Source: an uncultured Chitinophagales bacterium (GTDB lineage Bacteria > Bacteroidota > Ignavibacteria > UBA10030 > UBA6906). Taken from it: a DNA stretch of 64,000 bases. Below, piece after piece: positions 1 to 64,000 of this stretch (positions within the stretch are counted from its first letter, which is position 1; every line of letters begins with the position of its first letter). The notes beneath the pieces are model-generated. The model was not told the DNA's origin, made no database searches, and was given only the letters and a program-made list of their open reading frames with translations. The stretch is from positions 38,722 to 102,721 of the forward strand of contig CAYUFU010000002.1 of the NCBI GenBank assembly GCA_964444145.1, in the 5' to 3' direction. The position numbers were made by a program, and so were the translations under genes.

Positions 1-615
1 CGTTTGCGACATCATCACGCCTTTTGCGCGTCCCATCGAACCCGATGTGAAGACGATGACAGCGACGCCAGAGGGATTGGTTGTTGCGAACGATGCCTTG
101 CGCGCGTCGTGTTTCGCTCGCTCCATCAACTCGGTCATCGAATAGACGCCGTTTTCCTGCTTGCTCAAATCCATGTCAACCAGCGTCTTGAGCGCCTTCA
201 CGGAGTGCCTGAATTCGATGAACATGTCGCGGTACGGTTCCGAAAACACTGCCGCTTTCGAATCCGACACGTGAAGGATGTTGATGATGTCGTTCTCTTT
301 CAGGTTCTTGTCAATCGGCACGGCGACGAAGTTGAACGTCACGCATGCGAGATGCGTAATAGCCCACTGCACGCGATTCTCGGCGATGAATGCGATGTGG
401 TCGCGCTCTCTCAATCCTAATTTCCTCAGTGCGGTTCCGAATGTGAGAACGTGGTCGTAAAGTTCACGATAGGTGACGCGTGGGATGGGTGTCTGGTTCA
501 AATCCTGTAACGCGAGGCGATTGGCGTATTTGTTGACTGAGATGGTGAGCATCTCGGCGATCGTTGCGATCGGGTCAACGTCGTAGTAGGGGTATTGTTG
601 GTTGAGAGTTTTCAT
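1..615 (-). CDS. AMP-dependent synthetase/ligase (long-chain fatty-acid--CoA ligase-like); N-terminal ~205 aa only, gene continues past the window start
   Basis: Minus-strand translation from the ATG at 613-615 gives MKTLNQQYPYYDVDPIATIAEMLTISVNKYANRLALQ...IVFTSGSMGRAKGVMMSQT. This ends in the AMP-binding signature T(S/G)GxxGxPKG. The plus-strand ORF 4..420 over the same DNA is Arg/His/Cys-rich shadow. Confidence 0.8.
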   Translation of the reverse strand, partial: MKTLNQQYPYYDVDPIATIAEMLTISVNKYANRLALQDLNQTPIPRVTYRELYDHVLTFGTALRKLGLRERDHIAFIAENRVQWAITHLACVTFNFVAVPIDKNLKENDIINILHVSDSKAAVFSEPYRDMFIEFRHSVKALKTLVDMDLSKQENGVYSMTELMERAKHDARKASFATTNPSGVAVIVFTSGSMGRAKGVMMSQT

Positions 616-793
616 AGCTTGAGTGTGAAGGAGTGTGGACCGTGGCGCTCAACGCGGCTTGTGCGTTGGCATGCGACTACACTGATGACGATGTAGCCCG
701 TTGGGCTTCGCGGCGCAGACGACACCGACCACGACGCAGCCCGTCTGAAGCCCCAAAAGAAAAAGCACTGCACACCACGACACCGTGTGGTGC

Positions 794-2101
794 TCAGGGA
801 CGATTGTTCGCTTTCCAAAAATAATATATCGGCACACCCAAAGCAAGAAAGCCAAGCCCGGCTATTGCCTGGTCGGGTCGCTCGATCAAGGTGTTCAAAA
901 CAAACCACGCGGCGATCGCAATGAACACTATCGGCGTGAAGGGGTAGCCGAATGTTTTGTATGGACGCTCGGCGTTTGGTTTCTTCTTTCGGAAGACAAA
1001 AATACTTGCCGCAGTCAATCCGAAGAAAATCCAATCGGTGAAGACGACATATGAGATGAGTTTGTCGAACGTTTCCCAAAACATCAGAAGCACAATTGCC
1101 CAGACCGTTTGCGCGATGATGGCGACAGCCGGCGTGTTATAGGTCGGATGAATGTCGGCGACGTTCTTGAAGAAGACGCCGTCGTTTGCCATGGCGAAGT
1201 AAATTCTCGGTGCAGTGAGTGTGTAAATGCCCGCCGTGCCAAAGGTCGAAATGAAAATCGCGAGTGCGATGATGCTTGCGCCCATCGGTCCCATGACGAC
1301 GCTGATTGCATCCGCCGCAATGCGTTGCGACGCGCCGATTGTCGAGGGCGGAAGAAGGAACAGGTACGCGACATTTGTGAGAAGATACAGTGCCGTGACG
1401 ACGAGCGTGCCGAGAACCATGGCGAACGGTACGGTGCGCGTTGGGTCTTTTGCTTCCGCTGCGGCGAACGATGCGTGCTGCCACCCGCCGTATGACCACA
1501 GTACGCCGACCATTGCGACGGCAAGCGCGCTTCCGAGTCCGCTTGCGTACGTGCCGAGCGGCGCGGAGAAATGTGTCGTAGATGTCCCCCATCCCAAGCC
1601 AACGACAATCAACAACCCAATGCCGAGAAGTTTCAGCACGGTGAACACATCGGCGAAGAGTCCGCCGACTTTCACTCCTACGACATTGATGATGGTGAGA
1701 AACGTGAGTCCGCCGATTGCGAAGAGTTTCTCCTGCGTTTGGTCGAGAGTGACAATAGTGCCGAAATATTTTGTGAACGCAACGCTCAGCGCAGCCAGCC
1801 CACCGGTATTGATAACGAGGAGATATGCCCAGCCGTAGAGGAATCCGAACAAGCCGCCGTAGGCTTCGGAAAGATACACGTACACGCCGCCTGCGCCGGG
1901 CATCATGCCGCCGAGTTCGGCAAAGGTGAGCGCGCCGGCAATCGCCGTTACGCCGCCCAGAATCCAAACAGCGAGTATCAGCCAGGGCGTTTGCAGCTCA
2001 GATGCGATGGATGCAGGTGTCAGGAAAATGCCCGAGCCTATTGTTGAGCCGATGGCAATCATGGTGAGGTCGAATTTGGTGAGGGCTTGTTTAAGAGGCA
2101 T
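794..2101 (-). CDS. APC-family amino acid permease (about 12 TM helices)
   Basis: ORF 794..2170 contains MPLKQALTKFDLTMIAIGSTIGSGIFLTPASIA, a typical APC transporter N-terminus, followed by many hydrophobic helices. Probable start is the internal ATG at 2101; the upstream extension is low-complexity. Confidence 0.8.
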   Translation of the reverse strand: MPLKQALTKFDLTMIAIGSTIGSGIFLTPASIASELQTPWLILAVWILGGVTAIAGALTFAELGGMMPGAGGVYVYLSEAYGGLFGFLYGWAYLLVINTGGLAALSVAFTKYFGTIVTLDQTQEKLFAIGGLTFLTIINVVGVKVGGLFADVFTVLKLLGIGLLIVVGLGWGTSTTHFSAPLGTYASGLGSALAVAMVGVLWSYGGWQHASFAAAEAKDPTRTVPFAMVLGTLVVTALYLLTNVAYLFLLPPSTIGASQRIAADAISVVMGPMGASIIALAIFISTFGTAGIYTLTAPRIYFAMANDGVFFKNVADIHPTYNTPAVAIIAQTVWAIVLLMFWETFDKLISYVVFTDWIFFGLTAASIFVFRKKKPNAERPYKTFGYPFTPIVFIAIAAWFVLNTLIERPDQAIAGLGFLALGVPIYYFWKANNRP

Positions 2102-2185
2102 TCTATTGCTTGCGGGCTTCGGAGTTTGAGATTGCGGAGTGAAAAGGAAAATGAAAAAGGAAAAAAGCAAAAGGGAAAAATGAGA

Positions 2186-3022
2186 CTACGGATTGAGGGG
2201 GTCGAAGCTCGAAACTCTTCTCAAAAAGTTTCTCAACTCCTTATCCCAAAAGATCCATGTATGGCCGCCGGGAGTTTCGTGGTATTCGTACAGCGCGCCG
2301 CGCTGTTGAAGTTTTTCGACGAGCGTGCGGTTGTTCTCGACGATGCGGGCGAGCGCGTCGTCTTTTCCTGTCGCGATGTAAAGATAGGGAAGGGTTTTCA
2401 CCGACGCGATGCTGTCGAGAATCATGAAAGGGTCGTTCCGAGTCCATTGAGCGGTTCGTGTCTGGCCAAAAGTTGCTTTCAGGCTTTCAGAGATTTCTTT
2501 GTTGTCCGGTCGTGAGCCAAGGGGCACGTACAACGCTCCGCTGAACGATCCGGCGAGAATGAAGCGCGCCGGATATTTTAGCGCAAGCTTTATCGAGCCA
2601 TAGCCTCCCATCGAGAGGCCCGCGATGAATCGGCCATGCCGTGTAGCAAGCGTTCGGTATTTACGGTCAACGAACGGTATCAGTTCATCTATTATGTAGG
2701 TCTCGTAGTTTTGCTTACCGTCGAGCGAATTGGTGTACCAGCTATTGTCGGCATCGGGGGTTACGATGAGGAAGTTGTGCTCCTGTGCATAGCGCACCAA
2801 TCCTGTTCGCTTCACCCAATCTGTGTGGTCGCCGCCGAAGCCGTGCAAGAGATAGATTGTGGAGTAATGTTCACTGCTGTTGTGGTAGGTGGGTGGGAGG
2901 ACGACGAAAAAGTACATTTTCTTTCCCACGTTTGCGGAGCTGACGCTATCAAGGGCAACGAGACCCTGTGCGAATGCGATCTTCGCCCAAAGAAGGAAGG
3001 TAAGGCATCCAACGATTCTCAT
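2186..3022 (-). CDS. Secreted esterase (putative esterase / esterase D family, PF00756-like)
   Basis: Signal peptide MRIVGCLTFLLWAKIAFAQG; motifs YLLHGFGGDHTDW and GLSMGGYGS (GxSxG serine hydrolase). Start taken at ATG 3022 rather than ORF start 3103. Confidence 0.75.
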   Translation of the reverse strand: MRIVGCLTFLLWAKIAFAQGLVALDSVSSANVGKKMYFFVVLPPTYHNSSEHYSTIYLLHGFGGDHTDWVKRTGLVRYAQEHNFLIVTPDADNSWYTNSLDGKQNYETYIIDELIPFVDRKYRTLATRHGRFIAGLSMGGYGSIKLALKYPARFILAGSFSGALYVPLGSRPDNKEISESLKATFGQTRTAQWTRNDPFMILDSIASVKTLPYLYIATGKDDALARIVENNRTLVEKLQQRGALYEYHETPGGHTWIFWDKELRNFLRRVSSFDPLNP

Positions 3023-3328
3023 GGTACGGCTGATGCTATCAATCGTGCTCGTCGCGATGCTCGGCAGGCTGCATGTTCTCTGCGCCTGCAAGTTTGCCGA
3101 CAAGCATCTGTGGGTTGTGGATGAGTACGGGAAGATGTTGCGGGCAGATGGAAAAAGTGGCGTTCTGGTACGTCAATGTAATGAGGGGAATTTCTTCTTG
3201 CGTGCGTGCGCAGGCGATGCAGGATGAAGTCATTGGTGGATTGGACATGAAGAAATTCCTTTCGTGGTGAGAAGACGACGGTGAGGAGAGACACTATCAA
3301 CGAACACTCGTCATTGGCAATTCCTTAG

Positions 3329-3400
<72 letters not shown>

Positions 3401-3744
3401 AGCTATGTTGCGCACATCAGCAAATCACTCAGACGCCGAAAAAATATACGTACACCTTCTACGACATGCAAATACCGCCGCGAGGTACGAGGTTTGGCGT
3501 ACAACATGCCGCCTTCGGACGAACCACGTTGCCGAGTATTCCAACCCACGAAATGAACAAAGCGATTTGGGCGAACTGTGTCCTTGACAACGTATGTTAC
3601 TTTATTTACTATTAGGCGAGAGGATGGCTGGAGAAGAAAACGCTCTTATACTTCGTTCGTGAGCCATCTGTTCGGTGTCGTGCGTCCATGTGCGGAGCCG
3701 CTCGACTATGACAGGGCCATACATTCACAACAACGTTCATTGCA

Positions 3745-5334
3745 ATGATTCACTCCCTTCTCCCACCTCCCCGCAGTGCCGATTACCGCATCGCAGTGGT
3801 AATCGCTGTATTTACCATCTCATGTACCTTCTTTATTTTCTCTTGCGACGACATTGACCCGCTGCCCCCTGCAGTTTCGACGGCGACCGCTCGGCTGACG
3901 GTCGAAGAAGTGCAAGTTCTCATCGCGCACGCAGTCGAACAAGCGCAGCGCGTGAATCAAAAGGTGATTGTCGCAGTGTCCGATCGCGAGGGGAATATTC
4001 TCGGCGCCTTTCGTATGACCGGTGCGCGGTTGGATTCGAGTGATCTGAATTTCAACGGCGGCACCGTGAAAGTCACCACACTCGATACAACAATCCGCAA
4101 AGCGCGCACGGCAGCATTCCTGAGCAGTAACCAACATGCCTTCTCGACCGCAACGGCATGCTTCATTACGCGTTCACATTTTCCTCCGGGTATCTCGAAT
4201 ACGCCCGCAGGTCCGCTATTTGGAGTCGGACTGTCGAGCTTGCCGGGCAGTGACATTATGCCGAACGGCAACGCGCTGAGCGATTTGCCCGGCGGCGTCC
4301 CAATTTACAAAGGTGGCGTGCTCGCGGGGGGCATCGGCGTACATGGCGCAGCGTCGCAATTCAATTCCACCTTGTGTACGGGACAGAGTTTTGACGAAAC
4401 GATAGCGCTCGGCGCGTTGGGTGAGTTCGTTCTTCCGCCAAACGTGCGCGGCGATGGAATTTTTATAGACGGTATTCGCTTCTTATTCGCGAACGGAGCC
4501 GCGCCGGCGGGGAATTTCACGCTCACGTTCGCGAATCTCTCGTCGCTTGGAGCGGTCCTCATGCCGGTGCTTGGTGCGCCGATTCAGAAATTTCCTTCGG
4601 TGGCAGGTTACGTGAACCTCGATGCTACCCATGATTTCAATCCGCGTGCTGGGTCAATCCTCACGGTAGCAGATGTCGAGCGAATCATCAGTCAAGCCGC
4701 GGCGCAAGCGGCGAAAACGCGTGCAGCGATCCGCCGTCCCGTTGGTGTATCCGCCCAAGTGTTCATCTCCGTTGTTGACTTGAACGGTTCCGTGCTCGGC
4801 ATTTGGCGCACACCCGATGCAACGATTTTCAGCTACGACGTGAGTGCCCAGAAGGCGCGCACTGCACTCGCATTTAGCGATCCGAACAACACGAACTTTG
4901 GACGACGCATCCGTTCGATCCTTGGCATCGCGCCGACTGCTCCACTTTCAATGACCACGCGCGCAGTCGGTTTCCTTGCGCAAGATTTTTATCCGCCCGG
5001 TATTGACCGCGATTCGCTCGGTCAACCTATGGCACCGGGACCGTTGTTTGAAGGGGAGAATTTCAGATATCAATTCCGTTTGCTCGGCGAGGCGGGATTG
5101 CCCGCGTACGGCAACGGCATCACGATTTTTCCTGGGGGCATTGCACTGTACAAGAACGGCCAGCTTGCAGGTGCCATCGGCATCAGCGGCGATGGTGTTG
5201 ATCAGGATGATATTATCGCGGCGGCGGGAACGGCAGGCTTCGAGCCTCCTGCAAATGTTCGCTGCGATCAGTATTCATTTCGCGGCGTGCGCTTGCCGTA
5301 TGTCAAGTTTCCGCGGCAGCCGGAGATTCGATAA
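3745..5334 (+). CDS. Exported (lipo)protein with two tandem GlcG/HbpS-like (haem-degrading, PF03928/DUF336-like) domains
   Basis: N-terminal hydrophobic stretch with Cys (AVVIAVFTISCTFFIFSCDD). Domain 1: LTVEEVQVLIAHAVEQAQRVNQKVIVAVSDREGNILGAFRMTGA...IRKARTAAF...GGVLAGGIGVHG. Domain 2: LTVADVERIISQAAAQAAKTRAAIRRPVGVSAQVFISVVDLNGSVLGIWRT...AQKARTALAF...GQLAGAIGISGDGVDQDD. Both follow the GlcG pattern. Confidence 0.7.
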   Translation: MIHSLLPPPRSADYRIAVVIAVFTISCTFFIFSCDDIDPLPPAVSTATARLTVEEVQVLIAHAVEQAQRVNQKVIVAVSDREGNILGAFRMTGARLDSSDLNFNGGTVKVTTLDTTIRKARTAAFLSSNQHAFSTATACFITRSHFPPGISNTPAGPLFGVGLSSLPGSDIMPNGNALSDLPGGVPIYKGGVLAGGIGVHGAASQFNSTLCTGQSFDETIALGALGEFVLPPNVRGDGIFIDGIRFLFANGAAPAGNFTLTFANLSSLGAVLMPVLGAPIQKFPSVAGYVNLDATHDFNPRAGSILTVADVERIISQAAAQAAKTRAAIRRPVGVSAQVFISVVDLNGSVLGIWRTPDATIFSYDVSAQKARTALAFSDPNNTNFGRRIRSILGIAPTAPLSMTTRAVGFLAQDFYPPGIDRDSLGQPMAPGPLFEGENFRYQFRLLGEAGLPAYGNGITIFPGGIALYKNGQLAGAIGISGDGVDQDDIIAAAGTAGFEPPANVRCDQYSFRGVRLPYVKFPRQPEIR

Positions 5335-5539
5335 GGGTCGGATCACAAGGGCACCACCCTCGATATTAGAAACACATTCTTGGTTTGAACCCCGAAGGGG
5401 GGCAATGATCTTTTTTGTCGAGTCTTGGTTTGTTCGCTTTGCGTAACTTCATTCAAACACTACCTCTCCGTCTCTTACGTATTGTCGTTTGTTGAATATG
5501 ATGATCGGCTTTGAAAAATTCTCGGACAAAGGTTCAGCG

Positions 5540-7234
5540 ATGACACATTTGTCACGACGCCTCATTTTTTTTGCACTCGCACTCCCCTATGTGCTCTCAG
5601 CATTCCCGCTTTGGTCACAAACACAACGCGACACGCTTGCCGCGCCGAAGGACACGCTGAAAACCAAACAGCAAGAGCTGAAAGACTTTGAAGTGATGGA
5701 CCATCGCTGGGATATCAAGCAGCCGCCGTCGGAGCTGACGGTTGAAGGCAGCACGCTCGATCCGTACAACCAGAACATCCTCAAGGGCGATTACCCGATC
5801 ATCGGACAGAACACGTTTCTGATTTTGACTGCAATTGCGGAGAATACCTTCGAGCTTGTGAAAAACCCGACGCCAAGCGGTGTGAGTACGCGCGAGCCGC
5901 TGAGCGATCCGTTCTTCGGCAAAGGCGAGCGGCTGCTCAACAACGTGAACGCAAAACTTTCTGTTGAATTGTACGGCGGGCAGACGGCGTTCCGTCCCCG
6001 CGATTGGGAATTGAAAGCAACTGCGGTGTTCAATTTGAATTACACGAAGCTGAAAGAATTCAACGGGGTGAACATCAACGTGCGCAAAGGCGACACGCGG
6101 ACGGAGAACCATTTGGGTTTTCAGGAATTGTTTTTTGAAAAACATCTCTTCAACGTGAGCGACCGCTTCGATTTCATTTCGTTCAAAGCGGGTATTCAAA
6201 AATTCTCGAGCGACTTTCGCGGGTTCATCTTCAATGACTTCAATTTGGGCGCTCGGCTCTTCGGCAATCTCGATAACAACAAGATCCAATGGAATCTCAT
6301 CTACTTGCCGATGTTGGAAAAAGAAACCAACAGCGAGCTGAACACCGTCTTCGATGATCGTGAGCAGGACGTCGCTATTGCGAACGTGTACATTCAAGAT
6401 TGGTGGGCGCTTGGCTACACGACGCAATTCAGTTTCCATTTCAATCACGACAAGCCGACGACACATTTCGATGAGAACGGATTCCCGGTGCGTCCTGCCA
6501 TTGCGGGCAACACGAAACCGCACGACATCAAAGCATACTACGCCGGCTGGACGGGCGACGGGCACATCGGCTGGCTGAACATTACGCACGCGTTGTATCA
6601 AGTGTTCGGCAAGGACGACTTCAATTCGTTCGCGGGAAAAGCGATTGACATCAACGCGCAAATGGCGGCGCTCGAGCTTTCCGTTGACGACGATTGGCAG
6701 CGATTCAGAATTTCCGGCTTCTACGCGTCGGGCGACGACGACATTGCCGACGACAAGGGGAAAGGCTTTGACGCTATCCTCGACGCGCCTATGTTTGCCG
6801 GCGGCGGATTCAGTTGGTTCAACTCGCAGCGAGTCGGATTGCAGGGCGTGGGGCTTGTGCAGAAGCTGAGTCTCCTGCCGACGTTGCGGAGTAGCAAGTT
6901 AGAAGGACAAGCGAATTTCGTCAACCCCGGACTTCTGCTCGCAAACATTGGCTACGACGCGGACATCACGCCGAAGCTCAAAGCGATTTTCAACGTGAAC
7001 TATCTTCGCTTCGTCAACACTGCAGTCCTGCAAAACTTTACGAACCAAAACAGGATTCATAAACAGATCGGCATTGATTTCAGTCTCGGCATCATCTATC
7101 GTCCGTTCCTGAACAACAACGCGGTGTTCACGTTTTCGTTTGCGGGATTGTCGCCGTTGCAGGGTTTTAAGGATTTGTTTGAGACTTCGGCGATACAGTA
7201 CGCGGGCGTTGCATCGCTGGCGTTTACGTATTGA
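5540..7234 (+). CDS. Outer-membrane beta-barrel protein, candidate porin partner of the downstream multihaem cytochrome
   Basis: Signal peptide MTHLSRRLIFFALALPYVLSAFPLWSQ (start at ATG 5540 inside ORF 5489..7234). Alternating amphipathic strands throughout, no Cys, C-terminus ...ASLAFTY (aromatic terminal residue typical of OM barrels). Family not recognised. Confidence 0.6.
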   Translation: MTHLSRRLIFFALALPYVLSAFPLWSQTQRDTLAAPKDTLKTKQQELKDFEVMDHRWDIKQPPSELTVEGSTLDPYNQNILKGDYPIIGQNTFLILTAIAENTFELVKNPTPSGVSTREPLSDPFFGKGERLLNNVNAKLSVELYGGQTAFRPRDWELKATAVFNLNYTKLKEFNGVNINVRKGDTRTENHLGFQELFFEKHLFNVSDRFDFISFKAGIQKFSSDFRGFIFNDFNLGARLFGNLDNNKIQWNLIYLPMLEKETNSELNTVFDDREQDVAIANVYIQDWWALGYTTQFSFHFNHDKPTTHFDENGFPVRPAIAGNTKPHDIKAYYAGWTGDGHIGWLNITHALYQVFGKDDFNSFAGKAIDINAQMAALELSVDDDWQRFRISGFYASGDDDIADDKGKGFDAILDAPMFAGGGFSWFNSQRVGLQGVGLVQKLSLLPTLRSSKLEGQANFVNPGLLLANIGYDADITPKLKAIFNVNYLRFVNTAVLQNFTNQNRIHKQIGIDFSLGIIYRPFLNNNAVFTFSFAGLSPLQGFKDLFETSAIQYAGVASLAFTY

Positions 7235-7290
7235 ATTCTACATAACCGTAGGTACCCCGTCCCTACAAAGAAACAATCTCTGGTTCAAGT

Positions 7291-10200
7291 ATGAATAGTT
7301 TCTTGTTGCGCGCAATTATCACTTGTGTAATCATTGAATGTCTCAGGGACACAATGATCGGCCAAGACTCCTTCATCAACCAAACCCAAGCCGACGCCGA
7401 TCGCAAGAGCAAAGGCTGCATCACGTGCCACGGCGGTATCGAGCCGATGCACAAGAGCAGCGCAGTAAAGTTAGGTTGCATTGATTGTCATGGCGGCAAT
7501 CCGAACGCGACGATTGCCGACCTCGCGCATGTGCAGCCGCGATTTCCCGACCGGTGGAAAACATCGGCGAATCCCCCGCGGACCTACACGCTGCTGAACG
7601 AAGAGTATCCCGAATTCGTTCAGTTCGTGAACCCGGGGGATTTGCGTGTTGCCGATAAAGCGTGCGGACCCTGCCACAATACGACAAGCGATCCAATCGT
7701 GCGCAACGTGCAAAAAAGTTTGATGACGACCAGCGCGCTGCTCTGGGGAGGCGCGGCGTACAACAACGGCATCGTCTCAACGAAAAATTACATTCTCGGT
7801 GAAAGTTACAGTTGGGACGGCAAGCCGCAGAAGATCAACACGGTTCCGGTGCCGAGCGCAGAGGACATGAAGAACAAAGGCGTGCTTCCGTTCGTCGTGC
7901 CGCTGCCGCGCTGGGAGATTACGCAGCCGCCGGATAATTTCCGCAGCTTCGAGCGCGGCGGCAAAGTTCCGCGCATCAATCCGTCGGAGATTGGTATTCC
8001 GAACCCATTTGAAGAGCCGGGCAGACCCGACAATAAGTTGAGCGATCGCGGAACGGGAACGCAACTGCGCATCAGCTCGCCGGTGTTGAACATCCACAAG
8101 ACGCGTTTGAACGACCCTCATCTGTCGTTCATGGGAACGAACGACAATCCGGGTGACTATCGTTCGAGTGGATGCACAGGCTGCCATGTCGTGTACGCAA
8201 ACGATCGCTCGAATTTCAACGCGGGTCCGTACGCGGTGTTTGGCAATCGTGGACAAAGCAAAACCGCCGACACGACGATTTCGAAAAGAGAGTCAGGGCA
8301 TCCTATCAAACATCAATTCACACGGGCGATTCCCTCGTCGCAATGCATGAGCTGCCACATGCACCAGCCGAACGCGTTCGTCAACACGTATCTCGGCTAC
8401 CAAATGTGGGACTACGAAACGGATGCAGAGTTGATGTATCCGAAGCAGCAGAAGTATCCGTCGAATGCGGAAGCCTTTGCGATGCTTGCGAGGAATCCGG
8501 AGGAGGCAGTGCTGCGCGGCAACTGGAGTGACCAGGAGTTTCTTGCTAATGTTTCCTCGCTCAACCCGCAGCTTGCGCACTCGCAGTTCTCTGATTACCA
8601 TGGACACGGCTGGGTGTTTCGCGCCGTCTTCAAACGAGATCGGAAAGGAAATCTGCTCGACAAGGACGGCAAAGTCATTCCCGACAACGCGCCGTTCAAG
8701 TTCGACGGCGTCGTGCCTATCGAAGGCGTCACGCCGAAGACAATGAGCGCCGCAAGTCAGAGCGCGCAGAAAGCCGTGCATTTGAAAGACATTCATCTGG
8801 AAAAAGGAATGCACTGCGTTGATTGTCATTTCAAACAGGACGCGCACGGCGATGGAAAGTTGAAAGGCGAGTTCCACAACGCGGTCGAAATTCAATGCGT
8901 TGATTGTCACGGAACCATGAGTGCGAGGGCAACGCTGAAAACCTCTGGAGTTGCCGCGCCGGCGGGCGGCACGGACTTGACGCAAACATTCACACCATTT
9001 GGCGAACGGCGTTTTCGAAAAACCGCGACGAGTATCAGACAGCGGTCGACTCTCGTGGACACCTTGAGTTGGGAAATTCTCCAGACAGTGGACTCGCACA
9101 CATCGGGCGCAGCGGGATACAATAAGAAAGCTGAAGCCGCCCATCTGATGTTGAAGGACGGTACGATTGGCAAGCCGAATTCGCCTGAGGAGATGTTCGC
9201 CCATTCATACAAAAAAATGGAATGCCAAGCTTGCCACACCTCTTGGATTACGAATTGCTTCGGCTGTCATCTCCCGCAGCAAGCGAATTGGAAGAAACAG
9301 ATGAACCACTACGAAGGCGAGCTCTCGCGCAACTGGACGACATACAATCCACAAGTGCTGCGCGACGATGCGTATATGCTCTGCCTGACGGGCACAACGA
9401 AAGGAAGCAAGATCACGACGGCACGTTCATCGAGTGCGCTCGTCCTCAGTTCGGTGAACGCGAATCGCGAACAGATTTACATTCAGCAAGCGCCGATCTC
9501 ATCACCGGGGCACAGCAGTCAGGCGTTCAATCCGCATTTCTCGCATGCCGTCCGAGCAACCGAGACGAAGCAATGCACCGATTGCCACGTCTCGTCGAAG
9601 AACGACAATAACGCGTGGATGGCGCAGTTGCTTTTGCAAGGAACGAACTTCGTCAACTTCATCGGGAAGTATGCGTACGTTGCTGCGGGCGACGGCGGAC
9701 TCGAAGCGGTGCAAGTGACCGAGCAAGACGAGCCGCAAGCGGTGATCGGAAGTTATCTGCACAGCATTGCGTATCCGGATTATTACAAGGCGCATCTCGA
9801 CAATCGGAAGCAACTCCGAACTTCCTATCATCACAGCGGCAGCGCCTTGAGCGTGCAGTTGCGCGGCGAGTATCTGTACGCGGCGTGCGGCGAAGACGGG
9901 TTCCGCGTGTATGATGTCGCAAACGTGGATAACAAAGGGTTCTCCGAACGCATCGTCACGTCACCGGTATCGCCCTTCGGGCAGGACACGCACGTGAAGA
10001 CCCGTTTCGCAACCGCGGTCGCGCTCCCGACCAACATGCCGATTGACACGCGGCGAAGGTATCGTCCGGAAAACCAAGAGCAGGCGGTCGAGTATAACGG
10101 GAAACAACTCAATCTTCATCCGTCCTATAGCTACGCCTATATCACCGACAGATATGAGGGGTTGATTCTTGTTGATGTGATGAACCTCGTGGACGGAGAC

Positions 10201-11004
10201 CCCCGAAATAATTTCTTGGAGCGTGCGCTCACGTTCAATCCCAATGGGATCTTGAATGGTGCAGTGAATCTTGCGGTTGCGGGGAATTACGTTTATGTTT
10301 GCTGCGACCGCGGCGTCGTCATCGTCAGCATCGCAGATCCGATGAAGCCACGCGTTGCCGCCGAGATTCCGGCGCCTGCAATCACGAAGCCGAAAGCGAT
10401 TGCCATTCAATTCCGCTACGCGTTCGTCGTTGATGACCAAGGTGTGAAGGTGATTGACTTGACGTGGATGGATCAGCCGAAGCTCGTGAAGAGCGCCGTG
10501 GTTCCGCTGCAAGATGCGAATGATGTTTACGTTGCGCGAACGTACGCGTACGTTGCAGCCGGCGCTCAAGGGCTGGCGATTATTGACGTTGAAAATCCAG
10601 AAGCGCCGAGGCTTGAAAAGTTGTTCACAGCGGACGGCGCTATCACTGATGCGCAAGGAGTGAAAGTCGCCTCGACCAACGCGAGCCTGTTCGCGTACGT
10701 TGCCGATGGGAAAAATGGTTTGCGTGTCATTCAGCTCACGTCGCCGAAAACGCCCGGCTATTTAGGCTTCAGTCCGAAGCCCGTGCCGCAATTGATCGCG
10801 ACGATGCCGATGCGCGGCAGAGCGCTTGCTGTCTCGAAAGGGATGGATCGCGACCGCGCGGTGGACGAAAGCGGCAATCAGGTCAGCGTGTTCGGCAGGC
10901 TCGGCTCGCGCCCGTTCACGCACGATGAAATGCGGCAGATGTATTTGAAAGAGGGAAAGTTGTGGACTGTGACGGATGATGGGAGTGTTTCTCTCAAGAA
11001 ATGA
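7291..11004 (+). CDS. Decahaem c-type cytochrome fused to a C-terminal LVIVD-repeat beta-propeller (1237 aa)
   Basis: Ten CXXCH motifs in the first ~770 aa: CITCH, CIDCH, CGPCH, CTGCH, CMSCH, CVDCH x2, CQACH, CFGCH, CTDCH. The C-terminal ~450 aa consist of LVIVD-type repeats (YLYAACGEDGFRVYDVANVDN, YAYITDRYEGLILVDVMNL, YVYVCCDRGVVIVSIADPMKP, YAFVVDDQGVKVIDLTWMDQP, YAYVAAGAQGLAIIDVENPEAP, FAYVADGKNGLRVIQLTSPKTP). The N-terminus MNSFLLRAIITCVIIECL is hydrophobic (signal/anchor). Confidence 0.85.
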   Translation: MNSFLLRAIITCVIIECLRDTMIGQDSFINQTQADADRKSKGCITCHGGIEPMHKSSAVKLGCIDCHGGNPNATIADLAHVQPRFPDRWKTSANPPRTYTLLNEEYPEFVQFVNPGDLRVADKACGPCHNTTSDPIVRNVQKSLMTTSALLWGGAAYNNGIVSTKNYILGESYSWDGKPQKINTVPVPSAEDMKNKGVLPFVVPLPRWEITQPPDNFRSFERGGKVPRINPSEIGIPNPFEEPGRPDNKLSDRGTGTQLRISSPVLNIHKTRLNDPHLSFMGTNDNPGDYRSSGCTGCHVVYANDRSNFNAGPYAVFGNRGQSKTADTTISKRESGHPIKHQFTRAIPSSQCMSCHMHQPNAFVNTYLGYQMWDYETDAELMYPKQQKYPSNAEAFAMLARNPEEAVLRGNWSDQEFLANVSSLNPQLAHSQFSDYHGHGWVFRAVFKRDRKGNLLDKDGKVIPDNAPFKFDGVVPIEGVTPKTMSAASQSAQKAVHLKDIHLEKGMHCVDCHFKQDAHGDGKLKGEFHNAVEIQCVDCHGTMSARATLKTSGVAAPAGGTDLTQTFTPFGERRFRKTATSIRQRSTLVDTLSWEILQTVDSHTSGAAGYNKKAEAAHLMLKDGTIGKPNSPEEMFAHSYKKMECQACHTSWITNCFGCHLPQQANWKKQMNHYEGELSRNWTTYNPQVLRDDAYMLCLTGTTKGSKITTARSSSALVLSSVNANREQIYIQQAPISSPGHSSQAFNPHFSHAVRATETKQCTDCHVSSKNDNNAWMAQLLLQGTNFVNFIGKYAYVAAGDGGLEAVQVTEQDEPQAVIGSYLHSIAYPDYYKAHLDNRKQLRTSYHHSGSALSVQLRGEYLYAACGEDGFRVYDVANVDNKGFSERIVTSPVSPFGQDTHVKTRFATAVALPTNMPIDTRRRYRPENQEQAVEYNGKQLNLHPSYSYAYITDRYEGLILVDVMNLVDGDPRNNFLERALTFNPNGILNGAVNLAVAGNYVYVCCDRGVVIVSIADPMKPRVAAEIPAPAITKPKAIAIQFRYAFVVDDQGVKVIDLTWMDQPKLVKSAVVPLQDANDVYVARTYAYVAAGAQGLAIIDVENPEAPRLEKLFTADGAITDAQGVKVASTNASLFAYVADGKNGLRVIQLTSPKTPGYLGFSPKPVPQLIATMPMRGRALAVSKGMDRDRAVDESGNQVSVFGRLGSRPFTHDEMRQMYLKEGKLWTVTDDGSVSLKK

Positions 11005-11048
11005 AAAGCAATATCGAATATCGAACAAGGAATGTTGAATAACGAAGT
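11005..11048 (+). repeat. Cassette terminal repeat, copy A (AAAGCAATATCGAATATCGAACAAGGAATGTTGAATAACGAAGTG), directly after the cytochrome stop codon
   Basis: Shares GCAATATCGAA...CAAGGAATG...CGAAGTG blocks with copy B (11112-11146, same orientation) and with the inverted copy C (11577-11620). Confidence 0.6.
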
Positions 11049-11111
11049 GAGAGCGCAACGGCTGTGCTTGTTAGTTCATGACCTCCTTATCCAAAGCTCT
11101 GTAAGGAGATG

Positions 11112-11146
11112 AAAAACAATATCGAATATTGAACAAGGAATGTCGG
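11112..11146 (+). repeat. Cassette repeat, copy B (AAAAACAATATCGAATATTGAACAAGGAATGTCGGA)
   Basis: Direct repeat of copy A, 107 bp downstream. Overlaps the TTG-initiated 5' end of ORF 11129..11566. Confidence 0.55.
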
Positions 11147-11155
11147 ATTTTTCAA

Positions 11156-11566
11156 ATGAGGACGGTGATGGATTCGAGACAGAAGCGACAGTTTGATCTC
11201 GAAGAGCGGCTCATTGATTTTTCCTGCATGATCATTGACATCGTCGAGGCGCTCCCCGATACGAAAGTAGGCAATCATGTAGCGGGACAGATTCTGCGGT
11301 CTGGAACTTCACCTGCGCCGAATTATGCCGAAGCGACGAGCGCGGAATCGCGACAGGACTTCATTCACAAGATGAAAGTTTCGCTCAAGGAGTTTCGTGA
11401 GACGAACGTGTGGCTCAAAGTCATAAAGCGAAGAGCCCTTATCAAGCCTTTGGAAAAAATGGAGATTGCGCTGACCGAATGCCGCGAACTCATTTCGATT
11501 TTCGTAACGAGCATCGCGACAGCGAAACGAAATCTGAGGACAATCCCGAGGGCAAGTTCCAAATGA
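11156..11566 (+). CDS. Four-helix-bundle protein (TIGR02436-like, the family encoded inside 23S rRNA intervening sequences)
   Basis: MRTVMDSRQKRQFDLEERLIDFSCMIIDIVEALPDTKVGNHVAGQILRSGTSPAPNYAEATSAES...KMKVSLKEFRETNVWLKVIKR matches the conserved layout of this family. A paralogue lies at 17150-17590. ORF-track start 11129 is TTG; ATG at 11156 preferred. Confidence 0.7.
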   Translation: MRTVMDSRQKRQFDLEERLIDFSCMIIDIVEALPDTKVGNHVAGQILRSGTSPAPNYAEATSAESRQDFIHKMKVSLKEFRETNVWLKVIKRRALIKPLEKMEIALTECRELISIFVTSIATAKRNLRTIPRASSK

Positions 11567-12588
11567 AGTTCACCGGCACTTCGATATTCAATATTCGTCA
11601 TTCCTTGTTCGATATTGCTCTTATCCTTTTTGCGTTGTGGGGCGATGCTTTTGCACAAGGAAAATACCAAACGCTTGGTCCTTCCGGCTGCGGCATCGGT
11701 CAGGACAAGTGCCACGCGACCGAAAACGGACAGATGATCAAGCAGCACAAGAACTCCGCAACAAGTATTGCCGATGGAGAAAATTCACAAAAGTACGCGG
11801 ACGCGCTCGGCGTGAAAGAGTTTCTCCAAAGCCCCCAGTGCATGAATTGCCATGGAACGATTATTTCCGGCAAAGAAGGGAAGGAAGTCGAAGAAGGGGT
11901 GAGTTGCGAGAGTTGTCATGGCGCGGGAAGCGGCTACAAAGATCCGCACTCCGAAGGCCCGAAAGGTAGTGAAGGACAGCCTCGTCCTGGCTACACAAAA
12001 AGCCTCGCGCTGGGACTTGCCGATTTGAAGAAGCCGGAAGAGATAGCAAAAGCATGCGTGCGTTGTCACTACACGACGGATCAAAGACTTATCAGCGCAG
12101 GCCATCCCGATGGTGCCAAGTTTGCCTACAAGTCGAAAATGAAGGATGTAGCGGAGCACTGGAGGTACCGCGACAAAAAGAATGTTCCCGAAGGAGCGGT
12201 ATTCAAAGCAGCGATGGATCGTCGGGCGCCGGGCGCGAAATTCTCTCAGACGCCCAAGCCGGTTGCCCAGCAGGCTCCTGCGCAGCCACCGGTAAAAAGT
12301 CCAGCGCCGACTCCCCAAAAGCCGACTCCGCAAAGTGTTGACGTCACTGCGCCGCCGTTGCAGAAGCAGAACATCGGCGATCAGCCCGCGCCAACGCCGC
12401 GCGTGCGTAAGCCACCACCACCGCCTACACCTGTTGCCGCCGATCGCGACGCTGATCCCCCGCCGACTCCGGCCGAACTGAAAGATCTGCCGCCGTTTCC
12501 GGCGATCACCGAGAGCACGCGCGTTGATCGCATGCTGTTGTTGCTGAAAAAAAGGTTGGAGCTACTCTACACGAAGACAAAAAACTGA
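11563..12588 (+). CDS. Small exported c-type cytochrome (3 canonical CXXCH plus one CX6CH-like site) with a Pro-rich C-terminal tail
   Basis: Signal peptide MKFTGTSIFNIRHSLFDIALILFALWGDAFAQG. Haem motifs CMNCH, CESCH, CVRCH, plus CGIGQDKCH. Tail PKPVAQQAPAQPPVKSPAPTPQKPTPQ...KPPPPPTP. ORF-track start 11410 overlaps the four-helix-bundle gene in another frame and is rejected. ATG 11563 yields the signal peptide. Confidence 0.75.
   Translation: MKFTGTSIFNIRHSLFDIALILFALWGDAFAQGKYQTLGPSGCGIGQDKCHATENGQMIKQHKNSATSIADGENSQKYADALGVKEFLQSPQCMNCHGTIISGKEGKEVEEGVSCESCHGAGSGYKDPHSEGPKGSEGQPRPGYTKSLALGLADLKKPEEIAKACVRCHYTTDQRLISAGHPDGAKFAYKSKMKDVAEHWRYRDKKNVPEGAVFKAAMDRRAPGAKFSQTPKPVAQQAPAQPPVKSPAPTPQKPTPQSVDVTAPPLQKQNIGDQPAPTPRVRKPPPPPTPVAADRDADPPPTPAELKDLPPFPAITESTRVDRMLLLLKKRLELLYTKTKN
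11577..11620 (-). repeat. Cassette terminal repeat, copy C (inverted relative to A/B); lies inside the signal-peptide coding region of the 11563 cytochrome
   Basis: Reverse complement GAGCAATATCGAACAAGGAATGACGAATATTGAATATCGAAGTG matches copy A at both ends. Confidence 0.6.
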
Positions 12589-12590
12589 GA

Positions 12591-12619
12591 ACCACGGATT
12601 ACACGGATTTACACCGATT
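12591..12619 (+). repeat. Left inverted repeat (ACCACGGATTACACGGATTTACACCGATT) of a second small cassette
   Basis: Imperfect inverse partner CAATCCGTGCAATTCCGTGAAATCCGTGGTT at 12786-12816. Confidence 0.5.
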
Positions 12620-12625
12620 AGGTTT

Positions 12626-12712
12626 ATGGAAGAAGAAAAGCAAGAGTCGAAATTGCTTTATGAGGATCTGACCTATCAAATCATTGGCGCGGCGATGGAG
12701 GTCTCCGAGTAG
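12626..12712 (+). pseudogene. Truncated GxxExxY-family gene fragment (28 codons then TAG)
   Basis: MEEEKQESKLLYEDLTYQIIGAAMEVSE* matches the conserved N-terminus (LTxKIIGAAIEVH) of GxxExxY proteins, another family typical of 23S rRNA IVS. No continuation in any frame. Confidence 0.5.
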
Positions 12713-12785
12713 GATTGCTTCTGAATTTCGGGACGCTCAGTCTTGAATACAAAAGAAGAATTCTGTAAAGAGAAATTCCTAAAAA

Positions 12786-12816
12786 CAATCCGTGCAATTC
12801 CGTGAAATCCGTGGTT
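12786..12816 (-). repeat. Right inverted repeat of the GxxExxY-remnant cassette
   Basis: See 12591-12619. Confidence 0.5.
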
Positions 12817-12831
12817 AAATAATTCGTGATT

Positions 12832-14460
12832 ATGTCACTCGGTCAAACACAACTCAAACGTCTCGAACAGTATAAGGATCGTTGGACGTCATTCGGCGCA
12901 ACGACGGGCATCATCGAGCTGTCCGAAAAACCGACGCCTGAAGTCTTGAAACGCTTCGAGATCTTCAAAAGCTACGACGACAAATTCCTCGAGAAGATTT
13001 CGCCTGACGTTTCGGTTGCGCGATGGAAAGCAGGAACGGTGCTGTTCGAAGAGGGAAGTTATCTTGATCTTGCGTTCTTCGTTTTCTCGGGGACGGTGGA
13101 TGTGTATTTGGAAAAAACGCGAGGCACGCCATCACCTATTTTCGACCGTGGTAAAACACGAGTGATTACGGCTCCTCTTGAAGGCGGCACGCGCCCGACA
13201 TCGCCGCAGCGAACGATGTTCATGACGCAAGTCGGCAAGCAAGAACGCGCGACAGGGCAAATCACCTTTCTCGCTGCGATGGATTTCAATTTGCCGGCGG
13301 CAGCAACGATGCGGTTGGGCACAGGAGAGATGTTTGGTGAAATCGGCGCGCTGAGCGGCTGGCCCCAATCCGTCACCGCCAAAACTGCGAGCGAGTGCGT
13401 GCTCGTGCAAATCCGCACGGCGGCACTGCGACTCATGCGCAAACGCTCGAGTGCCCTCAAGCAGCGTCTCGACGCATTATACAAAGAACGCTCGCTGATC
13501 GCGCAGTTGCAGGCGACCCCGCTCTTTCGGGCTGCAAGCGAGTCGTTCATTCGCGCCGTTGCAGAAAAAGTTGACCTTGTCTCCTGCGAGCCGGACGATG
13601 TGCTGACGCGTGAGGGCGAACCGTGCGACGCGCTCTATTTGGTGCGCAGCGGTTTCATAAAACTCTCCCAGAAAGTGGGAGAGGGTGAGATTGTCGTCTC
13701 GTACCTTTCGAAAGGAAGTACACTCGGCGATGCGGAATTGTTGCTCGAGGGAAATCCTGGCTGGCTCTTCACGGCATCGTCGAAAGAGTATTCGGAGCTT
13801 GTCAAAATCCCGCGCACAGAATTCCAGAATCTCATGACGCAAAGCCCCGGTGCTGAGCGCATGTTGTGGGAATCCGTTGTTGCGCGTGTCAAGGAATCGG
13901 GCTTCAATCGGAAGAACATCGGGCAAGCGGAGTTTCTTTCCACCGCAATCAACAAAGGCTTGGTGGAAGGCAACAGCATGCTCGTCATTGATCTCAATGT
14001 TTGCACGCGTTGCGATGACTGTGTGCGCGGCTGTTCGGATACACACGGCGGCATACCGCGTTTCGTGCGCGAAGGGGACAAGGTTGGTAACTTTCTCGTT
14101 ACGCGTTCGTGCTACCATTGTCAAGACCCCGTCTGCTTGGTTGGCTGCCCGACGGGAGCAATACGGCGGACGGACGTCGGCGACGTTGTTGCCATCGAGG
14201 ATAACCTTTGCATCGGGTGCGCGTCATGCGCCAACAATTGTCCCTACGACGCGATCGTGATGCACAACGTCGGCGGCATGTGGCCCAGCGACATGATCCC
14301 CGAAGGGTTGCGCGGAAAAGAGAAAACACTCGCGACAAAATGCGATTTATGCTACAAGGACCCGGCGGGTCCCGCCTGCGTGCGCAGTTGTCCGCACGGC
14401 TGTGCAGTGCGTGTCGGCGACGTGCAGGAATTTCAATCGCTGCTCTGGAAGGAAGTGTGA
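12832..14460 (+). CDS. Two cyclic-nucleotide-binding (cNMP) domains fused to an NrfC/PsrB/HybA-like ferredoxin with four [4Fe-4S] clusters
   Basis: cNMP domain 1: GTVLFEEGSYLDLAFFVFSGTVDVY...GEMFGEIGALSGWPQSVTAKTASECVLVQI. cNMP domain 2: DDVLTREGEPCDALYLVRSGFIKL...LGDAELLLEGNPGWLFTASS. Four Cys clusters: CTRCDDCVRGC, CYHCQDPVCLVGCP, CIGCASCANNCP, CDLCYKDPAGPACVRSCP. No Tat or signal peptide, so predicted cytoplasmic. ORF-track start 12826 is GTG; ATG at 12832. Confidence 0.8.
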   Translation: MSLGQTQLKRLEQYKDRWTSFGATTGIIELSEKPTPEVLKRFEIFKSYDDKFLEKISPDVSVARWKAGTVLFEEGSYLDLAFFVFSGTVDVYLEKTRGTPSPIFDRGKTRVITAPLEGGTRPTSPQRTMFMTQVGKQERATGQITFLAAMDFNLPAAATMRLGTGEMFGEIGALSGWPQSVTAKTASECVLVQIRTAALRLMRKRSSALKQRLDALYKERSLIAQLQATPLFRAASESFIRAVAEKVDLVSCEPDDVLTREGEPCDALYLVRSGFIKLSQKVGEGEIVVSYLSKGSTLGDAELLLEGNPGWLFTASSKEYSELVKIPRTEFQNLMTQSPGAERMLWESVVARVKESGFNRKNIGQAEFLSTAINKGLVEGNSMLVIDLNVCTRCDDCVRGCSDTHGGIPRFVREGDKVGNFLVTRSCYHCQDPVCLVGCPTGAIRRTDVGDVVAIEDNLCIGCASCANNCPYDAIVMHNVGGMWPSDMIPEGLRGKEKTLATKCDLCYKDPAGPACVRSCPHGCAVRVGDVQEFQSLLWKEV

Positions 14461-15299
14461 TGCCAAAGTCACTACTCAGATCAATCCCTCTGGACAAGCT
14501 CGTCCGCTCTCCCGATTGGGCGGCGGGATTGCTTATCGCAAGCCTCGTGCTCGGCGCAATGTACGCACTGAACGCGTACCTTGACGAAATCAATCCGGGT
14601 AACTGGTGGGGCTTGACGTACGGCTGGCTTTCGGCGCTGCTCATGCTTGGCGCGGGTTTGTATGGCGTGCGACGAAGAATGTTAAACCGCAACATTGGCA
14701 ACTCAAAAGTCTGGGTACAGTTTCATATTTACGGGGGCTTGCTCGCGGGTTTGCTTTTCTTGTTTCATACCGGCTTTCGTTTTCCGAGCGGTCTGTTCAA
14801 TTGGCTGCTCTGGCTGCTCTCGGTTTGGGTGACGGTCAGCGGCGTCATCGGCGTCGTGTTGCAGCGATGGATTCCGCGCATTCTTGCGTCGGGACTTTCG
14901 ACCGAAGCGGTGTACGAGCGCATTCCTGAACTCATCGGGCACGTACGCGAGCGAGCCGAGAAACTTGCGAGTTCCTGTACGATGCCTGTGCAGGATTTTT
15001 ACCGCGCGACGCTCGCAGCGGAGTTCGCCATGCCGCGTCCGCGCCTCATTTATTATTTCGACGTGACCGGGGGGATTCAGTCGTGTATCAGACGCTTCGA
15101 GTTTCTTCGCCGCGTCCTCTCGGTCGAGGAGAAAGAAAAGCTCGATAGCTTACAAGACATGTATCGAACGAAATTGGAATTGGATGCACATTACTCGCTG
15201 CAGACTGCATTGCGGTGGTGGCTCTTCTCGCACGTGCCGCTCTCGCTTGTACTGCTGCTGATGATCGCACTGCATGTTTGGGCAGTGTGGTATTACTAA
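14460..15299 (+). CDS. Integral membrane protein (5 predicted TM helices, His-rich), candidate b-type cytochrome-like membrane anchor
   Basis: Start ATG overlaps the upstream TGA (gtgATGcc), i.e. translational coupling. Helices AAGLLIASLVLGAMYALNAYL, WWGLTYGWLSALLMLGAGLYGV, VWVQFHIYGGLLAGLLFLFHTGF, LFNWLLWLLSVWVTVSGVIGVVL, WWLFSHVPLSLVLLLMIALHVWAVWYY. His residues sit inside helices 3 and 5. Haem ligation is inference only. Confidence 0.65.
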   Translation: MPKSLLRSIPLDKLVRSPDWAAGLLIASLVLGAMYALNAYLDEINPGNWWGLTYGWLSALLMLGAGLYGVRRRMLNRNIGNSKVWVQFHIYGGLLAGLLFLFHTGFRFPSGLFNWLLWLLSVWVTVSGVIGVVLQRWIPRILASGLSTEAVYERIPELIGHVRERAEKLASSCTMPVQDFYRATLAAEFAMPRPRLIYYFDVTGGIQSCIRRFEFLRRVLSVEEKEKLDSLQDMYRTKLELDAHYSLQTALRWWLFSHVPLSLVLLLMIALHVWAVWYY

Positions 15300-15411
15300 C
15301 GTGGATTGATGGATTGATGGATTAATGGATTGATGGATTAATGGATTGATGACCAGGACCAAACCCTTCGATCCATTGATCCAACAATCCAACAATCCAA
15401 TAAGCCAGGAA
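15300..15411. repeat. Tandem GGATTGAT/GGATTAAT octamers (x6) followed by an inverse-type arm (ATCCATTGATCCAACAATCCAACAATCCAATAA); gene-less copy of the element at 17043-17635
   Basis: Directly visible: GTGGATTGATGGATTGATGGATTAATGGATTGATGGATTAATGGATTGATG ... CCAACAATCCAACAATCCAATAA. Confidence 0.7.
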
Positions 15412-15434
15412 TACTCCTAAGCTCTCAGAGGGTC

Positions 15435-17051
15435 ATGCCAAACTCAAAAGACGAAAACAGAACCAAAGGCACCTTCAGCGACGTGCGCATGCCCGTCGCG
15501 AGAACATACATTAGACCGCTCTCGCGCAAGCTGATGATGACTCTCGGCGGCATTGTTTGTGGAGTCGTTGTTGCCTACTATGCCGTTGACTCCCTGCTGT
15601 TGAAGAATACATTCATTGCGAGCGGTCCGGTGGCGGCGAGCCACGCCAACTTCGAGAGCGAATGCGCGAAGTGCCATACGCCGTTCCGCGGCGTGAACGA
15701 TAGCAGGTGCACGACCTGTCATGAGAAGACGAACGACAAGTTGGGGGTATATTCCTTCGCCGCGCATTACCTGTACCGATCGGCAATGCCTGCGCGTATT
15801 GCCGATGCAAAGCAGAAACACGGCGCAGATGAGAAAATGTGCGCTGCTTGTCACCCCGATCATAAGGGACGCAACGCAAGCATCACCGTCGTGACAGATG
15901 CGAAATGCGCCACGTGCCACTACTCCTCGTTCAATGACGATCATCCTGAGTTTGAGTTTGCACGCACGAATGCCGTGGACGATTCGACCTTGAAGATGAC
16001 CCATGTAAAGCACACAAAAGAAGTATTGAAGGAACTTAATACGGCGAACATCGAAACCGCCTGTCTCTATTGCCACAATCCGATGGCGGATGGGAAAGCC
16101 TTCAAGCCGCTCGACTTCGACATGCACTGCGGCGATTGCCACCTCACGGCGAATACGGCATCCGCGTCGCTGACGATTCGCGACCCAAGCAATCCCAGTG
16201 CTCTCGGCGTCGAGACGTTGGAGATGATTCAACAACGAAGAGGTCCCGGCACGCGTTGGGCATTCTATACGAACCCAAACGAATTTACTATTACCGGCTC
16301 GCGCGTACAGAAAGCTCCCGTCTATCATCGCGATCCGTGGATTCTTGAAAACCTCAAAAGGATTCGCTCGATGCTCTACACGGAGGTCGGCCTCTCGGAT
16401 TTGTTGAATGCCGCAGGTGCCGGAGCGGAGAAGGGCAATCAGCAGTCGTATAACGAGGCGATTCAAACGCTCCGCGAGTATGTCACCGGCTTGCGCCCTC
16501 GTCCAGAAAAAGAAATTCAACAGGAGCTTACGACGATTGATTCCTTGTTGGATGTTGCGTCGCGCGTTGTGAATACGCCGGCAGTGACGCTCTCTGATTC
16601 GCTCTTTCGCATAACGGTGCGCATGGAAAACCCAAGCCTCACGGCGCAACAGAAGCAGGATATTTCGGATTTCGGCGAGAAGCTCGCGAAGCCGTGCCTC
16701 GAGTGTCATTACGTTGAGCGTGCGGCGATTCTTGGCGTGAAGGCGATCCAGCGAACGTTTTCGCGTGCCGAGTTCGATCATCGCGCGCATATTACGCAGC
16801 GCCGCTGCCTCGAATGCCATGACGTAATACCGATTGACGATGCGCTGTCGGACGATTCACTCGCAGTTACACGAGCCGCCGCGAAGATTCCGACGCTTGA
16901 TATCGCAGCGACACACAATATTCCGAAAAAAGAAAACTGCATCGAGTGTCATACAGCAGGCGCAGGGTCGAATGAATGCATCACATGCCACTTCATGCAT
17001 CCGAACAAAACGCAGCGCGGGAGTTTACAACTATTCGTTTCTAAGCCCTGA
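15435..17051 (+). CDS. Membrane-anchored decahaem c-type cytochrome
   Basis: N-terminal TM helix MMTLGGIVCGVVVAYYAV. Ten CXXCH motifs: CAKCH, CTTCH, CAACH, CATCH, CLYCH, CGDCH, CLECH x2, CIECH, CITCH. Confidence 0.85.
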   Translation: MPNSKDENRTKGTFSDVRMPVARTYIRPLSRKLMMTLGGIVCGVVVAYYAVDSLLLKNTFIASGPVAASHANFESECAKCHTPFRGVNDSRCTTCHEKTNDKLGVYSFAAHYLYRSAMPARIADAKQKHGADEKMCAACHPDHKGRNASITVVTDAKCATCHYSSFNDDHPEFEFARTNAVDDSTLKMTHVKHTKEVLKELNTANIETACLYCHNPMADGKAFKPLDFDMHCGDCHLTANTASASLTIRDPSNPSALGVETLEMIQQRRGPGTRWAFYTNPNEFTITGSRVQKAPVYHRDPWILENLKRIRSMLYTEVGLSDLLNAAGAGAEKGNQQSYNEAIQTLREYVTGLRPRPEKEIQQELTTIDSLLDVASRVVNTPAVTLSDSLFRITVRMENPSLTAQQKQDISDFGEKLAKPCLECHYVERAAILGVKAIQRTFSRAEFDHRAHITQRRCLECHDVIPIDDALSDDSLAVTRAAAKIPTLDIAATHNIPKKENCIECHTAGAGSNECITCHFMHPNKTQRGSLQLFVSKP

Positions 17052-17130
17052 GCGGAGCGAAGGGCATTGGCTGCTTGGTGGATTGGTGGATTGATGGATT
17101 GATGGATTGATGGATTGCGGATGCGCGGGT
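17043..17130 (+). repeat. Left arm of the GGATTGAT element: AAGCCCTGAGCGGAGCGAAGGGCAT module plus (GGATTGGT/GGATTGAT)x5; starts inside the last codons of the cytochrome gene
   Basis: The same 5' module TAAGCCCTGATCGGAGCGAAGGGTAT recurs at 55409. Confidence 0.65.
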
Positions 17131-17149
17131 CAACTATTGAGGAGAAGTT

Positions 17150-17590
17150 ATGGAATACACAAAACTCAGAAACAAGAATCGCGGCTACATGAAGTTGGAT
17201 GTGTGGCAAAAGGGAATCGTGCTGTTCCAGCTCGTTTGGAATCTCATCACGAAAGCAAAAGTAGATTTTAAGCTGCGGTCACAAATCGCCAATGCTGCTC
17301 AAGGGATTTCATCCAACATCGCGGAAGGCTATAGCAGACGCTCGGTAAAGGAGTATCTTCAATTCTTGTATGTTTCTCTCGGCTGTCTTTCTGAAACGCT
17401 CACGAGGTCTGTGGGGCTAAAAGTGATAAACCAAATCTCTGAAGACGAGTTCAATCAGATTGACGTTTTGCATTATGAAATTGAAAACAAACTGTGGCGA
17501 TTGGTCGAAAGTTTAGGGCGGAAGAAAGACGATGGCACGTGGAGCGATCGCGTCTCAGAGGATTTATCGGAATACCCAACAATCCAATAA
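17150..17590 (+). CDS. Four-helix-bundle protein (TIGR02436-like), second copy
   Basis: MKLDVWQKGIVLFQLVWNLITKAKVDFKLRSQIANAAQGISSNIAEGYSRRSVKEYLQFLYVSLGCLSE carries the family signatures LDVWQK, NIAEGY and EYLxFLxxSxGSLxE. Alternative start at M14 (17189). The C-terminal codons overlap the right repeat arm. Confidence 0.75.
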   Translation: MEYTKLRNKNRGYMKLDVWQKGIVLFQLVWNLITKAKVDFKLRSQIANAAQGISSNIAEGYSRRSVKEYLQFLYVSLGCLSETLTRSVGLKVINQISEDEFNQIDVLHYEIENKLWRLVESLGRKKDDGTWSDRVSEDLSEYPTIQ

Positions 17591-17625
17591 TCCATTTATC
17601 CATGAATCCATTGATTCATTATTCC
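17575..17625. repeat. Right (inverse-type) arm of the GGATTGAT element (CCAACAATCCAATAATCCATTTATCCATGAATCCATTGATTCA)
   Basis: Complement-type CAATCC units mirror the GGATTG units of the left arm. Confidence 0.6.
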
Positions 17626-17635
17626 TCCTAGTGTT

Positions 17636-18538
17636 ATGAAAGCGCGTCTCTTTTGTAAAACAGGCCAGCTCGCCGGCGCGAGCTTCGAGATTGGGACGGA
17701 CGCGATGATCGGCAAGAGTGCCGAATGCGTGATTCAACTCTACCCGCAGTTGATCTCGTCGCGCCATGCGCGCATTTATTTTGACGAAAAAGCGCAGAGC
17801 TATTTTCTCGAAGACCTCAATAGCCGTAATGGAACGAAATTAGACGGCACTCGTGTCAAAACAAAGGAGCGGCTCGGCTCGCTGCACGTGATTACGCTCG
17901 CGAACACGTTCGATTTTCTTTTCCAAGTGATTGACGAGAGCCAACAGATCGCAGCGCCGAAGGGTGAGCCTGCAAAACCAGCGACGCTCAAAACAGAGTT
18001 GGGGAGCGGCTACGTGCCACAGCAAACGCCGCCCCCCGCAATGCAGCAGGTTGCACCGAAAACCGTAATGAGCGACGAGCCATTGGCGAACGCTCCGCTC
18101 GCGTCTCACTCGCGGGAGAAAACGATTTTCGAGAACGATGCAATTCCCGTCTTTCGACAACCGAAGGAACAGGAGAAACGAGCCGACGCGAAGATTCCAG
18201 AAGAGAGTATCCCCACCCCCATGCCTCGTCCGCAGACGCCCGCAGCAAAACCTATCACCTTTGCAGTGGTAGTGGACTCGACGGGAAAATCCTACGAACT
18301 CAACGAAGGCTCGACCATTGTCGGCAGAGACGCATCGTGCGGCATCTGCATCGAACATGGCTCGGTCTCGCGCAAGCACGCGGAGTTGCTGCTCAAAGGC
18401 GGCAAGTTGACCGTCAAAGATTTGGGGAGCAAGAATCATACATTCATCAACGATCAGAAAATCAAAGTTGAGACGGAAATCCACGAGGGCGTAACGCTGA
18501 CCTTTGGCGTGGTGAGGGCGCGGGTGGTTAAGGCCTGA
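17636..18538 (+). CDS. Protein with two FHA domains separated by a Pro/Ala-rich linker
   Basis: FHA 1: IGKSAECVIQL...SSRHARIYFDEKAQSYFLEDLNSRNGTKLDG. FHA 2: TIVGRDASCGICIEHGSVSRKHAELLLKGGKLTVKDLGSKNHTFINDQKI. Both carry the G-R...S-R/H...N-G-T/hydrophobic signature. Confidence 0.8.
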   Translation: MKARLFCKTGQLAGASFEIGTDAMIGKSAECVIQLYPQLISSRHARIYFDEKAQSYFLEDLNSRNGTKLDGTRVKTKERLGSLHVITLANTFDFLFQVIDESQQIAAPKGEPAKPATLKTELGSGYVPQQTPPPAMQQVAPKTVMSDEPLANAPLASHSREKTIFENDAIPVFRQPKEQEKRADAKIPEESIPTPMPRPQTPAAKPITFAVVVDSTGKSYELNEGSTIVGRDASCGICIEHGSVSRKHAELLLKGGKLTVKDLGSKNHTFINDQKIKVETEIHEGVTLTFGVVRARVVKA

Positions 18539-18641
18539 GTGTGCCGCAGGTCGAAGACTCGATGTGGCGAGCGAACGAAAGGGGACCTCGGTTGCTGGAG
18601 CGATGAAGGAACGAATTGATGGATGAGGCTGTCCAAAAGTT

Positions 18642-18706
18642 TGTAGAGCTACGCTGTAGTGTCGCTCCTTTCGGCACCATGAGCGGTTCGGAGAATCGCT
18701 CTACAG
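18642..18706. repeat. Conserved ~65-nt structured intergenic element, copy 1
   Basis: TGTAGAGCTACGCTGTAGTGTCGCTCCTTTCGGCACCATGAGCGGTTCGGAGAATCGCTCTACA aligns at ~75% with 36912-36976. The 5' TGTAGAGCG and 3' CGCTCTACA ends are complementary, and an internal GTGTCGCTC can pair with the 5' end instead. Confidence 0.5.
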
Positions 18707-18904
18707 CACGACTCGGAGGGTCGCTTTACAGCCACAGCATATTTTCGGGCAGCCCTCACGTCCCGAGGCTCCAAATAATGAGAAACAACCACAAGGCTCT
18801 TCTGACATTAACGGCGGTTGTATTGCTGCACACCCTTACTGCAGCACAGCAGCTTTGAGTTCTGAATACCGAATCTATAATGTCCAACAAAAGAGGAGAT
18901 AGCC

Positions 18905-19681
18905 ATGAGACAGACACACACGGCAATCGTTACGATGGTTGCTCTCTTGCATTGCCTGACAGCGGCGCAGCCGAGCGGCAAATCTTCGACACCCAACAAG
19001 GAAACACCGAAACCTGTCCCCGACGGCATGGCGCTGGTCGAGGGAGGCTGGTTCCACATGGGACGCAACGAGGTTCTTTCTGAACCGGGGTATCGAGTAT
19101 ACGTCAGGTCGTTCTTCATGGACAAGCACGAAGTGACTGTTGGACAGTACCGCAAGTTTTGCGATGCGACGGGGCGAGCGATGCCAGCCGATCCTTCATG
19201 GGAAACGAGCGATGATCATCCGATTGTCAATGTCTCATGGGATGACGCAAACGCGTATGCACGCTGGGCAGGCAAGCGGCTGCCGACAGAAGCCGAGTGG
19301 GAATATGCCGCAAGAGGTGGGAACAAGAGCCGCGGCTTCAGGTATAGCGGCGGCAAAACGCTGGATGAGATTGCATGGTATCACGCCAATGCAAACGATC
19401 AAGCGCATCCTGTCGGCGAAAAGCAACCGAATGAGTTGGGCTTGCACGATATGAGCGGCAACGTCCATGAATGGTGTGCGGACTGGTACGACCCGAACTA
19501 TTACACGAAAAGCCCAGCGGAAAATCCGAAAGGACCGACGAGCGGTACGACGCGCGTTGTACGTGGTGGGTCGTTTGGCGGCGGTGGGCTTGAATATGAT
19601 CCGTATGAAGTGTCCCAGCGGTTCGATGAAAAGCCAACGACCAAGGGAGAGAATTGGGGCTTTCGATGTGTCAAAGACTAA
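18905..19681 (+). CDS. Secreted formylglycine-generating-enzyme (FGE/SUMF1, PF03781) family protein
   Basis: Signal peptide MRQTHTAIVTMVALLHCLTAAQPSG. Motifs HEVTVGQYRKF, WDDANAYARWAGKRLPTEAEWEYAARGG, GNVHEWCADWY, RVVRGGSF. Confidence 0.8.
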   Translation: MRQTHTAIVTMVALLHCLTAAQPSGKSSTPNKETPKPVPDGMALVEGGWFHMGRNEVLSEPGYRVYVRSFFMDKHEVTVGQYRKFCDATGRAMPADPSWETSDDHPIVNVSWDDANAYARWAGKRLPTEAEWEYAARGGNKSRGFRYSGGKTLDEIAWYHANANDQAHPVGEKQPNELGLHDMSGNVHEWCADWYDPNYYTKSPAENPKGPTSGTTRVVRGGSFGGGGLEYDPYEVSQRFDEKPTTKGENWGFRCVKD

Positions 19682-19701
19682 TCTTCAAAACGTAAACGAC
19701 C

Positions 19702-22047
19702 ATGCCCGATGTGCAATACACCCCCGACGGCTCTCTCATTCTGAGTGAGTCTGTCCAGATTCCCGACATCCTCGACCTTCTCGTCGTTGGGGGCGGACCG
19801 GCGGGCACTGCCGCAGCGTTTCGCGCGAAGGAACTCGGCTTGAGCACGCTCGTGATTGACTACGACGATCTCATGAAGCGCATCCGCGATTACCCGAAAG
19901 ACAAACTCATTCTTCCCGACTTCGGCGGCGGCGATCAGATGCGCTTTCCAAAAGGCGGCGACTTGATCACGGCGCTCCATTTTTCTCCTCTCGACAAAGA
20001 TGAAATGGTGAATGAGTGGAAGCGCTTGTACGTTACCTACAACGTGCCCGCCCAAGTCGGCATCGAGTTGTTGGGTTTGACCCCACGGGGCGGTGGCGTT
20101 TGGGAAGTGAAGACGTGGAACCACAACATCAAGAAAGAGCAGCAAGTGCTCGCGAGGCATGTCGCCATCGGCATCGGGCGCGGTGTGCCGCGCCGGTTCG
20201 ATATTCCCGGCAATACCGATGGCATCGCCTATCGTCTCGATGATGCGCTTGCGTATGTCGGTTCGCCGTCGCTCGTCATCGGCGGCGGCACGTCTGCGGC
20301 GGAAGCGGTGATTACAATCTCCAATGCTAAAGCAAAGTTCAACGACACCTCGGCAGTGTATTGGTCGTATCGCAGCGAGAAACTGCCGAAAGTGTCGAAG
20401 GCACTCGCCGATGTGTTCTTCGAGGCATATATCGGCAACGGCAACATTCGCTATTATCCCAACAGCGAGCCTGTTGCAGTCGTGACTGCGGACGACAAGA
20501 AGGATTATTTATCGCTTCGCGTCGATCGGAAACTGATTGCCGGCAGGCCGAACGAGACGCTGCATCTCGAATTTCCGAAGGAGTCTTGTATCGCGTGCAT
20601 CGGCGAAGATATACCGGAGACGTTTCTGAATTCGTTGGGCATCAACATGGTGACCGGCGGGGCGGCGAACAAAAAGCGGATGTGCGTAACGCCGTTGCTC
20701 GAAACGCAACAGCCGAACGTCTATCTGATCGGCGACATTCTTTCGCAAGCGTATCTTGAAACGGAAAACTTCGCCGCCGATCCGGCGACGTTCAACGAGG
20801 TGAAGCATCGCGGCAACATCAAAGCCGCGCTTGTGGATGGCGTGCTTGTCGCGGAAGTTGTGGCGCAGCGTGTCGCGGGAAAGAAGGAGATTGATGTGAA
20901 GATAGACTTCATCGAGGAAGTGAGCGGTCCTCGGCAGCCGGTGACACCAAATCCGGTAACACGCATTCTCACGGTGCCACCCGGTATGAAGCAAGCCGAG
21001 GTCGTCCAGCCGGTCGAGCAGAATCGCGCTTATCTTGCGCGCATCATCGTCGGCAGTGTGGAAGGCGAAGAATTCCCGGTCGCGATGAATGGCATCACCA
21101 CCATCGGCAAGAAATTCTGCGATATCGTTTTCCCAGATGATCCGTTTCTCTCCGATCGGCACGCCTCGATTGTGCACGGACCCGATGGCTTCTTCATCCG
21201 TGACGACGGGAGCGAATCCGGCGTCTTCGTCCGTGCAACAGAGGGCAAGTCCATCGAAGTTTCCTCCAGCGATTTGGTGCGGGTGGGGAAGCAGTTTCTC
21301 CTGTTTCGCAATGATGAAAACGGCGCTGTCTTCAGTCAATTCGACGCGGTCGGGAAGTTCGTCAAATTATTTCCTCTCAAAGAGAACACCATCGTGGTCG
21401 GTCGCGACGCTCCCGACATCACGCTCGATACGAAGGACTTGACCTTGTCCCGCAGGCATCTCGCGATCTCTCTGAAGCAAGGAAGAATCTCCATCAAAGA
21501 TTTGAAGAGCGTCAACGGCACCTACCTCAAGGTGCGCAACATGCTGCGCATCGAGCCGGAGGATATTTTCCGTGTCGGTGGCCAGACGTTCAAGCTGCTC
21601 GTGCGTCAAGAGCGTTCGACGAAGTCCATCCGCATTACGACATCTCCCCTTGTACGTGGCGACGTGACACCGCGCGAGACGCATGTGCAGGCGGAGCCTC
21701 CCGGTGCGGCGAAGCCTGCTGCTCCAGCCACTCCCGTTGCTGCACCGGCAGCGACGGGAAATGTCATCGTCTTCAAGAATGTTGGGAAGACACTCGCATT
21801 TGCGCCGGGAGAGACGATTTGCAGCGTTGCAGAGAAAAACGGCATTAAGATCGTTGCCGAGTGCCATGCAGGGATTTGCGGCAGCGATCCGATCAGAATC
21901 ATTTCGGGCGGCGACAAACTCAACGCGATGAGTGCAGCAGAGAAAGAAGCGTTAGAGGATATTTGCGGTCTCAGCACAACCGACCATCGCCTTGCCTGTA
22001 TGGCGAAGCCGACGGGAAGCGTGGAAGTGGAAATTGTCAAGGGGTGA
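19702..22047 (+). CDS. Multidomain fusion: FAD/NAD(P)-binding oxidoreductase, two FHA domains and a C-terminal [2Fe-2S] ferredoxin-like domain
   Basis: N-terminus LDLLVVGGGPAGTAAAF (dinucleotide fold), second GGG site SLVIGGGTSAAEAV, GD motif VYLIGDILSQ. FHA 1: ARIIVGSVEGEEF...SDRHASIVHGPDGFFIRDDGSESGVFV. FHA 2: TIVVGRDAPDITLD...SRRHLAISLKQGRISIKDLKSVNGTYL. Ferredoxin part: ICSVAEKNGIKIVAECHAGICGSD...CGLSTTDHRLACM. Confidence 0.8.
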   Translation: MPDVQYTPDGSLILSESVQIPDILDLLVVGGGPAGTAAAFRAKELGLSTLVIDYDDLMKRIRDYPKDKLILPDFGGGDQMRFPKGGDLITALHFSPLDKDEMVNEWKRLYVTYNVPAQVGIELLGLTPRGGGVWEVKTWNHNIKKEQQVLARHVAIGIGRGVPRRFDIPGNTDGIAYRLDDALAYVGSPSLVIGGGTSAAEAVITISNAKAKFNDTSAVYWSYRSEKLPKVSKALADVFFEAYIGNGNIRYYPNSEPVAVVTADDKKDYLSLRVDRKLIAGRPNETLHLEFPKESCIACIGEDIPETFLNSLGINMVTGGAANKKRMCVTPLLETQQPNVYLIGDILSQAYLETENFAADPATFNEVKHRGNIKAALVDGVLVAEVVAQRVAGKKEIDVKIDFIEEVSGPRQPVTPNPVTRILTVPPGMKQAEVVQPVEQNRAYLARIIVGSVEGEEFPVAMNGITTIGKKFCDIVFPDDPFLSDRHASIVHGPDGFFIRDDGSESGVFVRATEGKSIEVSSSDLVRVGKQFLLFRNDENGAVFSQFDAVGKFVKLFPLKENTIVVGRDAPDITLDTKDLTLSRRHLAISLKQGRISIKDLKSVNGTYLKVRNMLRIEPEDIFRVGGQTFKLLVRQERSTKSIRITTSPLVRGDVTPRETHVQAEPPGAAKPAAPATPVAAPAATGNVIVFKNVGKTLAFAPGETICSVAEKNGIKIVAECHAGICGSDPIRIISGGDKLNAMSAAEKEALEDICGLSTTDHRLACMAKPTGSVEVEIVKG

Positions 22048-22072
22048 AGCTGCGCCTCACCGGCGCAGCTTC
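22046..22072. terminator. Perfect 11-bp stem / 5-nt loop hairpin (GAAGCTGCGCC-TCACC-GGCGCAGCTTC) between convergent genes; no U-tract
   Basis: Overlaps the TGA of 19702..22047 and lies 14 bp from the 3' end of the minus-strand gene 22086..22406. Either a bidirectional attenuator-type structure or an RNA-stability element. Confidence 0.35.
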
Positions 22073-22085
22073 CGTTGCCTCGAAA

Positions 22086-22406
22086 CTACAAAGGGTTCGT
22101 GTACGCCAGCGCGTCTTTGTTGAGCGCCATAACAGATTTCTTGTGAATGCTGACGCCGAAGATCAAGTTCTTGCTCTGTCCCGATGCCGAGCCTTTGAAT
22201 GTCACGCGGTACAAATCGTCCGACGTTTTTGAGACTGACCACTCCTCGGTGGAAAAACTCGACTTCAACATCTGTACGATCGGTGTGCTTGATTCTGCCG
22301 GCTTGAATTCCTGGACAATCCGTACAGCCTCCTCCGCTCCGTGGTCGTTGCCCACTTGGCAACCGAGTACCGATACGACGACCAGAATAGCAGCAAGATT
22401 CTTCAT
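22086..22406 (-). CDS. Small lipoprotein, hypothetical
   Basis: MKNLAAILVVVSVLGCQVGN has a lipobox (LGC). No recognisable domain. Confidence 0.5.
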   Translation of the reverse strand: MKNLAAILVVVSVLGCQVGNDHGAEEAVRIVQEFKPAESSTPIVQMLKSSFSTEEWSVSKTSDDLYRVTFKGSASGQSKNLIFGVSIHKKSVMALNKDALAYTNPL

Positions 22407-22658
22407 GACATGCATTGTTGCGATCTCCTTTTGATGTGTTGTGACGATTTCATAACCAACATGCGCGCCAATCGCGAATGGCGACTTTTCTCAGCAAATT
22501 CTCATTCGGAAGAAGTAACAACTTCACTTCAGCTCTTCACGATTTCACGATGCTGGGTGCCTTCTCCGCACATACAACCCTCCAACGCCTGCTTGACTTT
22601 AGGAAGAGTGTTAGGTAGCATGTGTAAGAACGAATGAAATCCCGAATGGATGTGTGAT

Positions 22659-23213
22659 ATGTTTCACGAACTTGCAAAAAAAGTAACGACCGAGATTAGC
22701 GGGGTTCTTAACGATGTAAGCGAGCAGGACGCAAGTGCGCTGCTTCAGAGCATTCTGCAGAAGCAACGAATCGTAGTTGCGGGTGCCGGAAGAGTGGGAT
22801 TGGCTTGTAAGGGATTCGCGATGCGTTTAGGGCATTTGGGACTTTCGGCATTTACCCCGAACGATTCAACCATTCCCCCGATTGGCGCAAATGATTTGCT
22901 GGTCGTCGGCTCAAGCTCCGGAGAAACGCAAATTGTGTACGATGTTGCCCTCAACGCCAAAAGAAGCGGCGCATTGGTCGTTGCAATTACTGCCGATGCC
23001 GACTCGCGCATCGCAACGCTGGCAGACATTGTTATCGCGCTTAACGCACCTACGAAGTTTGGAACAACAAAGGGAGGCTCTTCAATTCAACCGATGGCAA
23101 CCCTCTTTGAGCAAAGCTTGCAAGTACTCTTTGATGTTGTCATTCTGATGTTGATGAAGAACATGGGCCGCACTCACGACGACATGTGGAGGCGGCATTC
23201 GAATTTGGATTGA
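22659..23213 (+). CDS. SIS-domain protein, 6-phospho-3-hexuloisomerase-like
   Basis: QRIVVAGAGRVGLACKGFAMRLGHLG...DLLVVGSSSGETQIV...ALVVAITADADSRIATLADIVIAL. SIS fold, length ~185 aa as in PHI/HxlB. Confidence 0.65.
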   Translation: MFHELAKKVTTEISGVLNDVSEQDASALLQSILQKQRIVVAGAGRVGLACKGFAMRLGHLGLSAFTPNDSTIPPIGANDLLVVGSSSGETQIVYDVALNAKRSGALVVAITADADSRIATLADIVIALNAPTKFGTTKGGSSIQPMATLFEQSLQVLFDVVILMLMKNMGRTHDDMWRRHSNLD

Positions 23214-23311
23214 GACCTCCATGTGCTCTCTCGCCGGACTGGAATCCATCTGCGTGTGTGCGGTGTGAAACAGGAACGTGAAGACTGCAGCGGTGCCGCA
23301 CCTTGCCGTCT

Positions 23312-24793
23312 CTATTTCACGAGGACTGCTCTTCTCAGGCTTCGAGACGTTGGGCTCTGCAATTGAGCAAAATACACTCCGCTCTCACCTGTCGTTGCAT
23401 TCCATTGTACTTCGTGCACGCCGCGTTCCAACCTGCCGGAAACCAATGTTGCACGTTCACGTCCAAGGAGATCAACGATTTTCAGCGTGATCCACTCGGG
23501 TTGCGCAAGCTCGAACCTAAATGTTGTTGTTGGGTTGAAAGGGTTGGGATAGTTCGGATAGAGCGTGAGCCGGTTCGGTTGTATGTCCTCTCTCACTGGT
23601 GTTGTAAGGATCGTGAATTGATATGTTTGCGACGAGAAGGTTGCCGTAGAGTCGGAGGAGCGCGCCACAACACGCCAGTAGTAGTTTCGCCCGGCGACGA
23701 GGCTCTGTAGCACGACGTAGGATGTGTCTGCAATGTCGCGTACAAGCAGGATGGTATCGCTCAGCGCCTGACTCGACGCAAGGTGCAGCGTGTAGCGAAT
23801 CTGTTCGCCCGGGTTCAACGTCATTGTCCTTCGCCAGATACACCGCAGCGGCATGGACGAAACGATGCCCTGGGGCGCAACGAGAGTAAACGGCAGGGGG
23901 AAAAGACTGCGTAAGTGACGAGTGAAATGTAGTCGAAGGTCGTTCATCGCAGAGTCGCCAAATGCATATGTCCAATACGATGGATCCCTCCTGAGCACAA
24001 GATTGAACACGCTCGTCAAATACCGTCGTGTGATCAATAACTGCTGTGGTCGGGTCAGTGTGCCGTTTGGATCTATGAAGTCGAAGGTCGCAACATCCAT
24101 AAAGCGCGTATGATTTGCTTGTTGGATGATTGGTAACGCTTTCAAGGAGCGGGCATTGTTGTACATCGGAATCTGATGCGCTGCGGGGGGCGTAATGCCG
24201 TCACTTCCGCCGGCAATGAGATAGACAACGCCGGCGATGCGGTTCATTACTGCGATTGCCGATGGTGTTGTTTCAGCGGCGGCAAGAGGCGCAACAACAG
24301 CCACATGAGAGTCTTGTGCAGCGGCAAGTAGACTTGCCCCACCGCCCATCGAATGTCCACTGAGGCCGACAGAAGCCGTGTCTACGAGCTGAAAGAACCG
24401 AGACGATGGGGTCGAGGACTGCGCTCGGAGAAAGCTAACACAATACAGCAGATCTTCGGCGAGCTGGTCGTGTCGCGTGTCGGGGAATTGCGGCGCAATG
24501 ACGATATAGCCATGCGTTGCAAGGTGTCGAAACAAAGAGAGGTAATAGCCGGTCTGCATCGCGAACCCATGACCGAATGCGATGATTGGGTACAGCCCGT
24601 TGACGGTATCTATCTGCGCTTCGCTCCCTTCAACAAACGACGGATAGTAGATGCGACAGCTCAGCGAGCGACCGCTGCGCTGAAGTGTTTGTTGTGTCCA
24701 GCCGGCTTGGCGTGGACCGGGATTCTCCGGCTGTGCGACGCTGCTGCTGATAATGAGAAACAACAATATGGTAGAAAAAACGATCGGTCTCAT
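23312..24793 (-). CDS. Secreted alpha/beta hydrolase (chlorophyllase / PET-hydrolase / dienelactone-hydrolase-like) with a T9SS C-terminal sorting domain
   Basis: Signal peptide MRPIVFSTILLFLIISSSVAQ. Catalytic region YPIIAFGHGFAMQTGYYLSLFRHLATHGYIVIAPQF and GLSGHSMGGGASLLAA (GxSxG). C-terminus NRLTLYPNYPNPFNPTTTFRFELAQPEWITLKIVDLLGRERATLVSG...GVYFAQL is a type-A Por/T9SS CTD. Confidence 0.8.
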   Translation of the reverse strand: MRPIVFSTILLFLIISSSVAQPENPGPRQAGWTQQTLQRSGRSLSCRIYYPSFVEGSEAQIDTVNGLYPIIAFGHGFAMQTGYYLSLFRHLATHGYIVIAPQFPDTRHDQLAEDLLYCVSFLRAQSSTPSSRFFQLVDTASVGLSGHSMGGGASLLAAAQDSHVAVVAPLAAAETTPSAIAVMNRIAGVVYLIAGGSDGITPPAAHQIPMYNNARSLKALPIIQQANHTRFMDVATFDFIDPNGTLTRPQQLLITRRYLTSVFNLVLRRDPSYWTYAFGDSAMNDLRLHFTRHLRSLFPLPFTLVAPQGIVSSMPLRCIWRRTMTLNPGEQIRYTLHLASSQALSDTILLVRDIADTSYVVLQSLVAGRNYYWRVVARSSDSTATFSSQTYQFTILTTPVREDIQPNRLTLYPNYPNPFNPTTTFRFELAQPEWITLKIVDLLGRERATLVSGRLERGVHEVQWNATTGESGVYFAQLQSPTSRSLRRAVLVK

Positions 24794-24954
24794 GAGCGAG
24801 CCTCAGTCGTGATTTTGATCAGAACGCATTGTGCTTCGCCGTTTAATATAGAAACCCTTGTGTGTAACAAGCAACTGTCGTGCATTGCACGCCATCAGTT
24901 TTTTTCCCTTATTGATATCAACCGCTGAGGAATGAACGCGCTCCTACGACAACC

Positions 24955-25983
24955 ATGTCTGCCGCCAAACAAAAAACGCTTCTTCTTGTCTCGTCGCTGA
25001 TCTTTTCGCTCGTGTTTGCCGAGCTCATGCTACGTTTGTTCGTGGTGCAAGAAACAAAACGTCTTGCCATCTATGATAAAGATGTGGGTTGGCGTGGACG
25101 GCCGAACGGAAGCGAGGTCTATGTACGGAGGGAGGACAGCATTGGCGTTGCATTCCAGTACAACGAGCTTGGTTATCGCGACGATCCGGTTCAGCCGCGC
25201 AGCACAGTGGCGAAGCGGATCGTCCTGTTGGGGGACTCGTTTCTCGAAAACTTAGAAGCGCCCTTCGAGAGTACGTATGTTGCAAGGCTGAGAAACCATC
25301 TCCGTAAACAGTTCCACGGCAAACTCGATCTCGTTGCGCTCGGCTCGCAGGGTTACTCGACGGCGCAGGAGATGTTGACGCTGAAGAAGTTCGGCGACCA
25401 GCTTCGACCTGACTATGTTGTACTTATATTTTTCACAGGGAACGATTTCGAGGACAACGCGCGCCGTGAGTTTGCTTATCTCGACAGCACGGGCGCGCTT
25501 GTTATTCCGCCCCATAACGTCTCGTGGCTTAGCCAGCAGTACCTGTCGTTCAAGCGCTGGTTGTACGAAAGCTCGCACCTCGTTTTCTATCTCAAGAACT
25601 TCATCGAATCTCGAACATCCATACAACTCCGCGAGAAATCGAAGGAACTTGGGCACGAGTCCAAGCAGTACAAATTCGAAATCACCAGGAAACTGATTCT
25701 TGCAACAAAGACCTTGGCGGAACAGCACGGTTCTCGCTTTGCGCTCGTTCTATTTACCAACAAGTATGATATTAGCGAGGGGCTTTGGGAAAAGACGGAG
25801 TTTGTCGAAAACATTTGCCGCGAGGCGAGTATCCCATGTCTGACATTCAAGGACCTCGACCCAAAGTGGCATTTTTTTCGAGTGGATATTCACTTCAACC
25901 CCGAAGGGCATCGCGTTGTTGCCGAGCGCATGGCGGAATTCCTTGATGCGACGTTTGATTTGCGCAAGGCCGTGCATGAATGA
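24955..25983 (+). CDS. Membrane-anchored SGNH-hydrolase-like protein (AlgX/AlgJ-type O-acetyltransferase family)
   Basis: N-terminal TM LLLVSSLIFSLVFAELML. GDS block RIVLLGDSFLEN. Later blocks VVLIFFTGNDFEDN and DIHFNPEGHRVVAERM (D-x-H of SGNH). Confidence 0.6.
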   Translation: MSAAKQKTLLLVSSLIFSLVFAELMLRLFVVQETKRLAIYDKDVGWRGRPNGSEVYVRREDSIGVAFQYNELGYRDDPVQPRSTVAKRIVLLGDSFLENLEAPFESTYVARLRNHLRKQFHGKLDLVALGSQGYSTAQEMLTLKKFGDQLRPDYVVLIFFTGNDFEDNARREFAYLDSTGALVIPPHNVSWLSQQYLSFKRWLYESSHLVFYLKNFIESRTSIQLREKSKELGHESKQYKFEITRKLILATKTLAEQHGSRFALVLFTNKYDISEGLWEKTEFVENICREASIPCLTFKDLDPKWHFFRVDIHFNPEGHRVVAERMAEFLDATFDLRKAVHE

Positions 25984-26157
25984 TCGGTAAGACCCAATGG
26001 CACCTATGTGCTATCGTCGTTTCCCTTCGGCCCTCTTGTTCCTGATTATGTTTCGAGTCACTCTTTTGTCAGTAAATAGATTGTTACTTGTAGCGTTGAG
26101 CAACCGCCACAGTGTATTCGTCTGCGGAGGCGCTCAGAGTTTGGGCCTCGACGCGCA

Positions 26158-27198
26158 ATGTCTGACATGATCACATTTCTCGATCCGTGTTCGTCCGATG
26201 AATGGATGCAGTTCGTTGCTACGCATCCACGCGCAACTGTTTTTCATCATCCCGCCTGGATACGAGTGATTCGCGAAACATACGGGTTCCCGATGTTTGC
26301 AGCGTGCCTACAACGCGAGGGAAGAATCTGCTCAGGGATTCCGCTTGCTGAGGTGCGCAGCGCGCTCACGGGTCATCGTCTCGTTTCGCTTCCATTTTCC
26401 GATCATTGTATGCCGTTGGTTCGAGAGAATGACCCATCGCATGTTGAGGAGCTGATCTCGTTTACGCGCGTCCATCGCGTGGAAACAGGGGCGCGCATAG
26501 AGTTGCACGCCGAACTGCGCGGTATGTCGGCATCGCATCTGCAATGTAACCATGTTCTCCATACACTGGACATAAGAAATGAACCATGCGAGCTGTTCGC
26601 GTCGTTCGATCGTCGCACAACGCAGCGCTCGATTCGCATTGCGGAAAAGAAGAACGTCCTGGTGAAGAAATGTCGCACAAAAGGGGAGTTCGAGCATTTC
26701 TACGAACTTCACGTCAAGACTCGTAAGCGTCTCGGCGTTCCGGTCCAGCCGAAAGCTCTCTTCGACAATATTTGGGAGCTGATGCTCACGCGCGGCTTGG
26801 GCTTTGCACTCATCGCATCTCACGGCGGTACGCCGATCGGCGGCGGTGTGTTTTTCACGTTCAACAACACCGTCTTTTTCAAGTATAGCGCCTCCGATAT
26901 GAAGTACAAGTCGTTGCAGCCGTCGCATGCATTTATCTGGGCAGCAATTCAACTCGCGCACGCGCAAGGCTGCACAACGCTCGACTTTGGACGGACAGAC
27001 CGCTTGCATGAGCAATTGCGTCGCTTCAAGAACTCATGGAGCGCGACCGAACACGATCTGAACTACACGATTCTTGGGGATCTGCCGCGGCCTGAACGCT
27101 TGTCCAAACTCCAATCCACCCTCGGGCATATCATCCGCCGCTCGCCCAAATTCGTCTGCCGCCTCTCGGGTGAGGTCTTGTACAAACATTTCGCGTAG
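26158..27198 (+). CDS. FemAB-like / GNAT (Acetyltransf_6) family protein
   Basis: ATVFHHPAWIRVIRETYG...LHTLDIRNEPCELFASFDRRTTQRSIRIAEKKNV...GGGVFFTFNNTVFFKYSASD...WAAIQLAHAQGCTTLDFGRTD fits the layout of FemAB / lipid II-peptide transferase-like acyltransferases. Confidence 0.6.
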   Translation: MSDMITFLDPCSSDEWMQFVATHPRATVFHHPAWIRVIRETYGFPMFAACLQREGRICSGIPLAEVRSALTGHRLVSLPFSDHCMPLVRENDPSHVEELISFTRVHRVETGARIELHAELRGMSASHLQCNHVLHTLDIRNEPCELFASFDRRTTQRSIRIAEKKNVLVKKCRTKGEFEHFYELHVKTRKRLGVPVQPKALFDNIWELMLTRGLGFALIASHGGTPIGGGVFFTFNNTVFFKYSASDMKYKSLQPSHAFIWAAIQLAHAQGCTTLDFGRTDRLHEQLRRFKNSWSATEHDLNYTILGDLPRPERLSKLQSTLGHIIRRSPKFVCRLSGEVLYKHFA

Positions 27199-27332
27199 TC
27201 TCAACGGGTTCCCTTAGCGGTGGACGAAGAAGCACGAGTTGCTCTCGTGATTCCTTCGTGGACGAAGCGAGTTGCTTCTCGCTCTTTGCTTCTGTAGATT
27301 TTAGCTGCAGTTGTTCAACGTCAGATCACGTC

Positions 27333-27755
27333 ATGGAAATCCCCAAACCATCCTCACCTGCTCCCGAGACGATTCAACCTCCGAAGAAAAAACGGTCACG
27401 CTGGAAATACGGCATCGGAGGTATTCTCCTCTTTCCGATCATCGCCTTCATTGCGTACACATGGTTTGTGCTGACGTGGAGTTACTCGGCGGGTGAACGA
27501 GCCGGGTACGTGCAAAAGCTTTCGAAGAAGGGATTCATCGCGAAAACGTGGGAAGGAGAGCTTGCGATGGTCTCGATGCCGGGACAAGCGCCTGAAATTT
27601 TTTTCTTCACAGTGCCGTCGGATTCGGTTGCTGACAAAATCAATGCATCGCTCGGCAAGCGAGTGAAGCTCCGCTACGAGCAGCATATCGGCGTGCCTTC
27701 GCGGCTGTTTGGCGACACGGAATATTTTGTCACCGACGTTATAGTCGTTGAATGA
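27333..27755 (+). CDS. Hypothetical membrane protein (single N-terminal TM)
   Basis: MEIPKPSSPAPETIQPPKKKRSRWKYGIGGILLFPIIAFIAYTWFVLTW. Start chosen at ATG 27333; the upstream ORF extension is Cys/Ser-rich noise. Confidence 0.5.
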   Translation: MEIPKPSSPAPETIQPPKKKRSRWKYGIGGILLFPIIAFIAYTWFVLTWSYSAGERAGYVQKLSKKGFIAKTWEGELAMVSMPGQAPEIFFFTVPSDSVADKINASLGKRVKLRYEQHIGVPSRLFGDTEYFVTDVIVVE

Positions 27756-27765
27756 ATAGCCACGC

Positions 27766-28176
27766 ATGACTCTCGTGCGCGATAGGTTTTGGCACACGCT
27801 GTTCGGCGTTGGTATCGTAACGACTGTCGTCGGGTTTCTTGAGTTGAGCATGCCAGAGGTCGTTCTTCGCCAACTCGCAGTTGACCTGACGACCACCAGC
27901 ATGTATCTTCTCTCGGTGGTTGGTCTCATGACGGCGACGTTCGGTCTGATGTTTCTCTATGCTCTGGCAAGCACAACGCCGCAGTATGTTGCCATTCTTT
28001 GGTCCGGCTTGCAGAAATGTTCCACCGCCGCGCTGCTCGGCATCGCGATACAACGGGGGATTGTTTCCAATGCGGGACTTGTGCTCGCCTTGTTCGATTT
28101 AGTCGCCGGCGTGATGATTGTCGGCTATTGGTACTGGGTGAGGCAAGTGGCGAGAGAGAGCGAGGCGGTCGAGTAA
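27766..28176 (+). CDS. Hypothetical membrane protein (4 TM)
   Basis: Hydrophobic helices FGVGIVTTVVGFLEL, MYLLSVVGLMTATFGLMFLYALA, LVLALFDLVAGVMIVGYWYWV. Confidence 0.5.
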   Translation: MTLVRDRFWHTLFGVGIVTTVVGFLELSMPEVVLRQLAVDLTTTSMYLLSVVGLMTATFGLMFLYALASTTPQYVAILWSGLQKCSTAALLGIAIQRGIVSNAGLVLALFDLVAGVMIVGYWYWVRQVARESEAVE

Positions 28177-28232
28177 ATTGCGGAGCATGCAAAACGAACT
28201 ATTCACAATCAAGATTTCAACAAGGAGGGCTC

Positions 28233-28652
28233 ATGCCGCTTAACAAAATCACGATCAACACCAATGGCGGAACAGTCAGTGTCGCAATTGCGTTTGGCTT
28301 CGCGCAGGTGGGAGCGTACACATTGAAGCTCTGGTTCCAGAATGGACAAGGCAAATTGTTGGGAGAGGGAGTCAACACCGACTTCAAGCCCGACGTGTTC
28401 GATTTGCCGAAGCCTGCGAAAGTGAACATCGGACGGATTCTCGACTGCGTTGCAACCGTGATTGCGCCGAATCCGAAACCGGGCGAGCGCTATCGTGTTG
28501 AAATGATTGTGCGGCAAGATGGAAAGCTGTGCGGCAAGGAAGTTGACGAAGGTGCGCTGACGCGCCGATCGGTTTCGACCCGATTGGCTGCCGAGCTTGC
28601 CGCAGCCGCGGTGACGCGAGCAACGCCACGCACGCGGAGGAAAACGCGATGA
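28233..28652 (+). CDS. Hypothetical protein
   Basis: ATG 28233 is preceded by AAGGAGGG. ORF-track start 27999 gives an Arg-rich extension and is rejected. The stop overlaps the start of the next gene. Confidence 0.5.
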   Translation: MPLNKITINTNGGTVSVAIAFGFAQVGAYTLKLWFQNGQGKLLGEGVNTDFKPDVFDLPKPAKVNIGRILDCVATVIAPNPKPGERYRVEMIVRQDGKLCGKEVDEGALTRRSVSTRLAAELAAAAVTRATPRTRRKTR

Positions 28653-29695
28653 GACCCCTCCTTCTTGTTTGTTTTCTCGTAGGGGGAAGTTGCGCGTTTG
28701 CTCAAGATCTGACACCGGGTGGACTGCTTGCTCCTAATGCTCGGCTGAACTTCGCTGTGCCTGACGCGCCCGCGTTTACGATTCTAAACTATACGCCCTC
28801 CATCATTATTCGTCCTACGAGCGTGAAAGAAGTTGCGCTTGCGATTTCGGATTTCATCAACGGCGGGGGCGTACTGCCGCGTAATGTCGGTGCAGAGTTC
28901 TCTCCCGGCATGCTCGTCGGCGGCAGTACCCTTACCATTCGCCAGTACAACGCGAATCCGTTTTGGTATCGCATGCGCATTTCGGCTGCAACGCAAACGA
29001 CAGATGATAACACGGGACGAATCCGTGCGGCGCTCGGTGTTCGTTTCACTTTTACAGACGATGCAGATCCTCGAACGGACCGCCCGTTCATCGAAAATCT
29101 TTCTGGACTTGCGGCCGCCATCAATCGCGCGGTTGCGAGCAAGGTACAGGAGAAACCGCCCGATGGCTCCGGACCAATCGCTCCCGATCTGGTTGATGTC
29201 GAGGCTCTCGAACAGGAAGTAGAAGCGCTGCGTGCCCGCCAGCGCGAGGAGCGGTGGAACGCGAATATTTGGGAATTTGCCGCTGCAGCGCGCTTCGGCT
29301 CACGCGATTCGCTTGCCCGAAACTCTGCCGTGGAAAAATATCAAGGCTGGATTGCCGGGTCGTTTCGCGTCGAGCAATGGGGGCAATTCATCTTCAACGC
29401 ATCGGGAAGCGTCGAGCGCGGAACGAATTTCAAGATGGACTCGACAGCGTTCGCGATGAGTGCGCGATTCTACTTCGGCAGCAACGACATGAAGGTGTTT
29501 GGCGAAGGGCAAATCACGGCACTCGAAAAATCTCCCGCCATCTATCTCTTTAACATCGGTGGGGAGCTGAATGCGATCAGCAGCTTTTGGCTCGAGTTTG
29601 CGGCAGGATTCGAAAAACGCGGCAGCGAGCCTGCCATTCTTCGCACCGCGTTTCACGTTCGGTGGAGTCTGCCGGAGGTGTTCTCGTTTCGATGA
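28649..29695 (+). CDS. Secreted hypothetical protein (possible OM beta-barrel)
   Basis: Signal peptide MRPLLLVCFLVGGSCAFAQ. Alternating beta-pattern. C-terminal aromatic-rich ...FHVRWSLPEVFSFR. Confidence 0.5.
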   Translation: MRPLLLVCFLVGGSCAFAQDLTPGGLLAPNARLNFAVPDAPAFTILNYTPSIIIRPTSVKEVALAISDFINGGGVLPRNVGAEFSPGMLVGGSTLTIRQYNANPFWYRMRISAATQTTDDNTGRIRAALGVRFTFTDDADPRTDRPFIENLSGLAAAINRAVASKVQEKPPDGSGPIAPDLVDVEALEQEVEALRARQREERWNANIWEFAAAARFGSRDSLARNSAVEKYQGWIAGSFRVEQWGQFIFNASGSVERGTNFKMDSTAFAMSARFYFGSNDMKVFGEGQITALEKSPAIYLFNIGGELNAISSFWLEFAAGFEKRGSEPAILRTAFHVRWSLPEVFSFR

Positions 29696-29997
29696 GCTAG
29701 AGGGTTCGACGAGTGGCTCAGTGTGTTATTAATGACGTTCAAAGGCGCACATGCCAGGTCATCGTCAATGATACAATGATGTGCAATTCAAGCGGACTCG
29801 TTACGAAAAGGGAATGCCTTTCACTGATGGATGGCTGAATTGTCTATGACACATAAGATCGGTCGGACGATGTAGCGCGTCTGCTGCCAACCAAAATCTT
29901 TTCTTCACTCTCCCCGCGTGTTGCAACCTTTCTCATTTCCCTCCGTAATGACTGCAAGTCAATCGTTGTACTAACGAAAATTTAATATTCCAAAGTA

Positions 29998-30054
29998 TTG
30001 ACATCTCACCTATCTTTGACCTAAATTGTAGTCCATTAAATGACCTGTAGTCAG
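29998..30054 (+). promoter_or_regulatory. Candidate promoter (TTGACA-N17-CTAAAT) and direct-repeat operator (TGACCT...TGTAGTC x2) upstream of the TetR/efflux operon
   Basis: TTGACATCTCACCTATCTTTGACCTAAATTGTAGTCCATTAAATGACCTGTAGTCAG. GGAG lies 12 nt before ATG 30080. Confidence 0.3.
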
Positions 30055-30079
30055 TTATTGCATAGGAGATTTCGAAAAA

Positions 30080-30766
30080 ATGGGCATAATTGAGCGAAAA
30101 GAGCGAGAAAAGGAGATGCGTCGAGAGGAGATTATTGACGCTGCGCAGGAGATTTTCTTTACGAAGGGAATCGCGAACGCAACCATGGACGAGATCGCCG
30201 AAAAGGCGGAGTTGAGCAAAGGGACGCTCTACCTCTATTACAAGAGCAAGGAGGATTTGTATCTCGCCGTCGCGATGCGGGGCTCGGATATCATGTACAA
30301 GATGTTCGTCGACGCGACGCCGCTCACGAAGCCGACGTTGCAACGGATTTCCGATCTCGGCGAAGCCTACTTTGCGTTTTTCAACATGCACCGCGACTAT
30401 TTTCGCATGTATCAATACTTCGAGACTTCGCAGTTCCACAAGCAGGTCTCACCTGGAATGCTCAACCTCTGCGCGTCGCATGACGACAAAATTTGGCAAT
30501 TAGTCATCGGCTTGATTCAACAGGGCAAAGACGAAGGTCTCTTGCGAGACGACATTGATCCAGCCGAATCGGCGATCATCTTGTGGTCGAGCGGCAACGC
30601 GCTGATGCGGCAAATGGACCGCGACGACAAGTACTGGAAGGAGCACATGAAGATTGATTTGGAGAAGACGATGCGAAAGTCGTACGAGTTGTTACTCGAA
30701 GGGATGATGACAAAAAAAGGAAAGACAAAATTCCAATTACTTAAAGCCATGAAGGAGGCTGCATGA
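30080..30766 (+). CDS. TetR-family transcriptional regulator
   Basis: HTH region [44 protein letters not shown]. Confidence 0.85.
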
Positions 30767-32217
30767 TGGAGAAGCTATTTGCAATGGCACGGTATGAATC
30801 AAGCTCCAGAAGGAACACCACAACGAAGGCTGTCCACTGTGATTCAAGATTGTTCTTTACGCCATCTGCGGCTCAGGCATTGCGCATTCTTCTATGTGCT
30901 ACGGCGTTCTTGATAACAGGAACCAGCATGACCTTTGCTCAATCGCATCTCGCACTCACGGTCGAGAAAGCAATTCAACTTGCGCTCGAGAATAACAAAG
31001 CGCTCCACGCGTCGTTAATGCGATTGAACTACGCCGATGCGCGAGCATCGGAGGTGCATGCGTCACGTTTGCCATCAGTGAAGTTTACGGGCGCCTACAC
31101 GCGGCTGAGCGACGTCCCGCCGTTCACCGTGTCGTTACCGAACTCGTTGCCTGCGCCCTTCGGTGGTAGTTCGTTCACGCTCTCGCCAACCCTCGTCAAC
31201 AACTATACATTACGCGCGTCGGTAGAGCAGCCTCTGTTTACCGGCTTCAAGTTGGACGCCGCTGCTCGCGCCGCGGAGCTTAGTGCACGCGCCGCTGAAC
31301 AGGACCATGATAAAGAGAAAGCGGAGCTGATATACAATGTGCGCGTTGCGTATTGGTCGCTGTTCAAAGCTCTGGAGTTCCAGAAGCTGGTGGACGAGAA
31401 CGTCGAGCAAGTGAAAGCGCATCTGAACGATGTGGAGAAATTGATGGACCAAGGAATGGCGACCACGAACGATGTGCTGAAAGTGCAAGTGCAGTTGTCG
31501 GATGCACAACTTCGCCAGATAGAAACGCACAATAACGTGCAGCTTGCGATGATTGGTTTGAACAACCGGATGGGCATTGCGCTGCAAACGAGAATTAACA
31601 TCGAATCGGATATTCGTCACGATGTGCCGAAGCAGTACTCCGATTTGCGTACGCTCGTCGAGCGGGCACTCCAGAACCGCCCTGAGCTGAAGGCGATGGA
31701 CTTTCGCGTCAAGGCTGCAGAAGCGGGCGTGACTGCGGCGAAAGCGAATTGGTTTCCACAGGTTTATCTCGCGGCAAATTACAATTACAATCGGCCGAAT
31801 CAACGCATTCAACCTGTGCAGGATAATTTCAAGGATACCTGGGACGTCACACTGGGCGTCCAACTCGATGTGTGGAATTGGGGCAAGACGCTTCATCAAA
31901 CCGATCAAGCATCTGCGCAACTTGAAGAAGCGAAGGATGGCTTGGCACAACTGCGCGACGGTGTTACGCTTGAAATCACGCAGAGCTTTCTCACCCTCAG
32001 CCAAGCGAGAGAGCGCATACGAGTCGCAGAACAAGGCGCAACACAAGCCGAAGAGAGTTATCGCGTCACGAGCAAGCGTTTCAAAGAAGGGCTCGCGCAG
32101 AACACCGATGTGCTCGATGCGGAAATCGCGCTGCTGCAAGCTAAAACAAACTACACCCAAGCGCTCGTTGACTCTGAACTCGCTGAGGCACGATTGGAGA
32201 GGGCACTTGGAGAATAG
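30763..32217 (+). CDS. TolC-like outer-membrane efflux protein
   Basis: Two-repeat OEP architecture ([15 protein letters not shown] ... [17 protein letters not shown]). Signal peptide ...[22 protein letters not shown] suggests the real start is the in-frame TTG at 30880. Overlaps the TetR stop. Confidence 0.75.
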
Positions 32218-32337
32218 TGGCTTAAGCTTCAACGGCAAACTCTGAATAAGGCATAGGCGTTGGGCAATGCCTCTCCCCTCGGAGGGAGTTACGTCAAGGC
32301 GGGAAGTACAACGAATTTTGAAACCAACCAATCATCC

Positions 32338-33399
32338 ATGAGGAATAGTATGAGAAGGATAAAAGCAATAGCAATAAGCGTCATCGTTCTTGGCGCCATC
32401 GTCGGCGTGCTCTTGAACAATAAGGCGAGGATGCAGGCAAAGTCGAAAACCAACGTGCTCACGTCGTATCCCGTTTCCGTTGCGGCCGTGAGTGCGATGC
32501 AGTTGTCGGAAACGCTTTCGCTCACAGGGACGATTGCAGCAAACAGGGACGTTGCAATTGTCGCTGAGACACAGGGGCGTGTTGTTGGTGTGTACGCGAA
32601 TGTGGGTGATTTCAAGAACGCCGGAGCGACACTGGTGCGAGTTGACGACGAGCTGCGGAGAGCGGAGCTCATCAAGGCAGAAGTCAACTACGAGCGCGCG
32701 AAAAAGGACGCCGATCGCTTTTCGAAACTGCGTGATGAACATGCGGCGACCGAATGGCAAAAAGAAAACGCATGGCAAAGCTACAAGATCGCCGAAGCCG
32801 AGTACATTCGTGCGCGCAAAGCCTATCGCGATACGAAAATCAGCTCACCCATTGCAGGCGTGATTACGTCGCGCCCTGTTGACGTTGGAACGATGGTGCA
32901 GCCGGGGATGGTCGTTGCGAACGTCGTTGATATTTCAAAACTGAAAGTGAAGTTGAATGTTGCCGAGCAGGATGTGTTCAAACTAAAAGTCGGCGACCCT
33001 TTGGAAGTAACGACGGATGTGTACCCGGGAGTGAAGTTCAAGGGAAGGATCGCGAGCATCAGTTCGAAGGCGGATGAGTCACACACCTATCCAGTCGAAA
33101 TCACCTTGCCGAACAGCACAGAATATCCGCTGAAGGCCGGCATGTTTGGTCGCGTGAATTTTGTTTCGATGAAGTCATCGGAAGTGCTGACAATCCCGCG
33201 CGAGGCGCTCGTCGGCAGCATCAAGAGTCCGCAAGTGTTTGTCATTGAACACTCCGTTGCTAGGCTGCGTGACTTGGTTATCGGTTCACGCGTCGGGACG
33301 AATGTTGCCGTGCTGCAAGGTGTGAAGGAAGGTGAGACGATTGTGGTGAATGGACAGACGAATTTGAAGGACGGTGTTGTGGTCGAAGTCATGAAGTAG
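32338..33399 (+). CDS. Efflux RND periplasmic adaptor (membrane-fusion protein, HlyD family)
   Basis: MRNSMRRIKAIAISVIVLGAIVGVLL anchor. LTGTIAANRDVAIVAETQGRVVGV. Coiled-coil. SSPIAGVITSRPVDVGTMVQPGMVV. Confidence 0.85.
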   Translation: MRNSMRRIKAIAISVIVLGAIVGVLLNNKARMQAKSKTNVLTSYPVSVAAVSAMQLSETLSLTGTIAANRDVAIVAETQGRVVGVYANVGDFKNAGATLVRVDDELRRAELIKAEVNYERAKKDADRFSKLRDEHAATEWQKENAWQSYKIAEAEYIRARKAYRDTKISSPIAGVITSRPVDVGTMVQPGMVVANVVDISKLKVKLNVAEQDVFKLKVGDPLEVTTDVYPGVKFKGRIASISSKADESHTYPVEITLPNSTEYPLKAGMFGRVNFVSMKSSEVLTIPREALVGSIKSPQVFVIEHSVARLRDLVIGSRVGTNVAVLQGVKEGETIVVNGQTNLKDGVVVEVMK

Positions 33400-33490
33400 T
33401 CAAGAGTGATACCCGTGGAGTGTTCCTGTGTTCGAGACTTCAAAGTCCAGGCACTCTCAACTGAGACAATGCACGTGAAGGAAAAACGAA

Positions 33491-36400
33491 ATGACATTAA
33501 CTGAACTTGCCATAAAAAGACCAACCCTTATTGTCGTCATCTTTGCGGCGCTGACGGTTGTCGGACTTTTCAGTCTCGCGCAGCTCAAGTATGAGTTGCT
33601 TCCCAAAATCACCCCGCCGTTCATCACCGTCGTGACGGTGTATCCCGGCGCGTCGCCGCAGGAAGTGGAAACATCGGTGACGAAGCTTGTCGAGGATGCG
33701 GTATCGGGAATTGACAAAATCTCGACCGTGTTCAGCACGTCGGCAGAAGGCGTTTCGTTTGTCTCGATTGAATTCACCATGTCGGCGAACGTGAACGCCG
33801 CGCTGCAGGATGTACAGCGCAAGGTCAACGAAATCAGTGCGCGTCTCCCCGATGGCGCAAAGACGCCGACCGTTTCGAAATTCGCGCTCGACGAGATGCC
33901 GGTGCTTCGCATGGGGGTCACGTCAACGATGCCGTCGCGAGAATTTTACCAACTCGTGAAGGACAAAATCCAGCCGCGGCTCGCGAAAATCGCGGGGGTC
34001 GGACAAATCACGCTTGTCGGCGGCGACGAACGTGAAATCAGAGTGAACATTGATGCCCAGAAGCTGCGTTCGTACGGCCTTTCGCTGCTGCAAGTGATGC
34101 AAGCGATCAAAATGTCGAATCTCGATTTCCCGACGGGCAAAGTAAAGGAAGGCACACAACAATACATCGTGCGCATCGCAGGCAAGTTCACTTCGGTGGA
34201 TGGCTTGCGCGGGCTGGTGATCGCGCAATCACGACAGGGGGGCGACATCACGCTTTCGGACATTGCCGAAGTGGAAGACGGACAGAAAGAATATACACAA
34301 CTCAATCGCATTGACGGCAAGACTTCCATCGGCGTGCTCGTTTCGAAACAGTCCGACGCAAACACGGTAGACGTGAGCGCGTTGGTACGAAAAGAACTCC
34401 CGCGCATCGAAGAGACATTCCGCTCGGCGGGCGTGCGATTCGACGTTGCCCAGGACGGCTCGCGTTTCACGCTCGATGCGGCGAACGCCGTTAAGAAAGA
34501 TTTGGCAATTGCTATCGCGCTTGTTGCGCTTGTGATGCTGGCGTTTCTTCATAGCACGCGCAACTCCATCATCGTTATGCTTGCCATCCCCGCTTCGATG
34601 GTGTCAACGTTTATTGCAATGTATGCGTTCAACATGTCGCTCAACTTGATGACGCTGCTCGGTCTGTCGTTGGTCGTCGGCATCCTCGTTGATGATTCGA
34701 TCGTTGTGCTCGAAAACATTTATCGTCATTTGGAAAAGGGGCAGGATGGGAGAACCGCGTCCGTGACGGGGCGAAATGAGATCGGCTTTGCGGCTCTTTC
34801 GATTACGCTTGTGGACGTCGTCGTGTTCGTTCCGCTGGCGCTTGTTACAGGACTCGTCGGCAACATCATGCGCGAGTTCGCTCTCGTTGTTGTGTTCTCG
34901 ACGTTGATGAGCTTGTTCGTGTCGTTCACCGTGACGCCGATGCTTGCGTCGCGTTTTGCCAAGCTCGAGCATCTCACACGGAACAGTTTGCTGGGGCGAT
35001 TCGGCATCTGGTTTGAACGCATGTTCGAGAAGATCACTGCCGAGTATCTGCACATTCTCAAATGGTCGCTCGGCAATCGCGCAAAGATCGTCATGCTCAC
35101 CATTGCGCTCTTGCTTGCGTCGTTCGCGCTTGTGCCCCTTGGCTTCATCGGCTCCGAGTTCATCGAGGTTGCTGATCAGGGGGAGTTTGCGGTGACGATT
35201 GAACTGCCGTCAGGTTCGACGCTGGAGAATACAAACTTCGTCGCGCAGCAAGCAGAGCGGATGATTGCACAACTGCCCGAAGTGAAGAAGATGATTGTGA
35301 ACGTCGGGGTTTCGAGCGACGGATTTCTTGCGCAATCATCGAACAACATCGCAGAGTTGAATATCGCACTCGTCCCGAAAAAAGAACGTGTGCGATCAAC
35401 CGACGAGGTTTCCAATGAAATCAAGCGGCTCATCTCGCAAATCCCCGGAGCGAAGGTCCGCGCTAATCCGATCGGGATTTTTGGAACGGCAAACCAAACG
35501 CCGATTCAGCTCGTGGTGAGTGGACCGACCTACGATGATGCGCGGAAGGCAGCTTCACTGGTCGCGGGAGTAGTGGAGAAAATTCCGGGTACGGCAGACG
35601 TGCGACTGTCGTCCGAGGAAGGGAAGCCCGAAATACGTGTGGAGATTGACCGCCAGAAAATGGCGGCGCTTGGGCTGACGGTTGCGGAAGTCGGGCAAAC
35701 GCTGCGCGTCGCGTTCAACGGCGACGACGAGTCGAAATACCGCGAGGGTGCCAATGAATACACGATTCGCATTGTCTATGACCAGCTCGATCGTTCGCGT
35801 ACATCGGATATCGGCAGTGTGACGTTTATGAATCGGAAGGGCCAACTTGTGGAGCTGAAACAGTTTGCACACATATATCAGGCGACGGGACCGACGAAGT
35901 TGCAGCGGCAAGATCGGAACCCCTCGGTTACGGTGCTTGCTCAAGCGGTCGGTCGGCCGAGTGGAAGTATTGGCGAAGACATCAAGAGGGGCCTCGCAGG
36001 TTTGAATCTGTCGCCCGGTGTGCAGATTGCGTACAAAGGGGATTTGCAGAATCAGTCGGAAGGTTTCGAGAGTCTCGGTCTTGCGTTTGTGGCTGCGATC
36101 ATCTTCATGTATATGATTATGGTTGCGTTGTACGATTCGTACATCTATCCGTTCGTTGTGATGTTTTCGGTTCCCGTGGCGATGATTGGCGCGTTGCTTG
36201 CGCTTGCGCTCACGATGAAGTCGTTGAGCATTTTCTCGATTCTCGGCATCATCATGCTGGTTGGGCTTGTGGGGAAGAACGCGATACTTCTGGTGGATCG
36301 TGCGAATCAAACAAAGTCGGAACAGAAGCTCAGTACGTTCGATGCGCTGGTGGAAGCGGGCAATACTCGGTTGCGTCCGATTATGATGACGACGGTTGCA

Positions 36401-36646
36401 ATGGTGTTCGGCATGTTGCCGATTGCGATCAGCGCAGCGGCGGGTTCGGAGTGGAAAAGCGGACTCGCGTGGGCGCTTATTGGTGGTCTTATTAGTTCGT
36501 TGCTGCTCACGCTTGTGCTTGTGCCCGTCGTGTATTCGTATGTTGACGGGTTGCGTGAACGGATACCGGCATTGTTCAAACAGCTTTCGTGGACGAGGCG
36601 GATGAAGTTCAAGAAGGTGGTGGCGGAGTTGCAGCCGCAACCATAA
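33491..36646 (+). CDS. RND efflux permease (AcrB/HAE1 family, 1051 aa, 12 TM)
   Basis: MTLTELAIKRPTLIVVIFAALTVVGLFSLAQL. Duplicated TM bundles and large periplasmic loops. LGLSLVVGILVDDSIVVLENIYRH. Confidence 0.9.
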   Translation: MTLTELAIKRPTLIVVIFAALTVVGLFSLAQLKYELLPKITPPFITVVTVYPGASPQEVETSVTKLVEDAVSGIDKISTVFSTSAEGVSFVSIEFTMSANVNAALQDVQRKVNEISARLPDGAKTPTVSKFALDEMPVLRMGVTSTMPSREFYQLVKDKIQPRLAKIAGVGQITLVGGDEREIRVNIDAQKLRSYGLSLLQVMQAIKMSNLDFPTGKVKEGTQQYIVRIAGKFTSVDGLRGLVIAQSRQGGDITLSDIAEVEDGQKEYTQLNRIDGKTSIGVLVSKQSDANTVDVSALVRKELPRIEETFRSAGVRFDVAQDGSRFTLDAANAVKKDLAIAIALVALVMLAFLHSTRNSIIVMLAIPASMVSTFIAMYAFNMSLNLMTLLGLSLVVGILVDDSIVVLENIYRHLEKGQDGRTASVTGRNEIGFAALSITLVDVVVFVPLALVTGLVGNIMREFALVVVFSTLMSLFVSFTVTPMLASRFAKLEHLTRNSLLGRFGIWFERMFEKITAEYLHILKWSLGNRAKIVMLTIALLLASFALVPLGFIGSEFIEVADQGEFAVTIELPSGSTLENTNFVAQQAERMIAQLPEVKKMIVNVGVSSDGFLAQSSNNIAELNIALVPKKERVRSTDEVSNEIKRLISQIPGAKVRANPIGIFGTANQTPIQLVVSGPTYDDARKAASLVAGVVEKIPGTADVRLSSEEGKPEIRVEIDRQKMAALGLTVAEVGQTLRVAFNGDDESKYREGANEYTIRIVYDQLDRSRTSDIGSVTFMNRKGQLVELKQFAHIYQATGPTKLQRQDRNPSVTVLAQAVGRPSGSIGEDIKRGLAGLNLSPGVQIAYKGDLQNQSEGFESLGLAFVAAIIFMYMIMVALYDSYIYPFVVMFSVPVAMIGALLALALTMKSLSIFSILGIIMLVGLVGKNAILLVDRANQTKSEQKLSTFDALVEAGNTRLRPIMMTTVAMVFGMLPIAISAAAGSEWKSGLAWALIGGLISSLLLTLVLVPVVYSYVDGLRERIPALFKQLSWTRRMKFKKVVAELQPQP

Positions 36647-36666
36647 GCCCATCTGCGGTGCGCGGG

Positions 36667-36700
36667 AAGGCGAGTCGGATATCTGGCTCGCCTTTGTTTT
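36667..36700 (+). terminator. Rho-independent terminator after the RND gene
   Basis: GGCGAG...CTCGCC stem followed by TTTGTTTT. Confidence 0.5.
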
Positions 36701-36911
36701 GGGTCGAGAAGGCAATGTGGTTCGATGCGCGGAAGCGGCATGCGGGGGGATGCGACGACTGTTGACACGAAGCAGCTCGCGTGCTGCGGCGCAGAAGACG
36801 ATGTGGACGCAGTAGGCTGTCTGCAGCCCCAAAATAAAATCGCGGGGTCGCCGCAGGGTCCTTGTTTGTGGTTGCTGTGTGGTGCGGGAGACGGAAAGAG
36901 CCTGAGAATCA

Positions 36912-36976
36912 TGTAGAGCGACACCCCAGTGTCGCTCTGGCTCGCAACATGAGTGATTCTGGAGAATCGCTCTACA
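36912..36976. repeat. Conserved ~65-nt structured intergenic element, copy 2
   Basis: TGTAGAGCGACACCCCAGTGTCGCTCTGGCTCGCAACATGAGTGATTCTGGAGAATCGCTCTACA; see 18642-18706. Confidence 0.5.
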
Positions 36977-37077
36977 TGGCGAAGTCGTTTTCACACAGGC
37001 TCGAACGGGCGCGGTTGAGTTGTTGACTTTCAGGTGAGCGTTCATTATTGTGAGACGTCATCGAAATCCCACCTGCC

Positions 37078-37626
37078 ATGGCACATCAAACCATTGACGC
37101 GATACGCAGAGTCTTTTCGCTTTCGACGGATTTCAACGAGATCTTCGATGCGTTTGAGCTTGCTGTGCGGCAACGGATTTCGGAGATGGAGTTGTACCGC
37201 GTTCTGTTTTGGAATCCGTCGCTAACGGCGGAGGAGGTGCGCTTGTTCGGCGAGAAGCTGGCGGCGGAGTTTCCCGATCTGTCGTATGATGTGTTTCTCT
37301 GGCTTGCGCGGATGTTCGAGGCGCTGCACGCGTCGCGCGATAATTACGAGCTTGCGTTTCATTATTTCGAGAAGGCTGCCGCTGCGCGACCGTCCGAACC
37401 CGACCCCTATCTCGATGCGTGTGATTGCTACGAGCCTGATTTGAATATTCCGCCGGTGCAGAGTCTGATCGAGTTTTTGAAACGAGGAATGAAACATCTG
37501 AAGCAGCCGTCGCTCTTGTACGAGCGGCTTGCGCAGTGCTGCGAGCTTGCAGGCGATGCGGCAGAAGCGGAACGCTGGCGACGCAAACTCGATGAGCTGC
37601 CGGGCGGAGGCGCGGCGACGGTATGA
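37078..37626 (+). CDS. Hypothetical protein (helical, TPR-like)
   Basis: No recognised motif. Stop overlaps the next start (GTATGA). Confidence 0.5.
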   Translation: MAHQTIDAIRRVFSLSTDFNEIFDAFELAVRQRISEMELYRVLFWNPSLTAEEVRLFGEKLAAEFPDLSYDVFLWLARMFEALHASRDNYELAFHYFEKAAAARPSEPDPYLDACDCYEPDLNIPPVQSLIEFLKRGMKHLKQPSLLYERLAQCCELAGDAAEAERWRRKLDELPGGGAATV

Positions 37627-38549
37627 AGAAGCTGAGAGGCTATCTGCTGATCGTTGGCGCTGCAGTGTTCTGGGGGGCTTCTGCGACACTGGCAAAACTG
37701 TTGCTGAATCAAGAACTCGATACGTTGTTGCTTGTGCAAGCGCGCGTGTCGTTTTCGTTTCTTGTGCTCGCTCTTGCCTTCGGTGTGGGTGCGCGCCGGC
37801 TGTTGCGCATTCGCGTTGCCGACATGTGGAGGTTTGCGCTCTTGGGTGTGCTTGGGCTGGCTGGCGCAAATTTTACCTACTATTTTACCATTAAGGAGAG
37901 CAGTGTCGCGACGGCAATCACGATTCAGTATACCGCGCCGTTGTTTGTGATGGCGTACGAAGTGGTGCGCGGCGAAGAGCGGTTCACCGCCGTCAAACTG
38001 CTTGCCGCGTTGCTTGCGCTTGCAGGCTGTGTCGGCGTCGTGACGGGCTTTACGATCGGTGTACTGCACGTTTCGTCGTTGGGTTTGCTGACGGGCATCG
38101 GCTCGATTGTGGCGTTCGCGTTTCTCACCATCGCCACGCGCCACCTTGTTGCGCGGTATTCGGCGTGGACGGTGACGTTTTATAGTATTGCGTCTGCGAG
38201 CGTGTTTTGGCTTGTGATCAATGCGCCCCGCCAGGTTCTTCCGCCGACGATGCCCCCTGCTTTGTGGTTGTCATTGTTTGGGCTTGCAATGGCGTCCGTT
38301 CTTATTCCGAATTTGCTGTTCACTGCTGGACTGCGTTACGTTGTTCCCTCGCGCGCCATCATCACTAGCACGCTCGAGCCTGTGGTTGCCATTGTAACCG
38401 CTGCGGTGGTTGTCGGCGAAACGGTCGGCGCAGTGCAAATGCTCGGCTCGCTGCTCGTGATTCTCGCGATTATCTTGCTGCAGTGGAAGCGCGAGGAGAA
38501 CGACGAGGTTCCCGTTCCCGACACGGTCGAGGGTTCGAATGGCGCGTAG
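37623..38549 (+). CDS. DMT-superfamily (EamA-like) transporter, 10 TM
   Basis: Two EamA-type halves (IVGAAVFWGASATLAKLLL... and ...FGLAMASVLIPNLLFTAGLRYV). Confidence 0.75.
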   Translation: MKKLRGYLLIVGAAVFWGASATLAKLLLNQELDTLLLVQARVSFSFLVLALAFGVGARRLLRIRVADMWRFALLGVLGLAGANFTYYFTIKESSVATAITIQYTAPLFVMAYEVVRGEERFTAVKLLAALLALAGCVGVVTGFTIGVLHVSSLGLLTGIGSIVAFAFLTIATRHLVARYSAWTVTFYSIASASVFWLVINAPRQVLPPTMPPALWLSLFGLAMASVLIPNLLFTAGLRYVVPSRAIITSTLEPVVAIVTAAVVVGETVGAVQMLGSLLVILAIILLQWKREENDEVPVPDTVEGSNGA

Positions 38550-39123
38550 CGAACGACGAACCGCAAAAGTGCGCGACGTGCTGCGCAAGCGTCAACCTGA
38601 CTTGACTGTCGTGCTGGAAAACATTCACGATCCGCACAATGTCAGCGCGGTGCTTCGCTCATGCGATGCGGTTGGCGTGATGAAAGTGCAGTTGCTGTAC
38701 AATGTGGAGAAGTTTCCGAAGATTGGGAAGAAAAGTTCGTCGAGCGCAAACAAGTGGCTGACGTGGAACAAATTCAAGACGGTGGATGAATGCTACGCCG
38801 CGCTGCGCGCAGAGGGCTTTTCTATTTACGCGACGCACCTCAGCAGCGAGGCGGTCTCAGTGTACGAGCTCGACATGACGAGACGCGTCGCGCTTGTGTT
38901 CGGCAATGAGCATCGCGGCGTCAGCGATGAAGCTGCCGCGCAGGCAGACGGCAATTTCATGATTCCGATGGTGGGAATGATCCAGAGCCTTAATGTTTCG
39001 GTGGCGTGCGCGGTGAGCCTTTACGAAGCGATGCGGCAGCGGCTCGCCTGCGGCGCGTACGATGCACCAAAGTTGACGTCGCGCGAGTTGCAGCGATTGT
39101 TTGATGAGTGGATAGAAATGTGA
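38539..39123 (+). CDS. trmH: SpoU/TrmH-family RNA 2'-O-methyltransferase
   Basis: VVLENIHDPHNVSAVLRSCDAVGV, LVFGNEHRGVS, MIPMVGMIQSLNVSVACAVSLYEA. Confidence 0.8.
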   Translation: MARSERRTAKVRDVLRKRQPDLTVVLENIHDPHNVSAVLRSCDAVGVMKVQLLYNVEKFPKIGKKSSSSANKWLTWNKFKTVDECYAALRAEGFSIYATHLSSEAVSVYELDMTRRVALVFGNEHRGVSDEAAAQADGNFMIPMVGMIQSLNVSVACAVSLYEAMRQRLACGAYDAPKLTSRELQRLFDEWIEM

Positions 39124-39127
39124 AGGG

Positions 39128-39376
39128 TTGCTTCGCGCGGGATTCGTTACTATATTGAGCGTGGTGACTTTCCAATCGTCCGTTCGTAGCAGACGATACG
39201 ACCTAGAGATAATTAAGGAAGAAGTGGATAACGGTTTCAGCTACATTGAATTTTTTCGCGACAACGTGTTGGTCATTGCTGTTGTCGCATTTGCTATCTT
39301 CGGGTATTTTCTCCTCCTCATTCGCAAGCGTCGTAAGCAGGATTTTCTCCACCAACATAAGACGCCAAAGCTTTGA
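39128..39376 (+). CDS. Possible small membrane protein (one TM: NVLVIAVVAFAIFGYFLLLIRKRRK)
   Basis: Only the ORF and a convincing TM/stop-transfer segment support this. It overlaps the non-functional 5' extension of ORF 39246. Confidence 0.3.
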   Translation: MLRAGFVTILSVVTFQSSVRSRRYDLEIIKEEVDNGFSYIEFFRDNVLVIAVVAFAIFGYFLLLIRKRRKQDFLHQHKTPKL

Positions 39377-39425
39377 ATCTCTCCGATTCAACGCTCGATT
39401 GTTTGTTCCTTCTGTTTTGTCTAAC

Positions 39426-41693
39426 ATGAAGACAACAACAGCACTCCTCTTTTACACCATGCGTAAGAATTTCGCGATAGTTGCCTTTTCGTTTGCTGCG
39501 CTCACCCCGTTGTCTCACGCGCAGTTTCAGACGCCGCACAACGGCGGTAAAGCGGAACCCCATCACACACAGGTTCACCTTCTTGCAGCAGTCAAGTCCA
39601 TTCAACCGGGCGTCACCTTTGAAGTTGGCGTGTTGATGACTATGGATCAAGGTTGGCATACCTACTGGCAATACGCGGGTGAAGCCGGACTCCCGACTAA
39701 CATCGAATGGAAATTGCCCGAGGGGTTTTCTGCTGGTGAGATTCAATGGCCTCTGCCGAGCAAGTACAACGAAAGCGGCGACGTGCTGACCTACGGCTAT
39801 GCGGATGAAAACATGCTGCTCGTCCACATCACTCCTCCGTCAAACCTGTTGCCAAATTCACTCGTGAGTGTGAAAGCCAAAGTCAGTTGGCTCGAATGTG
39901 AAAAGCTGTGCGTTCCGGGAGATGCGGATGTTGAATTGAAACTGAAGGTTTCGACAGCCGAGCCTGAGACAGACAACGAAGCGCTGTTTGCAAAATATCG
40001 CGCTCGAATTCCAAAGCCGTTTGTTGCAAGCGAAGGGGTTTCGCTTTCAACATCCGCCAAGAACGGCAAGGTTGAGATACGGCTTGCGAGCGACGGCTCG
40101 CGGCAATTCGTCATCAAGCAAGGCGCCGTTCCTGATTTCTATCCGGCGGCATTCGGAGACCTGACCGTTGGAAGAACGCAAGTTGCTGCTCAGGCAAACA
40201 GTGCAACGATGACACTATCCCTCGCCGCTCTCGAAAAAGTTACCGAGCCGTTGACGTTACGCGGCGTTGTCATGTATCAGGTCGAGGGGGGTGAGGAAAC
40301 AGGCGCAACAGTAGAGGTTCCGCTCTCGAGCGAATTTCTTGCGACGATTCCCCTCGACGGTGCGCCTGCACCGCAACCAGGCGGCAGTTTGCTCGACCAA
40401 CCATTCACAACACTTGCGTCGGAGCAAGGCGAGCAGCCACTCTATGTCTATGTGTTCTTTGCCGTCATTGGTGGGTTGATCCTGAACATCATGCCGTGCG
40501 TTCTGCCGGTCATCTCGCTCAAGGTCTTTGGATTGATGAAGATGGCAGGCGATGAACCGAAGGAAGTGAAAAAGTCGGGATGGTTTTTTTCGCTCGGCAT
40601 TCTCGCCTCGTTTCTCGCGCTGGCGGTAATTGTTGTTGCGCTGAAATCTGCCGGCTCGCTCGTCGGGTGGGGATTTCAGTTTCAGGAGCCGCTGTTCGTT
40701 ATCGCGATGACGGTGGTGGTCTTCGCGTTCGGGTTGAGCTTGTTCGGCGTGTATGAAATTGCAGTTCCTCAGTTTTTGATGCGGAGCGCAAAGAGGTCGG
40801 ATGAACAGAAAGGCTTTCTTGCGCCGTTCTCCGAGGGAATTTTCGCAACCATTCTGGCGACTCCCTGCACCGCCCCGATTCTCGGAACGGCGCTCGGCTT
40901 CGCGTTCTCTCAACCCGCGGCAATCATCCTCTTGATTTTTGCGGCGACGGCGTTCGGCATGGCATTGCCGTATCTCATCCTCACGGCAAAACCGGAGTGG
41001 ATGAGATTTCTTCCCAAGCCGGGCAATTGGATGGTTGCCGCAAAGCAATTCATGGGCTTCCTCATGATGGCGACTGCAGTCTGGCTGTTGTACATTCTCG
41101 GAAAACAATTGGGGATGGAAGCCGTCGTCTGGACGATGGCATTTCTTCTTGTCGTCGGAGTCTCTTGCTGGCTGATCGGTACCTTCGCAACGCTGACGGC
41201 GACGCGCCGAACGTATTTTGCAACGTGGGCAGCGGCACTGCTGCTGGTAATCGTTGGCTACAACCTCTTCATTGGCGATGTGATGAAAGCGAAAGAGTTG
41301 CTGTCGAGTTCGGAGACTGCTCGCACTGCAACGAGCGAAGGTGGAATCATCTGGGAGCCTTTCACACTCGACCGACTCGAAACACATCTCAAAGAAAACA
41401 GGTCTGTCTTCATTGACTTCACCGCCGAGTGGTGTCTCACATGTAAAGTGAATGAGAAAACAGTTCTGGCGGACAAAGAGGTGTTGAACGCGCTCAAGCA
41501 ACGCAACATCATGACGATGAAAGCCGACTGGACGAACCGCAACGAAACGATTACGCGCCTGCTGCAAAAATTCGGACGCTCGGGCGTGCCGTTGTATGTG
41601 TTGTTTCCCGCAGGCAAACCCACCGAGCCGATTGTACTGCCGGAAGTGATTACGCCGAGCATCGTGCTGGAAGCGGTGAAGCGGGCGGGATGA
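39426..41693 (+). CDS. dsbD: Thiol:disulfide interchange protein DsbD (DsbD-alpha, CcdA-like TM core and C-terminal thioredoxin)
   Basis: Signal peptide MKTTTALLFYTMRKNFAIVAFSFAALTPLSHA. TM core motif LNIMPCVLPVISLKV and second Cys region ATPCTAPILGT. C-terminal FTAEWCLTCKVNE (CxxC thioredoxin). ORF-track start 39246 rejected. Confidence 0.85.
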   Translation: MKTTTALLFYTMRKNFAIVAFSFAALTPLSHAQFQTPHNGGKAEPHHTQVHLLAAVKSIQPGVTFEVGVLMTMDQGWHTYWQYAGEAGLPTNIEWKLPEGFSAGEIQWPLPSKYNESGDVLTYGYADENMLLVHITPPSNLLPNSLVSVKAKVSWLECEKLCVPGDADVELKLKVSTAEPETDNEALFAKYRARIPKPFVASEGVSLSTSAKNGKVEIRLASDGSRQFVIKQGAVPDFYPAAFGDLTVGRTQVAAQANSATMTLSLAALEKVTEPLTLRGVVMYQVEGGEETGATVEVPLSSEFLATIPLDGAPAPQPGGSLLDQPFTTLASEQGEQPLYVYVFFAVIGGLILNIMPCVLPVISLKVFGLMKMAGDEPKEVKKSGWFFSLGILASFLALAVIVVALKSAGSLVGWGFQFQEPLFVIAMTVVVFAFGLSLFGVYEIAVPQFLMRSAKRSDEQKGFLAPFSEGIFATILATPCTAPILGTALGFAFSQPAAIILLIFAATAFGMALPYLILTAKPEWMRFLPKPGNWMVAAKQFMGFLMMATAVWLLYILGKQLGMEAVVWTMAFLLVVGVSCWLIGTFATLTATRRTYFATWAAALLLVIVGYNLFIGDVMKAKELLSSSETARTATSEGGIIWEPFTLDRLETHLKENRSVFIDFTAEWCLTCKVNEKTVLADKEVLNALKQRNIMTMKADWTNRNETITRLLQKFGRSGVPLYVLFPAGKPTEPIVLPEVITPSIVLEAVKRAG

Positions 41694-41815
41694 AGTGCGG
41701 ACCGCTACGGGGAGGTGATGAAATCGTTCCGTGACGTTTTCGTGAAAATCTCTTCGTACATTCTTCTCGTATTTTAGGGAGAATCCAACCCACTCATTCC
41801 CAAAGGGACAACCAC

Positions 41816-44278
41816 ATGAACATTTTCTCTCGCTATTTCAATTGGCTGCAAAAAGGAAACCCAACGGGTCTCGTTGACCGCTTTCCCGAGATTGACGAGA
41901 AGGGGGAAACGTCCGTTAAGGGTATTTACGTCATCGGCGACTTGACGGGAATTCCACTCCTGAAACTTGCGGCAGAGAGCGGCAAGAAAATCATTGATAC
42001 CTTTGACGCGGATGCGCAATTTCAATCGCAGCGAAAATCAATGGCCGCTGATTATGATATTGTGATTGTCGGCGGGGGAATTTCTGGAATTTCTGCCGCC
42101 ATCGAGGCGCTGAAGCGAGGGTACAAATTCATTGTGCTCGAATCGGCGCAGAGGTTTTCCACCGTCATCAACTTTCCCAAGGGCAAGCCGATCTACTCCG
42201 AGCCGGCATCGGTGCAGCAGCACGCCGCGCTGAAAATCAATGACGGCACAAAAGAAAGCCTGCTCTGTGATTTAGAGAAGCAAATCGCAAACCTCCAGCT
42301 TCCGGTGAGCGAAGGGGAGATGGTTGACGTCATCAAGAAAACAGGAGACGTTTTTGAAGTTGTATCGAAGAAGGGAACGTACAGGGCGTATCGCGTCATA
42401 CTTGCGATCGGCAAATCGGGGAACGCGAGAATGTTGGGCGTGAAAGGAGAACACCTTCCGAAGGTGTTCAATCGTCTGTTCGATCCCAACGATCACCACA
42501 ACGAGGAAGTGCTTGTTGTCGGCGGCGGCGATTCGGCAATCGAAACGGCGAACGCAATCGCAGACGTCGGCAATCACGTAACGATTTCCTATCGCAAGGC
42601 GGAGTTTGCACGACCGAAAGAAGGCAACGTCGAAAAGCTGAACGCACTCGTTGCCGCCGGCAAGATTTCGTTGCTGATGGAATCGCAAGTGCAGGAGATT
42701 CGCGAGAAGGAGGTCGTGCTCAAGACGACAAACGGCGCTAGGACAATCAAGAATGACGCCGTCTATGCAATGATTGGACGCGAGCTGCCTCTCGACTTCT
42801 TCCGCCGCAGCGGGATCAAACTCAGCGGCGAGCTAACGACAGAAAGCAAACTCTGGATTGCGCTTGCGCTCCTCTTTTCCGGCGTCATCTATTTCGGCAA
42901 GAGCGCCGACCTACAACTGCTGACGGGGGGAGTAAAATTCCAATCGTATGGAGAAATAGTTTCCTTTCTCTTCAGCGGCGAGTTCTGGTCGAACTTCTTC
43001 GCGCTTCCCGCGACGATTGTTCAGACATCGAAGGATTGGTCAGCGCTGCTAAAAACTGCCATCGCCTATCTCTCGTTCATCGGAACAATTGTGTTGAGCA
43101 TTTGGGCGCTGACTATTGTTGTGAAGCGGGCATCATCGCTGTTCGCAACCTCCTGGAATGTGTTCAAGTATTCCTACTTCGCTGCTGCGATGATGCTCTT
43201 CTGCGTGGCGTTCTTCGGCAGCAAGTATTTCGATTACAACATGCTCGGCAAGCAGCCCAGCTTTTGGTATTCGTTCCTCTACACCACGACGATCGTTGCG
43301 TTCGGGTTGCGCCGCATGTACGTGAAACCGACGCGCTACATCAAACTGCAAACCTGGTCGCTGATGTTGATTCAGGCGATTCCGCTCTTTCTGCTGCCTG
43401 AAATTATTTTCCCCGCGCTGCACAAAGCGAACCTAATGCACCCATGGTTGATTGAGAATGTGTTCCCGCCATACTCCGCCGGTGGCGAGCCGACGTTCTG
43501 GCGCGCGTACGGATTGATTCTCGCGTGGCCCCTGTTCATCTCCAATCTCGTCTATGGTCAGCCGACAACGGCGTGGCTCGTGCTCTCGCTCGTGCAAACG
43601 TTCGTCATCATTCCGTGGATCGTAGTCAAGTGGGGGAAAGGCGCATACTGCGGATGGATTTGTTCCTGCGGCGCAATGGCGGAAACGCTTGGCGACGAGT
43701 ACAGAAAAACCGCGCTGCACGGACCGAAGCCGAAGAAGTGGGAGAACATGGGACAGATTGTGTTGTTCTCAGTTTTCATCGTCACTGCTGCCGCGTTGCT
43801 TACGTCGTACTTCGACAAAGAACTCTCGTGGCTCAACTTCTCCACGTTCAACGCGCAGGCGGTGAAAGTCTACTCGATTATCGTTGATATTATTTTTGCA
43901 GGCGTGCTCGGCGTTGGGGTCTATTTCTTTTTCAGCGGCCGCGTCTGGTGCCGCTTCCTGTGCCCGCTCGCGGCGCTGATGCAGATCTATGCGCGCTTCA
44001 CCCGCTACAGAATTTTTGCCGACAAGAAGAAGTGCATCTCGTGCAACATCTGCACGAGCGTGTGCCACATGGGGATTGACGTGATGAGCTTTGCGAACAA
44101 AGGCATCCCGATGAACGACGTGGAATGCGTTCGCTGTTCAGCCTGCGTCGTGAATTGCCCGATGGAAGTGTTGAGCTTTGGCGAGCTGCCGAAGAGCGAT
44201 CCCAACAACAAATCGTATCAGAATCTCAACCTGAAAGAGCACATGCTGACGAAAGAAGATTGGCGGAGCGGGCTGTAG
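41816..44278 (+). CDS. Fusion of an FAD/NAD(P)-dependent pyridine-nucleotide-disulfide-type oxidoreductase with a NapH/MauN-like polytopic membrane domain and two C-terminal [4Fe-4S] motifs
   Basis: DYDIVIVGGGISGISAAIEA and EVLVVGGGDSAIETANAI (two Rossmann sites). Then ~8 TM helices containing CGWICSCGAMAE (NapH-family CxxxCxxG signature). Then CISCNICTSVCHMG and CVRCSACVVNCP. The flavoprotein part is paralogous to 19702-22047 (shared R/N-F-P-K-G-G/K block). Confidence 0.75.
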   Translation: MNIFSRYFNWLQKGNPTGLVDRFPEIDEKGETSVKGIYVIGDLTGIPLLKLAAESGKKIIDTFDADAQFQSQRKSMAADYDIVIVGGGISGISAAIEALKRGYKFIVLESAQRFSTVINFPKGKPIYSEPASVQQHAALKINDGTKESLLCDLEKQIANLQLPVSEGEMVDVIKKTGDVFEVVSKKGTYRAYRVILAIGKSGNARMLGVKGEHLPKVFNRLFDPNDHHNEEVLVVGGGDSAIETANAIADVGNHVTISYRKAEFARPKEGNVEKLNALVAAGKISLLMESQVQEIREKEVVLKTTNGARTIKNDAVYAMIGRELPLDFFRRSGIKLSGELTTESKLWIALALLFSGVIYFGKSADLQLLTGGVKFQSYGEIVSFLFSGEFWSNFFALPATIVQTSKDWSALLKTAIAYLSFIGTIVLSIWALTIVVKRASSLFATSWNVFKYSYFAAAMMLFCVAFFGSKYFDYNMLGKQPSFWYSFLYTTTIVAFGLRRMYVKPTRYIKLQTWSLMLIQAIPLFLLPEIIFPALHKANLMHPWLIENVFPPYSAGGEPTFWRAYGLILAWPLFISNLVYGQPTTAWLVLSLVQTFVIIPWIVVKWGKGAYCGWICSCGAMAETLGDEYRKTALHGPKPKKWENMGQIVLFSVFIVTAAALLTSYFDKELSWLNFSTFNAQAVKVYSIIVDIIFAGVLGVGVYFFFSGRVWCRFLCPLAALMQIYARFTRYRIFADKKKCISCNICTSVCHMGIDVMSFANKGIPMNDVECVRCSACVVNCPMEVLSFGELPKSDPNNKSYQNLNLKEHMLTKEDWRSGL

Positions 44279-44285
44279 CTGTAGC

Positions 44286-44312
44286 GCGACTCTCTGAGTC
44301 GCCTTTGTTTTT
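44286..44312 (+). terminator. Rho-independent terminator (GCGACTC-TCT-GAGTCGC + CTTTGTTTTT)
   Basis: Perfect 7-bp GC-rich stem followed by a T-run, 8 bp after the stop at 44278. Confidence 0.6.
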
Positions 44313-44490
44313 CGGAGTGATGGATGAATGGAGTGATGATTTGCGTTCAGTCTACGCGTCGGGTTTGTCGTCGTCTAAGACTATATATGACGACTCTGTT
44401 GTCAAGATGAAATTGGCAAAACAAAGAAGGGATTTGCAGCGCGTAGGGAGAGGGCGGGCAAACGACGTCTCTAACGATTGTCAAGTCGCC

Positions 44491-45582
44491 TCAAAATGCC
44501 TCCTCAATCGTGAAATACACACCCGAAGAACTCTTCGACGCGAACGCGACATCGAGGCGAATGTTGACTTTGTCTTGCGGAGAAATCGAATAGCGCAGCC
44601 CAGCGCCCACGGAATATTTCATCTCGGACACTCGGAATGCGCTTGCGGCTGAAGCAACGTCGCCCGTTCCGACGAAACCTGCCAACCCGAAACGCGCCAC
44701 GAGAGGGAAACGATATTCACCCTGAAGTTCAATCATGTGCTGATCGCGAAAGCGACCCTCGTACAGCCCACGCATTCTGTACGAGCCGCCGAGCGCCGCG
44801 AGCCTCTGAAAGGGCGGAGCGCCTGACGAAAACCTTCCGTATGCTTGGACTGCAATCACCTGCGCATCGGCTACGGCAAGAAAGCCTCTGGCATCAATCG
44901 TGTACGCGCCGAACTCAAAGTCGCTGCCGAGCGTTCGCGGATAGAGCGTTGCCGTCCCTTCGATGAACGCGCCCGAAGACGACGAGAAGACATTATCGCG
45001 AGAATCGAACGTCGCAACGACGCCGTAGCCGACGATCGAACCGCCAAATGTTCCATTGATGTTCTGCGTTGCAAGTATCCCGCCCGCCTTGGTCTCTCTC
45101 AAGCGCTGATGTTCATAATCGAGAAGGATGCCCGCTCGCGCCCGCTCGACGAGGGTTCGTTGCATCTTGAGTATCGCTCGGATGCGGTCTGCGCTGTACT
45201 CTTCTTCTGCGATGTTCGGGGTCGCGTTCCCAATGCCGTAAAACTTGTCGGCGAACTGAGCGAACGAAAGCTCGGCAGAAACTTTCCAGCGTGCGTTGTC
45301 GAAATACAAATCAGGGGAGAGTTGAACGAGGAATTGCTTGCGCGTGGTGTAGGCGAGCGTTGCGCGTGCAGCGGAAGGCGGAATCGAATCGGGCGCATGC
45401 TCGCTGCGAAAATAGTACGCGCCGAAGACGCCGAGCGCGAGTTTTGTTTCAGGTGAATACGAAACGATAGGGAGAAGGACGAGGTTGTCTCGGGACTTCG
45501 TCGTCGAATCAATCTCTGCTGCTTGGGCAAACGAGACTAATGCTGTCAGCAGAAAAAGTGAGACGCGGCAGGGGCAAAACAC
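44491..45582 (-). CDS. Omp85/bacterial-surface-antigen (D15) family outer-membrane beta-barrel (barrel only, no POTRA)
   Basis: Signal peptide ...VSLFLLTALVSFAQA. Barrel strands throughout. C-terminus GVYFTIEEAF (terminal Phe). Start is uncertain (non-ATG); the ORF-track N-terminal 55 aa are Arg-rich and rejected. Confidence 0.6.
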   Translation of the reverse strand: MFCPCRVSLFLLTALVSFAQAAEIDSTTKSRDNLVLLPIVSYSPETKLALGVFGAYYFRSEHAPDSIPPSAARATLAYTTRKQFLVQLSPDLYFDNARWKVSAELSFAQFADKFYGIGNATPNIAEEEYSADRIRAILKMQRTLVERARAGILLDYEHQRLRETKAGGILATQNINGTFGGSIVGYGVVATFDSRDNVFSSSSGAFIEGTATLYPRTLGSDFEFGAYTIDARGFLAVADAQVIAVQAYGRFSSGAPPFQRLAALGGSYRMRGLYEGRFRDQHMIELQGEYRFPLVARFGLAGFVGTGDVASAASAFRVSEMKYSVGAGLRYSISPQDKVNIRLDVAFASKSSSGVYFTIEEAF

Positions 45583-45662
45583 CGCCTTTGTCAAACGAGT
45601 CTCCCGACTCGTCGCTCGACAACGAGAGCGCCGGGACGGGAGTCCCGCGCAACGATGTACCC

Positions 45663-47048
45663 TCATTTGTTTGCCGCGAATTCTGCCAACACGACTTGCC
45701 CTTGATGAGCGCCGTTGCCGTTCGAGCGCTCCGCTTGCAGTTGCTCCCACTTCTCCTTCGCCTGCCTTCTAACAGGGTCGAACTCTCTTTCTTCTCCGTT
45801 CACAACAACTTTGAATTTGCGCGTGATGTACTTGTCGCGGTCGGCGTTGTGCAAGCACATGGACATCGGACCTTCGGACGTCATCGTCATGAACGAGCAG
45901 TTGTCAATTCGTTCCTGCACGAGACACTCGGCGTGCATGAAGTTGTGAATGACGAAACTCAGCTTATTCACTCTGAATCCGCTTCTCAGTAAATCCCCTT
46001 TCATTCGCCATGCGTGAACGCCAATGAAGCGTAGCCCCTTTACCAGCGCCTTGGGTCGTGTCAGCACACGCCACGCTGCCTGCTGCACCGCACGCCTTGG
46101 ATTCCCTCTATCGAGCACGAGTCCGTCAAATTGTTTTGCCATGTAGTTGATGATCGAAGGATCCCACCACAGATCGTATACATGCCCGTTGCAAACAAAT
46201 GAATAACCGATGCGGTTGCAGTCCGGATGGCCGACGTCGAATGCATCGAAGTTGATCTGTGCGCCGAGGGCTTCGTTGATGATGCGGATGATGTTGCGCG
46301 GCTCGATTTCATCGGGACGACCTTTCAGAACTCCACGTCCCGTGTCGGCATGAAGTTGGAAGCTGCACATGCCGACGACGTCGCAATGGTCGCGGAAGAA
46401 TCTCACGAGCATCGGCACTTCGTGAAAGTTCTCTTTGCACAGTGTGGTGTTGAAAACGACCGCAATCCCTAATCCGCGTGCACGTTCAATGTATTCCTTT
46501 CGAACGGCGTTAAGCTCTTCTTCACTTGCGTAGTATGTTTTGTCCGGCTTACGGAGCCGCTGCGTCATATCAACGTGGAAGGCGACATCGGTAAGCCCGA
46601 CGCGAGCAAGTTTCGTGAGCAGCGCGCGCGTCGCCTTGATGCCGTTCGTCAGCAGCGCGGGCTGTAAACCAATGGAGCGGCAATAGCGCACAATCTCGAT
46701 CAACTCCTCCTCGTTGCGCAGCGTCGGATCGCCGCCGCTGATTTGCACATCGGTGCGGGGTCCATAGTTGAGAAGAATCTCGTTCGCACGGCGTTTCACC
46801 TCTTCCATCGGAATATCAAGGGTCTCCTCGCTCATCTCACTCAAGTAGCAGAGCGTGCAGTCGAGATTACAGCGTTGCGTAATCTCGAGGGAGACACAGC
46901 CGATGCCCGTCCGTTGTCCCAACGCCTGATTCTCGGTCCTGAATTGTGGGGAGAGTCGCGCCCACGTTCGGGCTTGTGCTTCCTTTGTCGTGGGGACGCG
47001 TTTACCGTCAATGTGGTCCGGTGAGATCAGTGGCAGGGGTTTGTCCAT
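45663..47048 (-). CDS. Radical SAM domain protein (~460 aa)
   Basis: CNLDCTLCY (CxxxCxxC) 60 aa from the start at ATG 47048, then SGGDPTL. Subfamily not assignable. Confidence 0.75.
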   Translation of the reverse strand: MDKPLPLISPDHIDGKRVPTTKEAQARTWARLSPQFRTENQALGQRTGIGCVSLEITQRCNLDCTLCYLSEMSEETLDIPMEEVKRRANEILLNYGPRTDVQISGGDPTLRNEEELIEIVRYCRSIGLQPALLTNGIKATRALLTKLARVGLTDVAFHVDMTQRLRKPDKTYYASEEELNAVRKEYIERARGLGIAVVFNTTLCKENFHEVPMLVRFFRDHCDVVGMCSFQLHADTGRGVLKGRPDEIEPRNIIRIINEALGAQINFDAFDVGHPDCNRIGYSFVCNGHVYDLWWDPSIINYMAKQFDGLVLDRGNPRRAVQQAAWRVLTRPKALVKGLRFIGVHAWRMKGDLLRSGFRVNKLSFVIHNFMHAECLVQERIDNCSFMTMTSEGPMSMCLHNADRDKYITRKFKVVVNGEEREFDPVRRQAKEKWEQLQAERSNGNGAHQGQVVLAEFAANK

Positions 47049-47227
47049 GAATGTGCCTCGTTGAAAAAAGAACAGTTGTGGAACGCATTGTACAGACTCT
47101 GTCACGGTACGTTGAGAACGTTACGGATCCCTCGCCCTTCCGCTCATGCCCACCCACCAAGAGGCGTCACTGCCCGACTCCGGTGAGAGAAGAAGAACTC
47201 CACTCTCAGAAGGGGCAACGGTGTGCG

Positions 47228-47986
47228 TTACCGATAGTACAGTCGCGCCAGCTCCTTCGGATGCGCGCCCATTTTGTACTTCAGTTGCAAATATAGATTC
47301 CCGCACGTTCGTTTCAAATAGCCATCCGCTTCGAAGCGCCTTGCAGATGTGAACACCGGGATGTCCAACACCTCGAATCCGTCAAGCTTATTCAAGCGTT
47401 GTACAAGTTCCATATCTTCCATGAGCGGATAATCGTCGCGGTAGCCGCCAAGTCGCTCGAACAAATTCCGTTTCAGAAAAATCGCTTGGTCGCCAAAGGG
47501 GAGTTTCCCGTACTTTGCGCGCAGCCGCACATAGCACTCAAGGTAGCGATAGACGAGCCTTCTGTGGTCGACGCGGAATTCGAACGCTCCCGATTGCAGA
47601 GAAGGATCTGCGCGCACCAGTCGCACAAATTGTTGAAGAGACTGTTCCGGCAGAATCGTATCGGCGTGAAGGAAGATGAGCCACTCGCCTTTCGCTTCCG
47701 CCGCGCCTGCGTTCATTTGCTTGGATCGGCTTTTTGCCGAACGCACGAGTCGGACGTTGGCATGATGCAACCGCAGTTCTTCGATGCGTTCGGTCGTTCC
47801 GTCGGTACTTCCACCGTCGGCAAAAATAAGTTCGGCGTTCTGCAAGCCGATGAGCGAGGTGGAGACTCGCTGGACATTTGCTGCCTCATTCAACGTCGGT
47901 ACAACGATAGAGACAAAGGGTTGACGAGACTCCTTCTCCACACCCGTGGGGACGGCAACTTGTTCCGACGAGGGCGCGCCGTGCAT
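47228..47986 (-). CDS. Family-2 glycosyltransferase
   Basis: FVSIVVPTLNEAANV and LIFADGGSTDGT (DxD-type GT-A). The start ATG shares its A with the TAA of the upstream DUF547 gene. Confidence 0.8.
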   Translation of the reverse strand: MHGAPSSEQVAVPTGVEKESRQPFVSIVVPTLNEAANVQRVSTSLIGLQNAELIFADGGSTDGTTERIEELRLHHANVRLVRSAKSRSKQMNAGAAEAKGEWLIFLHADTILPEQSLQQFVRLVRADPSLQSGAFEFRVDHRRLVYRYLECYVRLRAKYGKLPFGDQAIFLKRNLFERLGGYRDDYPLMEDMELVQRLNKLDGFEVLDIPVFTSARRFEADGYLKRTCGNLYLQLKYKMGAHPKELARLYYR

Positions 47987-48786
47987 TATTCGTTCAAACT
48001 CCAGTCGTAGTCGAGATGGTCAATGTCGAGGTCTTTTTCCAGGGCGAGAAGTTTCTCTGCAATATCTTTCGGCACGTAGCGAGCGATAAACTTCACGACC
48101 GTTCCTTTCTGCTTGCCGAATCCGATATCCTTCTTGAAATCTCCTTCGAACCAATTGAAAATGTTCGAGAGACGTAGCTGTTTCTTCTCGAAATCGAATT
48201 GGTTCTTCTTCGTATCCGCAAGGAACTTTCTGAACTGTTCTTCCATCTGTTCGGCGAGCTTGTCTCCGGTGTACGCCTCCGAGCGGAGCGGCGGGCAGCT
48301 CTTCGCCGCGCAGACGATGGATGAGTGAATGCGTGCATCGCGATACTCGCGGATGATGTCGTTCTCGATCTCGTTGAGCGTCATCTTCGTCTTGCCGTTC
48401 ATCGTCACGAGGTCTTTGTCCCAAATCGTTGATTTGAAAATCGTCCCGATGACGAGGTCGGCGCCCAAATCCTTGATGCTTTTCAGCGGATAGTTGTCAA
48501 CCACGACCTTGAGCGTCCATGCGTTGTACGCGTTGATCCAGAACGCGAGCCGCTCGCTCGGTGCGATGGAGGCAGTGTCAATATTCTTGATGTACTCGAT
48601 GTATTGCTTGAGGCGGTCGTCGGCTTTCATCGCTTTGTAATTGACGACGCCGTTTTTGACATAGTCTTTCAGAATTGCATCGAGAAGAGAATGGTCGGGT
48701 TTGAATGTGCCCGCAGCGAAGCAAGTGGAGAGAGCAACGGCAATGGCTGCGTACGAAAGCGCAATGGCATGAAGTGGGGATTTCAT
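47986..48786 (-). CDS. Secreted DUF547-family protein
   Basis: Signal peptide MKSPLHAIALSYAAIAVALSTCFA. LAFWINAYNAWTL and ...DYDWSLNE* are the DUF547 hallmarks. Confidence 0.75.
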   Translation of the reverse strand: MKSPLHAIALSYAAIAVALSTCFAAGTFKPDHSLLDAILKDYVKNGVVNYKAMKADDRLKQYIEYIKNIDTASIAPSERLAFWINAYNAWTLKVVVDNYPLKSIKDLGADLVIGTIFKSTIWDKDLVTMNGKTKMTLNEIENDIIREYRDARIHSSIVCAAKSCPPLRSEAYTGDKLAEQMEEQFRKFLADTKKNQFDFEKKQLRLSNIFNWFEGDFKKDIGFGKQKGTVVKFIARYVPKDIAEKLLALEKDLDIDHLDYDWSLNE

Positions 48787-48870
48787 AGAACGGATCCTTT
48801 CGGGGTATGATACAGATTTTGACGGTAAAAGAAAACAACGAGTTGGTATGAATACGAAACGATGCAGCCT

Positions 48871-49629
48871 TCAGATTGGCTTCTGGAGTTCTTTGAGAAT
48901 TTTGCGCAGTGCTATTTTCGTTCCTTCAGGAAAATCGCTTTCCAGCATCCATCGTATGTACTCAGGGTCGTCTTTCACGGGTTTGCCTTTGTTCTTTCCG
49001 AAGTTGAAGACGACTTCATTGTTTTCATTGAGCGCAAGTTTGCGGGTGTAGTCAACGACCTCGCCTCGGCTGCAAAAGTCGTGCAGCTCTGCCGTTGTCG
49101 TGCCGATGTCTTTGTAGCGAGCGAGCTGTGCCTTGAACACCTCGAGCGTAGCGCGTACGTCGGCTTCCGCGTCGTGCGCATCTTCATGCGGCTTGTTGCA
49201 ATAGAATTTCATCGCAGCGGAAAGCGTACGCTCTTCTTTTTTCTTGAAGATCGTGCAGACGTCAATCAGTTTGGTGTCGGGTGATGGAAACTCGATAGCG
49301 CAGCGCGCAAACTCTTCAACAAGAAAGGGGATATCGAAGCTGTTCGAATTGTACCCTGCGATGTCGCAGTCGGCAAAGAACTCGTTCAACGATTTTGCAA
49401 TGTCACTGAAGCGCGGTTTATCCCTCACGTCGTCATCGTAGATGCCATGGACTTGCGACGCCTCTTTCGGAATCGGAATGCCGGGGTTGATGAGCCGTGT
49501 TCGCACGTCTTCGGTCAGATCCGTAAAGAGTTTGAGAACGGAAATCTGCACGACGCGGTCTTGAACAAAATCCGTTCCCGTCGTTTCGAGGTCGAAGAAA
49601 ACAATCGGGCGGGTGAAGAGGAGGTTCAT
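48871..49629 (-). CDS. DnaQ-like 3'-5' exonuclease (DEDDh, Pol III epsilon-like)
   Basis: Start at ATG 49629: MNLLFTRPIVFFDLETTGTD (Exo I), then AGYNSNSFDIPFL (Exo II), then HDAHDAEADV (Exo III). ORF-track upstream extension rejected. Confidence 0.8.
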   Translation of the reverse strand: MNLLFTRPIVFFDLETTGTDFVQDRVVQISVLKLFTDLTEDVRTRLINPGIPIPKEASQVHGIYDDDVRDKPRFSDIAKSLNEFFADCDIAGYNSNSFDIPFLVEEFARCAIEFPSPDTKLIDVCTIFKKKEERTLSAAMKFYCNKPHEDAHDAEADVRATLEVFKAQLARYKDIGTTTAELHDFCSRGEVVDYTRKLALNENNEVVFNFGKNKGKPVKDDPEYIRWMLESDFPEGTKIALRKILKELQKPI

Positions 49630-49911
49630 GTACGAGATACGATATGTTCCTGAATCCCTTCGGTGAGGTCTGCGCGCTCCATTTCGGTTGTTGCACGTAT
49701 CAAGATGATGCGCTGTTCTTCGTTCAGGTTTGTAATCAAGTTGAAAAGAACGCAACCCATAACGGCGTGACGTACACACGTGTTTCCGCAGGACAATGTG
49801 TTCACTTGACGTGCCTCGTTGTTTGCTCGAGTAAAAGGTAGAGATTTGATGAGCGAAGAGCAAGATGAACACGTCACGCGTTGAGAAATGCAATCCACCG
49901 TCGTCCACTAA

Positions 49912-51711
<1,800 letters not shown>

Positions 51712-51755
51712 CCGGCGCGGGGTGAACGTACACGAGGCTGTATTCATCTAATCGT

Positions 51756-51788
51756 CCACTGAGTGGATGATTATCATCCACTCAGGTG
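51756..51788. repeat. ~33-bp palindrome CCACTGAGTGGATGATTATCATCCACTCAGGTG, 10 bp beyond the 3' end of the AAA ATPase gene
   Basis: Core GGATGA-TTA-TCATCC is a perfect palindrome, extended by CCACTGAGT/(A)CTCAGGTG. A related copy lies at 53076-53107. Confidence 0.6.
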
Positions 51789-51798
51789 TGACACTTGT

Positions 51799-53040
51799 CT
51801 ACGGCTGCAACGTCCACAATGCGTGCAGCGGCATCGCGTGCATGTTCGATGCAAAGGGGATAACCCGGTTCCCTCCATGCAACACAATCCCGCGTACGAA
51901 TCGCTTGCCAACACTCTCCGCAAACATGTTCAGAGATGCGAAGGTCGAGCCGTTTACCGTCGAGCTCAGTTTGACTTCAACGGCAACGAGCGAGCCGTTT
52001 GAATGCTCGAGCACAAAATCAATCTCGCTTCCTGTCTGTGAACGGAAGAAAAAGAGTTGGGCAGTTCCTTTGCTGACCGTAAGTTGTTTGAGTAACTCTG
52101 TCGCGACAAACACCTCGACGAGATGACCAAGCAAGGTGCTGTCGTCTGCGAGCTGCTGATTGTTCACATTGAGCAGATGTGCCGCCAATCCCGAGTCCAT
52201 CAAATACACCTTTGGCGTTTTGATGAGCCGCTTCCCGATGTTGCCATACCACGGTGGGAGAAGATGCACAAGATATGTTGTTTGCAACAAGGTCATATAC
52301 CGTTTGAGCGACGTCTGCGGAATGCCGACACTCGCAGAAAGGTCTGCAAAGTTAAGAAGCCCGCCTGCGCGTGATGCGAGCAATGCGAGGAGTCGCGGCA
52401 TTGCCGTGAGCCCCTCGATGTTTGCCAACTCGCGTACATCGCGTTGGAGCATGGTGGTGACGTACGATCTGAACCATGCTGGTCGCCTGTCACGTGCAAT
52501 GTCCGTTACAACCTCGGGAAATCCGCCTGTGAGAATTTTCTCGATGAGCTGTTTTCGTGTAAGCGCGCTGTGGTCGGCTAGCCTGAGGTTGCGGGAGAAG
52601 ACCGCGTCAATAAAGGTCGAGTCGCTCTTCTCAATCTCGCGCTGTGAAAGTGGCAAGAGCGAAAGAACTTCCATGCGTCCGACAAGTGCATCGGCAAGAC
52701 GGGGCACGAGCAAGATATTCGCAGAGCCTGTCAACAAAAATCTTCCCGCAGTCCGCTTTCGATCCACAGCGGATTTGATTGCAAGAAAAACCTCCGGCGC
52801 GCGTTGCACCTCGTCAATGGCGACGTTGCCCTCCAACCCATCAATGAATCCATCGGGGTTGGCTTTAGCAAGGGATTGAACTGCCGCGTCATCAAACGTG
52901 ATGTAGCGTCTGGGATGACGTTGCGATGCCAGCCATTGAACGAGCGTGCTCTTGCCGCTTTGCCGCGGTCCGTTCAACAGAACGACGGGTCGGTCCTTGA
53001 GCGCACGAAGCACGAACGATGCAAGATGTCGGGGGATCAT
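51799..53040 (-). CDS. AAA+ ATPase with C-terminal DUF4143-type domain
   Basis: Start at ATG 53040: MIPRHLASFVLRALKDRPVVLLNGPRQSGKSTLVQ (Walker A). The rest shows the conserved layout of the ATPase-DUF4143 family. Confidence 0.75.
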   Translation of the reverse strand: MIPRHLASFVLRALKDRPVVLLNGPRQSGKSTLVQWLASQRHPRRYITFDDAAVQSLAKANPDGFIDGLEGNVAIDEVQRAPEVFLAIKSAVDRKRTAGRFLLTGSANILLVPRLADALVGRMEVLSLLPLSQREIEKSDSTFIDAVFSRNLRLADHSALTRKQLIEKILTGGFPEVVTDIARDRRPAWFRSYVTTMLQRDVRELANIEGLTAMPRLLALLASRAGGLLNFADLSASVGIPQTSLKRYMTLLQTTYLVHLLPPWYGNIGKRLIKTPKVYLMDSGLAAHLLNVNNQQLADDSTLLGHLVEVFVATELLKQLTVSKGTAQLFFFRSQTGSEIDFVLEHSNGSLVAVEVKLSSTVNGSTFASLNMFAESVGKRFVRGIVLHGGNRVIPFASNMHAMPLHALWTLQP

Positions 53041-53075
53041 GGGAATAGGATACGAAATGAGTGGCTGATAATCAA

Positions 53076-53107
53076 CCACTCAATGGACGATTATCATCCA
53101 CTCAGAA
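53076..53107. repeat. Degenerate second copy of the palindrome (CCACTCAATGGACGATTATCATCCACTCAG) just upstream of the AAA ATPase start
   Basis: Shares GATTATCATCCACTCAG with 51756-51788. A further GAGTGG...CCACTC palindrome lies at 53059-53082. Confidence 0.55.
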
Positions 53108-53242
53108 AGGCGATGCCAAAGAGATAATCTTCTCTCTCCACGAGGTTGAAGGCGCAGGCTGCGTATGCCCATAACTGATTGATTTCTGTACGAGTTATCC
53201 GTACCTTGAGTACACACAATTCCCATGCACGGCACGCGATAC

Positions 53243-54352
53243 ATGAAACTCGGCGAAAAAGTCATCAGAACGCTTCCCAAAGTTGTGTTGCACGATCATC
53301 TCGATGGCGGTCTTCGGCCTGAAACAATCATCGAGTTGGCACGGGATCAAGGGTACAAGAAGTTGCCGACGGAAGATGCGGGCGAGCTTGCGGCATGGTT
53401 TCATCGCGGCGCGCAGCGCGGAAGTTTGCCGCTCTATCTCGAAGGCTTCGCTCATACCTGCGGTGTGATGCAGACGGAGGAGGCGCTCGAACGCGTTGCG
53501 TACGAAATGATGGAAGATATGTACAACGACGGCGTTGTGTATGTTGAGACGCGCTTCGCACCGATTTTCCACACTGAGAGAAACTTGCACACGGACGAGG
53601 TGGTGAGTGCTGTTTTGAAGGGATTGGAGCGGGGCAAGAACGACTTTGGCGTCGAGTATGGACTCATCATCTGTGCGATGAGGAACATGCAACTCTCGCA
53701 GGAGATGGCAGAGTTGGCGGTTGACTTTCGCGAGCGCGGGGTGGTGGGCTTCGATCTGGCGGGGGAAGAAGGTGGTTTTCCTCCCAAGAAACATGTTGAT
53801 GCATTTCACTATATTCAGCGCGAGAATTTCAATATCACCATTCATGCGGGCGAAGCCTTCGGCAAGGAAAGCATTTGGCAGGCGATTCAATGGTGCGGCG
53901 CGCACCGCATCGGGCACGCGACGCGCTTGATTGAAGACATTGGCTTGGACAAGCGCGACCCGACAAAGATCATCAAGATGGGATATCTCGCACAGTATGT
54001 TTTGGACAAGCGCATTCCGCTGGAGATTTGTTTGAAGAGCAATCTCGATACCGGCGCCGTGGATGCGATTGAGAATCATCCCTTCGGTATTTATTATCGG
54101 TACAAATTTCGTGTTACGCTCAACACCGATGACCGCCTGATGAGCGATACAACGATGACCAACGAATTCATGCTCGCGCAGAAACACTTCAGGCTTGGCA
54201 TAGACGATTTCGAGAAGATCACGATCAACTCGATGAAAAGTGCATTCATCCCCTACAACCGTCGTATCAAGATTATCTACGATACCATCAAGCCCGGCTA
54301 CGCAAAAGCAAAACTGAAAACTGCGCGCAAACGAGCTTCAGGAACTCGTTAG
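53243..54352 (+). CDS. add: Adenosine deaminase
   Basis: LPKVVLHDHLDGGLRPETIIELA (HxHLDG metal-binding motif), later ...ICAMRNM...TIHAGEAFG...HRIGHATRL. Confidence 0.85.
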   Translation: MKLGEKVIRTLPKVVLHDHLDGGLRPETIIELARDQGYKKLPTEDAGELAAWFHRGAQRGSLPLYLEGFAHTCGVMQTEEALERVAYEMMEDMYNDGVVYVETRFAPIFHTERNLHTDEVVSAVLKGLERGKNDFGVEYGLIICAMRNMQLSQEMAELAVDFRERGVVGFDLAGEEGGFPPKKHVDAFHYIQRENFNITIHAGEAFGKESIWQAIQWCGAHRIGHATRLIEDIGLDKRDPTKIIKMGYLAQYVLDKRIPLEICLKSNLDTGAVDAIENHPFGIYYRYKFRVTLNTDDRLMSDTTMTNEFMLAQKHFRLGIDDFEKITINSMKSAFIPYNRRIKIIYDTIKPGYAKAKLKTARKRASGTR

Positions 54353-54415
54353 CATCGAATAAACTCTCTCACGTGTTGATAGTGTTCTTTTCTTCCTACT
54401 GATCATGGGGGAACA

Positions 54416-54907
54416 GTGAATCTCTACGTAGTGCGTCATGCGGACGCGGTGTCGCTTGGCGACGGCGTGCGCAGCGACTTCGACCGACCGTTGACCGAAC
54501 GGGGCAGGGCGGACGCGACCATGATGGCGCGTGCGCTCGCTCAGATTGATCTCGATATCAAAGCGATTCTTTCCAGTCCGTTGGTGCGCGCAGTGGAAAC
54601 GAGCGAGATATTCGGCCGTGAATTGATGCGCGATCCACAAACCTCGCGGCGACTCGAGCCGGGCTTCAATCCGCGGTTGTTGGTCGAAGAGATTCTTTCC
54701 ATCTCGACGGGGGCAGGTGTTGTTGCTATCGGTCATCAGCCGGATATGGGCGCGTTCATTTCGTATCTGATTTCGCCCGCGCACATTGCCTCGGTGGCAA
54801 TGGAAACATCGGCGGTCGCCTGTTTGCATTTGCAGACGACAGGCTCAGCGCATCTCCGCTGGCTTCTCACGCCCGAAACCGTGCGCCGTATGAATTTCGC
54901 TGTTTAA
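54416..54907 (+). CDS. sixA: Phosphohistidine phosphatase SixA-like (histidine phosphatase superfamily)
   Basis: MNLYVVRHADAV (RHG/RHA motif) ...LTERGRADA...AIGHQPDMG. Confidence 0.7.
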   Translation: MNLYVVRHADAVSLGDGVRSDFDRPLTERGRADATMMARALAQIDLDIKAILSSPLVRAVETSEIFGRELMRDPQTSRRLEPGFNPRLLVEEILSISTGAGVVAIGHQPDMGAFISYLISPAHIASVAMETSAVACLHLQTTGSAHLRWLLTPETVRRMNFAV

Positions 54908-54925
54908 CTTTACTCTGAGCGTTCT

Positions 54926-55411
54926 ATGGAACTCAGACTTGTGAGCATCGAAAAACCCGACGATATGAACTTCATTCTCGGCCATTCCCATTTCATCAAA
55001 ACGGTCGAAGATCTGTATGAGGCGATCGTTCAGACGAATCCCTCAATGAAGTTCGGGATTGCTTTTTGCGAAGCCTCGGGTCCTGCGCTCGTGCGTTTTA
55101 TCGGGAACGATGAGAAGTTGATTGCGCTCGCAAAGACCAACGCAATGAACATCGCAGCGGGCCACACGTTTATCATCTTCCTGGAACGTGGTTTCCCGAT
55201 CAACATTCTCAACACAATCAAGAATGTTGCAGAAGTATGTCGTATCTTTTGCGCGACCGCCAACCCAACGCAAGTCATCGTCGCGGAAACCGACCAAGGC
55301 AGGGGGATCCTCGGCGTGATTGACGGCGTCGCGACGAAAGGAATCGAAACGGATGCAGACATTGTGAAACGAAAAGAGTTTTTGAGGAAAATCGGCTACA
55401 AACTCTCTTAA
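54926..55411 (+). CDS. Conserved ~160-aa protein, resembles the Pfam 'adenosine-specific kinase' (PF04008) family
   Basis: Recognition from memory of the overall layout (MELRLVSIEKPDDMNFILGHSHFIKTVEDLYEAI...). Not verified. Confidence 0.45.
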   Translation: MELRLVSIEKPDDMNFILGHSHFIKTVEDLYEAIVQTNPSMKFGIAFCEASGPALVRFIGNDEKLIALAKTNAMNIAAGHTFIIFLERGFPINILNTIKNVAEVCRIFCATANPTQVIVAETDQGRGILGVIDGVATKGIETDADIVKRKEFLRKIGYKLS

Positions 55412-55566
55412 GCCCTGATCGGAGCGAAGGGTATGAGCCGATCGACTAGTGAAGTGATGAAGTCGTGGATAAATGGATTGATGGAGAAGTGGAGAAACGA
55501 CATTTCAGTTCGCTCGTCAACTATCCAGCAATCCAATTACCCAATTCTCAGAGTAATGTGGACCTT
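55409..55566. repeat. Gene-less copy of the GGATTGAT element: TAAGCCCTGATCGGAGCGAAGGGTAT module, GGATAAATGGATTGATGG, then inverse arm ATCCAGCAATCCAATTACCCAATTC
   Basis: The 5' module is near-identical to 17043-17068. Begins at the TAA of the upstream gene. Confidence 0.6.
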
Positions 55567-56859
55567 ATGAATTCTGCTTTCACACGCCGAAGCTTTATCC
55601 GCACATTCTCCGGCGGTGCGCTTGGTGCCGCGATGCTGTACGCATTTCCGCCACACGCACGTGCAAAGTATATCTTGGCATTCGATCAGGATGTTGAACC
55701 CACGGACGAACATTTTTGGAGTGTCGTGCGCAATCAATTTCCCCTGAAGCGCGATCCACTCTTTCTCAACAACGGCACGATGGGTCCTTCGCCCTTTGTC
55801 GTCATCGACGCGGTGAAGACGGAGATAGAAGATGTTGATCGCACCGCGCGCTACGGCGGCTGGGAGCCTGTCCGTGCAAAAATCGCGCGCTTCATCGGTG
55901 CGAACGAGGATGAGATCTCGCTCACGCACAATGTTACCGAGGGCATCAATATCATTGCGTCCGGGGTGCCGCTGCAGCGCGGCGACGAGGTGATTCTGAC
56001 AAACCATGAGCACGCCGGGAACGCGTTGCCGTGGCTTGCGCGAGCACGGCGCGATGGCATCGTCATCAAGCAATTGATCCTTGATCGAGATTCCGACGAG
56101 ATTCTGGATCGTCTCGATTCGCTCATCACGAAGCGCACACGTGTCATCGCCGTTCCACATATTACCTGCACGGTGGGACAAGTCCTTCCTGCACAACGCA
56201 TTGCGAAACTTGCCCATGAGAGAAATCTCTTGTTCTTTCTCGACGGTGCACACACGCCGGGCATGCTGCCGCTCAATGTCAAAAAACTCGGCTGTGATTT
56301 TTTCGCAACGTGCGGTCACAAGTGGATGATGGGTCCGAAGGGGACGGGATTTCTCTACGTGCGAAAGGATGTACGGGAAATCGTTGAGCCGATCTGGACG
56401 GGAGCCGGCGTTGATCTCAGTTGGGATTTGCAAAAGGGGACACTCGAGTACAAGAAAGACGCACACCGCTTTGACTTTGCGACGCAGAACTCCGCGATTT
56501 ACGTCGGGCTGGGCGCGGCGATTGACTTTCTCTCGCATCTCGGCATGGAAAACGTAGCCCAGCGCGGTCAAGCGCTTGCGCGACGTTTGCGCGGTGAACT
56601 CAAGAAGTTCGGTGATGCGATCGAGATCTTGACGCCGGAAGAAAAAGGTGCTTTTGGTTCTGTGCTCGGCTTTCGGTTGAAGCATGTCGCGTATGATAAA
56701 CTCTACCAAACGCTCGTCGAAAAGTACAACATCGTGACGCGGATGGTTCCTGAAAATGGATTGAACTGCAATCGAATTTCGACGCATATCTACAACAACT
56801 TCAGTGAGGTAGAGAGACTGGTTCAGGCAATCACGCTTGTGGCTGAGGGAAAATCGTGA
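55567..56859 (+). CDS. Tat-exported class-V aminotransferase-fold PLP enzyme (cysteine desulfurase / isopenicillin-N epimerase-like)
   Basis: Twin-arginine signal MNSAFTRRSFIRTFSGGALGAAMLYAFPPHARA. LTHNVTEGINIIASG, VILTNHEHAGN, FFATCGHKWMMGPKGTG (PLP-lysine region). Confidence 0.75.
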   Translation: MNSAFTRRSFIRTFSGGALGAAMLYAFPPHARAKYILAFDQDVEPTDEHFWSVVRNQFPLKRDPLFLNNGTMGPSPFVVIDAVKTEIEDVDRTARYGGWEPVRAKIARFIGANEDEISLTHNVTEGINIIASGVPLQRGDEVILTNHEHAGNALPWLARARRDGIVIKQLILDRDSDEILDRLDSLITKRTRVIAVPHITCTVGQVLPAQRIAKLAHERNLLFFLDGAHTPGMLPLNVKKLGCDFFATCGHKWMMGPKGTGFLYVRKDVREIVEPIWTGAGVDLSWDLQKGTLEYKKDAHRFDFATQNSAIYVGLGAAIDFLSHLGMENVAQRGQALARRLRGELKKFGDAIEILTPEEKGAFGSVLGFRLKHVAYDKLYQTLVEKYNIVTRMVPENGLNCNRISTHIYNNFSEVERLVQAITLVAEGKS

Positions 56860-57338
56860 AACCGCTGTCTACGTTGGTTGTCGGTGTTCTCATCATCGGG
56901 TGTAGTCCGAGCGAAGATCATATCCGCAGCGCGGTGCGTGCAGAAATCGGCAAGGCGATGAACCGCACCATCATCGCGCCCACAACAACGATTGGACCGT
57001 ACAGCCCGGCAGTGCAGGTCGGCGACTTTCTCTTCGTGTCGGGACAAATCGGCCTTGACCAGGAGACGGGACAATTGAAAAGTGAAACGATCGAAGCTGA
57101 AACCCAGCAGGCTCTCGACAACATCAAGACGATACTCGAGGCTGCGGGCTATGCTCCGATGCATGTGGTGAGTGCGACGGTCTATTTGAGAGCCATGGAC
57201 GATTTTCAGAGAATGAACGACGTGTACGCAAAATTTTTTCCTGATGGGAAGTATCCCGCGAGAACGACGGTTGCCGTGACTGAACTTCCGAAACACGCGA
57301 ACGTCGAAATCGCCGTTGTTGCATGTAAGACGAAGTGA
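56856..57338 (+). CDS. RidA/YjgF-family protein with lipoprotein-type signal peptide
   Basis: MKPLSTLVVGVLIIGCSPSE (lipobox). Then IGPYSPAVQVGDFLFVSGQIGLD...PARTTVAVTELPKHANVEIAVVA (RidA fold). Confidence 0.75.
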   Translation: MKPLSTLVVGVLIIGCSPSEDHIRSAVRAEIGKAMNRTIIAPTTTIGPYSPAVQVGDFLFVSGQIGLDQETGQLKSETIEAETQQALDNIKTILEAAGYAPMHVVSATVYLRAMDDFQRMNDVYAKFFPDGKYPARTTVAVTELPKHANVEIAVVACKTK

Positions 57339-57366
57339 TAGTGTTGGAACCAATGTTCGTTGAGAT

Positions 57367-59046
57367 ATGGAAACTGTAATTGAACAAACGCAGGTGACGA
57401 GACGCGCGATACGAGCGCCGCGAGGAACTCAACTTCATTGCAAAGGCTGGCTCCAAGAGGCCGCCTTGCGCATGCTGATGAACAATCTTGATCCCGACGT
57501 TGCGGAGAAGCCCGATGAACTAATCGTGTACGGCGGCGTCGGGAAGGCGGCTCGCAATTGGGAATGTTTCGATGCAATCGTGCGAAGTTTGAAAAGTCTG
57601 GAAAACGATGAGACGCTTCTCGTCCAATCGGGAAAGCCTGTCGGCATTTTCAAAACGCATGAGAACGCTCCGCGTGTGTTGATTTCCAATTCGATGCTCG
57701 TGCCGAAGTGGGCAACATGGGATGAGTTTCGCAGACTCGAAGGTCTCGGCTTGACGATGTACGGGCAGATGACCGCAGGAAGTTGGATCTATATCGGCAC
57801 GCAAGGAATCCTGCAAGGGACATATGAGACATTTGCCGCCTGTGCAGAAAAGTATTTCGGAGGCTCGCTTGCAGGAAAGCTGCTTGTGACCGCAGGGCTC
57901 GGCGGCATGGGCGGCGCGCAGCCGCTTGCCGCAACGATGAACGGCGCCGCGTGTCTTGCCATCGAAGTGGATCGCTCCCGTATCGAGAAGCGCTTGAAGA
58001 CCGGCTACGTTGATACGATGACCGATTCGCTCGACGATGCTCTCCTCACATTGCAAACAGCAAAGGCACTCAAAGAGCCGAAGTCCGTCGCGCTGCTTGG
58101 CAACGCGGCAGAGGTAGTGCGCGAGTTGTACGAGCGAAGAATTGAGGTTGATGTCCTTACGGACCAGACCTCCGCCCATGATACGCTGAACGGCTATGTT
58201 CCTGCCCACATGAGCTACGAGGAGGCACTCGACTTGCGGAAGACCAATCCAAAGCGTTACGTGGAACGTGCTCAGCAATCCATCGTTGAACATGTCGAGG
58301 CGATGCTCGGACTGCAAAGGCGCGGCGCGGTAACGTTCGATTACGGCAACAACATTCGTGGCGAAGCGCTCGCGAACGGTGTGAAAAACGCGTTCGCTAT
58401 TCCCGGCTTTGTGCCCGAGTATATTCGCCCCCTGTTCTGCGATGGCAAAGGTCCGTTCCGTTGGGCGGCGCTCTCCGGTGATCCCGAAGATATCTATCGC
58501 ACCGACCGTGCCGTGATCGAGACTTTTCCCTATAACAAGCCGCTCTGTCGCTGGATTGAAAAAGCGCAGAAGCAAGTACACTTTCAAGGATTGCCCGCGC
58601 GCATTTGCTGGCTTGGCTACGGTGAGCGCGCGAAGATGGGAAAAATCTTCAACGACCTCGTTGCCGCCGGCGAGGTGAAGGCTCCCATCGTCATCGGTCG
58701 CGACCATCTCGATTGCGGCTCGGTCGCGTCGCCGAATCGCGAAACGGAGAAAATGCGAGACGGCAGCGACGCCATTGCCGATTGGCCCATACTCAATGCG
58801 CTGCTCAACGCAGTCGGCGGCGCAAGTTGGGTAAGCGTACACCACGGCGGCGGCGTTGGGATGGGACTTTCGATTCACGCGGGCATGGTTGTCGTCGCCG
58901 ATGGAACGAAGGAAGCCGAGGCGCGCTTGCAGCGCGTGCTGACCTACGACCCAGGGATGGGCATCGTGCGCCATGCGGATGCAGGTTATGAACGTGCTAT
59001 CGAGAACGCGACAACATTTGGCGTGAAGGTGCCAATGATGAAATGA
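57367..59046 (+). CDS. hutU: Urocanate hydratase
   Basis: [49 protein letters not shown]. Full-length urocanase layout. Confidence 0.9.
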
Positions 59047-59263
59047 TCATGAACATAAACTCCAAATTCGAATCTCGAAGCCCAAAGAAATTCCAATTGA
59101 CAACTCTCTGAATCGCTACCGCTTGTCGAAGCATTTATTTCTTGAATCTTGAGGTTTGAAATTTCTTTGTAATTTGGAAATTGAGGCTTGGAGATTGTTT
59201 CTGATGCGTAGCGCAATTCCTGATGAAAAGAAAGCAGAACAGAACATACAAAGGAGAACCCCC

Positions 59264-59620
59264 ATGTCTCGTATCGGTCACATACAAATCCCAACAACGA
59301 ACGTCAAGAAAGCAAAAAAATTCTTCGGGACGGTATTCGGCTGGACGTTCACCGATCATCCCGAGCTTGATTACACGCTCTTTCACACGGGCGCACATCC
59401 GAACGGGGGACTTGAACGGGTGAAGAAAATGCCGAAACGTCCCCAGGCACTTCCTTACATCGAAGTGGAAGATATCGACGCAACTCTACAAGCAATCAAA
59501 AAAGCGAAAGGGAAAGTCGTCAAGAAGAAAGCGGAGGTGAAGGGAATGGGCTGGGACGCGGAGTTCGAAACGCCTGATGGGTGCAGACTCGCGCTCTGGC
59601 AAGCCGCGCCGAAGGCGTGA
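59264..59620 (+). CDS. VOC-family (glyoxalase/bleomycin-resistance fold) protein
   Basis: ATG 59264 preceded by AAAGGAGAA. IGHIQIPTTNVKKAKKFFGTVFGWTF...AEFETPDGCRLALWQ. Confidence 0.65.
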   Translation: MSRIGHIQIPTTNVKKAKKFFGTVFGWTFTDHPELDYTLFHTGAHPNGGLERVKKMPKRPQALPYIEVEDIDATLQAIKKAKGKVVKKKAEVKGMGWDAEFETPDGCRLALWQAAPKA

Positions 59621-59729
59621 CATCGAGCCATCGGGTCTACACAGCTGCGCAGCGCAATGCCGCCATCCGCCGGTAGAGCGAGGGCTCACGTTTTCTTTTT
59701 GCGACTGAGCGTCTCATGGTGAACGTGGT

Positions 59730-59945
59730 ATGATTGCACCTAACACAGTCGGTCTCTGTGCAACATGTGTACACGCCGAACGAATCCACTCTGCAAAGGG
59801 GAGTACGTTTTTTCTCTGCGCGCTCTCCAAGACCAATCCGGCGTATCCGAAATATCCACGACTTCCCATTGTAACGTGCGAGGGATTTTTGCGTAAGACC
59901 GAGCAGCCCTCTCAACACGATCTCAGTAATGGCCAACGAGCTTAA
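59730..59945 (+). CDS. Small Cys-rich protein (4 Cys, possible zinc-ribbon-like)
   Basis: MIAPNTVGLCATCVHAERIHSAKGSTFFLCALSKTNPAYPKYPRLPIVTCEGF. Ends 17 nt inside the start of the PP2C gene (operon-like overlap). Confidence 0.4.
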   Translation: MIAPNTVGLCATCVHAERIHSAKGSTFFLCALSKTNPAYPKYPRLPIVTCEGFLRKTEQPSQHDLSNGQRA

Positions 59946-61299
59946 CTACATCTCTATTCGCATTCGTAAGGAAGCGGATGAAATCGCTTCGACGTTGAAG
60001 GAGACCGCCGCATCGGTGAAGACGACGTTCTCGAACGGGAGCTACAAATCCATTCCGCGGCGCATCAACGAGCCGTCCGGTATCAATCCAATCAAGATGC
60101 GCCGGTTCTTCATCGCCATTCTCAAGCTGCTGATTGTGTTCGAATTTGTCGCTGCCCTTGGCGAGGGATTGAGCGGGAGCTGGGAACGGCTCGGACGTGA
60201 TTGCATTCTCGCGGGCATTCTCTCTATCGCATGGGATCGCATCACCAGCTACGTGTTAGCAAAAAAGGATGCGTATCGGCTGCGCGTAGAGCAGGCGCAC
60301 GGCGAGATCACGTTGATGGATGCAACGATTTTCTCGCTGTTGTGGAGCGACGAAATCTACACGGACATTCCCGAAGATCAGCGGCGGCTTGCCGTGATTG
60401 CATACACCCTTATCGCTATCGGTATCGGGGCGTTGTATTTTGGAAGTGATCTGTCGCTCCTGCGTTTGATTCTTTCGGCTTCGATTGTTCTCGCTGCTGT
60501 GAACCTCCTCGCCTGGGTTGTCTCGCGCGAGCGCGGCGAACGAGAGTCCCTGCAAACCGAATTGAAACTCGCACACGATGTGCAGGTTGCACTTATGCCG
60601 AAAGAGCATCCGAAGCTTGCAGGCTTCGACATTGCCGGTCTCTCGATCCCTGCCAAAGAAGTCGGCGGCGATCATTTTGACTACGCGTTGATGGCGCATG
60701 ACACGAAATTCGCCATCAGCGTGTTCGATGTCTCGGGTAAAGGAATGCAGGCAGCGATGAGTGCAGTGTTCACGACGGGGTTGTTTGCAGGTGAGATCAG
60801 GTCTGCCGTTGGTGGAAGCTCCGCGGCTGAGATACTCACCCGCTTGAATAAACCGATCTGGGCGCACCGGCAACGGGGCCATTTCGTCGCGTTCCTGCTC
60901 GCTATCATTGACCTGCAGGAACGAACGCTGACATTCGCGAACGCAGGACAAATGAAGCCTCTCCTGAAATCGAACGGCGCGATTCAATGGCTCGATTCCA
61001 TCGGCGCCAGTTTCCCCTTGGGGATGAAGGAGGATAGTGAATACTGCGAGCGAACTGTGCAATTGCACACGGGGGATACCTTGCTCTTACTCACCGATGG
61101 CTTCACAGAAGCGATGAACGCGGAGCGTGAACAATTCGGCACTGAGCGCATTGAGCACTCGGTACGAGATCTCGACTCATCATTTTCGTCGCAGCACATG
61201 CTCGAGCGTATCAAAGCGGATGTGGCATCGCACGTCGGCAACGCGATCCAGCATGATGACATGACGATGGTGGTTATTCGAGTGCTTGCTAAACCTTAA
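59929..61299 (+). CDS. Membrane-associated PP2C-type Ser/Thr phosphatase (SpoIIE/RsbU-like)
   Basis: Four TM helices, then LKLAHDVQVALMP...GGDHFDY...FAISVFDVSGKGMQAAM...LLTDGFTEA...DDMTMVVIRV (PP2C metal-binding Asp blocks). Confidence 0.8.
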   Translation: MANELNYISIRIRKEADEIASTLKETAASVKTTFSNGSYKSIPRRINEPSGINPIKMRRFFIAILKLLIVFEFVAALGEGLSGSWERLGRDCILAGILSIAWDRITSYVLAKKDAYRLRVEQAHGEITLMDATIFSLLWSDEIYTDIPEDQRRLAVIAYTLIAIGIGALYFGSDLSLLRLILSASIVLAAVNLLAWVVSRERGERESLQTELKLAHDVQVALMPKEHPKLAGFDIAGLSIPAKEVGGDHFDYALMAHDTKFAISVFDVSGKGMQAAMSAVFTTGLFAGEIRSAVGGSSAAEILTRLNKPIWAHRQRGHFVAFLLAIIDLQERTLTFANAGQMKPLLKSNGAIQWLDSIGASFPLGMKEDSEYCERTVQLHTGDTLLLLTDGFTEAMNAEREQFGTERIEHSVRDLDSSFSSQHMLERIKADVASHVGNAIQHDDMTMVVIRVLAKP

Positions 61300-61368
61300 G
61301 GGGAACGTAGGGCATCTCATCTGCAAGAGTTCATAGCATTGATAATCAACAGGAATGCAAAAGGAAAA

Positions 61369-62493
61369 ATGAAAAAGGCAAAACAATTCGGACTCCTTTT
61401 CATTTTTCATTTTTCATTTTTCCTTTCCTTCTCCCAAACCAACCCCAACTTCAACGTCCGCCTCACTCTCAACCACGAATCCGCCGAACGCGCAATCGAA
61501 TTGTACGAAGGCAAATGGGGGCGTGGTCGCGACATCGTGCCGTTGAAGGGAAGCCAAATCGCACTTGCAACCACTGCCGACCTTGCGCGCAGAAGGCTCT
61601 CGCCATCGTATCTCGAGGAAAGCTTAGACGGAATCAAATTCGGACAAGTGAGTAACGACGACATTTTTTTGTTGAAGGATGCGAGACAGAACGTCGCCGC
61701 GCTGAAGGAACTGCTCGACTACATCAAGCGACGCAACTTTGCACAGCGAGTGGCAAGCACCGTTGAACAGCTGTTCCCAGGCGATGCAAGAATCTCGACG
61801 ACGATTCCGCTCTTCTTCGTCGCGTTCGGTCATCAGAATATTGATGCGTATGTTCGCCGTGTTGTCTGGTACGATAACATTCCGCATTTCGTTGGCGAAG
61901 GAGAAGGCGAATTGACCATTGTCGTGAATCTCGCGAAAGCCATTCGCTACGGTCGTACTGTTGACGAACGATTCATCGGTGTGCTGAGCGTTGTTGCGCA
62001 CGAAGTCTTTCATGCGGCATTCGGCGTATACAAAGATGAATCACCGGCATGGCGCGAGTATTACTCAACGCGTACTTCCTATCTGGACGACCTGCTCGAC
62101 TTGACTCAGAACGAAGGCATCGCCCATTACCTGACGTTTGAGCAGCGCACAGGGGGCTATCTTCCGCAGGATTGGAATGAGAGGGTTGCCGCGTCGTTCG
62201 CAGAGTTCAATCGGAGCGCGGAAGAGCTTCTCTCATCGCGCATATCACCTCAACGCGCTCATCTCCTCATCAGCACATCGAACACCTCCGAGTATTGGAA
62301 GAGCTACGGCGCAATCACGGGCATGTTCATCGCACGCACGCTTGACGCGCAGTTGGGGCGTAAGGCGCTCACGGAAACTGTTGCCACTGGCGTGGATGAA
62401 TTTTATTTACAGTACATTTCTCTTGCAGAACGAGACGCTACCCTGCCGAAACTCTCCGAGCAAATCGCGCGACGTATTTCGAGCCGACGATAG
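61369..62493 (+). CDS. Secreted hypothetical protein with an HEXXH zinc-metallopeptidase motif
   Basis: Signal peptide MKKAKQFGLLFIFHFSFFLSFSQ. LSVVAHEVFHAAFG (HEXXH). No further family assignment. Confidence 0.55.
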   Translation: MKKAKQFGLLFIFHFSFFLSFSQTNPNFNVRLTLNHESAERAIELYEGKWGRGRDIVPLKGSQIALATTADLARRRLSPSYLEESLDGIKFGQVSNDDIFLLKDARQNVAALKELLDYIKRRNFAQRVASTVEQLFPGDARISTTIPLFFVAFGHQNIDAYVRRVVWYDNIPHFVGEGEGELTIVVNLAKAIRYGRTVDERFIGVLSVVAHEVFHAAFGVYKDESPAWREYYSTRTSYLDDLLDLTQNEGIAHYLTFEQRTGGYLPQDWNERVAASFAEFNRSAEELLSSRISPQRAHLLISTSNTSEYWKSYGAITGMFIARTLDAQLGRKALTETVATGVDEFYLQYISLAERDATLPKLSEQIARRISSRR

Positions 62494-62809
62494 GTGCCCC
62501 AGTCTAAACGCATAAGCCTACTGAATCCTACTCAGCCATGAAGCGCCATCCGGTCACAATTATCCTCCTTCTCGTTTGTAACAAGCGAGGCACAGAATCG
62601 AATTCCCGTTGAAGGGTTTGTGTCGGATAGGGAGTCCCTGGAAAAACTTGTTGGCGCGACAATATCGCTTGACAGCCAGATGACTCTACGCAAATTCGAG
62701 CGAGAGTGAGATTGCGGTGTTCGAGGCGCTGCAAGTGAAGCGGTGAGCTTCAATGTCCACAAAAAGCGCAGGCGAGTGCGACACTAAGTTTGGCGAGCAG
62801 GTGCGCTAT

Positions 62810-62881
62810 CCCCGCCCGCCTTGTTGTGCAATGCGGCAGGTCGCCTCTGGCGAACCTCGCCTGTGGCGGGCGGGGGGGGGG
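62810..62881. other. GC-rich extended stem-loop ending in a G10 homopolymer
   Basis: CCCCGCCCGCC (62810-62820) pairs with GGCGGGCGGGG (62866-62876). The 45-nt interior has its own imperfect hairpin (GGCAGGTCGCC/GGCGAACCTCGCC). The G-run is 62872-62881. Confidence 0.4.
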
Positions 62882-63165
62882 AAATCAAGTGTCAACTTTT
62901 CCCTGAAATCCGATTTAGCCTCACGCAAAGTCGCAAAGCCGCAAAGTTGTTTTGAGAAATTTCTGCAAAGGAGAATTCACCGAATTGGTGAAATGTTTTG
63001 AGAACTGCTTCACCAACATGTTCTTTTTCTCTTTCATTCTTCGCGCCTTAGTGTCTTTGCGTGAGATTTCAATATCGGAATTCAGGTTTTCCTTGCTCTT
63101 CTTTTGAAATCTCTATAACTTCTATCCAAAGAAAATTACGACTGTTCGTTTCGAAAGGAGTCTTC

Positions 63166-64000
63166 ATGCGGCTGACGATGTTGTTGTGGGGGAGTGTTCT
63201 CCTTTCTTCCAATCTTCATGCTCAAGTCACGCTTCTCGGCTCCATCGCTCCGCCGCACGGAACGACCGGCGGCGTATCGTATGCGGGGTGTTGGGGCTAC
63301 GTCGCTCCCGACGGTCGCGAGTACGCAATCCTCGGCACCGCGACTGGTTGCTCGATCATTGACATCACCAACGCCGCTGCGCCTGTCGAAATCGGACACA
63401 TTGGAGGCGTTACTTCTCTGTGGAAAGAAGTGAGCGCCTATGACCACTACGCGTATTGCGTGTCGGACGTGAACGGTGCGCAAGGACTTCAAATCATCAA
63501 CCTCGCAAACCTGCCGACCAGCGTCGCACTCGATACAACCATCTTCAGTCTCGGCGGCTTCAGCATCGCGCAAGTTCATACGATTTCCATTCACAACGGC
63601 TTTTTGTATTTGAACGGAACGGGAAGCGGGATGATTATCGCGAGCCTCGCAGACCCTCGCCGTCCGCAGTATCTCGGTCGTTGGAATACGCGCTACACGC
63701 ACGATTCGTACACGCGCAACGACACGATCTTTGCCGCTTGTCTCTCGAATGGAGTCAACAGCGGACTCTATATTATCAACGCGACAAACAAAGCGGCGCC
63801 GACTATCATCGCGAGTATTCTCTACACTGGCGCGGGCACGCACAATGTTTGGCTCACGAAGGATCGTCGCTACGCCGTGACGACGGATGAAATCGGCTCG
63901 ACGGCAAAGAATCTGAAAGTGTGGAATCTGCAAAACCTCCCGACGGTTTCGACGACCCCCGTGGCAACCTTCAGCGTTACGCCGGCTGATATTGTGCATA
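63166..64000 (+). CDS. Secreted LVIVD-repeat beta-propeller protein (N-terminal 278 aa; continues past the window end)
   Basis: ATG 63166 after AAAGGAG. MRLTMLLWGSVLLSSNLHAQ signal. Repeats YAYCVSDVNGAQGLQIINLANLP, GFLYLNGTGSGMIIASLADPRRP, TIFAACLSNGVNSGLYIINATNKAAP, YAVTTDEIGSTAKNLKVWNLQNLP. The minus-strand ORF 63136..63999 in the track is its antisense shadow. Confidence 0.7.
   Translation, partial: MRLTMLLWGSVLLSSNLHAQVTLLGSIAPPHGTTGGVSYAGCWGYVAPDGREYAILGTATGCSIIDITNAAAPVEIGHIGGVTSLWKEVSAYDHYAYCVSDVNGAQGLQIINLANLPTSVALDTTIFSLGGFSIAQVHTISIHNGFLYLNGTGSGMIIASLADPRRPQYLGRWNTRYTHDSYTRNDTIFAACLSNGVNSGLYIINATNKAAPTIIASILYTGAGTHNVWLTKDRRYAVTTDEIGSTAKNLKVWNLQNLPTVSTTPVATFSVTPADIVH

Follow-up and report, generated by a model that had tools for sequence, protein, structure and literature searches.

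A conserved operon encoding an outer-membrane beta-barrel, multihaem cytochromes and a predicted cytoplasmic electron-input module in an uncultured Chitinophagales bacterium

Genes A to G, I and K of the window, a 64,000-nt stretch of DNA from an uncultured Chitinophagales bacterium, form a single unit that encodes an outer-membrane beta-barrel, multihaem c-type cytochromes and cytoplasmic iron–sulphur and flavoprotein components. These genes, like all features described below, lie on the + strand, with small gaps or overlapping reading frames and no terminator-like site between genes on that strand. The genes flanking the operon are unrelated to it, and the best sigma-70-like promoter site between 3000 and 22600 (TTGACA-17-TACTAT, 3584–3612, 10/12 matches) sits 5′ of gene A, a match to a consensus from which the promoters of this phylum may differ. 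A preliminary description had recognised seven ORFs here, A to G, whose coordinates, strand and features all held under ORF and domain checks. Its gene set therefore stands, but not its end at 17051, since the conserved unit runs on to 22047 through I (17636–18538) and K (19702–22047), both of which follow G in relatives too. Conservation and gene fusions also back its view of the genes as one conserved functional unit suited to carrying electrons in several steps between cytoplasm and outer membrane. We tentatively propose, with a little less than even confidence, that the operon encodes a single chain passing electrons outward, from the cytoplasm as far as the outer membrane, in which C would be the terminal oxidoreductase and B its dock or channel.

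Hundreds of species, spanning at least ten phyla, share this gene set; it has been given no name, and we found no published account of it. The order A-B-C-D-E-F-G-I-K is repeated in Ignavibacteria/Bacteroidota genomes, Nitrospira has D-[flavo-E]-F-[FHA-G]-A-B-C, and Pyrinomonadaceae have [E-F]-[FHA-7 haem] beside 4-haem and two 9-haem cytochromes, A, B and C. Further multihaem genes are present in 33 of the 39 loci with full 10-kb flanks and E/F in 21, and only roughly half of the loci have the E/F/G module inside 10 kb. The seven-gene pattern is not due to chance: independent genomes share the gene order, and none of the 20 haem-binding Cys of C varies among 60 homologues.

B (5540–7234) encodes a Cys-free protein of 564 aa that AlphaFold2 models as an 18-strand outer-membrane beta-barrel (pLDDT 72.6) and that matches no Pfam or NCBIfam profile. 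An N-terminal extension of ~70 aa is disordered and periplasmic in the model. These 70 residues and the long loops are nearly invariant across phyla, which fits a role as protein interfaces. Nearly all of the 77 loci place B next to C, and in one (L085) the pair stands alone with overlapping ORFs. A minority of B relatives carry an N-terminal tetrahaem cytochrome c3 domain on the barrel, a domain whose homologue (E 1e-11) is the free 4-haem cytochrome encoded in acidobacterial clusters. Adjacency, overlap and fusion together tie the barrel tightly and specifically to a multihaem cytochrome; the earlier reservation that the barrel might never be syntenic with cytochromes in relatives is contradicted by this synteny.

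The B–C pairing also bears on the function first proposed for this locus, a true extracellular conduit, which we hold possible though doubtful. A cytochrome part (C, D or the fused c3 domain) would sit inside the barrel, C or A would be surface-exposed, and electrons would leave across the outer membrane for insoluble Fe(III)/Mn(IV), humics, an electrode or partner cells. Both the adjacency of barrel and decahaem genes and the tetrahaem–barrel fusions, which recall fused cytochrome-porins, favour it. Pcc porins are likewise small, with 18–22 predicted strands (PMC4245776), so a small barrel is no bar to electron passage across the outer membrane. The fold itself argues the other way: structure comparison of the model places B closest to the substrate channels AlgE and OprD and far from MtrB, and B lacks Cys and, in most members including that of the window, any haem motif. 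B is nonetheless distinct from the 18-strand AlgE and OprD (Occ) channels, with 7–13% identity, no Alginate_exp or OprD Pfam match, a conserved periplasmic N-terminal extension, a cytochrome partner gene in nearly all loci and, in some members, the tetrahaem fusion. The fused minority resembles the Cyc2 cytochrome-porins, which also join an N-terminal c-type cytochrome to a barrel in one polypeptide. Cyc2 carries a single haem and its barrel is smaller, whereas the domain fused to B relatives is a class III tetrahaem cytochrome on a long linker.

Gene A (3745–5334; 529 aa) adjoins B in 59 of the 77 loci, on either strand, and encodes a probable lipoprotein with two tandem HbpS-like/GlcG-fold stretches (PF03928 at 103 bits, 1.4e-29; cut-off 25). 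Its sequence matches in the PDB are the PduO C-terminal domain, EfgA/GlcG and NahX. The N-terminus (...FIFSC followed by DD) resembles a lipobox, with Cys34 preceding DDID. This Cys with acidic residues, which we take to resemble the Bacteroidota surface-lipoprotein export signal, would suit an extracellular conduit.

C (7291–11004; 1237 aa) joins a decahaem c-type cytochrome (residues ~40–770, ten CXXCH) to a C-terminal LVIVD beta-propeller (~850–1237; PF08309, 77 bits, 6e-22). All ten motifs (20 Cys) and 13 more His outside them are invariant among 60 homologues from many phyla; 13 non-motif His for ten predicted haems are compatible with a pure bis-His wire with no catalytic haem. There are at least 8000 homologues, each annotated 'hypothetical'. 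A sequence search returned no PDB relative, the AF2 model of the haem domain reaches a pLDDT of only 44, and ExtM (NF040943) gives a weak partial match (96 bits against a cut-off of 800). Homologues have SPI signals or lipoboxes but lack any known surface-export tag, which makes the periplasm or an outer-membrane anchor the default location. The lipoprotein form, found in Planctomycetota, Nitrospira and Omnitrophota, favours the extracellular conduit, as does the operon's complement of 24 c-type haems (C 10, G 10, D probably four), which exceeds the usual need of a simple periplasmic reductase. Against it, C has a low haem density, with ~77 aa of haem domain for each haem, and, at ~50% identity across phyla, is unusually conserved for a surface cytochrome.

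D (11563–12588; 341 aa) is a periplasmic cytochrome c554-family protein (PF13435, 1.8e-9) with a Pro-rich C-terminal tail, three CXXCH and one CX6CH. Since the latter (GCGIGQDKCH) aligns in register with CX2CH/CX4CH of other phyla, D, previously described as a small 3–4 haem cytochrome with a Pro-rich part, is probably tetrahaem. G (15435–17051; 538 aa) is a decahaem periplasmic cytochrome (ten CXXCH; Cytochrome_C7 and c3_2 domains) anchored in the inner membrane by one N-terminal TM, and its homologues in Nitrospira and Acidobacteria have a cytoplasmic N-terminal FHA domain.

E (12832–14460; 542 aa) has no signal peptide or other export signal and, with its cytoplasm-type domains, is assigned to the cytoplasm. 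It contains two cNMP-fold domains (PF00027, 1.3e-28) and a DmsB/NarH-type four-[4Fe-4S] ferredoxin domain (Fer4_11/Fer4_9) with 16 Cys in four ferredoxin motifs; its top NCBIfam match, DmsB, scores 60 bits, below the cut-off. Of the profiles named in the preliminary description, PF03928 matches A, LVIVD matches C, and cNMP_binding and Fer4 match E. Its account of E as an FeS/cNMP sensor is right for the cluster motifs and the cNMP fold, but the sensor label holds for the fold only, because the key Arg of the phosphate-binding cassette is Gln in this lineage.

F (14460–15299; 279 aa), whose start codon overlaps the stop codon of E, is a 5-TM membrane protein by hydropathy. It bears His89/His103 in TM3 and His258/His272 in TM5, each pair spaced i, i+14; all four His are invariant in a 10-sequence alignment, and H258 and H272 are 88% conserved in a 26-sequence set. 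The same spacing separates the ligands of the stacked b-haem pair in cytochrome b and in NOX/FRD proteins, and the two His pairs make F a probable dihaem cytochrome b, in a family that has no name. No named family matched and a search gave no PDB relative; PF01292 reaches 20 bits against a cut-off of 30.1, on the last helix.

That profile is of the FdnI/HydC/CbcL type, and Geobacter CbcL joins a dihaem b to a multihaem c domain. F and G could thus resemble a split CbcL oxidising menaquinol within a quinol-dependent periplasmic respiratory reductase, C reducing a soluble oxyanion that enters via B, and E, I and K serving as regulators or auxiliary electron input. The AlgE/OprD-like fold of B and the partial match of C to ExtM, from the Geobacter selenite/tellurite operon, would also suit this arrangement, which we consider unlikely: the PF01292 match is under the cut-off, F has a different His pattern with two His on each of two helices, and many genomes fuse E to F, while others fuse it to a flavoprotein. 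E and F form one 826-aa protein in L003 and proteins of 714–868 aa in Acidobacteria, and in a Nitrospira locus (L031) a Pyr_redox flavoprotein domain homologous to that of K is fused to the cNMP and 4Fe-4S domains of E. Such covalent fusions indicate that E is an electron carrier rather than a regulator. Together with the FHA–TM–multihaem proteins of relatives, which join FHA to the anchored cytochrome, and the c3–barrel fusions, they imply physical contact between the parts. F could also hold a quinone site, in which case E would be accessory.

I is a cytoplasmic protein with two FHA (phosphothreonine-binding) domains (PF00498, 3.6e-35) and comes after G in six loci (L002, L005, L006, L008, L012 and L015). 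K combines a FAD/NAD(P)H pyridine-nucleotide-disulfide-oxidoreductase-family domain with two FHA domains and a C-terminal 2Fe-2S ferredoxin (PF07992 (Pyr_redox_2), PF13738, PF00498, PF00111) and is a candidate for the cytoplasmic electron entry point. Equivalents follow the cluster in L002, L008 and L012, and in L050 and L084 weak tblastn matches to K overlap E or sit immediately upstream of it. A flavoprotein is found in-cluster only in some lineages, and none lies within 10 kb upstream in Pyrinomonadaceae clusters, so this cytoplasmic donor is not general.

Several elements of the window interrupt the conserved order. D0 (11156–11566; PF05635, TIGR02436) and H (17150–17590; PF05635, 1.2e-19) encode 23S-rRNA-IVS-type proteins, that of D0 a four-helix bundle, and are insertions. 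D0 is bracketed by 46-nt inverted repeats (11004–11049/11577–11622; duplex -52.7 kcal/mol), and H lies between inverted GGATTGAT runs whose flank duplex (-53.6 kcal/mol) compares with -25.7 +/- 3.7 for shuffles. Both genes are absent from the loci of relatives and are outside the conserved system. The D–E spacer (12590–12816) holds an insertion remnant in which a 37-nt inverted repeat encloses a truncated GxxExxY-type ORF (duplex -40.9 kcal/mol), and the F–G spacer (15302–15402) is an ORF-free stretch in which (GGATTGAT)n and its complement form a long hairpin (-54.7 kcal/mol and z -6.8 for the RNA fold). J (18905–19681), a secreted FGE-sulfatase-family protein (PF03781, 1.1e-57), is probably not core, since the window alone has it between I and K; it is absent from relatives, and I leads directly to K in L008 and L012.

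In the proposed chain, a cytoplasmic reductant, in this lineage NAD(P)H via K, would reduce the four [4Fe-4S] clusters of E. E would sit on the five-helix F, whose two bis-His b-haems would be stacked across the inner membrane, and F would pass electrons to G, reaching into the periplasm. D may then ferry them to C, which with A would be docked on the periplasmic side of B. B would serve as a docking platform by way of its conserved N-terminal extension and most probably also as a channel for a small acceptor or product, C then being the terminal oxidoreductase. The FHA and cNMP-fold domains on the cytoplasmic side suggest gating by Ser/Thr phosphorylation and a small ligand.

Energetics, and the parallel with dihaem b proteins of the NOX/ferric-reductase and MsrQ types, suggest that net flow is outward and non-energy-conserving. 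In NOX/ferric-reductase-domain proteins and MsrQ-Fre, as proposed here, a cytoplasmic NAD(P)H flavoprotein supplies two b-haems stacked across the membrane and, through them, an external acceptor. F shares with them His pairs about 13 residues apart on helices three and five, and their cytoplasmic regulatory subunits depend on phosphorylation, as suggested for the present system. Unlike them, F lacks a Ferric_reduct Pfam match, four FeS clusters would intervene, and electrons would go to a relay of 24 cytochrome haems instead of straight to O2 or Fe(III).

The E–F pair also resembles NarHI, FdnHI and DmsB-type modules, with a four-cluster ferredoxin subunit on a dihaem b membrane anchor. In NarI, electrons go from the periplasmic side to cytoplasmic FeS clusters, and with such a topology C could oxidise a periplasmic or extracellular donor and pass electrons through D, G and F to E, the flavoprotein and a cytoplasmic acceptor or NAD(P)+. 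The DmsB/NarH-type domain of E, the NarI-like five helices and predicted two haems of F, and the presence of the cluster in the lithotroph Nitrospira favour inward flow. We rate it the least probable of the readings, as it would oppose the membrane potential, NAD(P)+ reduction needs a very low-potential donor, the cluster has no energy-coupling subunit and most carriers belong to groups known as heterotrophs. In comparison with these modules and CbcL, every equivalog score is far under its cut-off, no molybdopterin subunit is present here, E has cNMP-fold domains and F falls in no named family. On the energetics and the NOX/ferric-reductase and MsrQ parallels, electron export, rather than a classical respiratory quinol oxidase, is the best reading.

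The system is common in Pyrinomonadaceae, Pirellulaceae and Nitrospira, which are largely aerobic lineages. These carriers, and an inner-membrane module linked to cytoplasmic FeS and flavoprotein components with no recognised quinol dehydrogenase, weigh against an extracellular conduit and disfavour ordinary dissimilatory metal respiration. As in MtrCAB, MtoAB and PioAB, a decahaem gene adjoins an outer-membrane barrel gene and multihaem cytochromes span the periplasm. Geobacter Pcc (OmbB-OmaB-OmcB) and Ext clusters likewise place a small outer-membrane barrel gene beside genes for periplasmic and lipoprotein multihaem cytochromes, with other cytochromes and inner-membrane components in the same cluster, and the partial ExtM match of C is a further likeness to Ext. 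In contrast to Pcc/Ext, B and C have no detectable family match, C ends in an LVIVD propeller, the core includes an HbpS-like protein, a cytoplasmic four-cluster FeS protein and a new, predicted dihaem b make up the inner-membrane part, with FHA/cNMP domains, and the taxonomic range is far wider. From its sequences, the system appears analogous to porin–cytochrome systems and outside all known families tested. Should it prove to be an extracellular conduit, it would be a functional equivalent of Pcc/Mtr built from a new protein set.

Seven co-directional ORFs lie between positions 3745 and 17051, and their translations agree with the preliminary description. The first, A (3745–5334), encodes a protein with two HbpS-like/GlcG stretches, followed by the outer-membrane barrel B (5540–7234), which contains no cysteine and falls into no Pfam or NCBIfam family. 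C (7291–11004) carries ten CXXCH motifs and then LVIVD repeats, while D (11563–12588), of the cytochrome c554 family, has three CXXCH motifs and ends in a Pro-rich tail. E (12832–14460) combines two cNMP-fold domains with sixteen cysteines in four ferredoxin motifs and has no export signal, F (14460–15299) is a membrane protein, and G (15435–17051) has one N-terminal transmembrane helix and ten CXXCH motifs. Downstream of G lie H, a 23S-rRNA-IVS-type protein; I, with two FHA domains; J, a secreted member of the FGE-sulfatase family within 18539–19681 that is preceded by a 366-nt spacer; and K, which ends at 22047 and joins a Pyr_redox_2 FAD/NAD(P)H domain to two FHA domains and a 2Fe-2S ferredoxin. 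A Logan assembly contig of run SRR12686701 matches the window, and the same genes are called there.

The cluster is bounded upstream by a tRNA-Gly(CCC) gene on the minus strand (3328–3400), the sole match in an Rfam scan of 3000–22600, and by divergent esterase and permease genes; the genes beyond 22047 are unrelated to it. The best promoter-like site of the region is at 3584–3612, and no plus-strand terminator-like site was found in any spacer between A and K. E and F overlap by 1 nt, and D overlaps the inserted gene D0 (11156–11566) by 4 nt. In related genomes, G directly precedes I and K, with neither H nor J present, so the conserved operon of this lineage is A-B-C-D-E-F-G-I-K. Only in the window does J separate the FHA protein I from the flavoprotein K; in relatives, K directly follows I.

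Four spacers within the operon fold into long stems, with energies of −41 to −55 kcal/mol (11004–11622, 12590–12816, 15302–15402 and 17052–17640). In shuffle controls, the hairpin between F and G has a z-score of −6.8, and the shuffled flanks of H fold at −25.7 ± 3.7 kcal/mol. Two of the stems bracket complete genes for 23S-rRNA-IVS-type four-helix-bundle proteins (D0 and H), one brackets a truncated GxxExxY-type ORF with its remnant at 12640–12730, and one is an empty hairpin of GGATTGAT repeats. Relatives lack these spacer inserts, and two acidobacterial loci (L079 and L083) carry an intact GxxExxY-type gene of 125–129 aa between their B and C homologues. The stems look like IVS-like insertion elements in an mRNA, and they may serve as RNase III processing sites.

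Homologues of the barrel and of cytochrome C are numerous. Among 8000 scored candidates, more than 6800 matched B at E ≤ 1e-3, and an exhaustive profile search at E ≤ 1e-30 resolved the B family into 588 clusters at 50% identity; for C, the number of clusters at 90% identity is 8000 or more. When one genome was scanned for each GTDB species, B turned up in at least 594 species genomes. The nearest relatives of B come from Ignavibacteria/Bacteroidota MAGs, and among the matches listed the carriers are Ignavibacteria, other Bacteroidota, Zixibacteria, KSB1, Planctomycetota, Acidobacteriota (mainly Pyrinomonadaceae/Blastocatellia), Nitrospira, Desulfobacterota-like MAGs and Thermoanaerobaculia, to which the C search, again among the matches listed, adds Calditrichota and Omnitrophota. 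Wherever these B and C matches were given a source name, it was "hypothetical protein". We found no published description of the cluster in the literature, and the substrates of most acidobacterial multihaem cytochromes are unknown (PMC8100337).

The pairing of barrel and cytochrome noted in the window recurs in relatives, with C following B in 74 of 77 loci and A adjacent in 59 of the 77. Where full 10-kb flanks were available (n = 39), further multihaem genes were present at 33 loci, E/F at 21 and a G-like protein at 20. The B and C ORFs of one 9-Mb genome overlap by 20 nt, with no other cluster gene within 10 kb. Sequence identity of C across phyla is 45–83%. Chance adjacency of unrelated genes was ruled out by this recurrent synteny together with four independent fusions.

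An AlphaFold2 model of B, built from a 25-sequence alignment, is an 18-strand barrel (pLDDT 72.6, pTM 0.73), in which the N-terminal ~70 aa are disordered, yet few stretches of the family are as well conserved. B is not a member of the MtrB/PioB barrel family (PF11854; 26 strands in the solved structure), and the 18-strand model indicates that it is not a sheath of that type. B has no Pfam match to AlgE/alginate export (PF13372) or OprD (PF03573) and resembles these proteins in fold only. It also differs from Cyc2: window B, lacking cysteine, has no haem motif within the barrel polypeptide, and only a minority of relatives carry an N-terminal tetrahaem c3 domain by fusion. We initially considered the 18-strand size as grounds for excluding a porin-cytochrome role and dropped this argument, as the Pcc porins of Geobacter and relatives have 18–22 predicted strands (PMC4245776), and size alone therefore does not exclude such a role for B. 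That work (PMC4245776) describes the Pcc system (OmbB/OmaB/OmcB) as a porin-like protein of 18–22 transmembrane strands beside multihaem cytochromes, and in this respect the locus agrees, with 18 strands, C directly downstream of the barrel, and D and G in the same operon.

The fused class III tetrahaem cytochrome c3 domain occurs at the N terminus of B in 3 of 150 barrel representatives and at two further loci (L020 and L080). In these proteins, a signal peptide and the c3 domain are placed ahead of the conserved N-terminal motif of B, and the added domain is a homologue of the 4-haem cytochrome that acidobacterial clusters encode separately (E = 1e-11). Of all the evidence, this fusion argues most strongly that the barrel would physically partner periplasmic cytochromes, as opposed to being a mere neighbouring porin. 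Separately, many B relatives of 900–1143 aa (P0383, P0385, P0415 and others) have N-terminal extensions of 300–600 aa, in which we detected no Pfam domain and no haem motif.

The assignment of the locus to an MtrAB/PCC type stands in part: the Pcc strand count and the adjacent multihaem genes are compatible with it, and the Mtr/Mto/Pio family tests do not support it. Membership was likewise not found for Cyc2, AlgE/OprD (by sequence), FdnI/CbcL or any DmsB-type equivalog. In its working, the system resembles a porin-cytochrome conduit fed from the inner membrane by an unusual module. B is most likely a docking site for the cytochromes and also the entry point of a small acceptor. The chief alternative is true electron transfer across the outer membrane of the Pcc kind, which stays plausible given that some barrels are fused to cytochromes and that Pcc porins are themselves small.

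A matches the HbpS-like/GlcG domain PF03928 in two copies (103 bits against a gathering threshold of 25), a domain match only, and its sequence relatives in the PDB are the PduO C-terminal domain, EfgA/GlcG and NahX. C matches LVIVD (PF08309) with 77 bits against a threshold of 20.2. All ten of its CXXCH motifs are invariant in 60 sequences, as are 13 extra histidines for the 10 haems, a count of conserved distal ligands that cannot reveal an open haem. In its propeller, no obvious metal-site pattern of invariant histidines or cysteines was seen. The MtrC/OmcA-type domain PF22113 had no match in window C at E < 0.01, and precomputed Pfam annotation lists it for no more than a few remote C homologues; against the MtrA/DmsE decahaem model TIGR03508, D and G score ~19–20 bits, with a cut-off of 192. 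The best PDB hit of C in sequence and profile searches (E ~0.06) is a two-haem stretch of octahaem nitrite reductase/NrfA and is not significant, and a model of its haem domain (residues 25–830, 30-sequence alignment) reached a pLDDT of 44, too low to use.

The N termini of C relatives bear an SPI-type signal in Ignavibacteria (…AQA↓QQ) and a lipobox in Planctomycetota, Nitrospira and Omnitrophota. No surface-export tag was recognized in the N termini examined, and Pfam and NCBIfam scans of window C returned no sorting or export domain; by default, C is placed in the periplasm or anchored to the outer membrane. The N terminus of window C itself (7291–7360; MNSFLLRAIITCVIIEC..., MNSFLLRAIITCVIIECLRDTM...) is atypical, a poor signal peptide compared with the MLLLALLMSISSVAQA↓QQ of close relatives, and one public gene call starts C at Met22, 21 residues later, which would yield a c-type cytochrome without an export signal.

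D matches cytochrome c554 (PF13435) with 38.8 bits against 20.8. Its first haem motif is a CX6CH, GCGIGQDKCH (D residues 44–52, window 11692–11718), which aligns with CX2CH in Planctomycetota/Acidobacteriota and CX4CH in Nitrospira, the loop length varying by lineage. This alignment suggests a fourth site, and D is thus probably tetrahaem like cytochrome c554. In acidobacterial clusters, D is replaced by one 4-haem and two 9-haem cytochromes.

At the inner membrane, F has five hydrophobic helices with a soluble insert of ~120 aa between helices 4 and 5. Its conserved histidines form two pairs with i, i+14 spacing, H89/H103 in helix 3 and H258/H272 in helix 5; a 10-sequence alignment shows no variation at any of the four, and H258 and H272 are 88% conserved in a 26-sequence set. 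With this spacing, cytochrome b and NOX/ferric-reductase-domain proteins ligate two b-haems stacked across the membrane. F shares with the latter (NOX/FRE/MsrQ) the histidine pattern on helices 3 and 5, ~13 apart, but has no match to Ferric_reduct (PF01794) at E < 0.01, so the resemblance is one of shared pattern, not membership. F scores 20 bits against a cut-off of 30.1 for the FdnI/HydC/CbcL family (PF01292), over the last helix only, and a PDB profile search gave no relevant relative. We detected 457 homologues, none functionally named and one carrying DUF4405. F is predicted to be a membrane-bound dihaem b protein of a new family. Together with the cytochromes, the window would probably encode 24 c-haems and 2 b-haems.

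E has 16 cysteines in four motifs, as for four [4Fe-4S] clusters (Fer4_11, 34 bits versus 26.2). Its ferredoxin domain is of the DmsB/NarH/NrfC type and scores far below every equivalog cut-off, making E a domain relative of DmsB/NrfC/NarH and not an orthologue. E is fused N-terminally to F in a single protein of 826 aa at locus L003 and of 714–868 aa in Acidobacteria; given this fusion and its cytoplasm-type domains, its FeS clusters should face the cytoplasm. The proposal that E is a cNMP sensor holds for the fold (PF00027, 99 bits) and not for the phosphate-binding cassette, whose arginine is missing from both domains in the Ignavibacteria lineage (13330–13400 and 13720–13790). In domain 1, arginine is replaced by glutamine (WPQSVTA), compared with PRSATV/ERNATV in other phyla, which keep PR(S/N)AT in this domain; domain 2 is degenerate in the window. 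Cyclic-nucleotide binding by window E is therefore doubtful, and judging from these residues the ligand may have changed in this lineage to something other than a cyclic nucleotide.

The E homologue of Nitrospira has a Pyr_redox_2/3 flavoprotein domain at its N terminus, giving an 800-aa protein with FAD, two cNMP domains and four 4Fe-4S clusters, and this fusion links K of the window to E. In Pyrinomonadaceae, no flavoprotein was found within 10 kb upstream of E-F, where the conserved neighbours have housekeeping roles (FolD, CoaE, TsaBDE, solute-binding proteins and GH3), so an NAD(P)H link is not general. The G-like cytochrome of Nitrospira and Acidobacteria has a cytoplasmic N-terminal FHA domain, comparable to the free FHA proteins I and K. 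At L003, a Ser/Thr protein kinase gene (21384–21770) directly follows the G homologue, which fits the FHA domains across the system.

The most economical reading of these parts is a four-stage chain from the cytoplasm to C, A and B. In the cytoplasm, a reductant (NAD(P)H via K where present) would donate electrons to E and its FeS clusters. F would move them over the inner membrane by way of its two b-haems, and the anchored decahaem G would pass them through D to C. C and A would both sit at the periplasmic side of B. With haems sparsely placed and a very strongly conserved sequence, C would be the terminal oxidoreductase. Outward flow is favoured because it runs with the membrane potential, because the arrangement of flavoprotein, FeS protein and dihaem b parallels NOX/FRE and MsrQ-Fre, and because no energy-coupling subunit is present; inward electron flow is the less likely direction. 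E and F may form a direct FeS-to-haem-b link that bypasses the quinone pool, and a quinol-dependent variant is less likely. That the locus is a widespread bacterial electron-export system, fed by NAD(P)H/ferredoxin, gated by Ser/Thr phosphorylation and a ligand, and counterpart to NADPH oxidase/ferric reductase with 24 c-haems leading to the outer membrane, is a long shot that we advance with little confidence.

Predictions of which microbes trade electrons with their environment are built on the known porin-cytochrome systems Mtr, Pcc and Cyc2. With every member annotated "hypothetical", the present gene set is invisible to these models, and its carriers include abundant soil Acidobacteriota, Planctomycetota, Nitrospira, Ignavibacteria and several candidate phyla. 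The system offers redox machinery with FHA and cNMP-fold domains. If electrons do reach or cross the outer membrane, environmental redox exchange would be far commoner than marker genes suggest, including among aerobes. Few enzymes are known for extracellular reduction that depends on NAD(P)H; in the mainly aerobic phyla of soil and fresh water, an export machine of this kind, if real, could explain such activity, with reductive iron acquisition, extracellular superoxide formation and humic reduction as candidate roles.

Follow-up and report, generated by a model that had tools for sequence, protein, structure and literature searches.

A widespread decahaem cytochrome-propeller fusion, possible outer-membrane end of a trans-envelope electron conduit

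To our knowledge, the bacterial routes that take electrons to the outer membrane (Mtr, Pcc, Cyc2 and others) begin at the quinone pool. They have been studied mostly in metal-respiring or iron-oxidising specialists. In the Mtr system, the 26-strand barrel of MtrB sheathes a folded cytochrome. Beta-propellers recur beside large multihaem cytochromes in other systems proposed for extracellular electron transfer, namely the DFE clusters of D. ferrophilus, an operon of SEEP-SRB1 and the uet genes of Tenderia (PMC5815863, PMC5539420, bioRxiv 10.1101/2022.05.06.490989). Here we describe a locus where cytochrome and propeller form one polypeptide. It lies in a 64,000-nucleotide stretch of DNA from an uncultured Chitinophagales bacterium (GCA_964444145.1, contig CAYUFU010000002.1), hereafter the window.

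An earlier note on this DNA had described the gene as encoding ten CXXCH sites followed by six or more LVIVD-type repeats. Both halves of this description hold: ten motifs were counted, all within aa 1-790, and Pfam LVIVD (PF08309, cut-off 20.2) matches aa 791-1237 in 6 stretches at 89 bits (77 bits for the whole protein). The same note had foreseen that a frameshift or sequencing error might reveal two genes. We rejected this explanation, in which neighbouring cytochrome and LVIVD genes were joined by a sequencing or assembly error, and give it next to no credence: we found no evidence in its support, while a single ORF of about 1200-1300 aa recurs in 78 loci that are independent of one another and come from different projects and phyla, ten CXXCH motifs are present in 73 of the 83 fusion ORFs examined, and the fusion is also kept in distant variants of 1650-1700 aa. 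The fusion of a ten-haem cytochrome with a propeller is thus a real, conserved single protein.

Searching other genomes for the same fusion, as had been proposed, showed that at least 600 species genomes from many phyla encode it at full length, with 51-83% identity; a further homologue search returned full-length homologues at 57-100% identity. Nitrospira, Methylobacter and Limnobacter exemplify the chemolithotrophs and aerobes among the hosts, and cultured representatives are found in Limnobacter and Fontimonas. Many of the hosts are obligate aerobes. All homologues that we saw are named 'hypothetical protein' in their sources, and no model or source in our searches names the fusion, which agrees with the initial impression that the architecture is not a described family. 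Sequence and profile searches of the PDB with the fusion protein were empty or marginal, with no solved relative. Searches of the open-access literature, which combined cytochromes with LVIVD, propellers or HbpS, FHA with cNMP domains, and AlgE with porins, and which also covered Limnobacter, yielded no paper on the fusion, which may have been described elsewhere. The features of the locus are listed in Table 1.

Table 1. Features of the fusion locus, in coordinates of the window
Feature	Coordinates	Strand	Evidence
Tandem HbpS-like (GlcG/DUF336) protein, probable lipoprotein signal	3745..5334	+	PF03928 E 1e-29, 2 stretches
Outer-membrane beta-barrel 'X581', 581 aa, signal peptide, no Cys, C-terminal ...FTY, about 18 strands	5489..7234	+	
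Fusion of decahaem c-type cytochrome and seven-bladed LVIVD propeller, 1237 aa	7291..11004	+	Single ORF, ten CXXCH, full-length homologues
N-terminal cytochrome domain of the fusion, aa 1-790, weak signal peptide, ten CXXCH	7291..9660	+	Motif and His conservation
C-terminal LVIVD/YVTN-type seven-bladed beta-propeller of the fusion, including near-invariant DRDRAVDESGNQVSVFGRLGSRPF (aa 1187-1210)	9661..11001	+	
c554-like periplasmic multihaem cytochrome, 3 CXXCH plus conserved N-terminal CXnCH, Pro-rich tail	11560..12588	+	Cytochrome_C554 E 2e-9
Cytoplasmic protein, two cNMP-binding domains and four-cluster [4Fe-4S] ferredoxin module	12826..14460	+	cNMP_binding E 1e-28 (2 stretches), Fer4 families
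Five-helix membrane protein, putative dihaem cytochrome b	14460..15299	+	Invariant His quartet
Decahaem cytochrome, N-terminal membrane anchor, 538 aa	15435..17051	+	Ten CXXCH, N-terminal hydrophobic helix, Pfam c7/c3_2
Two-FHA-domain protein, lineage-specific accessory, probably regulatory	17636..18538	+	Pfam FHA E 4e-35, 2 stretches
FAD/pyridine-nucleotide-disulfide oxidoreductase, two FHA and 2Fe-2S ferredoxin domains	19702..22047	+	Pyr_redox_2/3, FHA x2, Fer2

Clustering of 909 neighbour ORFs gave exactly seven recurrent families, present in 78, 65, 56, 55, 50, 49 and 43 loci. The next commonest family occurred in 10, and the clustering revealed no further conserved neighbours (TonB receptors, T2SS genes, oxidases) beyond the seven core genes, whose synteny holds across phyla. 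The barrel gene X581 lies directly upstream of the fusion gene on the same strand in 71 of the 71 loci with enough flank, and overlaps it in one (L001). Among the 35 loci with full flanks, the HbpS-like gene is found in 31, the cNMP/Fe-S and anchored decahaem genes in 30 each, and the c554-like cytochrome gene in 26 (49 loci by clustering). Other genes are occasional companions: the two-FHA protein occurs mainly in the closest relatives (L004 and L006), a CHASE2 adenylate/guanylate cyclase, matching the cNMP-binding domains, adjoins the module in 8 loci, and Ccm cytochrome-maturation genes are sporadic, flanking the module in Limnobacter.

Our preferred reading, held with a confidence just short of even, is that the fusion forms the outer-membrane end of a cyclic-nucleotide-gated, NAD(P)H-fed trans-envelope electron conduit encoded by this seven-gene module. 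A cytoplasmic flavoprotein would accept electrons from NAD(P)H and pass them to the four-cluster Fe-S protein, the two cyclic-nucleotide-binding domains of which would act as a gate. The dihaem cytochrome b would carry them over the inner membrane, and the anchored decahaem and c554-like cytochromes would span the periplasm. The chain would end at the fusion, held at the outer membrane by the barrel and the HbpS-like lipoprotein, with the propeller as a docking or binding platform, either for these two partners or for the terminal acceptor. Complex formation, outward flow, the NAD(P)H donor, the acceptor and the role of the propeller are what we infer.

At the inner end, the Fe-S protein shows four cysteine groups in its sequence and has HycB, NrfC/PsrB and NarH as PDB relatives. 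It carries neither a Tat nor a Sec signal which, together with its cNMP-binding domains, places it in the cytoplasm. In most lineages, including Nitrospira and Limnobacter, it is fused to an FAD/pyridine-nucleotide (Pyr_redox) oxidoreductase. The separate oxidoreductase of the window is homologous to the N-terminal part of these fused FAD-cNMP-Fer4 proteins of other phyla; it represents the flavin input module, which this lineage has as a protein of its own. The five-helix membrane protein presents two histidine pairs, His89/His103 and His258/His272, each 14 residues apart, on TM3 and TM5; they are 98-100% conserved in 50 homologues. Two pairs on two transmembrane helices, at a spacing that would let them ligate two stacked haems, are the pattern of a dihaem cytochrome b, as which we tentatively class this protein. 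It matches Ni_hydr_CYTB weakly (20 bits), and sequence and profile searches returned no PDB relative.

The direction of flow is not fixed by anything in these sequences, and the module might work as an uptake system. The fusion would then oxidise a donor such as Fe(II), Mn(II) or reduced humics, outside the cell or in the periplasm, and electrons would run inward, first along the cytochromes and then through the dihaem b, as far as the cytoplasmic Fe-S flavoprotein. The occurrence of the module in the chemolithotrophs and aerobes named above would suit this reading, as would the combination of a four-cluster protein and a dihaem b, which resembles NarHI given the similarity to NarH. In NarHI, electrons run from the periplasmic to the cytoplasmic side. 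However, inward movement would oppose the membrane potential, reduction of NAD(P)+ from such high-potential donors would be strongly uphill, and neighbour clustering linked no quinone, oxidase or carbon-fixation genes to the module. We consider uptake improbable.

A redox sensor, in which the haem chain would inform cytoplasmic signalling domains of the redox state outside the cell or in the periplasm, strikes us as an equally long shot for the main function of the module. Signalling domains are certainly plentiful: besides the two cNMP-binding domains of the Fe-S protein and the adjacent CHASE2 cyclase, FHA domains are found beside the cytochromes or fused to them, as in Nitrospira, where the anchored decahaem cytochrome bears a cytoplasmic FHA domain (L003). 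The nearest solved relatives of the HbpS-like protein, about half of whose homologues have a lipobox-like signal, are the C-terminal haem-binding domain of PduO (5cx7) and the sensor EfgA; in Streptomyces, proteins of the HbpS type serve as extracellular redox sensors (HbpS-SenS-SenR). However, the seven-gene core has no output domain (kinase, DNA-binding or cyclase), and about 25 haems, four Fe-S clusters and an FAD would make a very costly sensor. The same 25 or so haems, distributed over three cytochromes of which one has its anchor in the inner membrane and another is the partner of the barrel, would fit the static periplasm-spanning wire that the conduit calls for.

In the cytochrome domain of the fusion, each of the ten CXXCH motifs is kept in 69-72 of the 72 aligned homologues. 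Another 15 histidines show conservation of 92% or more and would suffice to give every haem two His ligands, which suggests an electron-transfer role. The density of one haem per 77 residues in this domain is close to that of the surface decahaems MtrC and OmcA and unlike that of MtrA. No Pfam or NCBIfam model covers this part of the protein. Pfam reports weak c3_2/c7 (c3/c7) matches at about aa 500-550, and a few homologues show faint matches to MtrC domain II/IV. The best NCBIfam match, ExtM (NF040943), reaches 96 bits in 3 partial stretches against a whole-protein equivalog cut-off of 800; we therefore rejected membership and regard ExtM as a distant relative. The MtrA/DmsE model TIGR03508 is absent among the NCBIfam matches at E up to 1. 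A phmmer search with aa 1-790 against 1.84 billion representatives gave no clear stand-alone cytochrome domain among 2796 representative hits; the long hits are all fusions and the shorter ones look like fragments or frameshifted calls. The AF2 model of this part, built without haems, is of moderate confidence. In the window the N-terminus is only weakly signal-like, with no alternative start, and homologues have clear Sec or lipoprotein signals. A lipobox-like signal is seen in 12 of 79 family members and most carry plain Sec signals, so that surface exposure is not indicated.

The propeller follows directly after haem 10, and its repeats are predicted to fold as a closed structure of seven blades. 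The tentative view put forward at the outset, that an electron wire is coupled to a propeller for binding or scaffolding, is compatible with the evidence. On the choice-of-anchor B model (TIGR04312, cut-off 100 bits), the fusion protein stays below the cut-off with 33 bits. A separate protein encoded at 63166 in the window, which the earlier note had cited as an LVIVD-type example, lies above it with 110 bits; that citation was only partly right.

The partner barrel belongs to a large family, all of whose members are named 'hypothetical'. It has no Pfam or NCBIfam match, and searches for solved relatives by sequence or profile were empty or marginal. Its AF2 model (pLDDT 80) shows about 18 long strands, and Foldseek ranks the alginate exporter AlgE first (E 7e-16, TM 0.65-0.71), followed by OprD/Occ porins. 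A barrel of this size is too narrow to sheath a folded cytochrome, which leaves the crossing of the outer membrane by electrons unexplained.

Is the propeller a platform, or the working part of an enzyme? The fusion may be a periplasmic multihaem oxidoreductase, its haem chain feeding or draining a substrate site in or beside the propeller, after the manner of cytochrome cd1 nitrite reductase, hydrazine synthase and N2O reductase, with the AlgE-like barrel as a dedicated channel for a soluble, probably anionic substrate or product across the outer membrane. Several observations would suit such an enzyme, which we nevertheless judge unlikely. The propeller is conserved like the cytochrome part (0.67 versus 0.68) and has many invariant polar residues, more than a passive scaffold would need; identity across phyla, at 51-60% over 1200 aa, is at an enzyme-like level; the barrel is closer to substrate channels of the AlgE and OprD/Occ kind than to MtrB; and Sec rather than lipoprotein signals prevail in the fusion. 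The structural neighbours of the propeller include cd1 NiR, the HZS beta subunit and N2OR, and the nearest named relative of the cytochrome domain, ExtM, sits in a porin-containing operon linked to selenite/tellurite reduction (PMC5877670). However, the conserved histidines suffice for six-coordination of all ten haems, leaving no obvious open catalytic haem, and the propeller has three conserved His only and no recognisable cofactor motif. Its likeness to enzyme propellers is at the general-fold level, with 10-15% identity. Moreover, about 25 haems and an obligatory outer-membrane partner would be superfluous for a periplasmic enzyme.

Returning to the electron conduit, the many obligate aerobes among the hosts make the need for one unclear, and make a non-respiratory role likelier than dissimilatory metal respiration. 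Candidate roles are the reduction of extracellular Fe(III), Mn or humics for acquisition or defence, or controlled O2 reduction. A more ambitious version, about which we are doubtful, is that the fusion, the AlgE-like barrel and the HbpS-like lipoprotein constitute a new type of outer-membrane redox complex, the exit of an unrecognised export system that would draw its electrons from NAD(P)H, have cyclic nucleotides and FHA (phosphothreonine-binding) domains as its gate, bypass the quinone pool, and occur widely among aerobic and facultative bacteria from many phyla. Such a system would be a candidate for those extracellular redox activities of aerobes that lack identified enzymes: reductive Fe/Mn acquisition, humic reduction and regulated extracellular superoxide.

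The module differs from the quinone-pool routes at both ends and in its distribution: its apparent start is a cytoplasmic flavo-iron-sulfur protein with built-in cyclic-nucleotide control, and its end is a fusion of cytochrome and propeller that has a small barrel as its partner. At least 600 species share it at more than 50% identity, ordinary aerobic heterotrophs and nitrite oxidisers among them. Were electron export true, extracellular redox chemistry would be a far more general bacterial trait than assumed, with gene candidates at hand in the cultured Limnobacter alexandrii LZ-4 and Fontimonas sp. A periplasmic enzyme would instead represent a large, widespread redox enzyme family without a known substrate. 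Either way, at least four families without a Pfam or NCBIfam model (the cytochrome domain, the barrel, the dihaem b and the anchored decahaem) would gain a context.

How does the module compare with known systems? As in MtrAB/MtrCAB, PioAB/MtoAB and Geobacter Pcc, an outer-membrane barrel gene is paired with a decahaem cytochrome gene, the cluster holds further periplasmic and inner-membrane cytochromes, and a lipoprotein is a possible third outer-membrane partner. However, the AlgE-like barrel counts about 18 strands against the 26 of the MtrB/PioB type; the cytochrome, unlike MtrA/DmsE, does not match TIGR03508, is 3-4 times larger and is fused to a propeller; and the lipoprotein is HbpS-like and not a cytochrome. 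The barrel type and the missing MtrA/DmsE match led us to reject an MtrAB-type porin-cytochrome complex. The inner end also differs, a cytoplasmic FAD/Fe-S protein and a dihaem b standing where known conduits have a quinol dehydrogenase (CymA, ImcH, CbcL). The porin-cytochrome complex recently described in Methylobacter is a true MtrA/MtrB pair and not a member of the fusion family (PMC13322032, 2026).

ExtM, the best named relative of the cytochrome domain, likewise belongs to a cluster that encodes an Fe-S protein and a cytochrome b besides a porin-like protein (PMC5877670). However, this protein of the Geobacter extHIJKLMNOPQS cluster carries 12 haems and lacks a propeller, its profile spans about 600 aa, and the ext cluster relies on a rhodanese and on a Rieske/cytochrome b pair, unlike the fusion module.

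The inner half of the module recalls NarHI/FdnHI, in that a four-cluster ferredoxin would dock on a membrane protein that carries two His pairs, each with a spacing of 14 residues, and NOX or ferric (FRE-type) reductases, where electrons pass from NAD(P)H through FAD and two b haems to the outside. Unlike these, it has no molybdoenzyme subunit, its membrane protein has no PDB relative and a 20-bit Ni_hydr_CYTB match, cNMP-binding domains are inserted in its Fe-S protein, and its acceptor would be a multihaem cytochrome chain.

Among propeller proteins, cd1 nitrite reductase, hydrazine synthase and N2O reductase share the order of haem c then propeller and are structural neighbours. However, the eight-bladed propeller of cd1 binds haem d1 via conserved His and N2OR has a His-rich CuZ site, whereas the fusion has seven blades, three conserved propeller histidines, low identity to these enzymes and no sign of a cofactor, and does not fit the cd1 pattern. 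The hydrazine-synthase homologues of PMC12758564 are a different family as well. The YVTN/LVIVD surface propellers (archaeal S-layer 1l0q, BtuG/YncE) are without a redox domain, unlike the fusion. Finally, the propellers of the DFE, SEEP-SRB1 and uet systems are separate and six-bladed (NHL-type), beside cytochromes of 11-26 haems in hosts that are mostly anaerobes, whereas here a seven-bladed LVIVD/YVTN propeller is covalently fused to its cytochrome, in a family common in aerobes.

The earlier note described the reading frame at 7291-11004 as a decahaem cytochrome fused to an LVIVD-repeat propeller, and this description holds, since a single frame carries ten CXXCH sites together with an LVIVD match above the cut-off. 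The sites of the protein number exactly ten (aa 43, 63, 125, 295, 352, 509, 536, 645, 656 and 762); after shuffling, the sequence carries 0.016 on average and one at most. Against the Pfam cut-off of 20.2, LVIVD scores 77 bits over the entire protein, and the propeller part searched alone (aa 791-1237, including the DRDRAVDESGNQ loop) reaches 89 bits with six repeat matches. The cytochrome part (aa 1-790) gives weak Pfam c3/c7 matches at about aa 500-550, and the top NCBIfam match is ExtM (96 bits, cut-off 800). The N-terminus of the window copy is weakly signal-like and has no alternative frame; export signals in the homologues are clean Sec signals, with lipoboxes in a minority.

Among 5.8 billion proteins searched, the full-length homologues number at least 120 (1176-1340 aa, 57-100% identity). 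Their hosts belong to Ignavibacteria/Bacteroidota, Calditrichota, KSB1, Nitrospira, Desulfobacterota and Omnitrophota, and they are named 'hypothetical protein' without exception. When one genome per GTDB species was scanned, at least 600 stretches matched, and in each of the best 80 loci the fusion is encoded in full, with 51-83% identity. This supports the earlier reading and, given the many phyla involved, rules out two genes falsely joined by assembly. These 80 loci add Thermoanaerobaculia and other Acidobacteriota, Bdellovibrionota, Planctomycetota, Myxococcota and Alpha-, Beta- and Gammaproteobacteria to the hosts, and include two cultured isolates, Limnobacter alexandrii LZ-4 and Fontimonas sp. 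SYSU GA230001. The fusion constitutes an unnamed but widespread family.

Ten CXXCH sites occur in 73 of the 83 long ORFs drawn from the loci; nine others have nine, and one, a truncated ORF, has eight. In an alignment of 72 homologues each site is retained in 69-72 sequences, 15 additional His of the cytochrome part are conserved at 92% or more, and the two halves are equally conserved (0.68 for the cytochrome, 0.67 for the propeller). When aa 1-790 were run with phmmer against 1.84 billion representatives, none of the 2796 matches was a clear case of a stand-alone cytochrome domain, because the long matches (about 1200-1700 aa) are fusions without exception and the short ones resemble fragments or frameshifted calls. 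Two distant members, P0257 (1648 aa) and P0260 (1702 aa), keep the decahaem-propeller core and are longer either through large insertions or because ~550 additional residues, with many further CXXCH sites, precede it at the N-terminus; judging by these sequences, the haem wire is evidently extendable.

The gene directly upstream of the fusion, on the same strand, encodes the partner barrel in 71 of the 71 loci with sufficient upstream sequence, and the two genes overlap in one genome. The barrel matched no Pfam or NCBIfam family and has no PDB relative detectable at the sequence level; its relatives form a large family whose annotation goes no further than 'hypothetical'. Its predicted fold (AF2, pLDDT 80) is a barrel of about 18 strands, with the alginate exporter AlgE as top structural match (E 7e-16, TM 0.65-0.71), followed by OprD/Occ channels.

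Clustering of 909 neighbour ORFs from 82 loci defined a seven-gene module. Exactly seven families recur, in 78, 65, 56, 55, 50, 49 and 43 loci, and the eighth-commonest is found in 10 only. The fusion and the barrel are two of the seven; the other five are the tandem HbpS-like protein, the c554-like cytochrome, the anchored decahaem cytochrome, the five-helix membrane protein and the cytoplasmic cNMP/Fe-S protein.

Features of the module and of neighbouring genes and repeats
Feature	Position	Strand	Remarks
tRNA gene	3329-3400	-	single; just upstream of module; Rfam 69 bits
Tandem HbpS-like/GlcG protein	3745-5334		often a lipoprotein with Gly/Ser-rich linker
Partner barrel	5489-7234	+	581 aa; signal peptide; no Cys; C-terminal ...FTY
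Decahaem-LVIVD fusion	7291-11004	+	single unbroken frame; 1237 codons
Direct repeat, 51 nt	10990-11040, 11098-11148		near first four-helix-bundle gene
Inverted repeat, 43 nt	11007-11049, 11577-11619		81% complementary
First four-helix-bundle gene	11129-11566		TIGR02436/PF05635 (23S rRNA intervening-sequence) protein
c554-like cytochrome	11560-12588		
Cytoplasmic cNMP/Fe-S protein	12826-14460		two cNMP-binding domains; four [4Fe-4S] motifs, HycB/NrfC/NarH type
Five-helix membrane protein	14460-15299		
Anchored decahaem cytochrome	15435-17051		N-terminal membrane anchor
8-nt repeat array, upstream	17066-17097		ATTGGTGG-type
Second four-helix-bundle gene	17150-17590		
8-nt repeat array, downstream	17574-17621		ATCCATTx-type
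Two-FHA-domain protein	17636-18538		adjoins separate flavin gene
FGE-sulfatase (formylglycine-generating enzyme-like)	18905-19681	+	
Separate flavin gene	19702-22047		flavin domain; two FHA domains; 2Fe-2S domain
PETase-like/chlorophyllase-like alpha/beta hydrolase	23312-24793	-	weak T9SS C-terminal sorting domain (Por_Secre_tail)
Choice-of-anchor B family protein (TIGR04312)	63166-63999	+	110 bits, cut-off 100; continues past window end

Among solved structures, the tandem HbpS-like protein is nearest to the haem-binding PduO C-terminal domain and to EfgA. Near the N-terminus of the c554-like cytochrome, ahead of its three CXXCH sites, lies a non-canonical Cys...Cys-His site that is conserved and may bind a fourth haem. 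It reads CGIGQDKCH (CX7CH) in the window and in a close relative, L004, while most homologues from proteobacteria and acidobacteria have CX4CH (CASSTCH or CVNSGCH, for example). In the five-helix membrane protein, His89/His103 and His258/His272 are conserved at 98-100% across 50 homologues, a quartet that is the sequence signature of a transmembrane dihaem cytochrome b. The cNMP/Fe-S protein is fused N-terminally to an FAD/pyridine-nucleotide oxidoreductase in most phyla, whereas the window encodes the flavin domain in a gene of its own (19702-22047). The anchored decahaem of Nitrospira bears a cytoplasmic FHA domain. In Limnobacter, Ccm genes and a CHASE2 adenylate/guanylate cyclase flank the module, the cyclase and a FecR-domain protein adjoining it at 17522-21272 of the L. 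alexandrii locus L058. Such a cyclase lies beside the module in eight loci (Limnobacter and seven others) and may supply the nucleotide that the cNMP-binding Fe-S protein senses.

In the chain we propose, electrons would enter from NAD(P)H through FAD to the Fe-S clusters, gated by cyclic nucleotide, and cross the inner membrane from the clusters to the two b haems. They would then pass through the periplasm by way of the anchored decahaem and the c554-like cytochrome, and arrive at the decahaem-propeller fusion, which barrel and lipoprotein together would hold at the outer membrane. The sequences and models show the architecture, its conservation, the predicted folds, the pairing of the genes and the His quartet; that the proteins form a complex is our inference, as are the donor, the acceptor and the direction of flow. 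That the module instead draws electrons inward seems quite improbable, and we give similarly little weight to its being a redox sensor. A conduit terminating at the outer membrane is the reading we tentatively favour, because ~25 haems, running from an inner-membrane anchor to a barrel-tied protein, fit a static wire spanning the periplasm, and because the conserved His suffice for six-coordination of all ten fusion haems. What speaks most strongly against it is the barrel, which with 18 strands is unable to enclose a cytochrome in the manner of MtrB. For this reason we also entertain the rather unlikely alternative that the fusion is a periplasmic multihaem enzyme, whose propeller would form the substrate site, with the barrel as the substrate channel. 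Many hosts are aerobes, which in our view makes dissimilatory metal respiration less probable than an extracellular reduction that is assimilatory, protective or regulated in some other way.

Several other genes lie in or near the module. The first four-helix-bundle gene, between the fusion and c554-like genes, is bracketed by the inverted repeats, the right arm of which overlaps the 5' end of the c554-like gene. In the closest relatives, L004 and L006, this position is empty, so gene and repeats look like a small inserted cassette. Behind the anchored decahaem gene sits an inserted second four-helix-bundle gene, bordered on either side by an array of 8-nt repeats, the two arrays being roughly mutual reverse complements; BLASTP finds no similarity between the two proteins. 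The FGE-sulfatase gene, between the FHA-protein and FAD-FHA-ferredoxin genes, is probably outside the module core, since homologues occur close to the module in only two other loci. The sorting domain of the hydrolase fits an FCB-group host (Ignavibacteria/Bacteroidota-like). The separate LVIVD protein that the earlier note placed at 63166 belongs to the choice-of-anchor B family, and its LVIVD match (Pfam, 11 bits) falls below the threshold.

In the open-access full-text literature we found no description of the seven-gene module, or of a cytochrome fused covalently to a seven-bladed LVIVD propeller. The six-bladed propellers that occur as separate proteins in multihaem-cytochrome operons are of the NHL type. 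Multihaem-cytochrome operons of anaerobes that include separate six-bladed propeller proteins have been described (PMC5539420, PMC5815863). ExtM of Geobacter is a 12-haem cytochrome whose cluster also has a porin, a cytochrome b and an Fe-S protein (PMC5877670); by its sub-threshold score, it is only a distant relative of the fusion cytochrome. The module falls outside the Mtr/Pio class because of the size of its barrel and the lack of any MtrA/DmsE model match, while its mode of working would resemble that of a porin-cytochrome conduit. Its inner part recalls NarHI/FdnHI, in which a four-cluster protein sits on a dihaem b, and follows a logic like that of NOX and ferric reductases. The module would be a trans-envelope multihaem electron-transfer system, new in its outer-membrane end and in its cytoplasmic, cNMP-gated start.

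Follow-up and report, generated by a model that had tools for sequence, protein, structure and literature searches.

Within the 64,000-nt stretch of DNA analysed here (the window), two multihaem cytochrome genes are joined by a compact element that occupies the entire gap between the stop codon of the first and the start of the second. The upstream gene (7291..11004, + strand) encodes a c-type cytochrome with LVIVD repeats whose product matches PF08309 and cytochrome c3/c7; the first-pass annotation had called it decahaem, and ten CxxCH motifs were indeed counted. The downstream gene (11563..12588, + strand) encodes a c554-like multihaem cytochrome with a PF13435 match and 305 homologues, and the other called neighbours are cytochrome, ferredoxin-like and cNMP-binding genes. 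The element itself consists of a gene for a 132-aa four-helix-bundle protein (11168..11566, + strand), hereafter the cargo, set in an inward-facing inverted repeat with arms of ~40 nt, each composed of 5-6 heptads of the form GAAnnnn. The three repeats described previously, A and B direct and C inverted, are present as claimed (11004-11049, 11112-11148 and 11577-11622) and do bracket the cargo gene (11168-11566). As the upstream TGA lies at 11002-11004, arm A begins on the final base of that triplet, in agreement with the earlier statement that the cassette starts there.

The repeats had been taken for plain ~40-bp sequences. They are real, but their make-up is that of heptad arrays (GAATATC GAATATC GAACAAG GAATGTC ... 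GAAG). The outer left arm A (11004..11049, + strand; stop codon abutting) reads CAATATC GAATATC GAACAAG GAATGTT GAATAAC GAAGTG, the gene-proximal left arm B (11112..11148, + strand) is degenerate in its inner half, and the right arm C (11577..11622, - strand) is an inverted heptad array. Between A and B, a spacer (11050..11111, + strand) contains a small local hairpin (CTCCTTA...TAAGGAG) and an SD-ATG mini-ORF, and is conserved in the close relative L002. Arms A and C form an inverted repeat of 46 nt with 80% complementarity (11004-11049 / 11577-11622), and arms B and C one of 37 nt with 70%. A 25-mer from arm A had 2 matches in the window at <=3 mismatches, compared with 0 in 100 shuffles. 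The left side also holds a 51-nt direct repeat of 84% identity at a spacing of 108 nt (10990-11040 / 11098-11148), whose first copy (10990..11040, + strand) combines the final 15 nt of the decahaem gene with the outer portion of arm A.

The assignment of the cargo to the TIGR02436 type held when the model was applied (79.1 bits, cut-off 24), and the ORF at 11168-11566 also matched PF05635, the 23S rRNA IVS protein family S23p (49.4 bits, cut-off 33.8). The nearest solved structure was 2RLD (E = 6.8e-14), and at least 5813 homologues were found, 60-70% identical across phyla. We picked the start at 11168 from the alignment of homologues and from a GAGGA motif 6 nt upstream; one gene caller used 11156 instead. 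The stop codon of the cargo overlaps the start codon of the downstream cytochrome (ATGA). Comparison with relatives showed the protein to be under purifying selection. It is the sole ORF in the element, with no recombinase or transposase within the cassette, and it matched none of the PADLOC models.

On its + strand, arm C spans codons 5-20 of the ORF starting at 11563 (MKFTGTSIFNIRHSLFDIAL...), so that residues 5-20 of the downstream cytochrome are GTSIFNIRHSLFDIAL. Comparison of N-termini revealed that such arm-derived beginnings are confined to the close clade of this cytochrome, and more distant homologues carry ordinary signal peptides. The right arm has been recruited to encode the N-terminal signal peptide of the c554-like cytochrome, and the proposal that the distal repeat remodelled the start of the next gene stands. 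This repeat arm turned signal peptide is a clear case of a selfish insert giving coding sequence to a host gene.

Relatives with 50-93% identity in the flanking proteins, and with the same decahaem gene upstream, carry the element at the same junction, and divergence at fourfold sites in the element tracks that of its neighbours. Recent transfer of the cargo into the site was rejected, as its synonymous-site divergence is not much below that of the neighbours. Entry of the cassette into this site predates the divergence of the sampled relatives, and inheritance has been vertical since. The discrete cassette proposed in the first-pass annotation is retained, but its insertion is not a recent one. 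The cargo is conserved at the junction in several relatives, with translational coupling to the cytochrome through ATGA or GTGA, and some lineages have lost parts of the element by internal deletion (L002 and the P0006 fusion) or retain a bare hairpin (L210) or a vestige (L006). Comparison with an orthologous locus lacking the insert had been suggested earlier; the close relative without the gene, L002, provided no empty site but a 404-nt deletion derivative. The deletion sets in at position 11118, with the first heptad of B, and spares the final 14 codons of the ORF; both copies of the 51-nt direct repeat are present. L004 and L208 have a single left arm only.

Folding of the flanks, also proposed earlier, predicted a stem. 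The A:C duplex was calculated at -46.5 kcal/mol compared with -12.0 +/- 3.1 for shuffled C, the B:C duplex at -31.0 kcal/mol, and the minimum-free-energy fold of 10995-11632 was closed by A paired with C, with the best register slipped by one heptad. The bracketing pair is thus amended: A and B are both left arms, and the predicted partner of C is A, not B. Across the arms of 29 cassettes, 78.6% of cells were paired compared with 74.7 +/- 0.6 after shuffling (0/500 shuffles reached the observed value) and 35-48% in slid controls, and both sides had changed in 33 of 45 pairs where 21 were expected, although the covariation of an inverted DNA repeat alone is the same for RNA pairing and for copying at the DNA level. 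When the cores of both arms were aligned, about 72-79% of arm positions paired, and since mismatches recur at variable heptad positions, many of the stems are interrupted. On the sense strand of the cassettes, G-U pairs outnumbered A-C mismatches (72 vs 44, p = 0.012), and hairpins that lack a gene (solo hairpins) had no such excess (56 vs 64). No sigma-70-type promoter and no intrinsic terminator were detected in 10700-11900, with the caveat that the sigma-70 consensus may misfit this apparently Ignavibacteria-like organism. A permissive Rfam search of 10800-11800 gave nothing relevant, the only match being a microRNA model at chance level (E = 8.1).

The arrangement is not peculiar to this junction. 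Among 80 unrelated metagenomic loci of the protein subfamily, the arm core was present in forward orientation upstream in 31, inverted downstream in 30 and on both sides in 28, at a chance rate of ~0.002 per flank. Inverted repeats running from flank to flank were significant (score >= 14, with a shuffle maximum of 10) in 52 of the 72 evaluable loci, and an arm matched the other arm of its own element with a median score of 18, against 9 for the arms of other elements. Unit sequences vary among elements yet agree between the two arms of each. The downstream flanks had a self-identity of 0.42 at lag 7 vs ~0.28 at other lags, and the arms of different cassettes can be aligned heptad by heptad up to a sharp outer boundary. 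Other PF05635 subfamilies, including that of a second cassette in the window, have the same layout with different units. The cassettes were co-oriented in the sense direction with the upstream neighbour in 42 of 54 cases and with the downstream neighbour in 38 of 48; both neighbours were co-oriented in 23 of 37 and both opposite in only 1 of these 37.

Had the repeats occurred only here, with the same sequence at the orthologous loci of all relatives, the first-pass annotation would have read them as ancient fixed sequence; this does not apply, as at least 120 contigs, drawn from many phyla, contained the arm sequence. Single-sequence or iterated HMM searches placed a four-helix-bundle gene beside only 3 of 120 genome matches to the arm, which means that most of these matches are gene-less hairpins. 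Such hairpins with the arm sequence are abundant, multi-copy and spread over many phyla, and 9 solo hairpins lay between convergent genes vs 2 between divergent genes. A phage vector for the cassette was considered and dropped: in viral contigs the 18-mer matches were at chance level and had no heptad flanks, except in L221 and possibly L218, and the protein subfamily was practically absent.

The window contains four further elements of the same sort. Three of them occupy further intercistronic junctions within this gene cluster, where one carries another cargo, and the fourth is a solo hairpin (61354-61426). For at least two, the sister elements at 12590-12816 and 15296-15421, relatives have clean empty sites at stop/start junctions, and comparison of these filled and empty sites made no target-site duplication visible.

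The closest known counterpart of this layout is the ORF-bearing intervening sequence (IVS) of 23S rRNA in Leptospira, Coxiella burnetii, Xanthomonas and Brucella. The cargo belongs to the same protein family (S23p / PF05635), sits in sense orientation in a stem that terminal inverted repeats close, and is preceded by tandem heptamers just upstream of its start codon, with a total size of ~430-600 nt. [quoted passage not shown] The differences concern the site, helix 25 or 45 of 23S rRNA for the IVS and the space between two cytochrome cistrons here; the arm units, GACAGAT in Coxiella and of GAATATC type here; and the right arm, which here, unlike in the rRNA IVS, is coding sequence of a host gene. 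Excision by RNase III has been demonstrated for rRNA IVSs, whereas for the present cassette it would be an extrapolation. A screen of ~220 loci for exact strings of five conserved rRNA motifs, which is crude, found none of them. The earlier IVS-like reading is largely supported, in a discrete cassette with heptamer inverted repeats and the S23p ORF in sense orientation in the loop. Literature searches on the arm sequence, PF05635, TIGR02436, GxxExxY and heptamers with IVS turned up no description of such a cassette outside rRNA.

We consider it probable, if well short of certain, that a widespread stem-loop cassette of the 23S rRNA IVS kind has a resident copy here, lodged between multihaem-cytochrome cistrons. 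With no promoter or terminator detected, the cassette would be read through within the host transcript. In the host RNA its arms would then pair, as those of rRNA IVSs do, into a long stem with imperfections, which would be a plausible substrate for RNase III and would also affect how the cargo and the downstream cytochrome are translated. Efficient processing would be costly at this locus, because cleavage of the A:C stem would part the start codon of the cytochrome from its body.

Several other explanations were weighed against the resident IVS-like cassette. The most serious, which we regard as rather unlikely although it is compatible with the RNA model, is a DNA-level foldback element, MITE-like and with cargo, whose arms serve as substrates of recombination or replication (for example in fold-back synthesis, slippage or recognition by an enzyme acting in trans), with RNA pairing incidental and solo hairpins as deletion derivatives or landing pads. 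The sharp outer boundaries of the arms, the abundance of multi-copy gene-less hairpins and the lack of a G-U bias in solo hairpins agree with it, as do the clean empty and filled sites at stop/start junctions of relatives. Unit copy number differs between close relatives, with 6 octads at 15296-15421 in the window compared with 3 in L002, and between the window (CACGGATT / AATCCGTG) and L208 (CACAGATT / AATCTGTG) all units of both arms have changed in concert, which suggests copying from one arm or unit to another. Arm DNA that is near-identical across phyla, alongside a protein 60-70% identical, argues for horizontal spread. On the other hand, the cassette encodes no recombinase, the filled and empty sites compared lack a visible target-site duplication, the subfamily is essentially absent from viral contigs, the cassettes are strongly co-oriented with host transcription, and the units vary widely among elements, unlike repeats recognised by one transposase.

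It is quite improbable that the four-helix-bundle gene simply belongs to the cytochrome operon as one of its dedicated components, such as a maturation or regulatory factor, with the repeats as a regulatory hairpin of that operon. Conservation at the junction in several relatives, purifying selection and the ATGA/GTGA coupling to the cytochrome would fit such a role, but the same cassette and arms recur in dozens of unrelated contexts and phyla, the gene has been lost while the operon was kept in L002, L210 and L006, and analogous elements, one with different cargo, sit at three other junctions of the cluster. Even less credit is due to a generic REP-type dispersed intergenic repeat that flanks an unrelated small gene by chance: most genome matches to the arm core do lack an adjoining four-helix-bundle gene, yet both cores in 28 of 80 loci and inverted repeats in 52 of 72, at ~0.002 per flank by chance, are not what such a repeat would give, and the two arms of an element match each other whatever its unit type. 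The gene-less hairpins resemble MITEs and REP/BIME sequences in being small, multi-copy, hairpin-forming and intergenic, but they have periodic arms and no partner transposase or RAYT was identified; REPs are moreover lineage-specific, whereas the arm sequence is common to many phyla. An integron gene cassette, which would have a single attC at its 3' end and an integrase or attI nearby, was rejected, as repeats stand at both ends and no integrase is among the neighbours.

Beyond the single locus, the IVS-like cassette may be one of a class of intercistronic foldback cassettes that spans phyla and has gone unrecognised, a tentative proposal that, with all its features taken jointly, we hold to be possible rather than probable. 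The arms in this class may be inverted arrays of 7-10-nt tandem units, element-specific and always matching between the two arms; the loop may hold a TIGR02436 four-helix-bundle gene, a GxxExxY (PD-(D/E)XK-like) gene or, in solo hairpins, nothing; insertion may fall exactly between a stop codon and the start codon that follows it in densely packed operons; and the classical 23S rRNA IVSs may be the special case that landed in rRNA. Eukaryotic foldback elements such as Drosophila FB have long terminal inverted repeats of variable-number short tandem subrepeats around a loop that is empty or gene-bearing, are deletion-prone and reach kilobase scale. They share no proteins with the cassette, and the analogy is one of architecture only.

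To our knowledge, the function of the S23p / four-helix-bundle family has been unknown for >30 years, beyond its presence in some 23S rRNA IVSs and its kinship with Avd. Copies outside rRNA, enclosed in the same heptad-repeat stem, would make the IVS one instance of a general element and not an oddity of rRNA, and would account for a common class of intergenic hairpins and short ORFs, so far unexplained, in the genomes of Planctomycetota, Verrucomicrobiota, Bacteroidota and Desulfobacterota. Testable predictions follow on processing of the stem, binding of the arms by the protein and insertion at stop/start junctions. Avd, an accessory protein of diversity-generating retroelements, has a homologous four-helix-bundle pentamer fold (PMC10053308); such a retroelement was not supported here, with no reverse transcriptase among the called neighbours and no template/variable repeats beside the gene. 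We speculate that a pentameric four-helix-bundle protein might bind the 5-6 periodic units of its own arms, as RNA or single-stranded DNA, and that such binding could govern how the element is processed or copied.

Intergenic heptamer arrays have been reported in other bacteria. Xanthomonas (GGGAATC) and Nostoc (GGGGA(C/T)T) contain intergenic arrays at sites conserved between species, which were read as G-quadruplex-forming simple repeats in work that draws no connection to four-helix-bundle genes (PMC4692102). They resemble the present arms, by description, in their 7-nt intergenic units, but are G-rich. The Xanthomonas heptamers include 70-75 convergent inverted pairs capable of forming stem-loops (PMC4692102).

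The four-helix-bundle gene at 11168-11566 (started at 11156 in one gene caller's output) is bracketed by repeats between two cytochrome genes, as the first-pass annotation claimed. The outer left arm A (11004-11049) and the right arm C (11577-11622) form a 46-nt inverted pair with 80% complementarity, and a 51-nt direct pair (10990-11040 with 11098-11148, 84% identical) adds the gene-proximal left arm B (11112-11148). The direct repeat begins 15 nt within the upstream gene and therefore covers its final codons and stop. Within the window, two sites match a 25-mer of arm A at up to three mismatches, compared with no match in 100 shuffles. The proposed TIGR02436 membership was confirmed (79.1 bits, cut-off 24); PF05635 scored 49.4 bits (cut-off 33.8), and the nearest solved structure is 2RLD. 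The upstream protein (gene 7291-11004) carries ten CxxCH motifs and LVIVD repeats, and the downstream protein (gene 11563-12588) is a c554-like multihaem cytochrome.

The arms are built of heptads in register (CAATATC GAATATC GAACAAG GAATGTT GAATAAC GAAGTG), and because they are periodic the best A:C pairing register is slipped by one heptad. RNAfold closed the 638-nt region by A:C pairing, with a duplex energy of -46.5 kcal/mol vs. -12.0 ± 3.1 kcal/mol for shuffled C; the B:C duplex reached -31.0 kcal/mol, and the inner half of arm B is degenerate. The finding is real, and its interpretation as resembling an intervening sequence (IVS) is essentially right in architecture and protein family, although it had to be revised on how old the insertion is, what the gene-less relative represents and which left arm pairs with C.

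The same cassette turned up elsewhere when metagenome contigs were scanned with A1, an alignment of 34 homologues; the scan gave 592 relatives, and 80 loci were retained from these. The 11-nt arm core GAACAAGGAAT (at most one mismatch) lay within about 80 nt 5' of the gene in 31 of the 80 loci and, as its reverse complement, up to about 85 nt 3' in 30; both flanks carried it in 28, and the reversed arrangement occurred in none. Alignment on the core gave a consensus of both arms (tGAATATC GAATATC GAACAAG GAATGTC GAATGTC GAAGg) with a sharp outer boundary, beyond which the flanks were unrelated among loci. Many members have their start codon (MSKE...) inside the last heptads, with AAGGA of the core at the Shine-Dalgarno position. 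Loci lacking the core mostly had other units (CAACATT, GATTGAT, CCAATAT, GAATGCA, AACATCC), and in each such case the unit type on one side recurred complemented on the opposite side. Ungapped flank-to-flank inverted repeats scored at least 14 in 52 of 72 evaluable loci (shuffle maximum, 10); the median arm score was 18 against the element's own arm and 9 against arms of other elements, and self-identity of the downstream flanks was 0.42 at lag 7 vs. about 0.28 at other lags. Across 29 core-aligned cassettes, 78.6% of cells paired vs. 74.7 ± 0.6% after shuffling (0/500 shuffles reached the observed value), both sides had changed in 33 of 45 pairs (21 expected), and sliding the partner arm by 1-3 columns lowered pairing to 35-48%. 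In the retrieved loci, four further four-helix-bundle genes, from other subfamilies, had the same layout, with units different again. At one locus (L190) the left arm stands in four tandem copies at 52 nt spacing, 50-210 nt upstream of the gene, so arm duplication, as in A and B, recurs elsewhere.

The repeats are not confined to this locus. When one genome per species was searched for exact matches, the 18-mer AATATYGAACAAGGAATG was found in at least 120 contigs, some MAGs contributing several; by a rough estimate, about 35 matches would be expected by chance under uniform base composition. These contigs span Verrucomicrobiota, Planctomycetota (including Brocadia), Desulfobacterota, Bacteroidota, Ignavibacteria, Acidobacteriota, Kiritimatiellales and others. 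The matches represent homologous elements, since 115 of 129 occurrences extend in phase with the next heptad (3% expected); heptad flanks were absent around matches in viral contigs, the negative control. The majority of genome matches consist of a forward arm, an 18-100-nt loop and an inverted arm, the four-helix-bundle gene being absent, and solo hairpins are thus more numerous than full cassettes.

Relatives of the locus were found via the downstream cytochrome. The cargo gene is present at the same junction in L004/L005, L208 and L209. A comparison with an orthologous locus lacking the insert had been proposed, and the closest relative, L002/L003 (flanking proteins 84-93% identical), has no gene. 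This is not an empty site: a 404-nt deletion (window 11118-11521) left the last 14 ORF codons and arm C, together with arm A, the spacer and the first bases before B. In P0006, a homologue of the downstream cytochrome, a truncated four-helix-bundle N-terminus (RQRVYDLEERLVTFSC...) is in frame with the arm-derived cytochrome N-terminus; this fusion protein derives from the cassette by a separate, independent deletion. L210 has a bare hairpin, whose left arm comprises the last decahaem codons and ATG and whose right arm is the cytochrome N-terminus, and L006 retains only vestiges. The cassette has been lost repeatedly through deletion. Fourfold-site identity of the cargo was 0.58 in L208 (neighbours, 0.43-0.47) and 0.29 in L209 (neighbours, 0.32-0.37), and cargo protein identity (0.70-0.86) was near that of the neighbours. 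The cargo follows its neighbours in both measures. The cassette is thus an old one, has been inherited vertically and is subject to purifying selection. In L004, the 3' end of the four-helix-bundle gene, the right arm and the cytochrome start are tandemly duplicated (2296-2570), and in the first of the two copies a stop codon disrupts the cytochrome start; in L208, a 21-nt insert (2632-2652), itself a small hairpin (TCCGAAGGActcCTTTCGGA), splits the left arm.

The claim that a repeat arm encodes the start of the next cytochrome also held: arm C covers codons 5-20. Arm-derived N-termini are recognisable in the close clade of this cytochrome (SIFNIRHSLFDIAL, SLFRIRYSLFDIAF, SLFNILYSLFAIAL, etc.), and more remote homologues carry ordinary signal peptides. 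The stretch encoded by arm C probably acts as a signal peptide, judging from its hydrophobic core, AFA motif and alignment with homologues. At gene-bearing loci the cargo stop overlaps the cytochrome start, as ATGA in the window and L209 and as GTGA in L004 and L208.

Analogous elements occupy three more intercistronic junctions of the same gene cluster. A second four-helix-bundle cassette (17074-17631) has inverted octad arrays TGGATTGA (43-nt arms, 74% complementary) around ORF 17150-17590 (146 aa; TIGR02436 68.2 bits, PF05635 70.9 bits) and spans the whole gap from a second decahaem gene to an FHA-domain gene; in L006 the stop and start codons overlap there (TAATG), with no cassette. The same octads form a solo hairpin at 15296-15421 (54-nt arms, 18-nt loop), between a stop codon at 15299 and a start codon at 15435, with six units in the window and three in L002; in L208, L209 and L210 stop and start abut, leaving empty sites. 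At 12590-12816, inverted arrays of 9-10-mers (CACGGATTA / AATCCGTG; 37-nt arms, 81% complementary) enclose a GxxExxY-like gene with an internal deletion, whose N-terminus reads ...LTYQIIGAAMEV and whose C-terminus VGLLLNFGTLSLEYKRRIL is out of frame, its C-terminal 18 residues matching TIGR04256 (GxxExxY; E = 0.0037). This junction is a clean empty site (...TGA/ATG...) in L002, L209, L210 and L006; in L208 the element is present with all units changed in concert (CACAGATT / AATCTGTG) and the arms co-varied. An intact GxxExxY gene lies between inverted heptad arrays (AACCGCAGATGAACGCAGATG / CATCTGCG...CATCTGCGGTT) in L028, a Prosthecobacter MAG (reverse strand, 1954-2404); another solo hairpin with the same units stands just 3' of that cassette. 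The window also holds a solo heptad hairpin, GAAAAAT / TTTTCAT, at 61354-61426 (24-29-nt arms, 83-92% complementary, 14-19-nt loop). These arrangements suggest a broader class of elements, with interchangeable cargo, occupying stop/start junctions. At 2142-2180, the heptad AAAAGGA is repeated in tandem (5.6 copies), with no inverted partner within 2050-2300.

[quoted passage not shown] The window element shares every structural feature with it other than location. No description of the cassette outside rRNA was found in the searchable literature, although the unsearchable text of protein-family curators may mention it. Subfamily cassettes ran in the same direction as the upstream gene in 42 of 54 cases and as the downstream gene in 38 of 48 (both co-oriented, 23/37; both opposite, 1/37), no sigma-70-type promoter or intrinsic terminator was found in 10700-11900, and sense-strand arm mismatches were G-U more often than A-C (72 vs. 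44, p = 0.012). Co-orientation, the negative promoter and terminator scan, and the G-U excess favour, without proving, an element that lives and folds in its host transcript. Solo hairpins showed no bias of G-U over A-C, and with the cores of both arms aligned pairing was only about 72-79%. The concerted change of all units in both arms between relatives and the differences in unit number point also to DNA-level copying. Processing and mobility of the element are putative. Xanthomonas genomes carry 70-75 convergent inverted pairs of GGGAATC heptamer arrays each, in a report that draws no connection with four-helix-bundle genes (PMC4692102). These arrays, and the Nostoc GGGGA(C/T)T arrays, may belong with the window elements to one class of repeat-array hairpins.

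Follow-up and report, generated by a model that had tools for sequence, protein, structure and literature searches.

An operon of multihaem cytochromes on the plus strand of the window (the whole 64-kb stretch of DNA analysed) contains, between two of its protein-coding genes, a gap of about 237 bases in which a 28-codon ORF lies between inverted repeats. The locus raises the question of what this segment derives from, how it came to lie between two co-transcribed genes, and whether any part of it still acts. It is answered below from the structure of the segment, the identity of the disrupted gene, the state of the same gap in related operons, and a survey of the gene family.

Structure of the remnant

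The gap was found to contain both inverted-repeat ends of an element together with the first 26 and the last 21 codons of a GxxExxY gene. The features of the region are listed below, where the parent is the gene reconstructed from sister contigs.

11563..12588, plus strand: upstream host gene, multihaem cytochrome with a Cytochrome_C554 domain (Pfam match, sequence, orthologues)
12590..12626, unstranded: left terminal inverted-repeat arm, beginning AACC, with three tandem units and matching the family-wide left-arm consensus
12593-12600, 12602-12609, 12612-12619: left-arm units CACGGATT, CACGGATT and CACCGATT
12626..12703, plus strand: GxxExxY codons 1-26, 100% identity to parent residues 1-26
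12703..12704, unstranded: deletion junction (alignments A1, columns 165-413, and A7), microhomology of at most 1 nt
12703..12768, plus strand: GxxExxY codons 110-130 (RLRVGLLLNFGTLSLEYKRRIL) and TAA stop, in a frame that differs from that of the N-terminal piece
12780..12816, unstranded: right terminal inverted-repeat arm, with three units and a final TT
12787-12794, 12796-12804, 12806-12814: right-arm units AATCCGTG, degenerate AATTCCGTG and AATCCGTGG
12832..14460, plus strand: downstream host gene, cyclic-nucleotide-binding / 4Fe-4S protein, with its ATG at 12832

The cytochrome stop codon (TGA, 12586-12588) is followed by a single base and then by the left arm. A sequence-only reading of the window had described inverted repeats at 12591-12619 and 12786-12816; the repeats are real, but their measured ends are 12590-12626 and 12780-12816. 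The arms are 37 nt each, 81% complementary and 153 nt apart, and each carries three CACGGATT-type units of about 8-10 nt. The middle unit of the right arm differs from that of the sister contigs by one substitution (A to T). The number of CACGGATT matches in the whole window is not significant on its own, as 19 of 100 shuffles reach the observed five, whereas their clustering is significant, four of the five lying within the 225 bases of the remnant. When the RNA of 12575-12835 was folded, the arms formed the closing stem in both the minimum-free-energy and the centroid structures (-76.6 kcal/mol, z = -4.5), and none of 200 shuffles folded as well. An Rfam scan of 10900-17800 (E <= 1) returned nothing relevant, rRNA families included, and neither a plus-strand promoter-like site nor a terminator was found in 10900-13000.

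The 28-codon ORF lies at 12626-12712 on the plus strand exactly as first described, with the translation MEEEKQESKLLYEDLTYQIIGAAMEVSE and a stop. Its AGG and ATG overlap the inner part of the left arm, and it crosses the deletion junction to reach a TAG at 12710-12712, which arose, relative to the sister contigs, by a G-to-A change beside the junction. Codons 110-130 with their stop were overlooked in that reading; they lie in another frame, which ends in RVGLLLNFGTLSLEYKRRIL and a stop (12703-12765, stop 12766-12768) and corresponds to the C-terminus of the same GxxExxY gene. For annotation, the 28-codon ORF is best treated as a piece of a pseudogene.

Identity of the disrupted gene

Searched alone, the 28-aa peptide is too short to match any HMM. 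The C-terminal piece matched positions 97-115 of TIGR04256 (E = 0.0028), and the two pieces joined scored 18 bits on TIGR04256 and 14.8 bits on PF13366, both below the curated cut-offs (35 and 22 bits, respectively). A search with the joined pieces recovered P0001 and P0002, proteins of 66 aa that agree with the window ORF in all of their first 26 residues; P0001 passes TIGR04256 with 73.7 bits. The parent gene was reconstructed from the sister contigs (L001) with its lesions repaired, and it encodes a full-length family member of 130 aa that scores 151.5 bits on TIGR04256. HMM support for the family assignment proposed in the sequence-only reading was thus obtained from the C-terminal piece and the parent. 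By tblastn against the window, parent residues 1-26 aligned with 12626-12703 and residues 110-130 with 12703-12765, both at 100% identity; no other GxxExxY copy was found in the 64-kb window, and the arm repeats likewise have no second copy there.

Judged by these alignments, the remnant descends from a member of the GxxExxY family (TIGR04256 / PF13366 PDDEXK_3) and is itself a pseudogene fragment. It had been called a truncated GxxExxY gene remnant, and codons 1-26 are indeed identical; the lesion, however, is an internal deletion that kept both ends of the gene, not an N-terminal truncation, and it removed the motif that gives the family its name. That motif (G33-x-x-E36-x-x-Y39 of the parent) lies inside the window's deletion and is retained in L001-L005 and L132. 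The PD-(D/E)XK core (D76 and D86-x-K88 of the parent), of which D76 and K88 are invariant in alignment A2, is also gone from the window. With neither the motif nor the catalytic residues left, the window copy encodes no functional protein.

PDDEXK_3 proteins have been described as a family of unknown function with multiple transfers (PMC3424549). No match to the PADLOC defence models was obtained for the parent or for the two four-helix-bundle proteins encoded nearby, and a sequence-profile search of the PDB gave no match. The structure model was mediocre (pLDDT 68), and Foldseek returned weak matches only (E > 0.26), to restriction enzymes and Cas4; the model is too weak to place the GxxExxY protein within its superfamily.

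Sister alleles and the order of decay

P0001 and P0002 are encoded on five contigs, L001-L005, which share the gene order of the window, with flank identities of 99% for L004 and L005 and 87-95% for L001. In these contigs and in L132 the cassette is longer than that of the window by 249 nt (alignments A1 and A7), and the segment missing from the window corresponds to parent codons 27-109, the middle of the GxxExxY protein. The sister genes are not intact. In L001-L005 the gene is split by a 1-nt deletion into ORFs of 66 and 80 aa, and L132 is free of the frameshift of L004 but has two other 1-nt deletions (alignment A7). The GxxExxY gene is dying in this population, by 1-nt deletions that differ between alleles.

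The deletion in the window is a multiple of three, yet the pieces that remain are out of frame with each other, so the deleted segment must already have carried a frameshift; the gene thus became a pseudogene first and suffered the deletion second. The decay that had been proposed is borne out by the 249 nt lost relative to sister strains whose own gene is frameshifted, and the interior of the window copy was lost recently, from a gene that was dead by then.

Related lesions were found in other metagenomes. In P0003, N- and C-termini have been fused independently and in frame. In L130, a relative with 87% identity to the window in the cNMP/Fe-S protein, positions 3268-3501 hold a GxxExxY remnant in which the left arm has shrunk to AACCAC, the N-terminal stretch is diverged and two right-arm units are left. 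The possibility that its deletion is the same as the window's was considered and rejected, as L130 retains sequence past the window's breakpoint. Both cassettes of L130, GxxExxY and four-helix-bundle, are independent internal-deletion remnants.

Occupancy of the gap in orthologous operons

The state of the gap was compared in more distant orthologous operons from other metagenomes, as follows.

L117: gap empty, with the upstream stop overlapping the downstream ATG (cTGATGg)
L088: also an empty site, 80-nt spacer, repeats absent
L090 and L091: also empty sites, adjacent genes, 13-34 nt between matches
L130: differently eroded GxxExxY remnant in the gap
L086 and L087: a different element, with an IS200-like Y1_Tnp gene between GTAGGGGCGGAC...GTCCGCCC hairpins

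The element of L086 (2335-3000, and also in L087) is of the REP/RAYT type, with a Y1_Tnp match of 25.5 bits, and its operon is 71-77% identical to that of the window. By comparison with these operons, the remnant is an insertion between the cytochrome stop and the start of the next gene, although the empty sites in relatives could be losses instead of the ancestral state. Hairpin-flanked elements of different kinds seem to land in this gap. A single orthologous gap thus offers a dated snapshot, with alleles that differ in their frameshifts, a 249-nt internal deletion, a copy eroded independently, a competing element and sites that are empty, and together these states show how hairpin-flanked cassettes enter operons and then decay to bare stems.

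Terminal repeats across the GxxExxY family

More than 7,900 relatives of the parent were found at E < 1e-10, the closest intact ones being 70-76% identical and including proteins of KSB1 bacteria and Methanophagales archaea. The surroundings of the genes were surveyed at 80 genome loci spread over many phyla of bacteria and archaea, among them Bacteroidota, Planctomycetota, Acidobacteriota, Chloroflexota, Nitrospirota, Verrucomicrobiota and several lineages of archaea. Intact members include P0010 and those of the cultured species Marinilabilia salmonicolor (L050/L055), Geofilum rubicundum (L033) and Natronoflexus pectinivorans (L022). Most of the 80 loci have inverted repeats around the gene (z > 8 against shuffled controls), and the borders are formed in most of them by CACGGATT/CACAGATT-type arrays, so that the repeats of the window do recur elsewhere. 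The hexamer CAGATT was present upstream at 41 of the 80 loci and AATCTG downstream at 45, against about 0.3 per kb in distal flanks. A first, loose regular expression for the units was dropped as too permissive (6 per kb); with the strict definition, 186 unit clusters were counted in 446 kb against 0-1 in shuffled sequence, and only about half of the 80 loci fit the strict canonical pattern.

The consensus of the repeat ends is A(T/A)CCACAGATT-nCACAGATT-nCACAGATT, and alignment of the left arms gave A(T/A)CC(A/G)C(A/G)GATT - n - C(A/G)C(A/G)GATT - n - CACAGAT(T/G) with a sharp outer boundary. Across the family the units are of the form C-R-C-R-GATT, are spaced 9-11 nt apart, and have A-W-CC at the outer end. 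Of the units, the outermost agrees best between the two arms. Arm-to-arm identity was 32/66 in the units and 14/44 in the spacers, and the spacers, of 1-3 nt, are mostly unpaired.

No target-site duplication was found in 41 cassettes, except for a palindromic AT that belongs to the repeat, and none is present in the window, where the flanks read ..CTGAG|AACC and GGTT|AAATA; the mechanism of movement is therefore left unconstrained. The upstream gene was co-oriented with the GxxExxY gene at 49 of 51 loci (binomial P about 6e-13, from crude ORF calls). Signature sequences of 23S and 16S rRNA (sarcin-ricin loop, peptidyl-transferase and 16S) were searched for at the 80 loci and were not found; these loci thus lend no support to the statement in the sequence-only reading that GxxExxY proteins are classically encoded in 23S IVS elements. 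In IMG/VR this GxxExxY subfamily is virtually absent from viral contigs, the search having returned one weak partial match.

Adjacent forward and reverse arms formed 60 pairs. The main mode, with 360-520 nt between arms, corresponds to an intact gene, and 17 of the 60 pairs have 18-263 nt between arms and no meaningful ORF; the window, at 165 nt, falls in the latter class.

The remnant alone is ordinary, and the interesting part is the architecture that it revealed, with terminal repeats, iterated and conserved in sequence, that border PDDEXK_3 genes in many bacterial and archaeal phyla. No description of this repeat architecture of GxxExxY genes was found in the literature searched, which was limited, and an earlier description elsewhere is possible.

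Several loci of the survey deserve separate mention. An intact GxxExxY gene (P0113, L120-L129) lies between wzm (ABC2_membrane) and wzt (ABC_tran/Wzt_C) of a polysaccharide export operon, another within-operon insertion. Its context was identical at each of the 10 places listed from the 24 contigs read; although the protein occurs on many contigs, it was found in this one genomic context only, with no sign of recent transposition. In two planctomycete loci (L040:1453-2394 and L047:2887-3840), homologous ORFs of 286-289 aa with only a weak, below-cut-off match to HEPN_AbiU2 (E = 0.008) lie inside CACAGATT-type arms, and these arms can thus bound other cargo. In L030, arm clusters were located at 312-415, 1301-1405, 1929-2033 and 3804-3899, and L033:2301-3069 is similar; reverse and forward clusters alternate about 50 nt apart, so that consecutive cassettes lie in arrays.

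Origin and present role of the remnant

The segment is what is left, in place, of an inserted cassette of about 0.47 kb. Probably, it has become neutral debris, and such cassettes are promoter-less selfish elements whose protein recognises their arms. The original cassette consisted of a three-unit arm, a 130-codon GxxExxY/PDDEXK_3 gene and an inverted three-unit arm, and would have had no promoter of its own, relying on read-through of host transcripts. Conserved units with free spacers, at intervals of 9-11 nt, make the units putative sites at which the encoded PD-(D/E)XK protein recognises or binds the element while it is inserted or copied. In RNA, pairing of the arms would give a stem of about 35 bp with interruptions, which could plausibly be cut by RNase III, by analogy with the 23S intervening sequence of Coxiella, and in the window this stem would at most offer a place for processing or stabilisation between the two cistrons. 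The remnant is most likely without function, contributing at most an RNA stem to the operon transcript, and is most likely now on its way to a bare hairpin, as neutral debris; a residual effect of the stem on processing of the operon mRNA is possible but unlikely.

A stronger role for the stem is conceivable if the arms were kept after the death of the gene as an exapted cis-acting RNA, for example an RNase III site, or a stabiliser by which the cNMP/Fe-S cistron is uncoupled from that of the cytochrome. In favour of this, no shuffle matches the strong fold of the stem, three alleles that differ otherwise agree in both arms, the deletion removed the interior alone, and short ORF-less arm pairs persist in many genomes. 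The identity of the arms carries little weight, however, in alleles that are 99% alike, and the sole change in the arms of the window weakens a pair. Moreover, L130 lost nearly the whole left arm and kept the operon, and the orthologues with empty sites manage without the stem, so exaptation is considered unlikely. Retention of both terminal arms, including the outermost and best conserved unit, and the frequency of ORF-less arm pairs elsewhere would also be expected of a MITE-like non-autonomous element that arrived, or can still move, with the help in trans of intact GxxExxY paralogues at other places in the genome. That reading is judged very improbable, since the remnant occupies exactly the same site as the longer sister versions, and must then have arisen by deletion in place, and since no second copy of the repeats or of the gene is present in the 64-kb window.

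Least credible of all, to the point of being nearly discounted, is a real small gene in the 28-codon ORF, encoding a leader peptide or a regulatory peptide that serves the downstream gene and resembling GxxExxY proteins by accident. It could draw on an ATG with AGG four bases upstream and on a position just before the next gene, but a bona fide member of the family begins with the same 26 residues, the last two codons and the stop were created by the deletion junction and the G-to-A change, the reading frames of the sister alleles are quite different, and the ORF is absent from orthologous operons.

Decay in place of an inserted cassette is thus the preferred reading, and a broader proposal may be attached to it tentatively. 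GxxExxY cassettes may possibly be widespread, tiny, promoter-less mobile elements of bacteria and archaea, in which a PD-(D/E)XK protein of about 125 aa recognises iterated 8-nt CACAGATT units, three per end; the elements would insert just downstream of host genes without target duplication and would become harmless by folding out of the host transcript, a design in common with ORF-bearing rRNA intervening sequences, and the remnant and the ORF-less arm pairs would be its MITE-like debris. If it is true that the protein acts on the units, this would provide a testable mechanism for the spread of elements of the intervening-sequence (IVS) type and would account for intergenic hairpins of a kind that is common in environmental genomes.

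Comparison with known elements

The design of the cassette is closest to that of ORF-bearing rRNA intervening sequences, but outside 23S rRNA. [quoted passage not shown] Like the cassette, the IVSs of Coxiella burnetii and Leptospira place a small ORF of a widespread 'hypothetical' family inside terminal inverted repeats that form a stem of about 30 bp (PMC4990558). Tandem repeats in the 5' arm precede the ORF in both, with an ACAGAT core common to the three GACAGAT copies of Coxiella and the CACAGATT units, and in both the ORF decays by deletions while the RNA stem persists; IVSs are regarded as selfish and of unknown origin (PMC4990558). They differ from the cassette in their location, which is helix 25 or 45 of 23S rRNA instead of the space between protein-coding genes of an operon, and in the protein, the Coxiella ORF encoding a four-helix-bundle protein (S23p) and not a PD-(D/E)XK protein. 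Excision by RNase III has been demonstrated for the IVS, whereas for the cassette it is suggested by analogy.

Two further groups of elements share parts of this design. MITEs resemble the remnant in keeping their termini and losing the coding interior, and in forming a size series from the full element to a bare hairpin in related genomes, but the remnant has no target-site duplication and no DDE transposase, and it arose in place. REP/RAYT systems (REPtrons) also combine a small nuclease-type gene with inverted hairpin repeats, many gene-less repeats and a location in intergenic gaps, but they have an HUH/Y1 transposase and single palindromes in place of the PD-(D/E)XK fold and the arrays of three 8-nt units.

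Neighbouring four-helix-bundle cassettes

Two cassettes with four-helix-bundle ORFs lie near the remnant.

11004..11620, plus strand: neighbouring cassette, with an intact four-helix-bundle ORF (11168-11566) and inverted arrays of AATATCGAA../CAAGGAATG units
17051..17635, plus strand: third cassette, with a four-helix-bundle ORF (17150-17590) and inverted arrays of about five 8-nt GATGGATT units

The ORF at 17150-17590 matched TIGR02436 with 68 bits. The fold of 17051-17635 was no better than that of shuffles (z = -0.18), although the arms still pair in the minimum-free-energy and centroid structures. The remnant had been regarded as a decayed sibling of these cassettes, and the kinship was found to extend to the architecture only, the repeat units and the proteins being unrelated; arm repeats common to the GxxExxY and four-helix-bundle cassettes were considered and rejected, as the latter use other units (AATATCGAA.. 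and GATGGATT).

The four-helix-bundle cassette of the gap preceding that of the remnant is intact in the window, in L001-L003 and in L086/L087, is internally deleted in L130, where positions 2098-2252 retain the C-terminus of the four-helix-bundle protein and its arms, and is absent from L117, L088, L090 and L091. In the window its left arm is duplicated (about 11006-11040 and 11112-11146). The four-helix-bundle stop codon (TGA, 11564-11566) overlaps an ATG (11563-11565) of the cytochrome gene, and the cytochrome residues that follow this ATG (MKFTGTSIFNIRHSLFDI...) are encoded by the right arm of the cassette (11580-11620). In L117 and L088, orthologues with empty sites, the signal peptide of the cytochrome is different and shorter. 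In view of these residues and of the difference in the signal peptide, insertion of the four-helix-bundle cassette may have remodelled the 5' end or the start codon of the cytochrome gene.

The four-helix-bundle protein of the window (11168-11563) is 82% identical to that of L086 (906-1301) and 71% identical to that of L001 (582-935). The surrounding genes rank in the opposite order, with L001 a close relative and L086 a distant operon, and this reversal of rank suggests replacement of the cassette, or recombination, at the four-helix-bundle site.
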